Below, in pieces: positions 1-47,708 of a DNA stretch of 47,708 nucleotides. The notes under the pieces are model-generated. The model had not been told where the DNA came from and ran no database searches. It was given only the letters and a program-made list of their open reading frames with translations. Position numbers and translations under genes: made by a program. Every line of letters begins with the position of its first letter. Positions within the stretch are counted from its first letter, which is position 1. This DNA is from Candidatus Parcubacteria bacterium (GTDB lineage: Bacteria; Patescibacteriota; Minisyncoccia; Phycocordibacterales; Phycocordibacteraceae). The stretch spans positions 1 through 47,708 of the forward strand of contig JAKFXG010000010.1 of NCBI GenBank assembly GCA_021731495.1, written 5' to 3'.

Positions 1-2
1 AT

Positions 3-854
3 CTATCGCAGGTCCCTTACACAGGTCTTGATCTTGGACCTTTTGGCACTGTTCTATATTGGCTCGCTCTCGTCGGGCTCGCGCTCACCGCTGCATATTT
101 TATTCTCTTCGTTCTGGTCCCAGCCGTGAATCGTCGTGCGCATAGCTTTGGTTCGCGCGTTTCCGCTGTACTCAATACACGAGAACGTGGACTTGCTCAC
201 GCACCTTCTGTTGCAACAGCGCATCCGCCGGCACGAACCGAAGCACCCGAATCACATGCGGAAGCATCGCCCGAAGCCCCTCGCGGGTATTCATCGTACG
301 ATGGCTTCAAATCCTTCGCGCATAACGGCGCGCTCTCGATTGAGGATATCGTGAAGAGTCTTTCGCGAAAGCATCCTATGATGGAAACTGAGCGGAAAAC
401 AGAGTCGGTCCCAAACGTCGAACCTATGTTTAAAAACATTGAACCAGCGTATGAAAACGTTGAGCCTATCTATGAGAATGTCGAGCCAGTTATGACAACC
501 GATGCCGCCACTGAGACGAGTGCTGTGCCTCCGCATGCTCGTGGATTCGCTGCTGCACTTGTCGAGGGCGATCGTACCGCCGTCTTCGCTGGTCTGCGCC
601 AGCATGTGCGCGGTGGAGGAGCACCGGAACGCCTTATCTCCGAAACCGTCTGTCTTCTTGACGATGTGTACCGTGCGCGTATTGATGGCACTGCTTGTGA
701 CGCCGACCTTGCACGTCTGACGGCGCGCCTTGATACGCCAACTCTGGAGAAGCTCGTTGCGGCGCTCACGACAGCCATTGATGCCAGCTACTCGGCAGGC
801 GTAACGGGTGCAAAACTTGCACTCACTCGTGCACTCTCGGCACTTGGAGCGTAG
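3..854 (+). CDS. hypothetical membrane-anchored protein, 5' end outside window
   Basis: The frame of ORF 126..854 stays open back to nt 3. Before the listed GTG it encodes a hydrophobic helix (GTVLYWLALVGLALTAAYFILFVLV). It contains an internal 7-aa tandem repeat (VEPMFKN/IEPAYEN/VEPIYEN). No family recognised. Confidence 0.5.
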   Translation, partial: LSQVPYTGLDLGPFGTVLYWLALVGLALTAAYFILFVLVPAVNRRAHSFGSRVSAVLNTRERGLAHAPSVATAHPPARTEAPESHAEASPEAPRGYSSYDGFKSFAHNGALSIEDIVKSLSRKHPMMETERKTESVPNVEPMFKNIEPAYENVEPIYENVEPVMTTDAATETSAVPPHARGFAAALVEGDRTAVFAGLRQHVRGGGAPERLISETVCLLDDVYRARIDGTACDADLARLTARLDTPTLEKLVAALTTAIDASYSAGVTGAKLALTRALSALGA

Positions 855-856
855 CG

Positions 857-2131
857 TTACTTACGCGAGCGGATATCCTCGCTCACTTTCGTTATGAAAT
901 CAGACAGGGAAGACACGTCTAGTTTCCCGTGGTCGCGGCTTTCAACCGACAGGGTCTTCGCTTCGACTTCTTTATCTCCGACGACGAGCAGATAGGGAAT
1001 TTTTTCCATCTTAGCGGCTCGTATCTTCTTGCCGAGCGATTCATTTGCATCATCCATATCTGCACGGATGTTCGCCGACTTCAGCGCGTCTACGACTTCC
1101 CTTGCGTACGCATTGTGTTTTTCAGAGACCGGCAATACGCGCGTCTGTACCGGACTAAGCCAGAGCGGGAAGGCGCCGCCGTATTTCTCAATGAGGAAAG
1201 CCATACTGCGCTCGATAGCTCCGATAGAAGAGCGGTGAACAACGAACGCGCGGTGTTTCTCACCATCTTCACCGATATACGTGAGGTCGAACCGGTCTGG
1301 CATACAGAAATCGTATTGCACCGTAAACGCGGTATCCTCCTTCCCGTTCACGTTCTTCATTTGGATGTCTATTTTTGGACCATAGAAAGCGGCCTCATCT
1401 TTTGCTTCCTCAAACCGCGAGCCGCGCTTTTTCATCAACTTGCGCAGGAGGTCTTCCGACTTTTCCCACCCGGCATCATTTTCGTAATATTTTTCTGTAT
1501 TTGCACGATCTCCAAGCGAGAGGCGGTAGCGATAGTCCACATCGAGTGTAAGGCCGAACACCGAAGTGACATATTCGATAAGATCGAGAGCATTACTAAT
1601 CTCACTAACGGCCTGTTCTTCATTTGCGCAAATAATGTGCGCGTCAGAGAGGCAGAATGTTCGAACACGTTGAAGTCCCATGATCTCACCTGATTGTTCA
1701 TAGCGATACAGCTTTGCGAGTTCGGCGATGCGCATCGGCAATTCCCGATAGCTGACTGGCTTGCGTAGGTAGAGCTCAAAATGATGTGGGCACGTCATTG
1801 GTCGAAGCATGAATTGCTCCTTGTCTATCTCGATGGGCGCATACATCGAATCCTTGTAGTGAGGGTAGTGACCACTCTTTTTATATAAATCGAGTTTGGC
1901 AATGTCGGGGGTATACACATGAAAATATCCACGCCTGATTTCTTCATCGACGATAAAACGCTCAAGCTCGCGTCGTATTACGGAACCCTTTGGAGTGAAA
2001 AGAGGGAGCCCCTTGCCAACAGAGTCGGAGAAGCTAAAAAGATCCAGCTCCTTCCCGAGCTTTTTATGGTCGTGTTCTTTGTCTGGTGGCATATCCATAT
2101 CTGCGGAAGATATCATAGCACTTTTAAGCAT
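857..2131 (-). CDS. thrS: threonyl-tRNA synthetase, catalytic plus anticodon-binding domains only
   Basis: Carries HDHKKLGKELDLFSF, RPMTCPHH, LPMRIAELAKLYRYEQSGEIMGLQRVRTFCLSDAHIIC (class II ThrRS core with Zn ligands) and a C-terminal anticodon-binding domain. It is only 424 aa, with about 20 aa before the core. Confidence 0.9.
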   Translation of the reverse strand: MLKSAMISSADMDMPPDKEHDHKKLGKELDLFSFSDSVGKGLPLFTPKGSVIRRELERFIVDEEIRRGYFHVYTPDIAKLDLYKKSGHYPHYKDSMYAPIEIDKEQFMLRPMTCPHHFELYLRKPVSYRELPMRIAELAKLYRYEQSGEIMGLQRVRTFCLSDAHIICANEEQAVSEISNALDLIEYVTSVFGLTLDVDYRYRLSLGDRANTEKYYENDAGWEKSEDLLRKLMKKRGSRFEEAKDEAAFYGPKIDIQMKNVNGKEDTAFTVQYDFCMPDRFDLTYIGEDGEKHRAFVVHRSSIGAIERSMAFLIEKYGGAFPLWLSPVQTRVLPVSEKHNAYAREVVDALKSANIRADMDDANESLGKKIRAAKMEKIPYLLVVGDKEVEAKTLSVESRDHGKLDVSSLSDFITKVSEDIRSRK

Positions 2132-2136
2132 AAGGG

Positions 2137-2173
2137 AAAAAGTGCGTCCCCGGCAGCTGGTGCTGCCGGGGAC
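2137..2173 (-). terminator. intrinsic terminator-like hairpin between the hypothetical gene and thrS
   Basis: On the minus strand the sequence is GTCCCCGGCAGC-ACCA-GCTGCCGGGGAC (12-bp perfect stem), followed by GCACTTTTTCCCTT and then the thrS ATG. Confidence 0.6.
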
Positions 2174-2180
2174 GAAACGA

Positions 2181-2618
2181 TTATCGAACGAAAGGTGAAG
2201 GCTTTACGGAGTTGGTGAACCTCTTTCCTTCATGAGGTTTCGCCGAAGTCCGGTCGTTGTTTGTTCTTCCTGATGCGCACCGTAAAGCGGCTTCCTCGGC
2301 CTTAACGTGCGCGTTCCAGAGTTCGAGGAACTCAAGGATATGCACGCGCTCATCTTCCGAAAATGGTTCGCCGCTGCCGGCAAATCGGCCGAGCGCTGTT
2401 TTCACAGCCCTGAGATTTTTGAGCACGAGGGTTCCTTTGGGATCTCTCCTCCCATTCAGTTCTTTGAGATGAGCGATAAATCGCGCGTATCTCCCGTTGT
2501 CATCGATTTCCTTAATAGCCTTCTTGATGACTTTCCGGATCCCTTCGTGATTCTCGGACAGGTTGTCCGAGAGACGGACAATGTTGGCAGCTTTTTCGCA
2601 ATTGGAGTCGAAACTCAT
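2181..2618 (-). CDS. hypothetical protein
   Basis: 145-aa ORF. It has an SD (AGAGGGG) 7 nt upstream of the ATG, its own TTGACA-N17-TACTCT promoter, and a terminator downstream. Confidence 0.55.
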   Translation of the reverse strand: MSFDSNCEKAANIVRLSDNLSENHEGIRKVIKKAIKEIDDNGRYARFIAHLKELNGRRDPKGTLVLKNLRAVKTALGRFAGSGEPFSEDERVHILEFLELWNAHVKAEEAALRCASGRTNNDRTSAKPHEGKRFTNSVKPSPFVR

Positions 2619-2665
2619 TCAGAAACCCCTCTGTTGGATGAACGTACAAACAAACGTCCTAGGCG

Positions 2666-2694
2666 AGAGTAGTCTTTTAGCCGCCTTTTGTCAA
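2666..2694 (-). promoter_or_regulatory. sigma70-type promoter (TTGACA-N17-TACTCT)
   Basis: Read on the minus strand, -35 TTGACA is at 2694..2689 and -10 TACTCT at 2671..2666, with a 17-nt spacer. It lies about 45 nt upstream of the ATG at 2618. Confidence 0.45.
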
Positions 2695-2697
2695 AAG

Positions 2698-2720
2698 AAT
2701 ACAAGGTTCAACCTTGTATT
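2698..2720. repeat. REP-like palindrome AATACAAGGT-TCA-ACCTTGTATT, probably also the dnaE terminator
   Basis: The arms are identical to the hairpins flanking the RAYT gene at 39.1-39.96 kb. It lies 12 nt past the dnaE stop and is followed by CTTTTG on the minus strand. Confidence 0.6.
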
Positions 2721-2731
2721 ACAGATGTGAT

Positions 2732-5700
2732 TTAGAGCGGCTTGAGCTCTTCTATCGCGAGCGAGGTCTCGCCATTTCTGACCGAGACTTTTCCTTTCAC
2801 GAGGAGGCATGCACCCGGGATTATGGCATTCGCATGTTCTTTGAAAAGCTTCGGAAATACGACCGCCTCAATTGATTCGGTCATGTCTTCCACGGTGAGG
2901 AATGCCATTTTCTCGCCGCTCTTGGTGAGGATGGAGCGCACGACAGAAATGAGCACCGGCAGAATAAGGAGCATCCCCGGCTGCGGCTCTTCCTTCACTT
3001 TTTTTATGGAAAGGTGTGCCTTCTTGGTGATAGCTTCATGCGCCTCAAGCGGGTGGCCTGAGACGTAGATGCCGAGGAGTTCTTTTTCCCAGGAGAGTTT
3101 GTCGATAAGCGATACCGGTTTTCCAGCGGGAAGCGTGAGTGGAGGAGGCGCAATCAAAGCGCCAAAAAGAGAGTCCTGCGGAGCCAGGGCGGTCGCTTCG
3201 CGGTGGAATGCGAGCATGGTTTCAATGTTTTCAAGCAAGGTGCCGCGCCCGCCTATGTCGGCGCTCAGAGAATCAAGCGCACCGCATTTAATGAGTGATT
3301 CAAGCGATTTTCGATTCAGATTTTTCGAGCCGACACGGGAGAGAAAATCAGAAAGCGTTTTGAACGACCCTCGTGCCTTTCGTTCGGAGATGATCGCCTC
3401 TGAAATCCCATCGCCAAAGTTCTTGATGGATGAAAGTCCGAATCTAATGGCATTTACGTGGCCAGTGACCGCTTGCCCCGTTAGAATCGCGCCGTCTTCG
3501 GCGCTGATTTCTAATGGGGTGAAGTCGGTACCGCTTTCATTCACGTCCGGCGGAAGCACGGGGACATTCATACGCTTTGCTTCGGCGACGAAGATGGAGA
3601 TCTGTTCGGTATCGCCTGAATCCGCGGTGAGCAGTGCGGACAGGTACTCGACCGGATAATTTGCCTTCATGTAGGCAGTCTGGTACGCGACTTTGCCGTA
3701 ACTTGCGGCGTGCGCCTTATTGAATCCGTATGCGGCGAAGGGCTCGATAAGTTTCCACAACTTCTCCCCCAGCGATTTAGAAAGTTTCCCGTACTCAATA
3801 AAACCCTTCATTAATTTTTCTTTTTCCGCCTGCATGACTTTCGGGATTTTCTTTCCCATCGCTTTACGAAGCGCATCCGCCTCAAGCCACGAATAGCCGC
3901 CAAGTTTGATGGCGGTCAGAAGCACATCGTCCTGGTACACGAGCGTGCCGTAGGAGAAATCGAGGTACTCTTTCATGCGCGGATCCAGGTAGCGAATAAG
4001 TTTCGGATTATGCTTGCGCTCGATATAACTCGGAATGGTTTCCATCGGTCCCGGGCGGTAGAGCGCCACCATCGCATTGATGTCGTGAATGGTTGTCGGG
4101 CGCAGTTCCTTGAGCCAACGAGTCATGCCGGAGCCGTTCAACTGGAACGTGCCTTCCGTCTCTCCGCGTGCGAGCATCTGATAGGTTGTAGGGTCGTCGA
4201 TGGGGACATTCTCGATGTCGATTTCAACACCGCATGTTTCCTTCACGCGTGCGACTGCGTCGGCGAGGATGGCAAGATTCTTAATACCGAGAAAGTCGAA
4301 TTTTAAGAGACCGACGCCGCCATATTCGTCGGTGATGGAGTACATATCATACTGTGTGATGAGTTTCCCGGTGCCCTTCGGGTCTGGCTGGACGGGCGCC
4401 CATTCGACAAGTGGCGTCGGCGCCACGACAACGCCCGCCGCATGAACACCGACGTGTCGCACACAACCTTCAATGCGTTTGGCGAGATCAATAATTTCTT
4501 TCGCATCATCGTCTTCGTCATACAGTGTTTTCAGGTCCGGCTCGAGTTCAAGCGCGTGGTCGATGGTCATCGGGAATCCCTGGGAGCCGATCGGAATGAG
4601 CTTCGCGATGCGGTCGCCGGTCGTATAGGCGTGGCCGAGCGCCCGTGCGACATCTCGCACGGCTGCACGCGCCATCATGGTGCCGAAGGTGCCGATCTGT
4701 GCGACGTGGTCTTCTCCGTACCGCTGTTTTGTGTATGCGATCATCTCGTCGCGACGATTGTCGGCCATGTCCATGTCGATGTCCGGCGCTTTTGGCCGTT
4801 CGGGGTTGAGAAATCGTTCAAAAGGGAGTTTGTAGAAAAGAGGATTTACGTTCGTGACGCCGATAAGATAGGCGACGAGGCTCCCGGCGGCCGAACCGCG
4901 AGTAGTGGTGAGGATGCCGGCGCGTCGGGCGAATCCGAGCAGGTCGGCGACGATGAGGTAGTACACGGCGAAACCTTTGCCGATGATGATAGCCAATTCA
5001 TATTCGATGCGGTCGGTGACCTCTTTCGATTCTTCGAGCCCGCGTGTGGCGACGCCGGCGTATGCTTTTGCGCGCAACTCCTCGTCGTGGTTCTTGAAAC
5101 CCGCTGACACGGGCACTTCCGGGAAGGTCCATTTACCCAATTCGAAGGACAGGTTGCAACGGTCCGCAATGCTTCGTGTGTTGTCGACCGCGTCGAGCGT
5201 ATCTTTAAAAACCGCGAGCGCGCGTTTTTCGCTGATGAACGAAAAATCCTCTTGCTCGTTCCGTCCGCGCTGGCCCTGCTGAATGCGCCGCATGATCTCG
5301 GTTGCCTCACGGTCATCGGGCTCCAGATAATAGACGTCGTTCTGGGCGACCAACGGCGTATCGGTTTCGCGCGCGAGGGCGATGACTTTTTGCATAAGCG
5401 CCTCATGCCCCTCGACATGCGGGTGGTGCGATATTTCAAGGAAGACGTTTTGTGTTCCGAATATGTCTTTGAATTCCGCAAGCGCGGCCGCAGCGCCGTT
5501 TTCGTCACCGGCTCGCAGGAGTTGCGCAATATCGCCCGCGAAAGAGGGAAGAAGAGTAATGACTCCGCGACGGTGCTCACGCAAGAGTTCTTTATCAATA
5601 CGCGGGCGTTCATAGAATCCCTCTGTCCACGATTTTGTCACAAGCGCGAGAAGATTTTTGTAGCCCTCATTATTTTCCGCGAGGAGGACGATGCGCGAGC

Positions 5701-5959
5701 GTTTTGCATCGATGTTTTGGTCCCGGTCGTGTCGTGAGCGCGGCGCGAGATATGCATCGACGCCGAGGATCGGTTTTATCCCGGCCGCCGTTGCCGTTTT
5801 GTAGAATTCTATTGCGCCGTGCATATTGCCAGCATCGGTAAGCGCGAGCGCGTCCATCCCTTCCGCTTTTGCTTTTTCGACCAGTTCATCCACCTTCGGC
5901 AACGCCTGCAAGAAACTGTAGTGCGAATGCGTATGCAAATGAATGAATCGGCTCGCCAT
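2732..5959 (-). CDS. dnaE: DNA polymerase III alpha subunit
   Basis: 1075 aa. N-terminal PHP motif FIHLHTHSHYSFLQA, the GLLKFDFLGIKNL polymerase core, an HhH region and a C-terminal OB fold. Confidence 0.95.
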   Translation of the reverse strand: MASRFIHLHTHSHYSFLQALPKVDELVEKAKAEGMDALALTDAGNMHGAIEFYKTATAAGIKPILGVDAYLAPRSRHDRDQNIDAKRSRIVLLAENNEGYKNLLALVTKSWTEGFYERPRIDKELLREHRRGVITLLPSFAGDIAQLLRAGDENGAAAALAEFKDIFGTQNVFLEISHHPHVEGHEALMQKVIALARETDTPLVAQNDVYYLEPDDREATEIMRRIQQGQRGRNEQEDFSFISEKRALAVFKDTLDAVDNTRSIADRCNLSFELGKWTFPEVPVSAGFKNHDEELRAKAYAGVATRGLEESKEVTDRIEYELAIIIGKGFAVYYLIVADLLGFARRAGILTTTRGSAAGSLVAYLIGVTNVNPLFYKLPFERFLNPERPKAPDIDMDMADNRRDEMIAYTKQRYGEDHVAQIGTFGTMMARAAVRDVARALGHAYTTGDRIAKLIPIGSQGFPMTIDHALELEPDLKTLYDEDDDAKEIIDLAKRIEGCVRHVGVHAAGVVVAPTPLVEWAPVQPDPKGTGKLITQYDMYSITDEYGGVGLLKFDFLGIKNLAILADAVARVKETCGVEIDIENVPIDDPTTYQMLARGETEGTFQLNGSGMTRWLKELRPTTIHDINAMVALYRPGPMETIPSYIERKHNPKLIRYLDPRMKEYLDFSYGTLVYQDDVLLTAIKLGGYSWLEADALRKAMGKKIPKVMQAEKEKLMKGFIEYGKLSKSLGEKLWKLIEPFAAYGFNKAHAASYGKVAYQTAYMKANYPVEYLSALLTADSGDTEQISIFVAEAKRMNVPVLPPDVNESGTDFTPLEISAEDGAILTGQAVTGHVNAIRFGLSSIKNFGDGISEAIISERKARGSFKTLSDFLSRVGSKNLNRKSLESLIKCGALDSLSADIGGRGTLLENIETMLAFHREATALAPQDSLFGALIAPPPLTLPAGKPVSLIDKLSWEKELLGIYVSGHPLEAHEAITKKAHLSIKKVKEEPQPGMLLILPVLISVVRSILTKSGEKMAFLTVEDMTESIEAVVFPKLFKEHANAIIPGACLLVKGKVSVRNGETSLAIEELKPL

Positions 5960-5966
5960 TGCCCTC

Positions 5967-5975
5967 AGAATAGCA
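5967..5975 (-). promoter_or_regulatory. extended -10 (TGcTATTCT) 7 nt upstream of the dnaE ATG
   Basis: The minus strand reads TGCTATTCT-gagggca-ATG. Confidence 0.45.
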
Positions 5976-6009
5976 AATTAGAGACCCTCCCGTTTATCCG
6001 CTTCCCCTT

Positions 6010-6018
6010 TGTTATGAT
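6010..6018 (+). promoter_or_regulatory. extended -10 (TGtTATGAT) 6 nt upstream of the rnhB ATG
   Basis: TGTTATGAT-tgcgac-ATG. Confidence 0.45.
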
Positions 6019-6024
6019 TGCGAC

Positions 6025-6618
6025 ATGCGATTCATGCTTGGTGTGGATGAGGCCGGACGAGGGCCGCTTGCGGGACCGGTCTCGGTCGGTGTTGTTGCTG
6101 TGCCAGAGGGTTTTGATGTGGTGCGCGAGTTCCCTGGCGTCGCGGACTCCAAGAAACTTTCCGAAAAGAAACGTGAGGAGATTTTTAGCATGCTCGCTGC
6201 AAGAGTTGCCAAAGGCGACGCCCACTTCGCTGTTGAGTTCGAGAATGCGGAGACTATTGATAGAGAAGGTATTGCCCCGGCAGTGCGCAAAGCGCTCTCT
6301 CGCGGTGTGAACGCACTTGCTCCGGACGCAGCGCTTGTGCATGTGCAGCTCGATGGCTCGCTTCGCGCACCGCCGGAATATGCTCAGGAAACCATCATCA
6401 ATGGCGACGAACTTATCCCGATTATTTCGCTTGCCTCGATTGCAGCAAAGGTTTTGCGTGACCGGCTCATGGTTGGGCTGTCTGCCCAATATCCGGAGTA
6501 CGGTTTCGAGAAGCATAAGGGATACGGTACTCGAATACATTACGAAATGCTCAAAAAATACGGTCTGTGTCCTATCCACCGTCGGTCATTTATTCACTTT
6601 GATTTAGGGCGCACATAG
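6025..6618 (+). CDS. rnhB: ribonuclease HII
   Basis: GVDEAGRGPLAGPV active-site motif near the N-terminus. 197 aa, a typical RNase HII length. Confidence 0.9.
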   Translation: MRFMLGVDEAGRGPLAGPVSVGVVAVPEGFDVVREFPGVADSKKLSEKKREEIFSMLAARVAKGDAHFAVEFENAETIDREGIAPAVRKALSRGVNALAPDAALVHVQLDGSLRAPPEYAQETIINGDELIPIISLASIAAKVLRDRLMVGLSAQYPEYGFEKHKGYGTRIHYEMLKKYGLCPIHRRSFIHFDLGRT

Positions 6619-6627
6619 GGTTATAAT
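6599..6627 (+). promoter_or_regulatory. promoter TTGATT-N17-TATAAT
   Basis: -35 TTGATT at 6599..6604 and -10 TATAAT at 6622..6627, immediately after the rnhB stop. Confidence 0.45.
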
Positions 6628-6661
6628 TTACGCTTGTGTCTACCAAGGGGGTTGGCACAGA

Positions 6662-6961
6662 ATGCTCTTTTTGGAGGCTTACGTGGGATCGGGATACGGG
6701 GTAAATAAGTTAATGGCAGGAGAACTCGAGCCACATGCCCTTGTGGCTTTGAGGGATCCTCAAACCGCATTGGGCATATTGGCCAGTGCAGACACTATTA
6801 AGATCAGCAAAGTCGCACTATGCGTATGCTGTCGGAACGTGGGCACCCCGGCGTGCCCTCATGGGGAACAGCGAGTAACTGGCATGTGCGCCGATTACGT
6901 CCTGGACGAACGAGACCCTGTTCGGACCGAGGAAAGGGTTCTAAAATCCCTAACGGGATAA
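6662..6961 (+). CDS. orphan small Cys-rich protein (99 aa); a structured RNA is the alternative
   Basis: The unit has its own promoter, an SD (AAGGGGG) 10 nt upstream of the ATG, and a terminator 22 nt after the stop. The protein contains a Cys cluster, CVCCRNVGTPACPHGEQRVTGMC. Codon choice (tta, cta, ata, agg, cga) differs from neighbouring genes, and several 5-7-bp hairpins are present. Confidence 0.4.
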   Translation: MLFLEAYVGSGYGVNKLMAGELEPHALVALRDPQTALGILASADTIKISKVALCVCCRNVGTPACPHGEQRVTGMCADYVLDERDPVRTEERVLKSLTG

Positions 6962-6982
6962 GTCGTCAATCAATAGACAATG

Positions 6983-7018
6983 AAAGCGCCGCCCTTCGGG
7001 ACGGCGCTTTGATTTTTT
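6983..7018 (+). terminator. intrinsic terminator
   Basis: AAAGCGCCGCCC-TTC-GGGaCGGCGCTTT followed by GATTTTTT. Confidence 0.75.
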
Positions 7019-7028
7019 AACTGCTGCG

Positions 7029-7037
7029 TGATAGGGT
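7029..7037 (+). promoter_or_regulatory. extended -10 (TGaTAGGGT) 7 nt upstream of the rpmF ATG
   Basis: TGATAGGGT-agtccgt-ATG. Confidence 0.4.
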
Positions 7038-7044
7038 AGTCCGT

Positions 7045-7398
7045 ATGTCAATTCGAATGCGCCACACAAAAGGCCACACCGGCAATCGTCGTTCGCACCA
7101 TGCGCTCACGGCCACGACGGTGATCAAGGATAAGGAAAGCGGCAATTCCCGTCTTCCGCACCATCTTGATGAAGTAACCGGCATGTACCGCGGTAAGCAG
7201 ATTGCTCCACCGAAGGTTGCTCGCGTGCATAAGTCGAAACTGAGAGGTCCTTCGACCATGCCAGAAGGTAAGCATGTTCACGAACATGCTCATGAGGAGC
7301 ATATGAATGCCGAAGCAAAAAGCTCAAAAGGAATTGCGGGTAAGGTTGCGACTGGCGGTCGCCCGAAAGCGCGCAGCGGTTTCGGCGGGGGAGTTTAA
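7045..7398 (+). CDS. rpmF: ribosomal protein bL32 with a long C-terminal extension
   Basis: The N-terminus MSIRMRHTKGHTGNRRSHHAL is an L32 signature. The protein is 117 aa, whereas L32 is usually about 60 aa. The tail is His/Lys-rich (HVHEHAHEEHMNAEAKSSK). Confidence 0.85.
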   Translation: MSIRMRHTKGHTGNRRSHHALTATTVIKDKESGNSRLPHHLDEVTGMYRGKQIAPPKVARVHKSKLRGPSTMPEGKHVHEHAHEEHMNAEAKSSKGIAGKVATGGRPKARSGFGGGV

Positions 7399-7402
7399 TG
7401 TA

Positions 7403-7434
7403 AGAAACCTGCTTTCTGAAGCAGGTTTCTTTCT
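7403..7434 (+). terminator. intrinsic terminator after rpmF
   Basis: AGAAACCTGC-tttctgaa-GCAGGTTTCT followed by TTCT. Confidence 0.7.
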
Positions 7435-7449
7435 ACGTGCGCTCGTTCG

Positions 7450-7474
7450 GAAAAGAAAGGCAGCCTTTCTTTTC
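7450..7474. repeat. perfect 11-bp hairpin GAAAAGAAAGG-CAG-CCTTTCTTTTC
   Basis: Read directly from the sequence. It is intergenic, between rpmF and nusB. Confidence 0.6.
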
Positions 7475-7510
7475 ACTCACTCACTTGGTAGTAAATAGTT
7501 GTTCACGCAT

Positions 7511-7545
7511 AAATCACACGGACGTGTTGCACGTCCGTGTGATTT
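7511..7545. repeat. perfect 16-bp hairpin/palindrome AAATCACACGGACGTG-TTG-CACGTCCGTGTGATTT
   Basis: Read directly from the sequence. No T-tract follows. It lies about 130 nt upstream of nusB. Confidence 0.6.
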
Positions 7546-7672
7546 GCTATACCCCGTGGGATAAATTCAAAAACGCGAACGAGTGTGTCTGGGGAGTAAT
7601 TTCCCCAACAGCATTGCGCAATAAGTGGACTGGCATATCTCATGGGGTATACTCAGGAGAATAGATCTTTCC

Positions 7673-8566
7673 ATGGCGAACCGACATTTAGCGCGCTCAG
7701 TTGTTCTCCAAACACTTTTTGAGTGGGACACTACCCACGCGAGTGAGAAAGATACGTTGGCGATTCTCGCGCGCAATGTCGCAGAGTTTGGCGGCGATGA
7801 TGTAGATCAGTCGTTCATGGAAAACCTCCTTAAAGGCGTGCTCGCAAAAAAAGAAGATATCGATCTTGTCATTGGGAAGGCGGCACCCGAGTGGCCCTTA
7901 GAGCGTATCGCACCGGTTGACCGCAATATCCTCCGTCTTGGACTCTACGAACTTCTTTTCTCAGATCGTTCGCAGGTGCCAGCAAAGGTCGCCATTAATG
8001 AAGCCATTGAGCTTGCCAAGACTTTCGGGGGCGACTCCTCCGGCCGCTTTGTGAACGGTGTTCTTGGCGCGGTCTATAAAGAGCTTGGTGAACCTGGGAA
8101 GGAAGAACAAGGAGGAAAGAAAATGAAGCGGGAAGAATTGCCGCTCGAGAAAATGGGCGGCGCGATCGTATACGCCAAACATGATGGCCAATATTATCTC
8201 GCGCTTGTGCACGATGTCTTTGGCCGATGGACCCTCTCAAAGGGCCATATTGAGGAAGACGCGACGCCGGAGATTGGCGTAAAGCGCGTCATCAAAGAAG
8301 AACTTGGTCTCGTCGCCTCGGTTGGCAATCAGATAGGCGAGAACGAATATATCGCGTCACACCCGGAGAAAGGAAAGGTGCGCAAGCATGTGTGGTTCTT
8401 CCTCGCATCGAGCGACTTCGAGCCAATTACCCTGAAGAAGAGCGGGGGACTCGACGACGCAAAGTGGTTTCGTCTTCAGGACATCATCGACCTTAATTTC
8501 TACGACGACATGCTTCCCATCGTGACGGCAGCGGTGCAAAAATTGCTTGACCATTCAAGCCGCTAA
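7673..8566 (+). CDS. nusB: NusB antitermination factor fused to a C-terminal Nudix hydrolase domain
   Basis: The start is placed at MANRHLARSVVLQTLFEWD, with AGGAGA 12 nt upstream. The NusB block is LGLYELLF...VAINEAIELAKTFG. After a K/E-rich linker comes a Nudix-like box, GHIEEDATPEIGVKRVIKEELGL. Confidence 0.8.
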   Translation: MANRHLARSVVLQTLFEWDTTHASEKDTLAILARNVAEFGGDDVDQSFMENLLKGVLAKKEDIDLVIGKAAPEWPLERIAPVDRNILRLGLYELLFSDRSQVPAKVAINEAIELAKTFGGDSSGRFVNGVLGAVYKELGEPGKEEQGGKKMKREELPLEKMGGAIVYAKHDGQYYLALVHDVFGRWTLSKGHIEEDATPEIGVKRVIKEELGLVASVGNQIGENEYIASHPEKGKVRKHVWFFLASSDFEPITLKKSGGLDDAKWFRLQDIIDLNFYDDMLPIVTAAVQKLLDHSSR

Positions 8567-8611
8567 AGAGGCATTTGTTTCTATACGGCCCGGGCTGTAA
8601 ACTGTCATTAC

Positions 8612-9304
8612 ATGCCCGATTTCTCTTCATTCGCCCAAAAGTGCGGTCTCTCGTTCAATAATCTTGACCTCCTTGTCGAGGCTTTGACGCACCGTTCCTA
8701 TCTGAACGAACATCGCGAATACACGGGAAGGCATAATGAACGGCTCGAATTCCTTGGCGACGCGGTCCTCGAACTCGCTGCCACCAACTTCCTTTTCAAG
8801 AAATTTCCCGCTAAGCCTGAAGGCGATCTAACGAGCTATCGCGCTGCTCTTGTGAATACCGTGTCACTTGCCGCAAGCGCACAAGCGCTCGGTATCAGTG
8901 AGTTTCTACTCCTCTCGAAAGGCGAATCGAAGGACACTGGTCGCGCGCGTGACGTAATTCTTGCAGATGCTTTCGAAGCCATTATTGGTGCAGTGTATCT
9001 CGACAAAGGATTTGAAGAAGCTGAAGCATTTATCGCGAGGAATCTCTTTGGCAAGATTGACGACGTCATCGCTAGTCGCTCGTACCAGGACGCGAAGAGC
9101 CGCTTTCAGGAAATCGCACAGGAGAAGCGCGGCACCACACCCGCGTACAAGACACTGTCCGAAGAGGGTCCCGACCACGCCAAGCTTTTCACCGTCGGGG
9201 TATTTATAGGGAAAGAAGAAATAGCTCGAGGAGAGGGACAAAGTAAGCAAGAGGCCGAACAGTCGGCGGCAGAGGCAGGTTTGAAAGCGATGCAGTGGTC
9301 GTAA
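8612..9304 (+). CDS. rnc: ribonuclease III
   Basis: ERLEFLGDAVLE signature and a C-terminal dsRBD (GPDHAKLFTVGVFIG...GEGQSKQEAEQSAA). TAAACT lies 8 nt upstream of the ATG. Confidence 0.95.
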   Translation: MPDFSSFAQKCGLSFNNLDLLVEALTHRSYLNEHREYTGRHNERLEFLGDAVLELAATNFLFKKFPAKPEGDLTSYRAALVNTVSLAASAQALGISEFLLLSKGESKDTGRARDVILADAFEAIIGAVYLDKGFEEAEAFIARNLFGKIDDVIASRSYQDAKSRFQEIAQEKRGTTPAYKTLSEEGPDHAKLFTVGVFIGKEEIARGEGQSKQEAEQSAAEAGLKAMQWS

Positions 9305-9469
9305 GGGGCTTTTCATAGCGTCGGGAACGTGCCGTCTACAGGTGCCTATCACATAACGATAGGCCTCGTTTCCGACGTGATTGTTGCTCCCTGTTTGTCC
9401 AAGAGTCTTCGATTGGATACAAACAGCAGTCCTTAAGGGCTTGTTGCAAATGCCAACAAAAAAATCAGT

Positions 9470-9475
9470 TATAAT
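9470..9475 (+). promoter_or_regulatory. -10 TATAAT 9 nt upstream of the smc ATG
   Basis: TATAAT-tagtcggta-ATG. Confidence 0.4.
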
Positions 9476-9484
9476 TAGTCGGTA

Positions 9485-11698
9485 ATGCTGAAGCGACTGG
9501 AAATCGTCGGGTTTAAGTCGTTCGCCAAGAAAACAGTCTTGGACTTTTTAAGTACGACTACGGCTATTGTCGGTCCGAACGGTTCCGGAAAGAGTAATGT
9601 CGCTGAGGCATTCCGTTTTGCGCTCGGTGAGCAGTCGATGAAGAGCATGCGCGGCAAGCGTGCCGAGGATCTCATTTTCAACGGTTCGCACTCGGTGCCG
9701 CGCGCCAATCGCGCGGCAGTCGCCATCGTCTTCGATAATTCGCGTCGGCTATTCAAGATCGATTTCGACGAGGTTGTGATCGAGCGCGCGGTCTTTCGAG
9801 ATGGAACGAGCGAGTATTCCATCAATGGTTCGCGGGTGCGACTCCGCGATATCGAGGAGCTCCTAGCCGGTGCGAATATCGGCGAGACAGGCCATCATAT
9901 TATTTCTCAAGGGGAGGCGGACCGCATTTTGCTCGCGTCGCCTCGCGAACGCCGTTCGATGCTCGAAGATGCGCTCGGACTCAAGATCTATGAATTCAAG
10001 AAGCAGGAGGCCGAGCGGAAACTTGTAAAGACTGAAGAAAATATCCAGCAGGTGAATTCGCTTCGGAGAGAGCTCGCGCCGCATTTGCGGTTTCTCGAGA
10101 GCCAGGTGAAGAAACTAGAACGTGCGGATTCCCTGCGAGTTGAACTCACCGGTCTCGCGCAGACGTACTTTGCGATTGAGGACGCGTACCTTGCACGCGA
10201 GAAAACAAAAGTTGCCGAAGAGAAGCGGGATGCGACGGAGCGGCTCGCGGTCGTGAGTGCGGAACTCGACCGGGTCGCTGATCCGAAGTCGGCGGATAAT
10301 GAGACGATACAGCGCACCGAAGCGTTGCGGAAAGCAGAGAATGAAGTCTCCGAGCTCTCCGGCACGCGGGCGACTCTTTCGCGAGAGATGGGCCGTATCG
10401 AAGGTGCGCTTGCGGAAGTAAAGCGCCGCGCGACCGCAGTCGCACGCGAGCCGTATGCAAAAGTGCCGCGCGAAGAATTAGAGGCGCTTCATAGAGAGGT
10501 CGAGAAACAGGCCGAGGGCGCGGGTAACAGCACTGACGCGATGCTCGCGGCACTTATGGCCATTCGCAGTGCAATCAAGATATTCTTTACGCGGTACGGC
10601 TCGCCGAGCGACGAACGCTTTTCCGAAGAAGAGGATGCGGCGTTCAAACTGGAGAGTGAACGAACGGCGCTCGCCGAGAAGTACACGGCGGTGTCCGCCG
10701 ATCTTGAGAAAGCTGAAACGGCGCGTGCACGAGCACGCGAGGCGATGGTGGCGCTTGAAGAGACTGGCCGCGAGATCCGTCGCCGCATCCTCGACTCCGC
10801 ACAGGCAAAAGCGCATGAGGAGGGCAGAGTTGCCAAGTGTGAGGCGCGCGAATATGAGCTCGGCCTTCTTTCCGAGAATCTCGAGCGTGATAAAGGGGAG
10901 GTGCTCTCCATCGCAGGAGCCGCCGCCGTCTCCTATTCTGCACTTTCGGCGGTGCCCGATGAAGAGCGTAAGACGCAGGAAGATCGCCGACACTCGCTCG
11001 AACGCATGAAAATCCGTCTTGAAGAGGCGGGAGGCACGGGTGAAGAAATTCGCCAAGAGCACAAAGAAGTCGCCGAACGAGAAGCATTTCTCGCAACCGA
11101 GCTCGACGACCTCGCGAAGTCGGCAGCTGGATTGGGCGCCCTCATTCATGATTTGGATACGGAACTTTCAAAGCATTTCTCCGAAGGCCTCGCCCGCGTC
11201 AATGCATCATTTAGCGAATATTTCGCACTCATGTTCGACGGTGGCAGTGCACGACTTGCACTTGAAGAACCGGAGGAGCCTGAAGAAAATGACCTTGAAG
11301 ACACGGAGGAAGAGACTGACGAACTGCCGAAAGAAAAAGAGCGTCCGGGCATTGAGATTGCCGTTAATCTCCCGAAGAAGAAAGTGCGCTCCCTCATGCA
11401 GCTCTCGGGCGGCGAGCGCGCGCTTACGTCCATCGCACTCATATTCGCAATGAGCCAAGTGAATCCCCCGCCATTTTTGATACTGGACGAGACCGACGCC
11501 GCGCTCGACGAAGCGAACAGCCGCCGTTACGGCGATATGATAGAGAACCTCGCGAAGAAGTCACAACTCATCGTCATCACGCACAACCGCGAAACCATGA
11601 GCCGCACAAGCATCCTCTACGGTGTGACGATGGGCGGCGACGGAGTAAGTAAACTATTATCTGTAAAGTTTGAGGAAGCCGTAACAGTTGCTAAATAG
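9485..11698 (+). CDS. smc: SMC-family ATPase, unusually short (737 aa), no obvious hinge
   Basis: N-terminal LEIVGFKSFAKK...VGPNGSGKSNVAEAFRFALGEQS...LIFNGS. C-terminal LSGGERALTSIALIFAM...FLILDETDAALDEAN. The middle is E/R/A-rich coiled-coil sequence only. Confidence 0.8.
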   Translation: MLKRLEIVGFKSFAKKTVLDFLSTTTAIVGPNGSGKSNVAEAFRFALGEQSMKSMRGKRAEDLIFNGSHSVPRANRAAVAIVFDNSRRLFKIDFDEVVIERAVFRDGTSEYSINGSRVRLRDIEELLAGANIGETGHHIISQGEADRILLASPRERRSMLEDALGLKIYEFKKQEAERKLVKTEENIQQVNSLRRELAPHLRFLESQVKKLERADSLRVELTGLAQTYFAIEDAYLAREKTKVAEEKRDATERLAVVSAELDRVADPKSADNETIQRTEALRKAENEVSELSGTRATLSREMGRIEGALAEVKRRATAVAREPYAKVPREELEALHREVEKQAEGAGNSTDAMLAALMAIRSAIKIFFTRYGSPSDERFSEEEDAAFKLESERTALAEKYTAVSADLEKAETARARAREAMVALEETGREIRRRILDSAQAKAHEEGRVAKCEAREYELGLLSENLERDKGEVLSIAGAAAVSYSALSAVPDEERKTQEDRRHSLERMKIRLEEAGGTGEEIRQEHKEVAEREAFLATELDDLAKSAAGLGALIHDLDTELSKHFSEGLARVNASFSEYFALMFDGGSARLALEEPEEPEENDLEDTEEETDELPKEKERPGIEIAVNLPKKKVRSLMQLSGGERALTSIALIFAMSQVNPPPFLILDETDAALDEANSRRYGDMIENLAKKSQLIVITHNRETMSRTSILYGVTMGGDGVSKLLSVKFEEAVTVAK

Positions 11699-11705
11699 AG
11701 GCCTG

Positions 11706-11745
11706 CCCCGTAGCCAAACGAGTGAAGCAAGTTTGTGGTACGGGG
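11706..11745 (+). repeat. post-stop hairpin CCCCGTAGCCA...TGGTACGGGG (family copy 1)
   Basis: Begins 8 nt after the smc stop. It shares 11-mer and 12-mer arms with the hairpin at 16106..16145. No T-tract. Confidence 0.55.
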
Positions 11746-11844
11746 GTCGACGAGGCTGTTACGGCAGAGTAATTTTTGCGGAGAACGTCTTTTTGTGATT
11801 CAATAGCGCCGGAATAATCACACGTGCAGAAAAGGGGGTAGGTC

Positions 11845-12342
11845 ATGCCGATTACGAAGATATCGCGCCGGATGGAGACTCGGCTCGCACAATTGTCGTC
11901 TGCCGATGCGTCGCTCGTCAGGTGCTTCTTTACGAAGCACTCCTTGCGAGAAGAGTACGAGATCAGGGATTGGGTAGACAAACATCTTTGCGAATATGTT
12001 GAATTGTCAGCTCAAACCAATGTCAAACAAGTGGAAGATCTTGAGCGAGGACGAAAGGTGTATTCCATCTTGACCGGCAAACCGTTTGCTCCAGACACGT
12101 TTTCACATCAATCGCTATCTCTTGATATCGTGAGAGGTCTGGCGTTCGGGTTCGGCACTCGAGAATTGTTTGAGACTGCAGTACGGGCCGGGATACCGCT
12201 TGGTCGTGAGGGGAAATATACCGCATGGATCTTTGGACTCATTTCGCTGGAGGAGTTGTCTGAAGTTCCTCCGCGAATAGACAGAAGGGCTTGGAAACAA
12301 ACGAAAAAGAAAAAGAAGGGACCGGAAACGAGGCGCAATTGA
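11845..12342 (+). CDS. hypothetical protein with a Lys-rich C-terminus
   Basis: 165-aa ORF with SD AAAGGGGG 6 nt upstream of the ATG. The stop lies inside a bidirectional terminator stem. Confidence 0.5.
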   Translation: MPITKISRRMETRLAQLSSADASLVRCFFTKHSLREEYEIRDWVDKHLCEYVELSAQTNVKQVEDLERGRKVYSILTGKPFAPDTFSHQSLSLDIVRGLAFGFGTRELFETAVRAGIPLGREGKYTAWIFGLISLEELSEVPPRIDRRAWKQTKKKKKGPETRRN

Positions 12343-12359
12343 TAATTCAATTGCGCCTC
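12330..12359. terminator. bidirectional hairpin between convergent genes
   Basis: GAGGCGCAATTG-ataatt-CAATTGCGCCTC (12-bp perfect stem). It lies between the 11845 ORF and rnr. Confidence 0.6.
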
Positions 12360-14483
12360 TTACGCTATCGGCACAAAGTCCAATTCCTTCTCCGCTATTC
12401 GCGCTGCCGTCAGTTTAACTTTGATGGGGTCGCCGAGGCGATAGCTCTTGTGGGTGCGGCGTCCGCGAAGCTGATAGTGCTTCTCATCGTATTCAAAATA
12501 ATCATCGCCCACGTCCTTGATGCGTATCATGCCGTCAGCGTGCGTCGTTTGCTCTTCGACATACAGGCCGCGTTCGGTGACACCTGAAATGACCGCATCG
12601 AATTCTTCGCCAATGCGTTCGGAAAGGAATTCCACCTGCTTCATTTTGATTGAGTCGCGCTCGGCATCAGAAGCCGAGACTTCGCGTTCAGAGGAGTGGA
12701 TAGCAAGTTTGTCGAACATCTCCATCTCCTGTTTCGTGATCGGATCGCCGCCCGCATGCGCTTTGATGAGCCGATGGATGATGAGGTCGGGGTAGCGGCG
12801 AATGGGGGACGTGAAGTGCGTGTAGAAATCGAATGCGAGACCGAAGTGGCCGATATTGCTCGTCGTGTAAATGGCTTTGCTCATCGAGCGGAGTGTCGCC
12901 ATCTTCACGAGATACTCCTCCGGCTTCCCTTTCACTGATTCAAGCAGTTTGTTCAGTTCTGCGCCCGTGACTGCCCCGCTCCCGTATGTTTGTAAATGGT
13001 AGCCCATAATGCGCAACAGGTTCACCAGATTTTCGATGCGGTCGGTGTCTGGCGCATCATGGACGCGATAGAGGGAATAGAAATGCTCGCCACCGTTCGC
13101 GGTTAGTTTGGAAAGATGTTTCGCTACTGCTTCATTTGCAAGGAGCATGAAGTCTTCAATGAGGAGGTTCGTCGCTTTGCGTTCTTTGAGACGGATAGCA
13201 ATTGGCTTTCCCTCGGCGTTTAACTCAACTTTCACCTCAGCAGTATCAAATTCGATAGCGCCTCTCGCTTGGCGGCGTTCTCGGATCTTCTTTGAGAGAT
13301 CGTAAAGAATGATAAGTTCCTCACCCAAGACGCCTTGGTCATTTTCTTGCGCTTCCCTAGACTCCACCGAAGGCGGAGTCGGGCGACTCGACGCCAAGGC
13401 GGCGTCGAGTGTAGCCTGGGCATTTTCATACGTAAAACGCTTGTCAGAATGGATGACCGTTTCTCCGAACCACGTGTCCTGGATGTTTGCTTCCGAATCC
13501 AGGGTGAAGACGGCGGAAACCGCGAGACGGTCCTCGTCCGGCTTGAGCGAGCAAAGGTCGGTGGAAAGCACTTCAGGGAGCATCGGGATGGTACGGTCCA
13601 CAAGATAGACGCTCGTGGCACGCGCGACGGCTTCTTTGTCGAGCGAGGTGCCGGGCTTCACGAAGAAGGAGACATCCGCGATGTGAACGCCGACCTCTAT
13701 CTTCCCATCGGGTAGCGTACGTACTGAAAGAGCGTCATCGAAATCTTTCGCGTCAAAGGGATCAATTGTGCAGGTTGGGACTTTCCGGAAGTCACGTCGC
13801 TTCGGGTTTTTTGCCTCTTCCTCAAGCATCGTGCGGCCATGTTCTCCAAGATATTTCGCATCGGACATGACCCCGGGAGGGAAGTCGCTCGAGAATCCTT
13901 GTCCAAGCGCGAGTGCGCGCATCTCGGTTTCGTGCACGCCTGCTTTGCCGATGATCTGTTCAATGGCGCCGAGGGGATATTCTTTATCCGCTTCCCAGCT
14001 GACGAGACGCACCAGTACCTTATATCCGGGTTGAGCCTCGCCCCGGTCGAGAACGACGATTGGCACATACATTTTTTTGTAATCCGGAATTAAGAGCGCC
14101 CCCTTGTTTTCCTCGACTTGCCCCGTTAGAGCTGGACGTTCGTTAGAACGTCCACTCTCTAATGGGGTAAGGGTACCGACGAACGTCTCGCGTGCGCGCG
14201 AAACAATCTCGACGACCTTTCCCGCTTCGCGGGCTGGCATACGGCCTGACGGGTCTTGGTATTTACCCGCTGGCGCAACCTTTACGATATCGCCCGCAAG
14301 CGCATGGTTGGTCCATTCCGGCGGAATGAGAAGATCTTCCTTGCCTTCTCCAATCGGGAAGAAACCGAAACCCTTTCGGGTCATCGTTATGGGGCCCTCG
14401 TAGATACCGTCCGCTGACATTTCCTGTACTCTAGCCCCGTTACAAACCAAAGTAAATGGCTTTCCTGCAATATTTCTTTGCAC
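12360..14483 (-). CDS. rnr: ribonuclease R (RNB family, C-terminal S1 domain)
   Basis: HFGLA...YTHFTSPIRRYPDLIIHR RNB motif and an S1-like C-terminus. The listed start is GTG 14483. ATG 14420 (MSADGIYEGPITMTRKGFGFF) is the more likely start, because TAGAGT lies 7 nt upstream of it. Confidence 0.9.
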   Translation of the reverse strand: MQRNIAGKPFTLVCNGARVQEMSADGIYEGPITMTRKGFGFFPIGEGKEDLLIPPEWTNHALAGDIVKVAPAGKYQDPSGRMPAREAGKVVEIVSRARETFVGTLTPLESGRSNERPALTGQVEENKGALLIPDYKKMYVPIVVLDRGEAQPGYKVLVRLVSWEADKEYPLGAIEQIIGKAGVHETEMRALALGQGFSSDFPPGVMSDAKYLGEHGRTMLEEEAKNPKRRDFRKVPTCTIDPFDAKDFDDALSVRTLPDGKIEVGVHIADVSFFVKPGTSLDKEAVARATSVYLVDRTIPMLPEVLSTDLCSLKPDEDRLAVSAVFTLDSEANIQDTWFGETVIHSDKRFTYENAQATLDAALASSRPTPPSVESREAQENDQGVLGEELIILYDLSKKIRERRQARGAIEFDTAEVKVELNAEGKPIAIRLKERKATNLLIEDFMLLANEAVAKHLSKLTANGGEHFYSLYRVHDAPDTDRIENLVNLLRIMGYHLQTYGSGAVTGAELNKLLESVKGKPEEYLVKMATLRSMSKAIYTTSNIGHFGLAFDFYTHFTSPIRRYPDLIIHRLIKAHAGGDPITKQEMEMFDKLAIHSSEREVSASDAERDSIKMKQVEFLSERIGEEFDAVISGVTERGLYVEEQTTHADGMIRIKDVGDDYFEYDEKHYQLRGRRTHKSYRLGDPIKVKLTAARIAEKELDFVPIA

Positions 14484-14518
14484 CGTTCTCGAATATTCTG
14501 GGTTTGTAACGGGGCTAG
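14431..14518. repeat. 18-bp perfect inverted repeat CTAGCCCCGTTACAAACC / GGTTTGTAACGGGGCTAG, 52-nt spacer
   Basis: The arms are at 14431..14448 and 14501..14518, in the rnr/rpsP divergent control region. One arm overlaps the putative rnr -10. Confidence 0.7.
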
Positions 14519-14535
14519 CAATATACGTCGGCTTC

Positions 14536-14544
14536 TGCTATAGT
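14536..14544 (+). promoter_or_regulatory. extended -10 (TGcTATAGT) 7 nt upstream of the rpsP ATG
   Basis: TGCTATAGT-cgccttc-ATG. Confidence 0.5.
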
Positions 14545-14551
14545 CGCCTTC

Positions 14552-15073
14552 ATGTTGATGATTCGATTTCAGCGCATCGGCCGGACCAATGATCCGGCGT
14601 TTCGCATTGTCGCTATTGAGAAGGAACGCGCCGCAAAGGCGGGTAGCATTGTCGAATTGCTTGGGACCTACAACCCACGCAGCAAGGCGCTCACGTTGAA
14701 CGAGGAAAGCGTAAAAGGATGGATCGCCAAAGGCGCCCAGCCAACCGGCTCCATTCGAAACCTCCTCATCAATAAGGGTGTCATCGAAGGGAAGAAGGTG
14801 AACGTGCTTCCAAAGAAGACTCCACAAAAGAGCGAAGAGGCGATTGCTGCTGAAGCCGCGGCGGCAAATCCGACACCAGTCGCGGAGGCCGCCCCAGAAG
14901 CTGAGTCGGCTGTTACCGAAGAAGCTCCAGCCATGCCAACTGAGGCAGAAGTTGTGGCTGAAGCTGAACCGGCCGTGGAATCCGAGCCGGTAATTGATGA
15001 GGCTCCGGCTGTCGAGGTAGCCGAGGAAACACCAGTAGTTGAAGTGACCTCGGCAGAAACCCCAGCGGCGTAA
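14552..15073 (+). CDS. rpsP: ribosomal protein bS16 with an acidic Ala/Glu/Pro-rich C-terminal extension
   Basis: MLMIRFQRIGRTNDPAFRIVA is an S16 N-terminus. The last ~85 aa are low complexity (AEAAPEAESAVTEEAPAMPTEAEVVAEAEPAVE...). Confidence 0.9.
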   Translation: MLMIRFQRIGRTNDPAFRIVAIEKERAAKAGSIVELLGTYNPRSKALTLNEESVKGWIAKGAQPTGSIRNLLINKGVIEGKKVNVLPKKTPQKSEEAIAAEAAAANPTPVAEAAPEAESAVTEEAPAMPTEAEVVAEAEPAVESEPVIDEAPAVEVAEETPVVEVTSAETPAA

Positions 15074-15117
15074 TCGCCGCTGGGCAGTTGCATTAACTGC
15101 AAACTGCTTCTGCTTAC

Positions 15118-15126
15118 TGCTACTAT
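15118..15126 (+). promoter_or_regulatory. extended -10 (TGcTACTAT) 6 nt upstream of the KH-protein ATG
   Basis: TGCTACTAT-ttcaaa-ATG. Confidence 0.4.
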
Positions 15127-15132
15127 TTCAAA

Positions 15133-15432
15133 ATGGAACCAGACCAAGCATTTCTTGAATACGCGGTAAAGGCTCTCGTTGATCATCCGGAATCGGTTGA
15201 GACGACGCGCACTATCGACCAAATGGGCGTCTTGCTCACCCTTGTCGTGCACCCTGAAGACATGGGGAAGATCATCGGCAAGAGCGGCAAGACCGCCGAG
15301 GCGCTTCGCATTCTCCTGCGCGTCGTCGGTATGAAAGGAAATGCCCGGGTGAATCTCAAGATCAATGAGCCGATCGGCGGCAAGCGCGAGCAGGAAAACA
15401 AGACCGTTGATCAGGTGGTCGAAGAACTGTAA
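15133..15432 (+). CDS. KH-domain RNA-binding protein (YlqC/UPF0109-like)
   Basis: LVDHPESV...VHPEDMGKIIGKSGKTAEALRILL (GxxG KH motif). It occupies the conserved position between rpsP and trmD. Confidence 0.85.
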   Translation: MEPDQAFLEYAVKALVDHPESVETTRTIDQMGVLLTLVVHPEDMGKIIGKSGKTAEALRILLRVVGMKGNARVNLKINEPIGGKREQENKTVDQVVEEL

Positions 15433-15434
15433 TT

Positions 15435-16100
15435 GTGAAGTTTCATCTCATTACGCTTTTTCCGGAAGCTTGCGATGCGTATCTTTCGGCGTCCATACTC
15501 GGTCGTGCACGCAAAGAAAAAAAGATTTCCGTAAAGTATCAGAATCCCCGCGACTTCGTCGCGGGGCCGAAGGGCAGTTACAAGAAAGTAGACGACAAAC
15601 CGTATGGCGGCGGCCCCGGAATGGTAATGGCTGCTCTACCGGTCATTAAAGCAGTGGAGAAAGCTCTGAGGGGTAAAAAAGGCAAAAGGGTAATCATCTG
15701 GTTCTCACCAAGCGGAAAGCAGTTTTCTAATAAGGATGCCGACGCGCTCGCCAAATGTGACGACGTCGTACTCGTCTGTGGTCGCTACGAGGGCATCGAT
15801 GAGCGTGCGAAGAAAATCCTTAAAACGCTTGCAACCGTAAAAGAATTTGCGGTGGGTGAAGCTATATACACCGGAGGGGAAGTCCCGGCACTCGCAATTG
15901 TGGACGCCGTCACGCGCCGTCTCCCGGGCGTCCTCGGCAAAGATGCTTCAATAGAAGAACGCCGCATTGCTTCAAGTGCGGTCTACACCCGTCCCGAAAC
16001 CATTTCATACAAAAGTAAAAGCTATAGAGTCCCAGCCGTACTACGGACGGGGCATCATGCAAAAATAGATTCCTGGCGCCAGACGAAGCGAACGAAGTGA
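15435..16100 (+). CDS. trmD: tRNA (guanine37-N1)-methyltransferase
   Basis: ITLFPE, YGGGPGMVM and CGRYEGIDER motifs. GTG start. Confidence 0.95.
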   Translation: MKFHLITLFPEACDAYLSASILGRARKEKKISVKYQNPRDFVAGPKGSYKKVDDKPYGGGPGMVMAALPVIKAVEKALRGKKGKRVIIWFSPSGKQFSNKDADALAKCDDVVLVCGRYEGIDERAKKILKTLATVKEFAVGEAIYTGGEVPALAIVDAVTRRLPGVLGKDASIEERRIASSAVYTRPETISYKSKSYRVPAVLRTGHHAKIDSWRQTKRTK

Positions 16101-16105
16101 GCGGA

Positions 16106-16145
16106 GCCCCGTAGCCAGCGGCGGAGCTCGCTGTGGTACTGGGGC
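16106..16145 (+). repeat. post-stop hairpin GCCCCGTAGCCA...TGGTACtGGGGC (family copy 2)
   Basis: Begins 6 nt after the trmD stop. The outer arms are the same as at 11706. The inner stem differs in sequence but still pairs (AGCG/CGCT versus AAAC/GTTT). Confidence 0.55.
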
Positions 16146-16278
16146 TGGGCACCATGCCAACATCAATGCGTGGCGTGCGAAGCAATAGAAAGCTCAGAAA
16201 CATGAACATAAACATAGTAGCTGGTAGATGGATATTGACTCACCAAAATTTACATGTTAACTTAGTATAAAAGTACAT

Positions 16279-16683
16279 TTGAGGAGAACAGAGATGAGAC
16301 CGGATGAATTCGTGAACTCAAACAAGGGTCTATCGAAGAAAGAAACTGAAAGGCGCGTCAGAGAAGCAGCTTTTGGTTCGCCAGACTGGATCGAGGTACA
16401 CGAGCAATGTTACTTCCCCCCATACTCTCCATACGGGAAGGGTCTGCACAATCTTAAGGTTGCAGCGTTGAAAGAAGCCTTAAGAAGAGCCTCTTCGCTC
16501 GCCGATTGGGTCTGCATTGCGGAGCACGTCAAGGCACCCTACCGCAACAGAGCATTCGATGAAATTTTGAAGTTCAACATCACGAATCAAGATGACATCA
16601 ATTTGCTCCTCCACAGTTCCTCAGACCGTCTGCAGTCTGTTGGCTGGTATCTCAACGGCAGACACAATCGGGACAGTCAGTAG
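16279..16683 (+). CDS. hypothetical protein
   Basis: The ORF has SD GAGGAG upstream of ATG 16294, which is the more likely start. A terminator follows. Confidence 0.5.
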   Translation: MRRTEMRPDEFVNSNKGLSKKETERRVREAAFGSPDWIEVHEQCYFPPYSPYGKGLHNLKVAALKEALRRASSLADWVCIAEHVKAPYRNRAFDEILKFNITNQDDINLLLHSSSDRLQSVGWYLNGRHNRDSQ

Positions 16684-16709
16684 GGGGTGACCGTCTTTCA
16701 GCGTCTTGC

Positions 16710-16739
16710 AAAAGAACCGTTGGAGGACGGTTCTTTTTA
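16710..16739 (+). terminator. intrinsic terminator
   Basis: AAAGAACCGT-tggagg-ACGGTTCTTT followed by TT. Confidence 0.7.
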
Positions 16740-16832
16740 CAGCTAAAGTCCTTCGGGCTGGGCACATGGCGTAGTAAGAATAAGAAGTAGTAACCCAATA
16801 GGCGATTTTGCTAAATCGGGTACAATTAACAG

Positions 16833-17189
16833 ATGGAAATCCTTATTGTCCGCAAGCCGGTGGATCAGGAAACGCTTGATGCGCTCGCAAAAGAGTGGCA
16901 CCAAACTCTAGTGAAAGGGGTGGCGGACATCAAGACTGGCCTCGTCGCGCTCGGCGGCGAATGGCACATTGACGCAAACAATCGCCTCCTTGAGGAGGGT
17001 TCAGAGCAGAAAGACCTCTGGGGCTTCAACATCTATCCAAAAGAGAAGGGAGACGCGGCGATCGAATACAATTCACTTATCAATATCAGGCCAATACAAG
17101 GGAACCGAAGTATGGAAATTACGAGCGAAGAAACGCGACACGCCGTTCGTAAAGTTGCAGCGCTCGCCGTCCCGTTTCTCGGTTTATGA
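16833..17189 (+). CDS. DUF5674-like protein
   Basis: Resembles the DUF5674 family (from memory): VADIKTGLVALGGEWHIDANNRLLEEGSEQKDLWGFNIYPEK...INIRPIQGNRSMEI. TACAAT lies 6 nt upstream of the ATG. Confidence 0.6.
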   Translation: MEILIVRKPVDQETLDALAKEWHQTLVKGVADIKTGLVALGGEWHIDANNRLLEEGSEQKDLWGFNIYPKEKGDAAIEYNSLINIRPIQGNRSMEITSEETRHAVRKVAALAVPFLGL

Positions 17190-17470
17190 CACAGGATGCC
17201 GCGTTTTATTTCGCGAATCTCGGCGCTGATGTTACTCGTTGCATAAGCGCGGCGAAAGCGCGGAACGAAACCCGGTACGAAGACTCCCTGTCGCGCGCAT
17301 ACCAGACGCTGGAACTTTTACATAAAACCGCCCGCCCGGAAGCATATGAAGAAGGACTTCTCATGCTCCGCGGTCTCGCCCTCGCGCGTGTGACGCCGGA
17401 GACCCTCGAATCTTTTCAATCATCCCTTGACTCGCTTGTCGGTGCATTTTCAGCACGTCTCGTTTCCTGA
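17186..17470 (+). CDS. hypothetical helical protein, translationally coupled
   Basis: ATGA overlap with the upstream stop. 94 aa. Confidence 0.5.
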   Translation: MTQDAAFYFANLGADVTRCISAAKARNETRYEDSLSRAYQTLELLHKTARPEAYEEGLLMLRGLALARVTPETLESFQSSLDSLVGAFSARLVS

Positions 17471-17491
17471 TCTAAGTCGTCAACAAGGGCA

Positions 17492-17521
17492 TTGACAGCA
17501 TGCCATAAAGAGTGCTATACT
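17492..17521 (+). promoter_or_regulatory. strong promoter TTGACA-N18-TGcTATACT
   Basis: -35 TTGACA at 17492..17497 and an extended -10 at 17513..17521. This argues that the listed GTG 17512 start is false. Confidence 0.55.
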
Positions 17522-17586
17522 TTTTCTCAGGAAGTCCCTCGTTTCTGAGGGGACCGAAGGTCTTTGTAACACATGGGGTAATAGCA

Positions 17587-18033
17587 ATGCTTAGTGTAGA
17601 AAGTCTTCCCATTATCGATTGCAACGTTCGCCCGCTTGTTCCTAATAATCTCTGGCTACCACACGGCGGGCATCGGCAAAATGGCCTAATCAGGTGGGAC
17701 AAAGAGGCACAAGGGAAAGCGCTCCTTCTCCCTAATGGGAAAACTGTCCTCCAGATTCTTGAGGAGTTTACGAGTTATCCATTCCACAACGCAAATGTGT
17801 TTGATCACATCCTCCGGAATCCAGAAGACCTGCCCAAGGAATATGAGGGGAAAATCGTACTCTTCCTCGCCACCATCTACGAATACCTTATTGCCGGCTC
17901 GAACTCTTGTGTTCGGGGGCGTCTTCCGAATAGCTCCCAAGTATATTCCATCGGGCTTGAAGACCCTCTCTGGAATGAACATCATTTCGTAATCGCTCTC
18001 GACGCGACACGACTGCAGAGCCCACTACCCTAA
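17587..18033 (+). CDS. hypothetical protein
   Basis: The ORF frame is open from 17512. The first ATG downstream of the predicted promoter is 17587 (MLSVESLPIIDCN...). Confidence 0.5.
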   Translation: MLSVESLPIIDCNVRPLVPNNLWLPHGGHRQNGLIRWDKEAQGKALLLPNGKTVLQILEEFTSYPFHNANVFDHILRNPEDLPKEYEGKIVLFLATIYEYLIAGSNSCVRGRLPNSSQVYSIGLEDPLWNEHHFVIALDATRLQSPLP

Positions 18034-18050
18034 ACCTTTGTGACGTAACT

Positions 18051-18084
18051 TGACCCCGCAATAAAATGCGGGGTCATTATTTTA
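18051..18084 (+). terminator. intrinsic terminator
   Basis: TGACCCCGCA-ataaaa-TGCGGGGTCA followed by TTATTTTA. Confidence 0.75.
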
Positions 18085-18097
18085 TGAACTATCCATA

Positions 18098-18119
18098 ACT
18101 TGTACCTATAGGTACAAGT
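18098..18119. promoter_or_regulatory. perfect 22-nt loopless palindrome ACTTGTACCTA|TAGGTACAAGT
   Basis: Read directly from the sequence. It lies about 240 nt upstream of rpoB. Confidence 0.4.
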
Positions 18120-18358
18120 CTTTGATACCTCCGTGTATATCCACAGGCCTTGTCGAGACCTTGCGCAAAAAGAGGCTCCCTGATACATTAGGGGCATCAG
18201 ATACGAGTGAGTAATGGAGGGCGGGGCGATGCATCATCGGGCTATCGAGTCCAAATTCATACGGGAACCGAAAGAAACGCAAAAGCGATAGCGGATTTAT
18301 TTCCGTGCGTTCGTATTTCATTTATATATTTACTTTTATAAACCTCAGCCTCCCTCAC

Positions 18359-21300
18359 ATGCGCAAAAACATCGTTCAGAAGACTTTCGGTGCGTTTCGG
18401 GCGCCACAGGTTCCGTTCCCGGATCTTGTCGGACACCAGCGGAGCTCCTTTGATTGGCTGCTCAAGGACGGTCTCTCCGAACTTTTCAAAGAATTCTCGC
18501 CCATTACCGATTACTCGGGGAAGAAATTCGAGCTTCAGTTCGAAAAGTTTGAGATTGGTGAACCGAAATATGACGAAGATTTCGCGCGTGAGAACATGCG
18601 CACCTATGAGGTGCCGGTAAAAGCGACCGTCAAGCTCATCAATAAAACCCTTGGTTCGGAGAAGTCGCAGGAAATCTTCCTCACCGACATGCCGATGATG
18701 ACCCCGCACGGCTCCTTCATCGTCTCGGGTGTCGAGCGCGCGATTGTTCCGCAGCTTGCGCGAAGCTTCGGCGCATTCTTCGTGTCGGAGCTTATCCGCG
18801 GCAAGCCGTATTTCGGCGCAAAGATCATCCCGCTTCGTGGCGTATGGATCGAGATCGACTCGGAGGCGGACGGCGCGCTCTTCATGAAGATCGATCGGAA
18901 ACGCAAGTTTCCTATCTCGGAAATTCTGACGGTTTTCGGCGGCGGCATAGGGGAAGCCGTCTTGAAGCATTTTGCAAATGACCCGGCCGCCCTGGCCGCG
19001 ATGCAGGCGACGCTCGCGCACGACGAGGCAAAATCGGTCGAGGAAGCGTATATCGAGATTCACCGCCGCATGCGCGACGGGGATCTCGCCACGCCAGAAA
19101 ACGCGAAGAACTTTGTACAATCGCTCTTCTCGGTCGAACGTTACGATCTTGGGAATGTCGGTCGCCATCGTTTGAATTCGCGTTTCGGCCTCCCTACCTC
19201 CGGGAAGGCGCTCGAGAAGCGCACACTCGTGCTTGCCGACTTCGTCCGCATTATTTCGGAAATTGTGCGACTGAACGCGGACCCTTCCGCGCGCCCGGAC
19301 GACATCGACCACCTCGGTTTCCGCCGCGTACGCTTCGTGGGCGAATTGCTCCAGGCGCGTATGCGCGTCGGCATGAGCCGCATGAAGCGTAACGTGCAGG
19401 ACCGCATGTCGACCATCGAGAGCGAAACGACCCTCCCTATGGCGCTTGTCAATCCGCGTCCCTTCCACGCTTCAGTACACGAATTTTTCACGGCCAACCA
19501 GCTCTCGCAGTTCATGGATCAACAAAATATTCTCTCCGAACTTGAAAACATGCGTACATTCTCGGCGCTTGGCCCGGGAGGGCTCACGCGCGAGCGAGCG
19601 GGTTTTGAAGTGCGCGATGTACATCCGTCCCACTACGGACGCCTCTGTCCGATCCATACGCCGGAAGGTCAGAACATCGGCCTCATCCTCCACATGGCGA
19701 CCCACGCTCGCACCAACGACTTCGGTGTCATTGAGACGCCGTATGTCCGCGTTTCGAAAGGAAGGGTGACCGACGAGATCATCTACCTCAATGCGCTTGA
19801 TGAAGAACTTGAATTCGTCGCGCACGGTGCGACCAAGCTCGATGGGAACGGCCGCATTGTTCTTGATTTTGTCGAAGCGCGCCACAAAGGCGACCCGATC
19901 ATCGTCTCACGCGACATGATCACGCTCATGGACGCTTCCACCTATCAGATGTTCTCCATCGCGACGTCGATGATTCCATTCGTCGACCACGACGACGCGA
20001 ACCGCGCGCTCATGGGTTCGAATATGCAGAAACAGGCGACCCCCGTCCTCATTCCCGAGGCTCCGCTCGTTGCCACCGGTATCGAAACGCATGCGGCACG
20101 GAGTACCGGCCGCCTCGTACTTGCTGAGGAATCTGGTGAGGTCACGCACGTAGATGCACGCAAGGTGACGGTGAAAAATAAGGAAGGGAAGTCAAAGGAA
20201 TACCATCTCCAGGGACTTACCCAGACCAATCAGAACTCCGCATTCATGCAGAGGCCTTCAGTCGTGCTTGGCGACAAGGTCAAGAAAGGCGATGTGCTCG
20301 CTGACAATTCTTCTACCGATCAAGGCCAGCTCGCCCTCGGCCAGAACGTGCGCGTTGCATTCATGAGCTGGAACGGCGCGAACTACGAAGACGCCATCAT
20401 CATCTCCGAGCGTCTCGTCGAAGAGGCGAAGTTTACGACCGTGCACATCGAAGATTTCGATTGCGTGGTGCGCGATACCAAACTCGGTCCCGAGACGACG
20501 ACCCATGACATTCCGAACGTCGGCGAATTGCGTTTGAAGAATCTCGATGAAGAAGGCGTCATCCGCATCGGTGCGGAAGTGCGTCCGGGCGACATTCTTG
20601 TGGGCAAAGTGACCCCAAAGGGCGAGACACAGCTCACGCCGGAAGAGCGCCTTCTCCGTAGCATCTTCGGTGATAAAGCAAAGGACGTGAAGGACACGTC
20701 GCTTCGCATGGAAGGCGGCAAGAAGGGTCGCGTCATTGGCGTGCGGGTATTTTCGCGCGAGAAGGGCGACCAGCTTGAGACCGGCATCATCAAGAAAATT
20801 GTGGTCACGGTTGCCCAAGTACGAAATGTCTCCGTCGGTGACAAGCTCGCGGGACGCCACGGCAACAAGGGCGTCATCAGCCGCGTATTGCCAGTCGCTG
20901 ACATGCCCTACGACAAGGATGGCAATCCTATCGACCTCATCCTCACGCCGCTCGGCGTTCCTTCCCGTATGAACCTCGGACAGATTCTCGAGCTTCACCT
21001 CGGACTTGCGGCGCACACGCTCGGGTATCAGGCAATCGTACCACCGTTCGCAGGCGCGACAGCGGATGAGATCCGCGATGAACTTGCGGCCGCGGGCTTC
21101 TCGAAGACCGGCAAAATGCAGCTTTATGACGGTCGCACCGGCGACGCATTTGCCCAGACCATCGCGGTTGGGTACATGTACGTCCTCAAGTTGCATCACA
21201 TGGTGGAAGACAAGATTCACATGCGCTCCATTGGTCCCTACAGCCTCATCACGCAGCAGCCACTCGGCGGCAAAGCGCAGAACGGCGGACAGCGCTTCGG

Positions 21301-21535
21301 CGAAATGGAAGTGTGGGCGCTCCTCGGTTACGGCGCCGCATACACGCTCCGCGAAATGCTCACTATCAAGTCAGACGATATTCAGGGCCGTTCGGCAGCC
21401 TTCGATGCAATTGTGAAGGGCGAGCCAATCAGTCACTCCGGTACACCGGCGTCGTTCGCAGTCCTTACCAACCAGATCCGCGGTCTTGCGCTCGACGTCG
21501 AGCCATTGAATTTGCCGCCGGAACCAGAGGCGTAA
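18359..21535 (+). CDS. rpoB: RNA polymerase beta subunit
   Basis: GRHGNKGVISRVLP and MHMVEDKIHMRSIGPYSLITQQPLGGKAQNGGQRFGEMEVWAL. The start is taken at MRKNIVQKTF. Confidence 0.97.
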   Translation: MRKNIVQKTFGAFRAPQVPFPDLVGHQRSSFDWLLKDGLSELFKEFSPITDYSGKKFELQFEKFEIGEPKYDEDFARENMRTYEVPVKATVKLINKTLGSEKSQEIFLTDMPMMTPHGSFIVSGVERAIVPQLARSFGAFFVSELIRGKPYFGAKIIPLRGVWIEIDSEADGALFMKIDRKRKFPISEILTVFGGGIGEAVLKHFANDPAALAAMQATLAHDEAKSVEEAYIEIHRRMRDGDLATPENAKNFVQSLFSVERYDLGNVGRHRLNSRFGLPTSGKALEKRTLVLADFVRIISEIVRLNADPSARPDDIDHLGFRRVRFVGELLQARMRVGMSRMKRNVQDRMSTIESETTLPMALVNPRPFHASVHEFFTANQLSQFMDQQNILSELENMRTFSALGPGGLTRERAGFEVRDVHPSHYGRLCPIHTPEGQNIGLILHMATHARTNDFGVIETPYVRVSKGRVTDEIIYLNALDEELEFVAHGATKLDGNGRIVLDFVEARHKGDPIIVSRDMITLMDASTYQMFSIATSMIPFVDHDDANRALMGSNMQKQATPVLIPEAPLVATGIETHAARSTGRLVLAEESGEVTHVDARKVTVKNKEGKSKEYHLQGLTQTNQNSAFMQRPSVVLGDKVKKGDVLADNSSTDQGQLALGQNVRVAFMSWNGANYEDAIIISERLVEEAKFTTVHIEDFDCVVRDTKLGPETTTHDIPNVGELRLKNLDEEGVIRIGAEVRPGDILVGKVTPKGETQLTPEERLLRSIFGDKAKDVKDTSLRMEGGKKGRVIGVRVFSREKGDQLETGIIKKIVVTVAQVRNVSVGDKLAGRHGNKGVISRVLPVADMPYDKDGNPIDLILTPLGVPSRMNLGQILELHLGLAAHTLGYQAIVPPFAGATADEIRDELAAAGFSKTGKMQLYDGRTGDAFAQTIAVGYMYVLKLHHMVEDKIHMRSIGPYSLITQQPLGGKAQNGGQRFGEMEVWALLGYGAAYTLREMLTIKSDDIQGRSAAFDAIVKGEPISHSGTPASFAVLTNQIRGLALDVEPLNLPPEPEA

Positions 21536-21558
21536 TTTATTAATTTCCTGCAACTCTT

Positions 21559-24500
21559 ATGGCTTTCACTCCCCGCAAACTTCCTCCGCGCGACACTTGG
21601 AACGGTCTACGCCTCGCACTTGCCTCACCGGAGCGCATTCTGGCGTGGTCTTCCGGCGAAGTAACCAAACCCGAGACCATCAACTACCGTACCCAGCGCA
21701 GCGAAAAGCATGGTCTCTTCGACGAGAAGATCTTTGGTCCGGAAAAAGACTACGAATGCTACTGCGGCAAATACAAAGGCATTCGCTACAAAGGCATCGT
21801 CTGCGACAAGTGTGGTGTCGAGATCACGCGTTCCATTGTGCGTCGTGAGCGCATGGGCCACATCGAGCTCTGCACACCGGTTGCGCACATCTGGTTCCTG
21901 CGGTCAGTACCCTCAAGAATGGCGCTTCTGCTTGGTGCGTCCGCAATCGACATCGAGAAGGTCGTGTATTTCGCAGGCTACATCATTACGAAGATCGCAG
22001 ACGAGGAGAAAAAGCGTTTGCTCACTGAGCTTGAGAGCGAATATAAGTCGAAGTACAAGTCGCTCGGAAGCGACAAGGAGCGCGATGCGCTGAAAGAGAA
22101 GATGACGCTCACAAAGGCCGAGATTGACGGAGTAGTTGTCGGCAAAGTCCTCGATGAGCTTGAATACCATCGCTTCTCAGTGAAGTACGGCGGTCTCTTT
22201 GAGGCGCGTATCGGCGCCGAAGCGATCTACGATATTTTCTGCAAACTCAACCTCAAAGAGCTCGAGAAGACGCTCTCCGCGCGCTATGAACACGCCGGCG
22301 CCGCCGAGCGCGAGAAGCTCGCAAAGCGCCTCTCGCTTATCGCCGGACTTATTGCTTCGGGCACGCGTCCTGAATGGCTCTTCCTCACACGCATTCCGGT
22401 CATCCCGCCGGCACTTCGCCCGATGGTCGCGCTCGAAGGCGGCCGCCATGCGACGAGCGACGTGAACGACTTGTATCGTCGCGTCATCAACCGCAATAAC
22501 CGTCTCAAGAAACTCATCGACATTCACGCGCCGGAAGTCATTTTGCGTAACGAAAAGCGCATCCTTCAGGAAGCCGTCGACGCACTTCTCGATAACTCAA
22601 TTCGTAAGAGTGGTGCCGCAGCCGGCGCCATGACGCTCGCACAGCGCCGACCGCTAAAGTCACTCGCTGATTACCTCAAGGGCAAGCAGGGGTATTTCCG
22701 CCAGAACTTGCTCGGTAAGCGCGTCGACTACTCCGGTCGCTCCGTGATCGTCGTCGGTCCTGACCTCGAACTCGATGAATGCGGTCTGCCGAAGCACATG
22801 GCGCTTGAACTCTTCCGCCCATTTGTCATCGCAGGACTCCTTGAACGCGAACTCGCGTTCAACATTCGTGGTGCAGGCCGCCTCATTGAGGACGGCGTCG
22901 CGGAAGTGTGGGAGCTTCTTGAAGAAGCCATCAAAGGCAAGTACGTGCTCCTCAATCGCGCACCGACGCTTCACCGCCAGGGTATCCAGGCGTTTCGTCC
23001 GCGTCTCATTGAGGGCGATGCCATTCAGCTCCATCCGCTCGTCTGTAACGCATTCAATGCGGACTTCGACGGCGACCAGATGGCCGTACACGTGCCGCTT
23101 TCGGAAGAAGCGCAGTGGGAGGCGAAAAACATCATGAGCGCCAACAAGAACATCCTCAAACCAGGCTCAGGTGACATCATCGTGCTTACCGGCAAGCCGC
23201 TCGACATCATCCTCGGCGTCTACTGGCTCACGAAAGCAGTTGAAAAGGCGAAAGGCGAGGGCGACTATTTTGCCTCGCCAAATGCGGCCATCCTCGCGTC
23301 AGAATACGGGGCCGTCGATGTTCGTGCCAAGATCAATGTGCTTCCAATGAAAGATAAGGAGAAATATGCGGCATTTAATGGGCATACGTTTGAGACAACG
23401 GTCGGCCGGCTCCTCTTCAACACGGTGTTGCCCGCCGATTATCCGTTCATCAACGAGACTATTACGAAGAAGGTGCTTGCACGCATCGTCAACGATTGCA
23501 TCACGCGATACGGGCTCGACGCCGTTCCGGGTATCGTGAACAAGGTGAAGCGTTTCGGTTTCGATTACGCGACCCGGTCAGGTATTTCCTGGGCTATCGA
23601 CGATGTCTCTGTGCCAAAAGAGAAGTCCCGCATCATCGATGAGGCCGCCGCAAAGGTCGTTAAGATTCAAGACGATTTCCAAAACGGTCTTCTCGCTGAG
23701 GAAGAAAAGCGCCGCATGGCCATCGAGATCTGGCAGGGTGCAAAGCAGGCCGTTGAAGAGCAAGTCGCTCTCGAGCTTGACCCGATGGGCTCCGTTGCCG
23801 ACATGGTACGATCGGGCGCTCGCGGTACACTCGGCAACTTGACCCAGATGGCCGGCATGAAAGGCCTCATCCAAAACACCGCCGGTGTGACCATCGAAGT
23901 GCCGATCATCTCCTCGATGATTGAAGGCTTGAATCCGATCGAATACTTCATGTCCACCCACGGCGCGCGTAAAGGCCTCACCGACACGGCGCTTGGCACC
24001 GCAAAAGCTGGTTACCTCACGCGCCGTCTCTTCGATGTTGCGCAGGACTCCATCGTGACCGAGGAGGATTGTGGTACGAGTCGTGGCGTGAAGATAAATC
24101 GCGTGAGCGCCTCCGGCATCCAGATCAATTATGCCGAAGCACTCTCCGGTCGCGTGCTTGCCGAAGATGCAAAGGATCAGGATGGAAGCGTTCTCTTTAA
24201 GAAAGGACACTATCTTTCTTTCCTCGACGCTGAGGCGCTTTCTGCCGCTTCTTCGATAACGACGATCGTGTCGCGTTCTCCGATGTCGTGCGAGACGCGC
24301 TATGGCGTGTGTCAGAAGTGCTACGGTATGGACCTCACGACGCAAGAGATGGTGGACTTGGGCGAAGCGGTCGGTACCGTGGCCGCACAGGCCATCGGCG
24401 AACCGGGCACCCAGCTCACCATGCGTACCTTCCACGCCGGCGGCGTTGCATCGGTCGGCGGCGATATCACGAGCGGTCTCCCGCGCGTGGAAGAAGTCTT

Positions 24501-25281
24501 CGAGAAGCGTTCGCCAAAGAATCCGGCGGTTATTTCGAAATCCGACGGTCTCGTTACAGAAATTAAAGATGAGGGCCGCGAGAAAGTCATCGTCGTGGCA
24601 CCGCTCGCCGGACAGGGGAAGAAGGATGGTTCGTCATACGAGTACCTCGCGCCGTATCCACGCGTGCCGCTTGTGAAGGAAGGGGACTCTGTCGTGAGGG
24701 GTCAAATTCTCACCGATGGTTCTGCCGATCTTGATGATCTCTTCGAGTACGCGGGCCGTGCGATGGTACAGGAATATATCATTGCCGAGGCATCGAAGAT
24801 CTACGAGCTCCAGGGCGCGCCAGTTTCTCGCAAGCACCTCGAGGTCGTCGTGAAGCAGATGTTCTCGCGCGTGAAGATTTCCGAAGCGGGTGACACCGAC
24901 TACTCGGTCGGCGACGTCGTGGAGGATTGGGAATTTGTCAAATCAGTTGCAGAGATGGAAGCGGCAGGGAAGATCGCTCCAAAGGCGCGCGAGATCGTGC
25001 TCGGCATTAAGGAGAGCGCGCTTTCTCGCCGCTCATTCCTCTCCGCAGCATCCTTCGAGCAAACGACGAAGATCCTCATCAATGCCGCACTTCGCGGCTC
25101 GGTGGACCGACTTCGCGGACTGAAAGAGAACGTCATCCTCGGACGCCTTATTCCATCCGGCACCGGTTTTGCAGGAAGCCAGAAGCACGCGCACATTACG
25201 AAGCTCCAGGCCGAGCGCCCGGCACCTCAGTATTCTGAATCACGCACCACAAGCTTTGCGCCGCGGACTCCGCGCACCTAA
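21559..25281 (+). CDS. rpoC: RNA polymerase beta' subunit
   Basis: Zn finger [22 protein letters not shown] and catalytic [12 protein letters not shown]. Confidence 0.97.
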
Positions 25282-25300
25282 CGTATTCAGTATTAAAAAC

Positions 25301-25331
25301 AAAAACCGCCCCACAGGGCGGTTTTTGTTAA
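25301..25331 (+). terminator. intrinsic terminator after rpoC
   Basis: AAAAACCGCCC-caca-GGGCGGTTTTT followed by GTT. Confidence 0.8.
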
Positions 25332-25374
25332 CCCAAGGAAGTTTCTGTAAAGGTCAGATCTTCATAGAAAATAG

Positions 25375-25414
25375 AAATCGGCGCGGGAGACCCTAAGGGT
25401 TCCTGCGCCGATTT
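25375..25414 (-). terminator. hairpin terminator for the small membrane-protein gene
   Basis: AAATCGGCGC...GCGCCGATTT stem. The flank on the minus strand is T-rich. Confidence 0.5.
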
Positions 25415-25425
25415 TGTTGTCGCAA

Positions 25426-25668
25426 TCACGGCTTAATCCACGGGATTAGCCATCTCCCGATTAGGTAGAGTGACACTGTTCGTCCAATGAGAAACGAAAT
25501 CGTGAGGATGAGTGCGACAGAACCCCACCCAAGTGTCTCTTCAAGCCAGATATCTACTTCGCGGTAGATTTCAAGCATGGTCGTTATGCCCCTCATCACC
25601 ATGACCATGATGACCAGGGACAGGATTAAGTGAAGGATGCCGAACGTTATCTTGGTGAATGTGCTCAT
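25426..25668 (-). CDS. small two-helix membrane protein
   Basis: MSTFTKITFGILHLILSLVIMVMVM... plus a second hydrophobic helix. SD GGGGG lies 7 nt upstream of ATG 25668, and TATAAT lies at 25706..25701 (minus strand). Confidence 0.55.
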   Translation of the reverse strand: MSTFTKITFGILHLILSLVIMVMVMRGITTMLEIYREVDIWLEETLGWGSVALILTISFLIGRTVSLYLIGRWLIPWIKP

Positions 25669-25722
25669 TTGAAGGCCCCCATTCAATTGCTCTGTTGTAC
25701 ATTATACACACATCTATATGCT

Positions 25723-25752
25723 TTGTCAAGCATGCGTGAATCGCGGTAGAAT
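25723..25752 (+). promoter_or_regulatory. promoter TTGTCA-N18-TAGAAT, with the -10 7 nt upstream of the dnaG ATG
   Basis: TAGAAT-cgaagta-ATG(25760). Confidence 0.5.
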
Positions 25753-25759
25753 CGAAGTA

Positions 25760-27466
25760 ATGGCAACCGATACCGTCGCGCAGATAAAGGAACGCCTGAG
25801 CATTCAGGATATTATCGCCCCGTATGTGAAGCTCACGCGGGCGGGGAAGTCTATGCGTGGACTCTGCCCTTTCCATAAAGAAAAGACCCCGTCTTTCCAT
25901 GTGAGTCCTGAACGCGGTACGTGGCACTGCTTCGGTTGCGGGCTTGGTGGCGACGGATTCTCTTTCATTGAGAAAGTCGAAGGCGTCGACTTCAAAGGAG
26001 CCATGAAAATCCTCGCCGAGAAAGCGGGCGTCAGCATTGAGTATTCAGGAGGCAGGCGTCAGGAAGATACGTCAAAAAAAGAGCGAACGTACTCCCTGAT
26101 GAGTCGCGCAAGCGAGTGGTATGCAGGAAAATTCTCTGGAAGCCCTGCGGAGCCGTATGCGAAACAGCGAGGCCTTACGGACGAGACTATCGCCGCATGG
26201 CGCCTTGGCTTTGCGCCTGACGCCTGGCGCGCACTCCTCGAAGCACTCTCTGCCGAAGGATTCACGACCGAAGAATTGCTTGCCGCAGGACTCATAAAAG
26301 AGGCGGACGGGAAGCCGGGCACGTATTACGACCGTTTCCGTAATCGGCTCATGTTCCCGATACGTGACGGTGCTGGTCGCGTCGTCGGATTCACGGGTCG
26401 TACCCTGAGTCCCGACGAGCTGGCGAAATACCTCAACAGTCCGGAAACGGAGCTGTACCGCAAATCAGAGCTTCTCTTTGGTATGGATAGAGCGAAAGAT
26501 GCGATACGCGTGCGCGGCTTCACGATGCTGGTCGAAGGGCAGATAGACGTGTTGCTTGCGCATCAGACAGGCTTCACGAATGCGGTGGCGCTTTCTGGTA
26601 CCGCGCTCTCGGAGCGCCACCTCTCGCTCATGAAGCGGTACAGCGAGAATCTCATGCTCGTGCTGGATGCCGACCCCGCTGGCCTCACGGCCACGGCGCG
26701 CTCAGCCGCGCTTGCGCTCCAATCGGGACTCCGCGTGAAGGCCGCGCGGCTTCCTGTGGGCAAGGACCCGGCCGATCTCATCAGTGAAGATCCGAAAGAA
26801 TTTTCAAAGCGTGTGGTTGCCGCAAAGCCCATAGTTGAGTTCTTCCTCGCGGAGCTCGCGCAAAAGGAGAGCGATCCGCACCGATTGTTGCGCGCCGCCG
26901 AAGGTATCGTACTCCCTCTTATCAACGCGATACCGAGCCCGATGGAGCGTGAGCATTTCATACAAGCGGCGGCGCGATCACTCGGGCTTTCAAACGAAGC
27001 GGTCCGTGAATCGTTGAAGCGCCCCATCAGAGAGGAATTCCGTGCGCCTGCGGCGCACGCCTCTAACGGGGTAAATCTACCAAAGCAGTCGTCACGCGAA
27101 TTGCGTTCGGAGCAGCTTCTTGCGGTTCTCGAGAGCTATCCCAACACCCCCCTTGCAGAGCGCGTCAAATCGGAGTATTGTCGAATTACTGAGGCCGATG
27201 TACTGCCGCCGGTAACCATTCCGGAATCCGCGCTGTTCTATGCAGAGCAGACGTTCGGGGAGAATCCCGAAGAGGGGGCGGCAGACGAGCTTCTCCACGC
27301 CTTTGAAGAAGCGGTTATCCGCGAGGCGTATCAGGCGGCAGTCATGCATTTACGTAGAGCTGAGGCTTCGGAAGATGCTTCTTCAATTGAGAGTGCACAG
27401 AGCCAGTGCGCGAAACTTTCCGCGCGCCTCGCCGCATTTCATCCAACAGGTAAAGCAAAAGGTTGA
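25760..27466 (+). CDS. dnaG: DNA primase
   Basis: Zn ribbon CPFHKEKTPSFHVSPERGTWHCFGCG and a TOPRIM region (LVEGQIDVL...LVLDADPAG). Confidence 0.95.
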   Translation: MATDTVAQIKERLSIQDIIAPYVKLTRAGKSMRGLCPFHKEKTPSFHVSPERGTWHCFGCGLGGDGFSFIEKVEGVDFKGAMKILAEKAGVSIEYSGGRRQEDTSKKERTYSLMSRASEWYAGKFSGSPAEPYAKQRGLTDETIAAWRLGFAPDAWRALLEALSAEGFTTEELLAAGLIKEADGKPGTYYDRFRNRLMFPIRDGAGRVVGFTGRTLSPDELAKYLNSPETELYRKSELLFGMDRAKDAIRVRGFTMLVEGQIDVLLAHQTGFTNAVALSGTALSERHLSLMKRYSENLMLVLDADPAGLTATARSAALALQSGLRVKAARLPVGKDPADLISEDPKEFSKRVVAAKPIVEFFLAELAQKESDPHRLLRAAEGIVLPLINAIPSPMEREHFIQAAARSLGLSNEAVRESLKRPIREEFRAPAAHASNGVNLPKQSSRELRSEQLLAVLESYPNTPLAERVKSEYCRITEADVLPPVTIPESALFYAEQTFGENPEEGAADELLHAFEEAVIREAYQAAVMHLRRAEASEDASSIESAQSQCAKLSARLAAFHPTGKAKG

Positions 27467-27484
27467 TCCATTTTTATTTTCAAC

Positions 27485-28726
27485 ATGGCAAAAAAAACTA
27501 TTACAAAAAAGAAGAAGATCGTGAAAAAGATCGCCAAGAAGCGAGTAGCGAAACGTGTGCCGGCTAAAAAGAAAGCCGCGAAATCCGGTCATAGAAAATC
27601 GACCAGCGCGAAAAAGCAAATTATACGCACCGCCGTGCGCGGAGCAAAGGCGAAAGCAAATTCGTTAAAAGCAATCTCCGCTGAACAGCTCATCGAGAAG
27701 GGTAAGGAACGCGGCTACGTTACCTACAGCGAGATCCTGAAGTCGTTCCCGCACGTTGAGGAAGACGTTAATTTCCTCGAATCACTCTACGAGCGCTTCG
27801 CTATTGCGGGTGTCGATGTTCTTGAAGGCGGCATGCTTGAGGAAGCTGCCGATGAGTACCTCGCCACACGCAACATCAAGGACCGACATTCGACCGGGTA
27901 TGACTCCATCCAGATATATCTCCGTGAGATCGGCCAGTACCCGCTTCTGACCGCCGCCGAGGAGCGTGAGCTGGCAAAACGCATTGAGAAGAGTGACGCA
28001 GAGGCGCGCAATATCCTCGCGCGCAGCAACCTGCGTCTCGTGGTTTCCATTGCCAAGAAGTATGTCGGTCGCAGCCCCGACCTTACGTTACTCGACCTCA
28101 TTCAGGAAGGAAATCTCGGTCTCTTCCGCGCCGTGGACAAGTTTGATTGGAAGAAGGGCTACAAGTTCTCAACCTACGCGACGTGGTGGATCCGCCAAGC
28201 GATTACGCGTGCGCTTGCCGATCAGTCGCGCACCATCCGCATTCCCGTGCACATGGTGGAAACCATCGCCAAATACAAACAGGTCTCACGTCGCCTTTCG
28301 CAGGTGCTCGGACGCGACCCGCAGGCAGAAGAGATCGCCGTGGAGATGGGTGTGGAGCCGGAAAAGATCTACCAGATAGAGAAGATCAATCAGGATACGC
28401 TTTCTTTGGAGAACCCCATCGGTTCGGATGACGATGAGAAGTCGACGCTCGGCGACTTTATTCCCGACGACAAGATTCCGTCACCGGTGCAGGAGTCTTC
28501 GGAACGCATCCTGCAAGAACAGGTACGCACTATTCTCAGCGATCTTTCGCCGAAAGAGCGTAAGATTTTGGAGATGCGTCATGGCCTCATGGATGGCATT
28601 TATCACACGCTTGAAGAAGTAGGGAGGGAGTTCGGTGTGACTCGCGAGCGCATCCGCCAGATCGAAGCAAAGGCGCTCGAAAAGATTCGCACCCACGATA
28701 AAGCACGACATTTGAAGTCATATTAA
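27485..28726 (+). CDS. rpoD: primary sigma-70 factor with a Lys-rich N-terminus
   Basis: Region 2 is [27 protein letters not shown] and region 4.2 is [20 protein letters not shown]. The dnaG-rpoD linkage is conserved. Confidence 0.95.
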
Positions 28727-28731
28727 AAAAT

Positions 28732-28760
28732 TCGAGCCGCCTGTAAGGGCGGCTCGTTTT
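28732..28760. terminator. bidirectional terminator
   Basis: CGAGCCGCC-tgtaag-GGCGGCTCG, with T-tracts on both strands. Confidence 0.7.
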
Positions 28761-29177
28761 TCAGGCGGCTGATGCCGTGTTGGTATCGGGTTTGCTGGGC
28801 CACAGCCATGCATTGCCCTCGAAGCCGAATGGGAAGATGTGGCACTCGATAGCCTTTACAGATAGCGTGTCGCGGATGGTACAAATGAGCGTCTTTGCGA
28901 GCCGAGACCGAGTGTTTCTGTCCTCCAGAGAGTGAACCTGAATGAGAACGCTTTCTTCATCCGGACGAAAGAGGCCTTCATCTTGTGAGAACCAACATCG
29001 GACTTCGCTGAGACACTTCACGCCCAGTTTTTTGTCGCAAACAACCGCTGCCACGACACGTGCGCGCAGCCACTCTACCTGCGCCAAGTGTATTGGTGGT
29101 AGAGATGAGATCTCGATTTCGATCTTTCTTTCTATGGACACGATTTCCCCCGTGTGTTGATGGGTAGACCAGGACAA
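28761..29177 (-). CDS. hypothetical protein (start uncertain)
   Basis: 138-aa ORF ending at the bidirectional terminator. The listed start is TTG. An in-frame GTG at ~29141 has GGGGGAA upstream. Confidence 0.4.
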   Translation of the reverse strand: MSWSTHQHTGEIVSIERKIEIEISSLPPIHLAQVEWLRARVVAAVVCDKKLGVKCLSEVRCWFSQDEGLFRPDEESVLIQVHSLEDRNTRSRLAKTLICTIRDTLSVKAIECHIFPFGFEGNAWLWPSKPDTNTASAA

Positions 29178-29301
29178 TCCTGGGCGGCAGGGAATTCTGC
29201 CAAGAGCATACTCTTCCTCTATTTATCCACACTTTGTCCAAGTGGTCAATGTTTCGTCAGTGAAGAATGCAGAGAGTACATGTGCGAGGTACACTTTGAA
29301 T

Positions 29302-32214
29302 ATGGTGACGACTCCGGCATTTGAAGATGCATACAAAAAGCTCAATGCGAAGCAGAAGAAGGCGGTAGATACTGTGTATGGCCCCGTGCTAGTCATAGCC
29401 GGCCCGGGGACCGGGAAAACGCAGATACTCGCGCTTCGCATCGGGAACATCCTCCTCAAAGCCGCCGGGGCCAAGCCTGACGAAATACTCGCGCTTACCT
29501 ATACCGAAAGCGCGGTGACAACACTGCGAACACGGCTCGCTTCTTTCATCGGCAGCGCAGCATACCGCGTCCGCATTCACACCTTCCATGGTTTTGCGCG
29601 CTCGGTACTCGAATTGCGCCCCGACCTTTTCCCGCGCATTGCACTCGGCACCCAGCTTGGCGAGGTGCGCGGCATCGCACTTATGGAAGAACTGCTTGAC
29701 CAAGGTTCATACTCAAAGATACGAAGTCCGAAAAATCCGCATCGCGCGGCCCGCGATCTCCTGAGCTTTATGGGGAAGCTGAAGCAGGAATATTACACGC
29801 CGAAGCGGTATCGTGCCGAGCTTGAGGAGGAGCACAAGCTTCTTCTTGCCGATCCTGAACGCGTCCACGCAAGCGGGAGATATGAGGGTAAAGAGAAGGG
29901 TGAGTTTTTGACGCGCCGCGAGCGCATTGAAAAGCATCTTGAAGTAGCGCACCTTTTTGGTGCATATCAAGAAGCATTGGAAAAGAAGTCGCTCTATGAT
30001 TACGAGGATCTCATCAGCGAGGCGATACGCGGTCTTGAGTCGGATGAGGGATTCCGCGCACAGGTAGGGGAACGCTCGCAGTTCGTGCTGGCGGACGAGC
30101 ACCAGGATGCAAATCCGGCACAGAATAAACTTTTGGAACTCGTGACCGATTTTGACGGCGCGCCCAATCTCTTCATCGTCGGCGACGAGAAGCAGGCGAT
30201 CTACCGTTTCCAGGGGGCCTCACTCACTTCGTTTTTTTATTTCAAAGAAAAGTATCCTGAGGCGAAAGTTATTTCATTGAGTGAGAATTATCGTTCGACC
30301 GCAAATATTTTGGCGGCGGCACACGATCTCATCGCCCCTTCGCCCATTCCCGACCCTTTGCTTCGTCCGCAGCTCGAGGCCGTTCGAGGAAAGGGTGGAA
30401 CGATAGAGATAGCAGAATGCGATACGCCGAGAGAGGAGCGAGAGGTTATCCGCACGTACATCGAGAAACTGCACACATCGGGAGTGCCGTATGAGGACAT
30501 CGCCATCCTTACGAAAAAGAACGCAGACGTGCTTACTCTTGCCGATTCACTGCGCAGTGCGGGCATCCCCGAGGACCATGTGAGTGCGGAATCCAGCGCG
30601 CTCGCGCATCCGGCAGTGCAGCTATTTCTGGCACTCGTGCGCGCTACTGCCGATCTCTCTCAGGATGCTCCGCTCGCCCGCGCGCTCTTTATGCCGGGCA
30701 TACCAGGGACTCTCGCAGAGCGTATGCGACTGCTTGCGACAGCGCGCGAAGGGAAACCGCTCATCAAGCTTCTTGAAGAAAAGGGGTCGGGTGAAATGTG
30801 TGCATGGGTACGAATGCTGGAGAAACTCGCCAGAGAAATGCCGGCGACACCGCTTCTCTCATGGCTCGCTCGTCTTGCAAGCGAGAGCGGATTTGTCGCC
30901 GGCATCCTCACGCTTGGGGAGAGTGAGGACGCGTATGAGGCGTATCAGGGTTGCATGGATGAGGCGGCGCTCCTTGCAAACGAGGATCCAAGTGCAACGG
31001 CCACTGATTTCTTGCAGCGGCTTGCGCTCATTGAGAAGCATGAACTGAAAGTGAGGCGCGCACGCACAAAGCATGCGGGCGTGCGCGTCATGACCGTGCA
31101 TGGTTCGAAGGGGCTCGAATTTCCGTATGTCGTCATCGCGCATGCCACCGACGAGCGATGGGTGCGCGGAAGAACCGATGAATTTTCGCTTCTTCTTAAG
31201 AAGGAAGACGACGAACATGATGTTCGACGGCTCCTCTACGTTGCAGTTACTCGGGCGAAGGACGGCGTGCTCATTACACGGTCGGAGGTGACAGACGAAG
31301 ATCGCTCCCAGACACCGCTTCGATTCCTTGCCGATATTTCAGCTCATTTAACAGCATCGAAGTCTGCGTCCGCCCCTCCTTCGGTCCCCGCATACGAAGT
31401 GCGCACGATACTTGATTCGAATTTTTTGAAAGAGCGTTTACTCGAACGCGGATTTTCGCCAACGGGTTTCAATAACTACGCCGCCTCTCCGTGGCAGTAT
31501 TATTTCCGTACACTGCTGCGGCTTCCGGACTCTCCGTCGCTCCCGATGCTTTTTGGTACGGCCATACACGCAGGACTGAAGGCCTATCACAATAAAATGA
31601 AAGCGGGGAAGTCTTCGATAGACGACGCCATACGCGCATTTGAGAGCGAGCTTACTCACCTGCCGCTCTCGCCGCTCGACCGAAAAGAACTGATGAAAAC
31701 CGGTAGGCCGGCGCTCCAAGCGTATCTTACGCAAGAGGGACAGACCATGAAGGATGCGCTTGAATCGGAATTCTCGATAACCGTATCGCTTACGGTGCCG
31801 GGTGTGGGCGAAGTGCCACTGACTGGAAAGCTCGATAGGTTGGATAAAAAAGACGGCAACATAGTCGAAGTCATCGACTACAAGACTGGCCCAGTGAAAA
31901 GCGAAAATGAGATAAAAGGCCTCACCAAATCAGGCAATGGCGATTACTACCGCCAGCTCGTGTTTTATAAACTCCTTCTTGATAAGGACGGGCGCTACGC
32001 CATGGATCAAGGCGCACTCCACTTCGTCGAGCCCGATGCAAAAGGGAAGAATATCATCCGCCGCTTTACCATTACGGATGCAGAAGTTGCGGCATTAGAA
32101 GAAGAGCTCGTCCTTGCGGCACAAGCGATTGCGGATGGTTCCGCCTTCGCGAAGCCCTGCGATCCGGAGAAGTGTGACTACTGCGACCTCGTCGAATTCC
32201 TTACGGCTCACTGA
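29302..32214 (+). CDS. UvrD/PcrA-family SF1 helicase with a C-terminal PD-(D/E)XK (RecB/Cas4-like) nuclease domain
   Basis: VIAGPGTGKTQIL (Walker A), VLADEHQDANPAQ, VMTVHGSKGLEFPYVVI and LLYVAVTRAKD. The C-terminus has GKLDRLD...VEVIDYKTG and a Cys cluster, CDPEKCDYC. Confidence 0.9.
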   Translation: MVTTPAFEDAYKKLNAKQKKAVDTVYGPVLVIAGPGTGKTQILALRIGNILLKAAGAKPDEILALTYTESAVTTLRTRLASFIGSAAYRVRIHTFHGFARSVLELRPDLFPRIALGTQLGEVRGIALMEELLDQGSYSKIRSPKNPHRAARDLLSFMGKLKQEYYTPKRYRAELEEEHKLLLADPERVHASGRYEGKEKGEFLTRRERIEKHLEVAHLFGAYQEALEKKSLYDYEDLISEAIRGLESDEGFRAQVGERSQFVLADEHQDANPAQNKLLELVTDFDGAPNLFIVGDEKQAIYRFQGASLTSFFYFKEKYPEAKVISLSENYRSTANILAAAHDLIAPSPIPDPLLRPQLEAVRGKGGTIEIAECDTPREEREVIRTYIEKLHTSGVPYEDIAILTKKNADVLTLADSLRSAGIPEDHVSAESSALAHPAVQLFLALVRATADLSQDAPLARALFMPGIPGTLAERMRLLATAREGKPLIKLLEEKGSGEMCAWVRMLEKLAREMPATPLLSWLARLASESGFVAGILTLGESEDAYEAYQGCMDEAALLANEDPSATATDFLQRLALIEKHELKVRRARTKHAGVRVMTVHGSKGLEFPYVVIAHATDERWVRGRTDEFSLLLKKEDDEHDVRRLLYVAVTRAKDGVLITRSEVTDEDRSQTPLRFLADISAHLTASKSASAPPSVPAYEVRTILDSNFLKERLLERGFSPTGFNNYAASPWQYYFRTLLRLPDSPSLPMLFGTAIHAGLKAYHNKMKAGKSSIDDAIRAFESELTHLPLSPLDRKELMKTGRPALQAYLTQEGQTMKDALESEFSITVSLTVPGVGEVPLTGKLDRLDKKDGNIVEVIDYKTGPVKSENEIKGLTKSGNGDYYRQLVFYKLLLDKDGRYAMDQGALHFVEPDAKGKNIIRRFTITDAEVAALEEELVLAAQAIADGSAFAKPCDPEKCDYCDLVEFLTAH

Positions 32215-32879
32215 AGTGCCTGATCGACAAGTTGTTTTACTGCTTCGTATGAGTACGCGCCATTCATGACGACGGGCGGTTTGCCGGTGACGAGGATAAG
32301 GGAGTACGGTGTACCGATCGCACCGACATCGAGCGCGTTCTGTCGGTCCGCACTGATGTGCGCACTGAGTGTCGTCGATGCGCTGGCATAGCAGGAGGCA
32401 AAAACATCGGTCCCCAATATCCCCGTCGAGCGCGCAAATTCTCCATAATGTGCGGGATTTGCCGGCTGGCTTGCGAAAAGAGTGTCCGCAAATTTCCAGA
32501 ATGCATCATTGCCTCCTACCTGAGCGATGCACTCGGCAGCTTTCGCATGAGAGAGTGCGTTCGGGTGAATTTCGGAAAGCGGGAATTGGCGGAACACCCA
32601 AGCGACGTCGCCGTCCGCGCCCTCGCTCGCAATGACCTGATGAAGTGTCTCATGAAAATCTTTGCAAAATTCGCAGTCAAAATCGGAATATTCGACGATC
32701 ATCACCTTTGCCGCAGGATTCCCCAGGATATGATCGTTTACACCGACGGGTCGCACGAGAGCCGGGTTGCCCGCATTGGAATCAACGGAAGGTTTTTTCG
32801 GCATCGAGACGTATATCGCGGTGGCGATGACAATGCCGCCAAAAATTATTGCGAGCGGAATGGTGAGTGAAGATCTCAT
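32208..32879 (-). CDS. DsbA-like thiol:disulfide oxidoreductase, membrane-anchored
   Basis: N-terminal TM helix, the CEFC active site in DFDCEFCKDFHE, and the thioredoxin-fold tail GTPYSLIL. Confidence 0.8.
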   Translation of the reverse strand: MRSSLTIPLAIIFGGIVIATAIYVSMPKKPSVDSNAGNPALVRPVGVNDHILGNPAAKVMIVEYSDFDCEFCKDFHETLHQVIASEGADGDVAWVFRQFPLSEIHPNALSHAKAAECIAQVGGNDAFWKFADTLFASQPANPAHYGEFARSTGILGTDVFASCYASASTTLSAHISADRQNALDVGAIGTPYSLILVTGKPPVVMNGAYSYEAVKQLVDQALQ

Positions 32880-33457
32880 AGAGGAAATGCGTGGGTCATT
32901 GCGGGGGCGACAACGGTTCTTTTGCCCCAGTGCGAGGTGTCGATTTTGATATCGCGGATGTCGCGCAGGTCTTTGTATTTAAGTTTGCCATGTTTGAGTG
33001 CATAGTCGTACAGCTCTCGCGTAATTCGAACGTCTTCAATGCAGTATTCGCGGACTTTATCTTTCTTTCCTTCTTTCCACCACTGTCCGGCCTTGAGTCC
33101 GTCACCGGATTTGCCTCTGCCGAGCGTCGCTTCAGCGAGTGATTGGAGTCGGACGCGCCGGCCGAGAACTTTCTGCACCTCGCTCAAGAGATCAAGCGAA
33201 AGTACGTGAGAAAGATCGCCCGGATAGTAGCGATTGAGGAGTGGAATATCAAATGCATCAGAATTAAAACCAATGAGCATGTCGGCGCTTTCTATGAGCG
33301 GCCAGAGCTGCGGCAATTCTTCTTTCGAGTACGACGTGTACTCGTTCGTTTCTGAATCATGAACAGCCACGACGACGAGCTCCTGCTCGTTTACGTCGAT
33401 ATGGCCGCGAACCATAGAATCAGAAATTGATTCGATATCAAAAGTGAGGACGCGCAT
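32876..33457 (-). CDS. RNase H-like DEDD 3'-5' exonuclease
   Basis: MRVLTFDIESI (ExoI motif), GFNSDAFDIPLL and YCIEDVRITRELY. There is a 4-nt overlap with the downstream gene. Confidence 0.65.
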   Translation of the reverse strand: MRVLTFDIESISDSMVRGHIDVNEQELVVVAVHDSETNEYTSYSKEELPQLWPLIESADMLIGFNSDAFDIPLLNRYYPGDLSHVLSLDLLSEVQKVLGRRVRLQSLAEATLGRGKSGDGLKAGQWWKEGKKDKVREYCIEDVRITRELYDYALKHGKLKYKDLRDIRDIKIDTSHWGKRTVVAPAMTHAFPL

Positions 33458-33460
33458 ACG

Positions 33461-34729
33461 TTAATTGCTCGAACGAAGTCGAGCCGGAAGTTCTGACACG
33501 AGGAGCGAAGCCTCTTCGCCAGTGGCAAGTGTCTTCAGGCGCACGGTTCGATTCTTTAACTCGTCCCCACCATACGCGACGAAGAAGGGAATCCCGCGCT
33601 TCACGGCATCTTTTATCTGGTCGCCGAGTCCGCGGTCGGTGAGGTTGACGAAGACACGGTTCCCTTCTTTGCGAAGGATATCGGCAAAAGCTTGGGCGGC
33701 AGGAATATCTTCAATCGAAGGGGTGCCGAGATAGAGTTGCGGCAAACTCTCTCCCGCGCTTGGTATGAGCCCATGAGTCTCGAGAAAGTCAGCAAGCGTG
33801 ACGTCGCCGAGCGCGAAGCCAATCGCGGGAATTGGGTCGCCGCCAAAAAGCGCGAGGAGCTGATCGTAGCGCCCGCCGCCGAACAGTGCGCGTGGATTTG
33901 CGAGATTAGTATCAAAAACTTCAAAGACCATGCCGGTGTAGTAATCAAAGCCGCGGGTGATGCTTGTGTCGAAAATGATATTGCCCACGCCAAGTTTCTT
34001 GAGCGTTTCGATGCGCGCAAGAAGGCGCTGTTTTTCAACTTCGACTTCGGGTGTTGCACTCGCGTCCTCAATGAGTGCAAGCGGGTCTTTCGCTGAGATA
34101 GTACTCGATGCGGTAGCGAAAGCTTCGGGCGTCATCTTCGATTTCTTATCGAGAAGGCGCAGATATTGTCGGATGCTTTCGTCCTCGAGTCCGGCCACAC
34201 GACATGCCGCATTGAGAAGTGTGCGGGAGTTCACGCGAATGACAAAATCTTTTTCAGCAGCTCCGAATGCTTTCAGTATGGAGGAGGCGAGCCGCACGAT
34301 CTCGATATCGGCCTCGCCTTCGGCGAGGCCGATGAGATCGATGTCCGCCTGATAGAACTCGCGCAAACGACCCTTCTGCGGACGCTCGTAACGAAAACGA
34401 TTGCCGATAGAGAACCAGCGAAGCGGGAAGGGCATCTCACGGCGCTTTGCTGCGACCATGCGCGCGAGGCTCGGGGTCATTTCGGGCCGCAGCGTCACGC
34501 GCCGCTCACCGCGGTCGGTAAAGGTATACGTCTGCTCGTTGACGATTTCTTCGGAGGTCTTCGCTTCATAGAGCTCGGCGCGCTCAAGCGGGGAGGCGTT
34601 GTATTCTTCGTAGCCCCAGAGCGTGAGCGTCTCGCGAATGCGTGCAAAGATTGCCATTTGCCGTGCCCAGTCGGCAGGGTAGAAATCGCGGACGCCCTTG
34701 TAGGGGTCGGTAGAAAGCGGCTCGGACAT
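33461..34729 (-). CDS. hisS: histidyl-tRNA synthetase
   Basis: RPEMTPSLARM, FRYERPQKGRLREFYQ (motif 2), GGGRYDQL (motif 3) and an anticodon-binding C-terminus. Confidence 0.95.
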   Translation of the reverse strand: MSEPLSTDPYKGVRDFYPADWARQMAIFARIRETLTLWGYEEYNASPLERAELYEAKTSEEIVNEQTYTFTDRGERRVTLRPEMTPSLARMVAAKRREMPFPLRWFSIGNRFRYERPQKGRLREFYQADIDLIGLAEGEADIEIVRLASSILKAFGAAEKDFVIRVNSRTLLNAACRVAGLEDESIRQYLRLLDKKSKMTPEAFATASSTISAKDPLALIEDASATPEVEVEKQRLLARIETLKKLGVGNIIFDTSITRGFDYYTGMVFEVFDTNLANPRALFGGGRYDQLLALFGGDPIPAIGFALGDVTLADFLETHGLIPSAGESLPQLYLGTPSIEDIPAAQAFADILRKEGNRVFVNLTDRGLGDQIKDAVKRGIPFFVAYGGDELKNRTVRLKTLATGEEASLLVSELPARLRSSN

Positions 34730-34735
34730 ACCGCG

Positions 34736-34744
34736 ATTTTATCA
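34736..34744 (-). promoter_or_regulatory. extended -10 (TGaTAAAAT) 6 nt upstream of the hisS ATG
   Basis: The minus strand reads TGATAAAAT-cgcggt-ATG. Confidence 0.5.
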
Positions 34745-34770
34745 CGATTCACACCCTGTGCGCATCTCGA

Positions 34771-34799
34771 TTGACAATTAATTTACAAAGAATGATAGT
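34771..34799 (+). promoter_or_regulatory. promoter TTGACA-N17-GATAGT, divergent from hisS
   Basis: Perfect -35 at 34771..34776. The -10 is at 34794..34799. Confidence 0.5.
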
Positions 34800-34805
34800 A
34801 GAAAA

Positions 34806-35019
34806 GGACGTGCCTAAGATTCGAATGAAAACCTGAGCTGAAAGGAGGACGTTGTGACTCACACAACCCGAGCGGAGAGAATCCATCAGCTTCAGGAAAG
34901 GGGGTGATTCGTATCTCCTCGCCAGCCATAATGGCGAGGTATAAATTCTGGCGATTTCTGGCGACAGTATCGTCTTGCGGTGAACTCAGAGGCTCTACGG
35001 AGCCTCTCTTTTTATTTTT
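34806..35019 (+). ncRNA. candidate ~210-nt small RNA of unknown class
   Basis: It is bounded by a consensus -35 promoter and a plus-oriented intrinsic terminator. There is no ORF of 60 aa or more on this strand. Nested helices are present: CCTGAGCTGA/TCAGCtTCAGG enclosing GTTGTG/CACAAC, and CTCGCCA/TGGCGAG. Confidence 0.45.
34988..35019 (+). terminator. intrinsic terminator (plus orientation)
   Basis: AGAGGCTC-tacg-GAGCCTCT followed by CTTTTTATTTTT. On the minus strand no T-tract follows the stem. Confidence 0.7.
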
Positions 35020-35022
35020 GGC

Positions 35023-35571
35023 TTAGATGCCAACCGTAGCATCTGCCGCATCGGGAACATACTTGAGTATCAAGTCGCGCATTCGTTCGGGCCGCGGGAT
35101 CCCATGCATGATGAACTCAATATCCTCGCCGGCGCTTTGCACCTTGATGTCGCCGATGCCAAGCAACGAGGAAATGACGCCGTTCACCGAAGTCGTCACG
35201 TCCTGGACGCGCGGCAGAAGCAGGCTCGACACTTCACGATTGAAGAAGCGGTACTGTTTGATGGTGACTATACGCTGGCTCGTAAGTATCCAGACGTTTA
35301 GGAAGTAGCGAGTGAATGTGCCCCACGCGCTCGTCCACGCGATAAGCAGCCAGAGGCCGAGCGCCGCACGCGCGACAGGTGTGTCGTAATCAAGGAACGC
35401 TGCATAGGGTGCCATTGGCGGCGCAAGCATGAGGAGTTTTGGAAGCACGAAAGGAACGATCACGAGGACGGCGTACGGGAGCAGTTCGCCAAGGAAGAGA
35501 AACCAATGCTTTCGCACCTGGAGCACGACATGTTCACCCGGCTCAAGTTCGAATTCCTTCATATCATACAA
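35023..35571 (-). CDS. membrane protein with a bacterial PH (bPH_2/YdbS-like) domain
   Basis: FELEPGEHVVLQVRKHWF is followed by two TM helices and then the PH-like segment (VWILTSQRIVTIKQ...IKVQSAG). Confidence 0.65.
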   Translation of the reverse strand: MYDMKEFELEPGEHVVLQVRKHWFLFLGELLPYAVLVIVPFVLPKLLMLAPPMAPYAAFLDYDTPVARAALGLWLLIAWTSAWGTFTRYFLNVWILTSQRIVTIKQYRFFNREVSSLLLPRVQDVTTSVNGVISSLLGIGDIKVQSAGEDIEFIMHGIPRPERMRDLILKYVPDAADATVGI

Positions 35572-35845
35572 GGGATCTCATGAGGGAGAACGCATCGCCG
35601 GAGAGTGCGAAAGACATCAATGCGAACGACACAAACAAATGTGCCGCAATAGCGGGAGCGGCGACCAGCGAGGCGTGAGAGTATTTAAGCCAGTGATAAA
35701 TGGCGACGAGCGTATAGATCGCCCAAAAGGCAAAGACAGCGTAGATTGTCCAGGTTATGAAAGATTCCGATGATATTCCCGAGATATGCAGTTGTTCGAA
35801 CAACGCAGTTGGCGGTGCAAATGGTTGGAGCGGCTGACCTGGCAT
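35564..35845 (-). CDS. small membrane protein
   Basis: 93 aa with two hydrophobic helices. A perfect TATAAT lies 7 nt upstream of its ATG. It overlaps the next gene by 8 nt. Confidence 0.55.
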   Translation of the reverse strand: MPGQPLQPFAPPTALFEQLHISGISSESFITWTIYAVFAFWAIYTLVAIYHWLKYSHASLVAAPAIAAHLFVSFALMSFALSGDAFSLMRSLV

Positions 35846-35852
35846 TAAGGGA

Positions 35853-35858
35853 ATTATA
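35853..35858 (-). promoter_or_regulatory. -10 TATAAT 7 nt upstream of ATG 35845
   Basis: The minus strand reads TATAAT-tccctta-ATG. Confidence 0.45.
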
Positions 35859-35941
35859 ACCCGTTGGATAGACCTCGCCTGAGTAGGTACAGGATAAGTG
35901 TGCGTTGCCTGCCCTTAGTCGCTGTGAGCCTTTGCGATGAT

Positions 35942-36799
35942 TTATCCAATGGGTTGAACCTCGATGACACGCGGCTTTCCGTATTGGTCGGTGCATATCT
36001 CGGCCGACAAGTTTTGTGCGGTGAAGAGGTCGCGTGCCGCTTCGATATGGCTTGAATCGCATTCAATCCAAGCAGTACCGTTTGGAGCCAGCCGCTTCGG
36101 AAGCTCTCTCGCGATGCGACGGATGAAATCAAGCCCGTCTTTTCCGGCAAAGAGGGCAAGGGACGGTTCGTAGCCGCTTACGCTTGCCGGAAGCGGGCGA
36201 TCAGCGGGAATGTAAGGCGGGTTTGCGGCGATGATGTCGAACTGCATGTCGCCGAACGGTTCAAAGAGGTCGCCGATGCGCACATGAGCTCTTGATTCGT
36301 CCAAACTATTCTCGCGGATATTTTTCAGAATAGTTGCTTCGTGGGCAGGATCCACGTCGCCAAAATGGACTTCTGCGTTCGACGCATCGTCGTGCTGTCG
36401 AGTACGGAATCTCGCGAGCGCCGCGCAACCGATAGCGCCGGAGCCGGCGCAGAGATCGAGGAAGGTAGTCGGGCGCGCAGGCATACCCGCTTTCGGAACC
36501 GCATATTTTTCTGCTGAAAAATTGCTCTGACTCGTTCCGTCGAACTCCGTACGTTCCTCAATCGAGTATGCCTGCGCTCCCCGCACATTGTGGAGAAGTC
36601 GCTCCGTCCACCACTCCGTCTCGGGGCGGGGGATGAGGGGCTTTGAGTCGAGGAAGATTTTCAGTCCAAGAAACGGTTGCCACCCGATGACGTATCCGAG
36701 CGGCTCGCCCTTGGCGAGCCGCTTTTTATCCGCCTCGTATTCCGGGGTCTCTTTGCCGCCATATTTCTCCTCCAAAAGCCACTGCTCGTCACGGGTCAT
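35942..36799 (-). CDS. prmC: release-factor glutamine N5-methyltransferase
   Basis: The GYVIGWQPFLGL block, the SAM motif LDLCAGSGAIG and the IIAANPPYIP (NPPY) motif. An insertion is visible before the SAM motif. Confidence 0.8.
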   Translation of the reverse strand: MTRDEQWLLEEKYGGKETPEYEADKKRLAKGEPLGYVIGWQPFLGLKIFLDSKPLIPRPETEWWTERLLHNVRGAQAYSIEERTEFDGTSQSNFSAEKYAVPKAGMPARPTTFLDLCAGSGAIGCAALARFRTRQHDDASNAEVHFGDVDPAHEATILKNIRENSLDESRAHVRIGDLFEPFGDMQFDIIAANPPYIPADRPLPASVSGYEPSLALFAGKDGLDFIRRIARELPKRLAPNGTAWIECDSSHIEAARDLFTAQNLSAEICTDQYGKPRVIEVQPIG

Positions 36800-36846
36800 A
36801 GGGGAACGCTACCACTATGAGCGAGCAAATGGTAATCCGCACCGCA

Positions 36847-36855
36847 TGATAGAAT
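36847..36855 (+). promoter_or_regulatory. extended -10 (TGaTAGAAT) 6 nt upstream of ATG 36862
   Basis: TGATAGAAT-tggtgc-ATG. Confidence 0.5.
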
Positions 36856-36861
36856 TGGTGC

Positions 36862-37302
36862 ATGAAATTTCATTTCTGGTATACGATGCTCTCGCTATTT
36901 TTTATTGCACTCGCGTCCGCCGCCTATCTTTGGCTCGCGGCGAACGATCAGCTCGCCGCCCCAGTGCCGCTTGCCGACTTCTTCCTCATAGCGCTTGCCG
37001 TCGCGCGTCTTGTGCGTCTTTTCACCTATGACGTTATCACCGAGTTCGTTCGTCATTGGTTCGTAGGAGCGGACCCGGAGTCGTTTCGCGGTACGCTTGG
37101 CGCGCTCATACACTGCCCGTGGTGTACCGGGCTCTGGTTTGCGCTTGTCGTTGCCTTCTTCTACTTCGCAACGCCCGTTGCGTGGTACGTCATCTTTGTC
37201 CTCGCACTTTCCCTCGTAGCGACATTCTTGCAGCTGCTCGCGAATTTTATCGGTTGGAGCGTTGAGGTTAAGAAGCACGAGGCGCAATTTCCACCGCGGT
37301 AG
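36862..37302 (+). CDS. DUF1360-like membrane protein
   Basis: TM helices and the HCPWCTGLWFALVVAFFY motif typical of DUF1360. Confidence 0.65.
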   Translation: MKFHFWYTMLSLFFIALASAAYLWLAANDQLAAPVPLADFFLIALAVARLVRLFTYDVITEFVRHWFVGADPESFRGTLGALIHCPWCTGLWFALVVAFFYFATPVAWYVIFVLALSLVATFLQLLANFIGWSVEVKKHEAQFPPR

Positions 37303-37542
37303 TGGTATACGCCAGATTTCAGGTTCCACACCGCTTATACAGACATATACACAGCTTTTACACTGTTTTTTCCGCAGATTTTCCTTGACATTTTCTGCAC
37401 ATCGACAAAACTTAGAGATAGTTCATCTTTATTCGGGAAGAACCTTAACACTTTTATCGGTCCGTTACATGCGAACACCGTTCGCTACCTAGGACCACTT
37501 GTAAAATCGAGGCTCATTCCCAATAAGAGGATGAACGGGCGG

Positions 37543-37570
37543 GGAAAGTCCCACACTAGTGGGACTTTCC
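37543..37570. repeat. perfect 12-bp hairpin GGAAAGTCCCAC-acta-GTGGGACTTTCC
   Basis: Read directly from the sequence. It lies within a 312-nt gene-free stretch. Confidence 0.6.
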
Positions 37571-37614
37571 TGCAACTGCAACTCCGCTTTTCGTAAAAGA
37601 TTTTAAATCATATC

Positions 37615-37660
37615 GGAATACAAAAACGCCTGCACGAAAGTGCAGGCGTTTTTGTATTCC
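37615..37660. terminator. bidirectional terminator with a 21-bp perfect stem
   Basis: GGAATACAAAAACGCCTGCAC-gaaa-GTGCAGGCGTTTTTGTATTCC. It lies 10 nt past the stop of the RRM gene. Confidence 0.8.
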
Positions 37661-37669
37661 GGCGAGGAA

Positions 37670-38038
37670 TTAGTATCCGCCGCGGCCGTATCCGCCGCCA
37701 TTGCCGCCGCCAAAACCGCCGCGATCACCGCCTCCGAAACCGCCTTCGCGGCGAGGAGGACGATCACCCTGCGGGCGGGCGAAAGAAACGGAGAGCGTGC
37801 GCCCGTCCATTTCCTTGCCATCCCAACGGTCGATAGCCGCCTGAGCTTCCGCTTCGGTAGCCATCTCGACGAAGCCGAAACCGCGTGAGCGGCCGGTCAT
37901 ACGATCGCTGATAATGCTCGCGGAAACGACAGTACCGGCCTCGCTAAAGGCCTTCTTCATATCGTCTTCCGTTGAGCGGTAGGGGATGCCGCCTACGTAA
38001 AGCTTGTTCCCCTGAACTGCTGGCTGCTGATTGTCCAT
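37670..38038 (-). CDS. RRM-type glycine-rich RNA-binding protein
   Basis: RNP2 is LYVGGIPY and RNP1 is RGFGFVEM. The C-terminal tail is RGG/GGF-rich. Confidence 0.85.
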   Translation of the reverse strand: MDNQQPAVQGNKLYVGGIPYRSTEDDMKKAFSEAGTVVSASIISDRMTGRSRGFGFVEMATEAEAQAAIDRWDGKEMDGRTLSVSFARPQGDRPPRREGGFGGGDRGGFGGGNGGGYGRGGY

Positions 38039-38196
38039 GTATTCTGATCTAACTAATTAATCTCGCCGAAACTGAACACTTGCGGTCACTTAAAGACCGA
38101 GCGAAGCTCGAATACTCTGCGAGTAAGTACAGTATGACAGAAATGCGAGAGAAGAGCAATAGAGTGTGGATAATGAAATAAAGTGTTTTCTTTTTT

Positions 38197-38227
38197 AAAA
38201 AAAGAGACCGCCCTGGGGGGCGGTCTC
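38197..38227 (-). terminator. intrinsic terminator after the cupin-like gene
   Basis: The minus strand reads GAGACCGCCC-ccca-GGGCGGTCTC followed by TTTTTTT. Confidence 0.75.
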
Positions 38228-38237
38228 TCGAAGATCA

Positions 38238-38654
38238 TCAGCAGCACTTTTTAGGTACACCCCCTTCATTTCTCAAGTTTTCCAACATGGCGCACGTGCC
38301 GTACAGGGTAAGGGTGGTCGTCGTTTCGATGAACGAGAACCATACGTGGGCAAATCGAGGAACGGTAACGTGATTCCCTTGTTGGTACCAGAACAAAGGT
38401 CGTCCAGTTATCCGCAGGAGTCCGCTTCCCTCAAGTATGGTGAACTCCTTTTGGTGATCGACTCCGAAGGGTTGGAGCCTGGTGCCTTTCAGTATCTTAA
38501 TTACGACTCGTGTTGGTGCATCCTGTGCCCCCGGCAATTCGCGGACATATATGGTCCCTCTTGGAAGTTCAATGACGTCGGTTTCCCGGAAGTGAAACTC
38601 CACCACCCTGTCTTTATCTATAGTCATTTTTGACCCCTGGTCTTTAAATTGCAT
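38238..38654 (-). CDS. hypothetical protein, possibly a cupin-like beta-barrel
   Basis: 138 aa with SD AGGAAAGG adjacent to the ATG. The EFTILEGSGLLRI...GNHVTVP pattern is reminiscent of cupins (weak). Confidence 0.45.
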   Translation of the reverse strand: MQFKDQGSKMTIDKDRVVEFHFRETDVIELPRGTIYVRELPGAQDAPTRVVIKILKGTRLQPFGVDHQKEFTILEGSGLLRITGRPLFWYQQGNHVTVPRFAHVWFSFIETTTTLTLYGTCAMLENLRNEGGVPKKCC

Positions 38655-38693
38655 CCTTTCCTACGCTACACCTGGCTCTCAGAAAAGGGAAGT

Positions 38694-38720
38694 CGCCCGC
38701 ATGCGTAACGCATGCGGGCG
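38694..38720 (-). terminator. 12-bp perfect hairpin after the Usg-like gene
   Basis: CGCCCGCATGCG-taa-CGCATGCGGGCG. The flank on the minus strand is moderately T-rich. Confidence 0.45.
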
Positions 38721-38725
38721 GCCGA

Positions 38726-38998
38726 TTAGTGCAATCTGAATTCGGCACTGGGAAAGTGTAGCTCCGCCGGGTGTACAAGACCCACGTGGCAGTAATGGAC
38801 GGAATGGATGGGTCCGTCGAGATTGCGGCCCCAGAACTCGAGGAACTCGTGCAGTCTCGGGAGGTCGGGTGCCAAGTCATCGTGTTGCCAGACGAACGTT
38901 TGAAGGAGCGAACGGTAGTCGGGGAGCCGGTACAGGATTTTTGCCGTGACGAGAGTGTTGTTCAGTAGTTTCAGTTTTTGCTGCTGGATTGTAGGCAT
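38726..38998 (-). CDS. Usg-family protein
   Basis: ILYRLPDYRSLLQTFVWQHDDLAPDLPRLHEFLEFWGRNLDGPIHSVHY...AEFRLH matches, from memory, the Usg-like family known mostly from alphaproteobacteria. SD GGAGGAGG is upstream. Confidence 0.7.
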   Translation of the reverse strand: MPTIQQQKLKLLNNTLVTAKILYRLPDYRSLLQTFVWQHDDLAPDLPRLHEFLEFWGRNLDGPIHSVHYCHVGLVHPAELHFPSAEFRLH

Positions 38999-39112
38999 CG
39001 CCTCCTCCTCTGCGCAGACACTTCAAAGTTCCTCATGAAGTAAACCGCCCAGGCACAAGAGTGGTCAAGTGAGCAGGTGTGCATTAGAAAAGCCATCCCT
39101 TCGGGGCGTTGT

Positions 39113-39141
39113 CAATACAAGGTGGAACCTTGTATTGGTGG
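39113..39141 (+). repeat. REP hairpin, GGA loop (left flank)
   Basis: CAATACAAGGT-GGA-ACCTTGTATTG-GTGG. Its 3' end supplies the TGg of the TGgTAGGAT box at 39139..39147, 7 nt upstream of the RAYT ATG. Confidence 0.8.
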
Positions 39142-39154
39142 TAGGATTATCTCA

Positions 39155-39820
39155 ATGAATAGAAAGATTTCCTTCGCCGAAGGAGAGTACTACCACATTT
39201 ATTGTAGGGGAGTGGAGAAGCGCGACATTTTCCTAGATAACAAGGATCGGGAGCGCTTTCAGGCGCTTTTATTTTTATGTAACGGCACAAAACCGGTCGT
39301 ATACAGACTAGTACAAGGTTCCACCTTGTATCAAACCGACGTTGGAGTAAAGACCGTAGCTGTCGGCGCCTATAAGCTTATGCCTAACCATGTCCACATA
39401 TTGGCGAAAGAAATTTCAGAAAACGGCATTACCGAATTTATGCGAAAAGTTAATACAGCTTATTCAATGTATTTTAATAAAAAGTATGAGAGAGTCGGGC
39501 CGCTTTTTCAGGGCACTTTTGGCGCTGAACACGTAACGAGAGATGATCACTTGAAATATTTATTTGCCTACATCCATCTCAATCTTATAAAGCTGATTGA
39601 ACCAAAATGGAAAGAGGTTGGGATCAAGAATCTCCAGAGAGCAAAAGATTTTCTTGAGAATTACCCCTTCTCAAGTTACCTAAGTTACTGTGGCAAAACG
39701 CGCAAAGAGAATAGTATTTTATCGGAAAAAGAATTCCCGGATTATTTTTTACAAAAGCACGATTTCAAAGATTTTATCAGTGATTGGCTTACATTTAATG
39801 CGCAAGATCTGGGTTTATAG
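39155..39820 (+). CDS. REP-associated tyrosine transposase (Y1/HUH, IS200-like)
   Basis: YHIYCRG, the HUH motif MPNHVHIL, AYSMYFNKKYERVGPLFQGTF and the catalytic Tyr region YLFAYIHLN. The start is taken at MNRKISFAEGEYY. Confidence 0.85.
   Translation: MNRKISFAEGEYYHIYCRGVEKRDIFLDNKDRERFQALLFLCNGTKPVVYRLVQGSTLYQTDVGVKTVAVGAYKLMPNHVHILAKEISENGITEFMRKVNTAYSMYFNKKYERVGPLFQGTFGAEHVTRDDHLKYLFAYIHLNLIKLIEPKWKEVGIKNLQRAKDFLENYPFSSYLSYCGKTRKENSILSEKEFPDYFLQKHDFKDFISDWLTFNAQDLGL
39311..39332 (-). repeat. REP core inside the RAYT coding sequence (TCC loop, inverted orientation)
   Basis: GTACAAGGT-TCC-ACCTTGTATC, in frame, encoding LVQGSTLYQ. Confidence 0.7.
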
Positions 39821-39828
39821 AAACACAT

Positions 39829-39853
39829 CCAATACAAGGTTCCACCTTGTATC
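39829..39853 (-). repeat. REP hairpin, TCC loop (right flank, proximal)
   Basis: CCAATACAAGGT-TCC-ACCTTGTATC, 9 nt past the RAYT stop. Confidence 0.8.
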
Positions 39854-39920
39854 AGTATGAAATTGCCAGTGGTGTTGCTTTTTGGAGGGTTTAGAGCACA
39901 ATACCCATGGAAGTCACCTG

Positions 39921-39959
39921 CCACCACCAATACAAGGTGGAACCTTGTATTGGTGGTGG
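39921..39959 (+). repeat. extended REP hairpin with 18-bp arms, GGA loop (right flank, distal)
   Basis: CCACCACCAATACAAGGT-GGA-ACCTTGTATTGGTGGTGG. Confidence 0.85.
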
Positions 39960-39985
39960 AGTCACCCGTCTCATAGGGGGAAAAC

Positions 39986-40636
39986 ATGACGAAAGCTCTG
40001 CTGCTCCTCTGCGTTACGACTTTATTTCTCGTTACCACATGTGACAGTCGGCCAGCCTTTTTTCAAGCCCCTGAGCAGAAGAGCTTGGTCGCCAGCTCGC
40101 AGGAGGATGATCGAATACTCGAATACCTCTTCGAGTTGAGGGAAGTTCAGAACGAGGCCGGGACAAGCGTTATCAAAGCAATCACGGATGCCGAGGCTAC
40201 TCTCAGGAAACTCGATATGTTGGGAACCCGCCTGAACTGTGCGGTCATAAACCTTCGGGACGAAGAGGTTCTGCAGGCAGTGATACGCGAGTATCAGGGG
40301 CTCGTAAGAGCGACGGAGATATTGCTCGACGCCGAAGTAGGTTTGCCGGAGTATTTGCAAATAGTCTCTCCGGAAGACCTGCGCGCGCAAATAGCGGGGC
40401 ATAAAATCGGCCGTATCCTTTTCTCGCAGAACCTTCTCTATCTGGAAGGAAGAATCCAAGCATGCGGCAAAGACCGCCATCTCGCACCGTCCAGCCCGTT
40501 TCGAAGCCGTCCTGAAAGGACGGCTTCTTTGTGTTATTCACACGTTATGCACATTTGTATGCACCAGAGTAAATTTCAAATAAAGCCCGTTCTTGGCTCT
40601 GGAAGGTCAGACCTTGGAGAGCGAAGCTGTGGATAA
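39986..40636 (+). CDS. putative lipoprotein, 3' end doubtful
   Basis: Signal peptide with a lipobox-like LVTTC. SD GGGGGA is upstream. A terminator-like hairpin at 40503..40535 lies about 100 nt before the stop, and the sequence after it looks non-protein-like. Confidence 0.45.
   Translation: MTKALLLLCVTTLFLVTTCDSRPAFFQAPEQKSLVASSQEDDRILEYLFELREVQNEAGTSVIKAITDAEATLRKLDMLGTRLNCAVINLRDEEVLQAVIREYQGLVRATEILLDAEVGLPEYLQIVSPEDLRAQIAGHKIGRILFSQNLLYLEGRIQACGKDRHLAPSSPFRSRPERTASLCYSHVMHICMHQSKFQIKPVLGSGRSDLGERSCG
40503..40535 (+). terminator. intrinsic terminator-like hairpin inside the 39986 ORF
   Basis: GAAGCCGTCC-tgaaa-GGACGGCTTC followed by TTTGTGTTATT. Confidence 0.5.
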
Positions 40637-40748
40637 CGACTGTTTTTCGTCTCCGCCAAAGAATTGACATTCTAAATGACGGGTATTTACTGACCCTAGT
40701 TGCAGACGGGCGTCTGTCACGGATAGGTAATCTCTTCGTCTTGACTCT

Positions 40749-40814
40749 TAACGTTTGAGTCTCGGCAGATTCCGCGCCGCCGCTGCGGCGGCGCGGAGGA
40801 GCCGGGACTTGAGC
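40749..40814 (+). repeat. 66-nt structured repeat, copy 1 (190 nt upstream of TasA-like gene 1)
   Basis: TAACGtTTGAGTCTCGGCAGATTCCGCGCCGCCGCTGCGGCGGCGCGGAGGAGCCGGGACTTGAGC. It matches copy 2 at 65 of 66 positions. Confidence 0.85.
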
Positions 40815-41003
40815 GAGACCGCGAGAGTCCTGCGGGAGATTTTGTAACGAGAAAACAGTGTGAACGGCATACATAGTTGTGAGGGTAAGTTGGGGCATTT
40901 GTGAAAAGAATAGAATATGTTCTTTCGTTTTCTCGATGTTCTTTGTTTAGTGTTTGTGCGAATTATTAAGGTGCGTTATTAAAAAATAAATAGTTTAATT
41001 AAT

Positions 41004-42674
41004 ATGACAACGATTCTTAACAAAAAGATTCTCTTGAGTCTGGGAACGCTGGTGTTCGTCGGCGCAGTAGCCCTCGGAGCAACGGGCGCATTCTTCTCGG
41101 ACACAGAGACTTCAACCGGCAATACGTTCACCGCCGGTGCGATTGATCTCGGCGTTGACAACGAATCCTATTACAATGGTGTCCTTAATCAAGGAACATC
41201 TTGGGAACTTGACTGGGACCTTTCAGACGAAACTCCTCGTCAGCTCTTCAACTTCTTGGATCTAAAGCCAGGAGATTGGGGAGAGGATACGATCAGTCTT
41301 CACGTGAAGAATAATGATTCTTACCTCTGCGCGGACGTGACTCTCACAAGTAACGAAGACAATGATCAGACAGAGCCAGAGATAGATGACGGAGACTTGG
41401 TTGCTAACAACGGTCCTCAAACCAATGATGGTGAATTAGCTAGCCACCTTCGCTTCGTTTGGTGGGCAGATGATGGAGACAATGTCTTGGAAGATAACGA
41501 GACCCCAATCCACAACAATGTTCCTCTAGGTTCTGGCACTGTAGCTCTTGCTGATTCTCAGACAAACATCTGGGGAGACCTTAATGGAACACTTCCTGGC
41601 AACGGCCCTCTTCCTGGCGCCTCAACTAGATACATTGCAAAAGCATGGTGCTTTGGAGCTTTGACCACAAATCCCCTCAGTCAGGACGGTCTTGGAACTA
41701 CATCACCTCGTACCCCAGCTAATTCTACGGGTGGGGTGGCTTGCAATGGTGCAGATGAAACAAATATCACTCAAACAGACAGCGTAACTCTTGACGTCGC
41801 ATTCCGCGCTGTTCAGTCTCGTAACAACACTTCTTTCGTTTGTTCAGCTCCTACTCAAGGAGAACAGCGCCCAAGAGTCGGTGCGCTTCTTAGCGCGTAT
41901 GACGCCCCAACGTGCAATGTCACGGTTTCTGGCAGTGGTTCAATTCAGACAGCTGTTGGCAATGCAGAAGACGGCGACGTGGTCTGTGTTGACTCGACAT
42001 ATAACGGCTCCGGGGATAGTGCGGCTATCCGCATCGAGAATGCAGGCGTAACGCTTGCAGCTACAGTGAGGGGAGTCGACTTGTTCGATCCAATTGTGTT
42101 GAGCGCAAGCAATGTAACAGTCACCGGTTTTGATGGGGTGATTGGACAGGCAGAAAGTCCAGCCGAACAGGCAGCTTTCTACCTCGATAACGATGCGGAT
42201 CTCTCCGAAATATCGTTCAACACTGTAACTGGTGGCACTGGAGCAGCCATTCTTACTGAAACGGGTGCTGCTCTTGGTGGTGGCTTGATCGCGAACAACG
42301 TTCTTGGTGGTGCAACTCAAGGTATCTACACCAATCCTCACACTGGCGTATTCGTGATTGAATATAACGACATTGATAACAATGCCGCAGGTATCGGAGG
42401 GTTGATGGGCGCAATAGTTCGTAACAACGAATTCGAGCACACTGTCGCCGGATCAGAAGCTATTGGAGTTGACTCAACTCACGACGCCAACCCAGCGACT
42501 GTCAGCTTCAACAACTTCCTCGGTGGAACCAAGTTGAATACTTATGGTCCGATTGCAGGTGATGTAGATGCAGAAGATAACTTCTGGGGTCCAAGTGGCG
42601 GTGCCGCCCAGACTGGTGGTTCCGACGAAGTCGACTTCACTCCTGAGGAAGTCAGTGCATTCCTGCATAACTAA
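41004..42674 (+). CDS. TasA/camelysin-like secreted protein with a SipW-type signal peptide and a C-terminal right-handed beta-helix domain
   Basis: The N-terminus ...VGAVALGATGAFFSDTETSTGNTFTAGAIDLGV parallels B. subtilis TasA (GGGTWAAFND...ASGTLDL). The core blocks FNFLDLKPGDWGEDTISLHV and TQTDSVTLDVAFRAVQSRNN are shared with the next ORF. The last ~250 aa carry beta-helix-like turns (NNVLGGATQGIYTN, YNDIDNNAAGIGG, VRNNEFEH). Confidence 0.8.
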   Translation: MTTILNKKILLSLGTLVFVGAVALGATGAFFSDTETSTGNTFTAGAIDLGVDNESYYNGVLNQGTSWELDWDLSDETPRQLFNFLDLKPGDWGEDTISLHVKNNDSYLCADVTLTSNEDNDQTEPEIDDGDLVANNGPQTNDGELASHLRFVWWADDGDNVLEDNETPIHNNVPLGSGTVALADSQTNIWGDLNGTLPGNGPLPGASTRYIAKAWCFGALTTNPLSQDGLGTTSPRTPANSTGGVACNGADETNITQTDSVTLDVAFRAVQSRNNTSFVCSAPTQGEQRPRVGALLSAYDAPTCNVTVSGSGSIQTAVGNAEDGDVVCVDSTYNGSGDSAAIRIENAGVTLAATVRGVDLFDPIVLSASNVTVTGFDGVIGQAESPAEQAAFYLDNDADLSEISFNTVTGGTGAAILTETGAALGGGLIANNVLGGATQGIYTNPHTGVFVIEYNDIDNNAAGIGGLMGAIVRNNEFEHTVAGSEAIGVDSTHDANPATVSFNNFLGGTKLNTYGPIAGDVDAEDNFWGPSGGAAQTGGSDEVDFTPEEVSAFLHN

Positions 42675-42697
42675 GTTATCAACTCGAATAAAGAATT

Positions 42698-44017
42698 ATG
42701 AAGAAAATATTACTTAGCGCTGGGACGATTGCGGTCGTTGCGACCCTTGCTGTCGGCGGAACCATGGCGTTCTACAACGACACGGAGACCTCGACGGGCA
42801 ATATCTTCACTGCCGGCTCGATCGACCTCAAGGTTGACCAGACGATGGCGTCATACAATGGCGAGCAGTGTCAGACGTGTCATCTTGAAATAGTGAGCAA
42901 CAACACGACAGTGGTTGGCTCATCGCCGGCAGTCGAGCTTTCAGTTGTTCATCCAGCGTGGACAGCCGACCTTGATGGCGGGCATGTCGCGGGTATGCCG
43001 AACGACGGAGCCAATGACGGTTCGAAGTGGATCTGGATAACGGATGGCCCAACAGTTCCAACCACTGATCAAGACTACACATTTGACCGAACATTCGTGT
43101 GGAACGGTACGGCAAGTGACGCAGTGCTCTATATTGCCACCGACAACCTCTATACGAGCATTCGGTTGAACGGCCATCTTATCGGTTCGACAGCAAATGA
43201 CAATAACTTCCAACTCGCAACGGAAGATGTCTTTACGACTGCCGCCGATGCAGCACAGCTTGAGTCAAAACTTGTCCAAGGTACGAATCTTCTCCAAGTT
43301 ACCGTGCGCAATCTTGGTTTGAGCGGGAGTACCGCGGCAAGCAATCCGGCCGGACTTCTCTTCAAACTTGAAATTGACGGAAGTTGCCAGGGCAGTCAGC
43401 AAGGTGGAGGTGCGTACCAGAACACTCCGGGCGCAACCTGCGAGCTCTGGGGTCCCCAGGACCTCACGAGCCAGAATTACTTCGACTTCGAAGACGTGAA
43501 GCCGGGAGACGAAGGTACGAACCTCATCTCGCTTCATGTGGACAGTAACGACGCGTACGCGTGTTTGATCCCACATGACCTTAACGATAAGGAAAACACG
43601 CTCGTGAGCCCGGAAACTGATGCGGGTGACCTACCGAACACAGGTAATCTCGCAGAATGGGGCGAACTCTCCGATTATCTCGAATTCTTCGTCTGGAGAG
43701 ATAACGGCGATGGTGCGTATCAGGCTAGCGAGCAAGTACTCGTCAATGTCGGCACAACCATTGATCAAATTCAGCCAGAAATGCTTGCTCTGCAACTCAC
43801 CGGCGGAGGCCCGACAGAATACATAGGTCTCGCATGGTGTGCAGGAACCCAGGCCTCTACTACGGCCCCGAGCATTACTTGCGATGGAAGTGGTATGAGC
43901 AACAAAGCTCAGACCGACTCATTGATTGCGTCATTGACCGCATACGCGGTGCAGGTCAGGAACAACGATGACTTCTCTTGTGCGGACGTTGATCTCGACC
44001 CAGAGCAGCCAGACTAG
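42698..44017 (+). CDS. TasA/camelysin-like secreted protein with a ~190-aa domain inserted after the N-terminal strand
   Basis: MKKILLSAGTIAVVATLAVGGTMAFYNDTETSTGNIFTAGSIDLKV. The paralogous core resumes at CELWGPQDLTSQNYFDFEDVKPGDEGTNLISLHV and ends at AQTDSLIASLTAYAVQVRNN. Confidence 0.8.
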   Translation: MKKILLSAGTIAVVATLAVGGTMAFYNDTETSTGNIFTAGSIDLKVDQTMASYNGEQCQTCHLEIVSNNTTVVGSSPAVELSVVHPAWTADLDGGHVAGMPNDGANDGSKWIWITDGPTVPTTDQDYTFDRTFVWNGTASDAVLYIATDNLYTSIRLNGHLIGSTANDNNFQLATEDVFTTAADAAQLESKLVQGTNLLQVTVRNLGLSGSTAASNPAGLLFKLEIDGSCQGSQQGGGAYQNTPGATCELWGPQDLTSQNYFDFEDVKPGDEGTNLISLHVDSNDAYACLIPHDLNDKENTLVSPETDAGDLPNTGNLAEWGELSDYLEFFVWRDNGDGAYQASEQVLVNVGTTIDQIQPEMLALQLTGGGPTEYIGLAWCAGTQASTTAPSITCDGSGMSNKAQTDSLIASLTAYAVQVRNNDDFSCADVDLDPEQPD

Positions 44018-44076
44018 TAAGCAAAAAGTTCCTTGATCCCATTAGAACTATGCTTACTTCTAACGGGACAAGTTCG

Positions 44077-44142
44077 TAACGCTTGAGTCTCGGCAGATTC
44101 CGCGCCGCCGCTGCGGCGGCGCGGAGGAGCCGGGACTTGAGC
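44077..44142 (+). repeat. 66-nt structured repeat, copy 2 (ends 7 nt upstream of the sipW ATG)
   Basis: Same sequence as 40749..40814, except C instead of T at the sixth position. Confidence 0.85.
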
Positions 44143-44149
44143 AGGCAAC

Positions 44150-44710
44150 ATGCACAATCTCTACAAAATCGGTTACTACGCATTCGTTGGCGCCGTCGTC
44201 GCGCTCGGTCTTCTCTTGGTGGTGTCTCTGGTGCCGATACCGGGGAACATCGAAGTAAAGATAGTGCAATCGGGTTCGATGGAGCCCACGATCAAGACGG
44301 GCGCGCTCACGGTGGTCAAGCCTTTCACGAAGTATGCGGTGGGAGATGTCATCATGTTCGGCCCGGACACGAAGACAGAGGTCCCGACGACGCACCGCAT
44401 CATCGCAGACGAAGTGAGAAGCGGCGTCTTCTACTACACGACGAAGGGAGATGCGAACGAAGACCCCGACCCCCAGCCTGTGCGGCAGAGCGAGGTGATA
44501 GGGAAGGTGCTCCTCGACATTCCCTACCTCGGCTACCTACTGGATTTCGCCAAAAAGCCGCTCGGATTCATTCTCCTCATCGGTGTGCCGGCGGCAATTG
44601 TGGTATTCGACGAGGCGGGGAAGATATGGCGAGAGGTGCGGAAGATAAATAGGAAGGAGGAAGAGCCTCTCGGGAATACCGCGTATGACACCAGCCAAAA
44701 CAAAAATTAA
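44150..44710 (+). CDS. sipW: signal peptidase I, ER/archaeal (SipW) type
   Basis: N-terminal TM helix, the SGSMEPTIKTGAL catalytic Ser box, HRII, TKGDANEDPD, and a C-terminal TM helix (LGFILLIGVPAAIVVF). It lies among substrates bearing SipW-type signal peptides. Confidence 0.85.
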   Translation: MHNLYKIGYYAFVGAVVALGLLLVVSLVPIPGNIEVKIVQSGSMEPTIKTGALTVVKPFTKYAVGDVIMFGPDTKTEVPTTHRIIADEVRSGVFYYTTKGDANEDPDPQPVRQSEVIGKVLLDIPYLGYLLDFAKKPLGFILLIGVPAAIVVFDEAGKIWREVRKINRKEEEPLGNTAYDTSQNKN

Positions 44711-47123
44711 AAAAAGGACTGCAAAGAAAACGCCGCGTGCCGTGCGTTCCGGCGTGCGAGTGAAGAAGATAGCCCGGAAGAGAGCAGGGAGGGTCGCGCT
44801 ATCAGCCAGAGTGATCGATCTGCGTCCCCCTCGCCGCGCACGCGCACCACGCAAGAACAAGCGGAAAAGCGTCCGCTCGCCGTTTGTCGCGCTCGCGCCG
44901 CGCGTATTGCTCAAACTTCTCGCCGCTACGCTCATGGTGAGTCTGAACGGCGCCGGACTGCTTGGCGTCGGTTACACTGCGGCATATTACAATGACCACG
45001 AGGATTCTTCGGGGAATGCTTTTGCAGCCGGCTCGGTCGATTTCTCCCTATCGGCTATCGCATGGAACCCGCTCCAGGCGTCTCTCAATATGCAGCCGGG
45101 AACTACGACCACAAAGACATTTGCTCTCAATGAGGGGTTGAGCAACCCATTTCAATACTTCGCATCGACCACGCTTATGGGCGGCGATGTCCCATTTTGT
45201 AACGGCATCAACGTATCGCTTACCCAAGCAAGCACTACGCTCTTTACCGGAGCGCTCTCCGCGCTCGTAACGGCGACGACGACGTCCACAACCACGCTCG
45301 CTCTCTCCGCGACAACGGGTACAAACAATTTCCAAAACAGCGTCTGCCTCTTTGGTCTCGATTTCAATGGTTGGCAGACACGGCACGAGTACCTCACATT
45401 TGAAGACGGCGGATTCAACGATACCGAGAGAGCAACCACGACGCTCGCATCGTGGGGCTTCCGTTTGAATAAAGTGTATTACGACGTAGAAACGCCCGAG
45501 CGCGGCGAAGAGGGCGATAACGAATGGGTGGAAATTTATAATCAGACAAATGTGCCTTTGGATATTTCAAATTGGGAGATTTGCGACAACACTTCCTGCG
45601 ACACGATACCCGCGGGCACGCCCACAGTCTCTGCACAGGGGTACGCGATGATAACTAATAATCCGAACACGGCTTCGGCGACAGGAACGGCGCCGTGGTA
45701 TCTGCCTCCCGGCGTCGTGTACATTCCGCTTGGAGAAAATATCGGCAACGGCCTCCACAATGACGCAGACATGCTGGTATTGAAGCGGCCGGACGGCGTC
45801 GTGATAGACCAGATGAATTACGGAACACCGGACCCGAGTTGGGTAAACTACGCGGCCTATCAATCAGGCATATGGGACCCGGGTGCGACCGATGTGGCAG
45901 AGGGGAATCTACTTGCGCGCATTCCTTCCGGCTACGACACCGACCAGGCGTCGGACTGGCATGAGATAACCCCGCCGGCGCTCGACCTCATCTATCCCGA
46001 CGAAGGCGCTTCCTACACGTGGTATTGGACTCACACCTACACGATCAGATGGACGGCAACGAATCCTAACGGTCCCGACAGCGCTCTCTCCATCGCGCTC
46101 TTTTATATCCTCGACGAGGATAACTCACACTCAATAACGCCGGTGGACACGACTCACACCATAACACTGGCGACCGATAACGACGGCGCATACAAGTGGA
46201 AGGTGCCGTCCGGTTTCATCGGCTACATTTGGATTACTCTTGTCGCAACAGGGCCTGAGAATCCGCTTAACAACACACGCACAGTGTCCGGTAAAATTTA
46301 CGACCCGGAGCCGATATTCATCGGTCCCGAGGGTATTGACCCGGAGGATCTCGATCTCATCGCGCCGGTCATCACCATCCTCGGCGATAATCCGACGCTC
46401 GTGCCACTTGGGGCGGCTTTTGAGGACCTTGGTGCAGACGTGTCCGACAATGTGAGCCAGAACCTCAGCTACGCAACTCTCGGCGAAGTGGATACCGCGG
46501 TCCTCGGCGAGTACGCCATCACATATACCGCATTTGATGAAATGGGGAACACGGCGACCTCGACCCGCGCGGTCATCGTCTACGATCCGGCAGTCGGCCC
46601 TCCGACTTTTGAGGAACCAGCACCCGACCCAGTCGCTGACGAATCGGCGCTTGGCACCGGCGAGGAGCAAGAGGCCAATGTAGGAAATGCTCCGGTTGCC
46701 GCCGGGGAGGGCCAACAACAGGACACGACTGCCGCTACTGAAATCATCAACACTCTACTTACGGTCGATGCGGCCATTAAAGAAGAAGGAGAAACTACCA
46801 CGTCCATTGTCGACGAGGAGGGTGATGGTGCGGATGCCGACCAAAATGAGGCGCTTAACACGCCTACGGAGGAGCCAACTCTTGGTGGGGAGAGCTCGAT
46901 ACCGGAAGAAATTTCCGGAGGCGAGACCAGCGGTGAAATACTTCCTGACGCGTTGTCTATAGGGGCGACTGAGGTGCGCGAAGAAGAAGTTCTCCCACCG
47001 GAAGAAGCTGTTTCTGAAGCGATTGTAGAAGCGCCGGCCGAACCGGTTGTTACGGAACCTGAGGCGCCGTCAGTCGCGGTCGAGAGCGCTCCAGTCGAAC
47101 CGGCTCCAGCTCCGGCCGAATAA
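44685..47123 (+). CDS. large secreted multidomain protein: SipW-type N-terminal motif, lamin-tail domain, Ig-like domains and an acidic disordered tail
   Basis: LLGVGYTAAYYNDHEDSSGNAFAAGSVDFSL. The LTD-like block is RLNKVYYDV...GDNEWVEIYNQTNVPLDISNWEICD...NDADMLVLKRPDGVVIDQMNYG. The DUF5011-like block is APVITILGDNPTLVPLGAAFEDLGADVSD...YAITYTAFDEMGNTAT. The last ~170 aa are an E/P/A-rich tail. The start is uncertain (ATG 44685 versus TTG 44907). Confidence 0.8.
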   Translation: MTPAKTKIKKRTAKKTPRAVRSGVRVKKIARKRAGRVALSARVIDLRPPRRARAPRKNKRKSVRSPFVALAPRVLLKLLAATLMVSLNGAGLLGVGYTAAYYNDHEDSSGNAFAAGSVDFSLSAIAWNPLQASLNMQPGTTTTKTFALNEGLSNPFQYFASTTLMGGDVPFCNGINVSLTQASTTLFTGALSALVTATTTSTTTLALSATTGTNNFQNSVCLFGLDFNGWQTRHEYLTFEDGGFNDTERATTTLASWGFRLNKVYYDVETPERGEEGDNEWVEIYNQTNVPLDISNWEICDNTSCDTIPAGTPTVSAQGYAMITNNPNTASATGTAPWYLPPGVVYIPLGENIGNGLHNDADMLVLKRPDGVVIDQMNYGTPDPSWVNYAAYQSGIWDPGATDVAEGNLLARIPSGYDTDQASDWHEITPPALDLIYPDEGASYTWYWTHTYTIRWTATNPNGPDSALSIALFYILDEDNSHSITPVDTTHTITLATDNDGAYKWKVPSGFIGYIWITLVATGPENPLNNTRTVSGKIYDPEPIFIGPEGIDPEDLDLIAPVITILGDNPTLVPLGAAFEDLGADVSDNVSQNLSYATLGEVDTAVLGEYAITYTAFDEMGNTATSTRAVIVYDPAVGPPTFEEPAPDPVADESALGTGEEQEANVGNAPVAAGEGQQQDTTAATEIINTLLTVDAAIKEEGETTTSIVDEEGDGADADQNEALNTPTEEPTLGGESSIPEEISGGETSGEILPDALSIGATEVREEEVLPPEEAVSEAIVEAPAEPVVTEPEAPSVAVESAPVEPAPAPAE

Positions 47124-47127
47124 CGAT

Positions 47128-47708
47128 ATGACTACCTTACTCAACACCAATCGAATACTGCCGGCACTGGTCGCGGGGGTGATTGCCGCGCTCGTGTTCG
47201 GTGCTTCTCCGGCGCATGCGGAGGGCCCTCTCACGGTAGATTTTGAGCGAGACCCGTTGTTTGGCGAGGTGAATTTCTTGCCGGGAGACATGCGAGACGG
47301 CGATGTGACGGTGACAAATGGCACGGACGTCGCACAGAATATATACACGGAATCCATAAACGGATTTGACCCGGACGGGCTCGGGAGTCAGCTACGCCTC
47401 AGGGTATTTGAGAATACAAACCCAGTGCCGATTTACAGTGACGAGTTCGATGACTTCCTCTCAGCCGGTCCCGTACCGCTCTCACTCCTTGGTGCTGGCG
47501 CTACTAAAACCTATACATTTGAAGTTTCCTTTATCGATTCCGCCGACAATGACTACCAAGGGAAATCACTCGGCTTCGATCTCTGCATCGGATTTGCCGG
47601 TAGCGGTCTCCAATGCGGTAACACGGTTGTGAGTGACCCTGAAAGCGTGGTGCCGCCGCCAGGCGGCGGTAGTGGCGGCGGGAGCGGAGGCGGCAACGGC
47701 GGCGGGGG
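47128..47708 (+). CDS. TasA-fold-like secreted protein with a conventional signal peptide, 3' end outside window
   Basis: The frame is open from ATG 47128 to the window end, so it is absent from the ORF track, which needs a stop. Signal peptide ...ALVFGASPAHA/EGP. FLPGDMRDGDVTVTNG and NDYQGKSLGFDLCIGF resemble the TasA blocks NLKPGDKLTKDFQFENNG and NKYQGNSIKLQFSFEA. The visible end is a Gly-rich run. Confidence 0.6.
   Translation, partial: MTTLLNTNRILPALVAGVIAALVFGASPAHAEGPLTVDFERDPLFGEVNFLPGDMRDGDVTVTNGTDVAQNIYTESINGFDPDGLGSQLRLRVFENTNPVPIYSDEFDDFLSAGPVPLSLLGAGATKTYTFEVSFIDSADNDYQGKSLGFDLCIGFAGSGLQCGNTVVSDPESVVPPPGGGSGGGSGGGNGGG

Follow-up and report, generated by a model that had tools for sequence, protein, structure and literature searches.

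Why should a bacterial locus for surface fibres carry the same 66-nt sequence twice, once ahead of its first subunit gene and once ahead of its signal peptidase gene? The locus lies in a 47,708-nt stretch of DNA (hereafter the window) from a Candidatus Parcubacteria bacterium. The CPR/Patescibacteria are mostly uncultivated, and post-transcriptional control in these organisms is almost unknown. The genes of the locus run in the order tasA-like, tasA-like, sipW and then large LTD/Ig proteins:

41004 to 42674, plus strand: tasA-like gene 1 (tasA1), 556 aa, SipW-dependent signal peptide (PF12389, 23.1 bits; TIGR04088, 23.7 bits, cut-off 19)
42698 to 44017, plus strand: tasA-like gene 2 (tasA2), 439 aa, SipW-dependent signal peptide (PF12389, 27.2 bits; TIGR04088, 25.8 bits)
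44150 to 44710, plus strand: sipW, archaeal-type signal peptidase I, 186 aa (PF10502; TIGR02228, 101 bits, cut-off 51.85)
44685 to 47123: gene for an LTD/Ig-like protein with a TasA-like N-terminus, overlapping sipW by 26 nt

A repeat search of the window returned a two-copy direct-repeat family at 40746-40814 and 44074-44142 (69 nt, 2 differences, 97%). Within it, the 66-nt copies at 40749-40814 and 44077-44142 agree at 65 positions and differ only at T40754 against C44082, which is the figure that an initial annotation of this DNA had given. That annotation had seen no further copy in the window, and indeed none was found with up to three mismatches, where chance would yield no match either. 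It had also proposed a fold for the plus-strand RNA, which was recovered: the 14-bp outer helix (40753-40766 with 40801-40814, and 44081-44094 with 44129-44142), its three G·U pairs at element positions 8-63, 9-62 and 14-57, and the variable site, a U·G pair in copy 1 and a C-G pair in copy 2. The inner GC helix and its loop are likewise present, although RNAfold adds a U-A and two loop-closing pairs and so lengthens the helix from the proposed 10 bp to 13 bp with a 3-nt loop. The elements discussed below are:

40753 to 40814, plus strand: copy 1, a lineage-specific duplicate in the predicted 5' UTR of tasA1 (repeat match, fold), differing from the copy 2 hairpin at 40754 only (U·G for C-G)
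44081 to 44142, plus strand: copy 2, the ancestral element (sequence, fold, homologs at the same junction in 16 other lineages)
44081 to 44094 paired with 44129 to 44142, plus strand: lower stem of copy 2 (fold)
44095 to 44098 (AGAU) opposite 44126 to 44128 (GGA), plus strand: internal loop of copy 2 (fold)
44099 to 44109 paired with 44115 to 44125, plus strand: upper stem of copy 2, terminal loop 44110 to 44114 (fold)

The stability of the fold is exceptional. On the plus strand the copies reach -53.4 and -53.8 kcal/mol (z = -7.5; none of 200 shuffles as stable), against only -39.6 and -44.7 kcal/mol on the minus strand, and in a sliding 80-nt scan of both strands they were the two most stable folds of the window (-55.2 and -55.0; mean -20.1, sd 6.1). 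Copy 2 starts 63 nt past the stop codon of tasA2; its end and the sipW ATG at 44150 are 7 nt apart, the distance first reported. The two minus-strand open reading frames noted earlier (40545-40898 and 44060-44395) are present, each crossing a copy.

We considered whether the repeat belongs to this locus or is scattered through the genome, with copies at many random sites and in either orientation. In four metagenome runs, the repeat unitig had a depth of 73-98 against about 40 for each of three unique flanking contigs; the k-mer depth of the repeat was about twice that of its flanks, and only these three contigs touched it. The organism has exactly two copies, and with homologs confined to one locus type and one strand (below), the locus-specificity that had been suggested holds, not the dispersed alternative. 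Further afield, a 22-mer of the element occurred in only two JGI metagenome contigs, one of which is a homologous locus. When the full element was scanned as an exact gapped pattern against GTDB representative genomes, nothing matched, and homologs were therefore reached via SipW instead. A match in one metagenome (L006) was set aside as chance or unrelated sequence, being 25 nt within a coding frame and without the 3' arm.

Two 69-nt direct repeats that bracket exactly both subunit genes could also act at the DNA level, as sites for deletion, excision or amplification of the 3.3-kb tasA1-tasA2 segment and hence for phase or dosage variation. We regard this as hardly credible. The middle contig had the same depth as its flanks in all four runs, no deletion junction appeared in the contigs (which can hide rare variants), and relatives have a single copy, so that recombination cannot be the function of the family.

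The distribution of the element was charted with two covariance models (R1 and R2), a search that the initial annotation had suggested. Over 1.0 Mb from 91 sources, R1 gave 14 strong matches and R2 gave 17, all in tasA-sipW loci on the sipW strand at 49-92 bits, against 14-31 bits for the reverse strand; neither model found a homolog outside such loci in the 1 Mb searched. The matches that R2 added to R1 were weak only (a second copy in L015, and L031 and L060). Sixteen other Paceibacteria (CPR) lineages have a homologous hairpin at the same junction and on the sipW strand, in most cases immediately before sipW, and the host group of the element is Kaiserbacteria-like Paceibacteria. In relatives the hairpin begins 17-30 nt past the tasA2 stop. 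In one lineage (L015) two genes in a row are each followed by a hairpin; in L014, L031 and L060 the hairpin lies 3' of a TIGR04088-type gene. Across homologs, 6 to 40 nt separate the stem from the sipW start, a spread which argues for an element of the upstream 3' end and not of the sipW ribosome-binding site. Its ancestral site is a few to about 30 nt past the stop of a SipW-processed fibre or surface protein gene, which in the closest relatives is right before sipW. Beyond this family, about half of 80 Paceibacteria sipW loci have an exceptional hairpin (z ≤ -2.5) at the junction, often two-tiered and unrelated in sequence; the two-tier hairpins of the more distant Paceibacteria may be homologous or analogous to the element.

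The homologs provide the evidence that the pairing is conserved as RNA. The U/C substitution that separates the 66-nt copies had been offered as such evidence; pairing is indeed kept at this site, although the difference is weak evidence alone and the real evidence comes from other species. Among 14 homologs, 97.9% of cells pair on the plus strand, compared with 31-46% when partners are slid out of register. True compensatory changes, for which the initial annotation had wished to look, are abundant: both partners have changed in 17 of 24 pairs, and each of the 10 upper-stem pairs covaries, values reached by none of 500 shuffles, and an alignment of 17 sequences gave the same result. The strand is equally clear. 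Only 84.4% of cells pair on the minus strand, 48 cells are G·U against 3 that are A·C, and every one of the 14 homologs is more stable on the plus strand (by 9.7 kcal/mol on average), in line with the original reading of the element as plus-strand RNA. The repeat is therefore a real, evolutionarily conserved RNA stem-loop.

Conservation is unevenly spread along this stem-loop. Sequence is conserved in the lower stem, in the purine-rich 4x3 internal loop and in a 5' flank motif, TAGyTCyTTGAC, whereas the upper stem conserves pairing but is free in sequence and the terminal loop varies freely, being inverted between L009/L094 and L101. The internal loop is asymmetric in the 14 homologs, RRAU opposite RGR, with A44097 nearly invariant and G44127 invariant in the family alignment; it does not appear to match the K-turn or loop-E consensus. 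The 14-bp lower and 8-13-bp upper stems stack into a duplex of 23-27 bp in homologs. Such constancy of sequence in lower stem, loop and flank suggests that a specific partner, not necessarily RNase III, recognises the element.

Comparison of the flanks suggests how one element became two. The features concerned are:

39077 to 39820: Y1 (REP-associated-like) transposase gene, 1 kb upstream of copy 1 (domain/profile matches)
40664 to 40691, plus strand: candidate operon promoter, block TTGACA-N14-GGTATTTACT upstream of tasA1, conserved in the window, L088, L097 and L091
40713 to 40897, plus strand: lineage-specific insertion in the tasA1 leader, approximate, about 180 nt, holding copy 1
40740 to 40752, plus strand: 5' flank motif of copy 1, intact, CTTGACTCTTAAC, preceded by AATCTCT (family alignment, blastn)
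44028 to 44080, plus strand: 5' flank of copy 2, motif parts GTTCCTTGAT (44028-44037) and TTCGTAAC (44073-44080)

The intact flank of copy 1 resembles that of the sipW-upstream element in relatives (…AAATCTCTAGyTCCTTGACTCTyAAC), and blastn aligned window positions 40740-40772 with L102 5986-6018 at 91%. At copy 2 the motif is split by a 35-nt palindromic insertion (44038-44072; CCCATTAGAA-ctatgcttac-TTCTAACGGG-ACAAG), a member of a second, dispersed palindromic family of this genome, and because of this insertion the gap between tasA2 stop and hairpin is 63 nt here, compared with 17-30 nt in relatives. We measured the distance between conserved anchors in the tasA1 leader: from the promoter-like block to a conserved GTTCTTT block it is 227 nt in the window and 42-53 nt in L088, L097 and L091. 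No tasA1-upstream counterpart of copy 1 was present in L007, L088, L091, L094 or L097, and the parts of the insertion outside the hairpin matched nothing among the other sequences compared. On these comparisons, copy 2 is ancestral and copy 1 a lineage-specific and recent duplicate of a junction segment of at least 75 nt, moved into the tasA1 5' UTR; the two copies are not equivalent. Through this duplication tasA1-tasA2 came to be bracketed by two near-identical hairpins; copy 1 may have a use there, for instance in leader processing, or may simply be tolerated. The promoter role of the block at 40664-40691, which a consensus promoter scan did not call, is suggested by the conservation of the block; if it is the promoter, copy 1 would begin about 60 nt into the transcript.

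The arrival of copy 1 at a new site raises the question of a selfish or neutral palindromic repeat (REP, MITE or IS200-type PATE) spreading by transposition without a host function. The Y1 gene upstream of copy 1, the truly dispersed second family with a member inserted beside copy 2, copy 1 itself and the loop inversion between L009/L094 and L101, which would reflect hairpin dynamics at the DNA level, all lend this idea some appeal. We nonetheless think it very improbable. The organism has no more than two copies; 16 other lineages share the position, the strand and the neighbours; the covariation is strong, of RNA type and biased towards G·U; and model R2 found no copies outside tasA-sipW loci in 1 Mb. 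The palindromes flanking the Y1 gene (CAATACAAGGTGGAACCTTGTATTGG) are unrelated in sequence to the hairpin, and the Y1 gene of the window has only 35% identity to that of L094. Copy number, constant position and orientation, and the unmatched transposase-flanking palindromes all argue against a REP, MITE or PATE identity; the core sites of an IS200 end are missing. An integron attC site was also rejected, as neither copy is followed by GTTRRRY in the flanks read and there is no integrase among the annotated proteins of the window.

We then asked whether the hairpin is any known RNA. At gathering score, Rfam 15 had no match in the whole window; at the element there was none even at E ≤ 10 (40400-44400), nor any in 12 homologous loci, and a literature search found no earlier description of this hairpin. 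A riboswitch or ligand-sensing leader was rejected, since this is a single unbranched hairpin in which only the 4x3 loop is conserved while upper stem and terminal loop vary; nor does the element offer an alternative terminator or anti-terminator. The TTGAC of the 5' flank does not make an internal promoter: its spacing to the sole -10-like sequence, in the loop, is 19-22 nt, there is no TATAAT-like hexamer and no scan called it, and a start there would leave out the 5' arm, which covaries.

Transcription termination needed closer attention, as a canonical terminator lies upstream of the promoter-like block:

40503 to 40537, plus strand: intrinsic terminator, 11-bp stem and T-tract (terminator scan)

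Terminators with a U-tract are thus in use in this genome, and transcripts from further upstream probably end before copy 1. The element itself has the G+C-rich stem-loop of a terminator (-52 to -55 kcal/mol). However, the scan that called 40503-40537 did not call it, and no U-tract follows the stem in any of 17 homologs, whose tails include AGGCAACATG, AGACAACATG, AAAATCACAT and GGAGCCACGC. No promoter-like site was found in the 7 nt between stem and sipW ATG or inside the stem. With no U-tract, and with sipW so close past the stem that there is no room for a promoter, a full intrinsic terminator is ruled out; because sipW begins 7 nt past the stem, read-through of the hairpin is required. 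A partial, leaky terminator or attenuator lacking a U-tract might still reduce transcription into sipW and the genes downstream. A very stable GC-rich hairpin straight after the stop of highly expressed structural genes would suit this role and would yield the same excess of subunit over peptidase. We think it improbable, given that none of the 17 homologs has a U-tract although the genome has such terminators, that sipW has no other transcription route, and that copy 1, ahead of tasA1, would then hold back expression of the main fibre genes.

The element might instead act on translation. An earlier remark that no Shine-Dalgarno sequence is visible before sipW is true but unremarkable: such sequences are almost absent at 25 genes examined in this genome, so their absence before sipW is not special. 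A switch or RNA thermometer that sequesters one was rejected, for GGAGGA (44123-44128) is 22 nt from the AUG, too far away, Shine-Dalgarno initiation is almost unused and the stem-AUG distance ranges from 6 to 40 nt. More simply, the hairpin could keep the sipW start structured so that few ribosomes load in SD-free initiation. Many genes here are A/T-rich upstream, whereas the region before sipW is GC-rich and fully paired to -8, and in the window, L088, L097 and L008 a gap of 5-10 nt separates the hairpin from the start codon. Against this, the distance is 15-40 nt in L009, L091, L094, L100 and L101, and in L014, L015, L031 and L060 the hairpin precedes other, non-sipW genes or is distant from sipW. 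As the main function, translational damping is therefore quite unlikely; the variable distance and the other downstream genes mean that it can be only a local side effect, although with its end 7 nt before the AUG the hairpin probably also reduces ribosome loading on sipW in this SD-less genome.

What the element does resemble is a hairpin at which polycistronic mRNA is processed or stabilised. The window encodes the enzymes that such a role would call for:

8612 to 9304, plus strand: RNase III gene (rnc; Ribonucleas_3_3, 1.8e-40, with Ribonuclease_3 and dsrm)
12360 to 14483, minus strand: RNase II/R-family 3'→5' exoribonuclease gene (rnr; RNB domain, 1e-110, with CSD2 and S1)

Like an RNase III site of the phage T7 R1.1 type, the element has a duplex of at least about 20 bp, an asymmetric internal loop and a host that encodes RNase III; like stabilisers of the puf/pap type, it sits just 3' of a structural gene and 5' of accessory genes. 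We therefore propose, with about even confidence for and against, that it is an intercistronic mRNA processing or stability hairpin resembling an RNase III substrate. The operon would be transcribed through the hairpin into sipW, and RNase III, the candidate trans-acting cutter of the ~25-bp hairpin, would cut the duplex at the internal loop or close to it, in the manner of T7 R1.1-type sites. Alternatively, the duplex would merely block 3'→5' exonucleases after a cut downstream, the RNase II/R-family enzyme being of the kind that a 3' hairpin may hold off. Either way, the tasA-like segment with its 3' hairpin cap would outlast the segment with sipW and accessory genes, giving many subunits and little peptidase. 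Most likely, then, the hairpin would set the relative survival of subunit and peptidase messages. A plain exonuclease barrier, it should be said, needs no strong conservation of lower stem, internal loop and 5' flank. Copy 1 is left unexplained by the logic of a subunit-cistron 3' end because no tasA-like gene lies upstream of it. We know of no description of the RNase III determinants of CPR bacteria.

The conserved parts could equally be read as an RNA operator, with lower stem, 4x3 loop and 5' flank binding a dedicated RNA-binding protein, a regulator or autoregulator, of sipW translation or decay and, via copy 1, of tasA1. Sequence is indeed held in the lower stem, at A44097 and G44127 and in the flank while the upper stem drifts, and the duplicate in the tasA1 leader would place both ends of the transcription unit under one factor. 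An RRM-type gene resembling 'Rbp_regulator' lies 3 kb upstream at 37670-38038, scoring 97.6 bits, below the cut-off of 100; it adjoins tasA1 in L088 but lies away from the locus in L091, L094, L097 and L102. No candidate protein accompanies the element throughout, the tasA1 copy is missing from relatives, and the unrelated hairpins at the same junction in other lineages argue that shape counts more than sequence. We accordingly judge an operator unlikely. A bolder version, doubtful though somewhat easier to entertain, would make the element the founding member of a CPR-specific class of 'operon punctuation' RNAs: a sequence-specific operator (lower stem, 4x3 loop, TAGyTCyTTGAC flank) whose dedicated reader, be it RNase III using a lineage-specific code or an RNA-binding regulator, would set the ratio of TasA-type subunit to peptidase across Paceibacteria. 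Here the operator would have been copied, so that both subunit genes are excised as a discrete, doubly capped message.

Whichever reading applies, the element is an RNA motif not described before, although its kind is familiar. With unusually clean covariation, restriction to one operon type and absence from Rfam, it could be deposited as a new family using models R1 and R2. TasA-type fibres are plausible attachment structures for the episymbiotic CPR lifestyle, and the hairpin together with the organism's own RNase III offers an in-vitro handle that does not depend on culturing and could reveal how protein stoichiometry is set within operons of minimal genomes. The duplication that gave copy 1 is a natural experiment on an element moved into a 5' leader.

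Several known systems invite comparison. Homologs of PF12389 have been noted in Patescibacteria (PMC9245690). Like the Bacillus subtilis tapA-sipW-tasA operon, the locus encodes TasA-type substrates together with a dedicated signal peptidase of archaeal type, SipW, but the order here is tasA-like, tasA-like, sipW and large LTD/Ig proteins, and we found no literature description of a comparable conserved RNA hairpin in the Bacillus operon. With REP/BIME, MITE and IS200/IS605-derived palindromes the element shares an imperfect intergenic palindrome of 60-70 nt, a nearby Y1 gene and one clear duplication; unlike them, it is not dispersed, is fixed in position and orientation and covaries in an RNA-strand-specific manner.

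Closer parallels lie among the hairpins of polycistronic mRNAs. In Rhodobacter puf, Escherichia coli pap (papB-papA) and the malE-malF REP, intercistronic mRNA-stabilising hairpins set subunit stoichiometry. The element likewise stands directly 3' of an abundant structural subunit gene and before less-needed genes of the operon, and differential stability of the segments is the outcome expected for it; their hairpins, however, show no cross-species sequence conservation such as that of its lower stem and loop, and the malE-malF REP is one of a repeat family spread over the genome, whereas the element has two copies. The RNase III sites of the R1.1 type in phage T7 early mRNA are irregular hairpins of about 60 nt, with two stems of more than 20 bp and a small asymmetric internal loop. 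The element has no sequence similarity to them, its host is a CPR bacterium, its conserved single-stranded 5' flank motif is not known for T7 sites, and the apparent likeness is one of architecture. That architecture is nevertheless the same, placed between cistrons of a polycistronic mRNA in a host that encodes RNase III, and we predict that after cleavage the upstream message would, as at the T7 sites, keep the hairpin at its 3' end and be protected by it.

The initial annotation described two near-identical copies of a 66-nt sequence in the tasA-sipW locus, each folding into a bipartite plus-strand hairpin, with no third copy in the window. This description holds. The direct repeat (40746-40814 and 44074-44142) spans 69 nt with 2 differences and forms one two-copy family; over the 66 nt first delimited, 65 positions are identical, and a search allowing up to 3 mismatches found no further match to either half of the element elsewhere in the 47.7 kb window. 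Folded in silico, both copies gave the described hairpin, in which a small internal loop separates a 14-bp lower stem (three G·U pairs in copy 2, four in copy 1) from an upper stem rich in GC, at -53.4 and -53.8 kcal/mol (z ~ -7.5) for plus-strand RNA. The reverse complement of each copy folded 9-14 kcal/mol less stably, and when both strands were folded in sliding segments of 80 nt, the two copies were the most stable structures of the whole window. The relevant features are as follows.

8612-9304: RNase III gene
12360-14483: RNase II/R-type 3' exonuclease gene
40753-40814 (+): hairpin copy 1, in the tasA1 leader
41004-42674 (+): TasA-like protein gene 1 (tasA1), SipW-dependent signal peptide
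42698-44017 (+): TasA-like protein gene 2 (tasA2), SipW-dependent signal peptide
44081-44142 (+): hairpin copy 2, between tasA2 and sipW
44150-44710 (+): SipW, archaeal-type signal peptidase
overlapping sipW: large LTD/Ig protein gene

Many scattered copies would have marked the element as a dispersed repeat or MITE. Copy number was estimated from Logan contigs of four runs containing the organism, mapped to both copies. In these contigs the repeat is collapsed into a 60-nt unitig with k-mer depths of 79.8, 83.2, 98.2 and 73, whereas depth is ~40 in the three unique contigs that adjoin it, of 19 kb on the left, 3,328 bp in the middle and 12 kb on the right. There were no additional flanks in these runs, and the organism therefore carries two copies. 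The same contigs showed no amplification and no visible deletion of the intervening tasA1-tasA2 segment.

A 22-mer scan of JGI metagenomes returned a homologous locus (L007) ordered tasA-like, tasA-like, element, sipW, whose element carries a G-C to A-U change in the upper stem and a G-C to G-U change in the lower. Further loci were gathered through SipW (80 from GTDB, 16 from metagenomes). The closest relatives of this SipW belong, by annotation, to Candidatus Kaiserbacteria and other Paceibacteria (CPR bacteria); PF12389 homologs in Patescibacteria were already recorded by Wang et al. (PMC9245690). The same junction, 3' of the final tasA-like gene and 5' of sipW, holds the element in L007, L008, L009, L017, L032, L088, L091, L094, L097, L100, L101 and L102. 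A covariance model of 14 sequences was run against 1.0 Mb drawn from 91 sources. It matched exactly these junction elements plus the window copies at 57-92 bits, all on the sipW strand and, window copy 1 excepted, directly upstream of sipW; reverse-strand scores were 14-31 bits. A wider, 17-sequence model gained L010, L014 and L015 at 49-52 bits and weakly matched a second L015 copy, L031 and L060. Within the sequence covered, the search in relatives proposed in the initial annotation confines homologs to tasA-sipW loci and to the sipW strand. Rfam gave no match for the window or 12 homologous loci. In an unrelated metagenome contig (L006, 9667-9691), 25 nt inside a coding frame exactly match the 5' arm, internal loop and upper-stem start; the 3' arm is missing, and this is probably a chance match, which was set aside.

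Of the pair cells in the alignment of 14 sequences, 97.9% hold standard pairs on the plus strand, compared with 31-46% when partners were slid by 1-3 columns. Compensatory change is evident, as 17 of 24 pairs are altered on both sides (10/10 in the upper stem, 7/14 in the lower), none of 500 shuffles equalled any observed covariation measure, and the 17-sequence alignment left this picture unchanged. The proposal that the element acts as plus-strand RNA is likewise borne out: of the cells, 279 are Watson-Crick, 48 are G·U and 3 are A·C, the remaining 4 being other combinations; minus-strand pairing falls to 84.4%, and in 14/14 hairpins the plus strand is the more stable, with a mean advantage of 9.7 kcal/mol. 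Such a pattern marks a gene-sense RNA rather than a DNA cruciform or antisense RNA, and the element is very probably a selected, cis-acting plus-strand RNA structure.

The lower stem (GCUUGAGUCUCGGC paired with GCCGGGACUUGAGC) hardly varies in sequence apart from recurrent toggling between wobble and Watson-Crick pairs, and leads into an asymmetric 4x3 purine-rich loop, RRAU opposite RGR, in which A 44097 is nearly invariant and G 44127 invariant. The upper stem (8-13 bp) differs wholly in sequence among lineages, terminal loops measure 3-19 nt, and the stacked duplex totals 23-27 bp. The 18-19-nt terminal loop ACTTCGCATAAAGCTACGC of L009 (2460-2529) and L094 (5904-5969) appears as its reverse complement in L101 (3832-3896), a small inversion between the upper-stem arms. 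Most homologs carry a single-stranded motif, TAGyTCyTTGAC-N7-9, ahead of the stem. Strong sequence conservation of lower stem, loop and flank is what a protein operator, with the hairpin as binding site, would predict, although we regard this as unlikely.

Homologous stems begin 2-30 nt 3' of a stop codon, usually that of a gene with a SipW-dependent signal peptide (TIGR04088), and lie 6-40 nt from the next start codon. The hairpin follows each of two successive genes in L015, and a substrate gene other than the last before sipW in L014, L031 and L060. Given this placement and the variable start distance, the element acts like an appendage to the 3' end of subunit cistrons and not like part of the sipW ribosome-binding site. 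In about half of the 80 GTDB loci, the stretch immediately ahead of sipW contains an exceptional hairpin (z <= -2.5 relative to the background of that locus), which is often two-tiered, has no U-tract and shares no alignable sequence with the element family. In seven Nomurabacteria-like loci (L018, L019, L033, L034, L036, L071, L075) a small second hairpin, AAGGCyTTnAAAGCCT, which may be a separate conserved motif, lies 3' of the large hairpin, ahead of the sipW start.

The two window copies are not equivalent. The element was not found upstream of tasA1 in relatives. Like the window, L088, L091 and L097 keep two features upstream of tasA1, a promoter-like block (TTGACA-N14/15-GGTATTTACT; window 40664-40691) and a leader rich in U that contains GTTCTTT repeats (window 40917-41003). 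They are 42-53 nt apart in relatives versus 227 nt in the window, whose extra ~180 nt include copy 1. Copy 2 is therefore ancestral; copy 1 arose when at least 75 nt of the tasA2-sipW junction were duplicated, and it stands in the predicted tasA1 5' UTR, ~60 nt past the promoter-like block. Copy 1 retains an intact family-type flank (AATCTCT..CTTGACTCTTAAC); that of copy 2 is interrupted by a 35-nt palindromic insertion (44038-44072), which accounts for a stop-to-stem distance of 63 nt against 17-30 nt in relatives. Copy 1 is either recently duplicated or kept identical by gene conversion, whereas the two paralogous hairpins of L015 differ in their upper stems. The long conserved tasA1 leader is unusual, since leaders are very short or missing at most genes of this genome, and with the promoter-like block it may form a separate regulatory element.

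The insertion is one member of another palindromic family, this one truly dispersed, with the pattern CTTG-CCCCGTTAGA-(variable inner hairpin)-TCTAAYGGGG-yAAG:

Window: 3472-3525, 14117-14171, 44038-44072
L094: ~5845-5895
L035: 862-907, 2225-2270

Two members lie in frame within essential genes, dnaE (…TPLEISAEDGAILTGQ…) and the RNase R gene (…TPLESGRSNERPALTGQ…), reminiscent of Rickettsia palindromic elements. The degenerate member beside copy 2 sits after TTGAT, and that of L094 between duplicated TTGAC. Upstream of the locus is a Y1 gene (39077-39820; IS200-like/REP-associated-tyrosine-transposase-like) with four CAATACAAGGTGGAACCTTGTATTGG palindromes around it:

39113-39142
39307-39333
39830-39859
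39928-39957

L094-L096 also have a Y1 gene upstream of tasA1 but, at only 35% identity, not an ortholog. A 216-aa ORF (39986-40636) with a lipoprotein-like N-terminus (MTKALLLLCVTTLFLVTTC) reads through the canonical intrinsic terminator at 40503-40537 and has therefore probably been called too long at the 3' end. Next to the gene for an RRM-type RNA-binding protein (37670-38038), which comes close to NCBIfam 'Rbp_regulator', lies a perfect 22-bp hairpin bordered by A/T runs at both ends (37615-37661), probably a bidirectional terminator. The 12-nt Gly-rich tandem repeats (GGCGGCGGTAGT…) at the window end (47662-47706) are probably inside the next surface-protein gene.

How might the hairpin work? 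No promoter fits within or after it, and sipW starts 7 nt past the stem; sipW must therefore be transcribed through the hairpin, which excludes a full terminator. A U-tract 3' of the stem is absent in every homolog, while canonical terminators do occur in the genome (e.g. 40503-40537); a leaky terminator, which would let some transcription pass, is improbable and ranks after the protein operator. The initial annotation also reported no Shine-Dalgarno sequence before sipW. The absence is real but ordinary, because the genome hardly uses one (nearly absent at 25 gene starts, e.g. 14552, 33461-34729, 36862, 9485), and sequestration by the hairpin is rejected on the same ground. A TATAAT-like hexamer ~7-10 nt ahead of the start codons of rpsP, hisS, DUF1360 and smc suggests that leaderless or near-leaderless mRNAs are widespread.

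The long irregular duplex, the conserved asymmetric loop, the site between cistrons and the RNase III and exonuclease genes of the window best support an intercistronic processing or stability signal, acting by RNase III-type cleavage or 3' exonuclease blockage, a reading to which we give about even odds. The tasA-like and sipW cistrons would be needed in very different amounts. Cleavage could occur at or near the internal loop, as at T7 R1.1-type sites, which are cut by RNase III, or the hairpin might simply block 3' exonucleases; by either route the hairpin-capped tasA-like message would outlast that of sipW and accessory genes and, as a side effect in this genome, ribosomes might reach sipW poorly.

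The element fails the defining tests of an intrinsic terminator, dispersed repeat, riboswitch, Shine-Dalgarno switch and attC site, belongs to no curated RNA family, and no earlier description was found in the literature. It makes a good candidate for description as a new RNA family, restricted to Paceibacteria tasA-sipW operons, and its proposed working resembles that of known intercistronic hairpins, namely the T7 RNase III sites and the puf, pap and malEF stabilisers.
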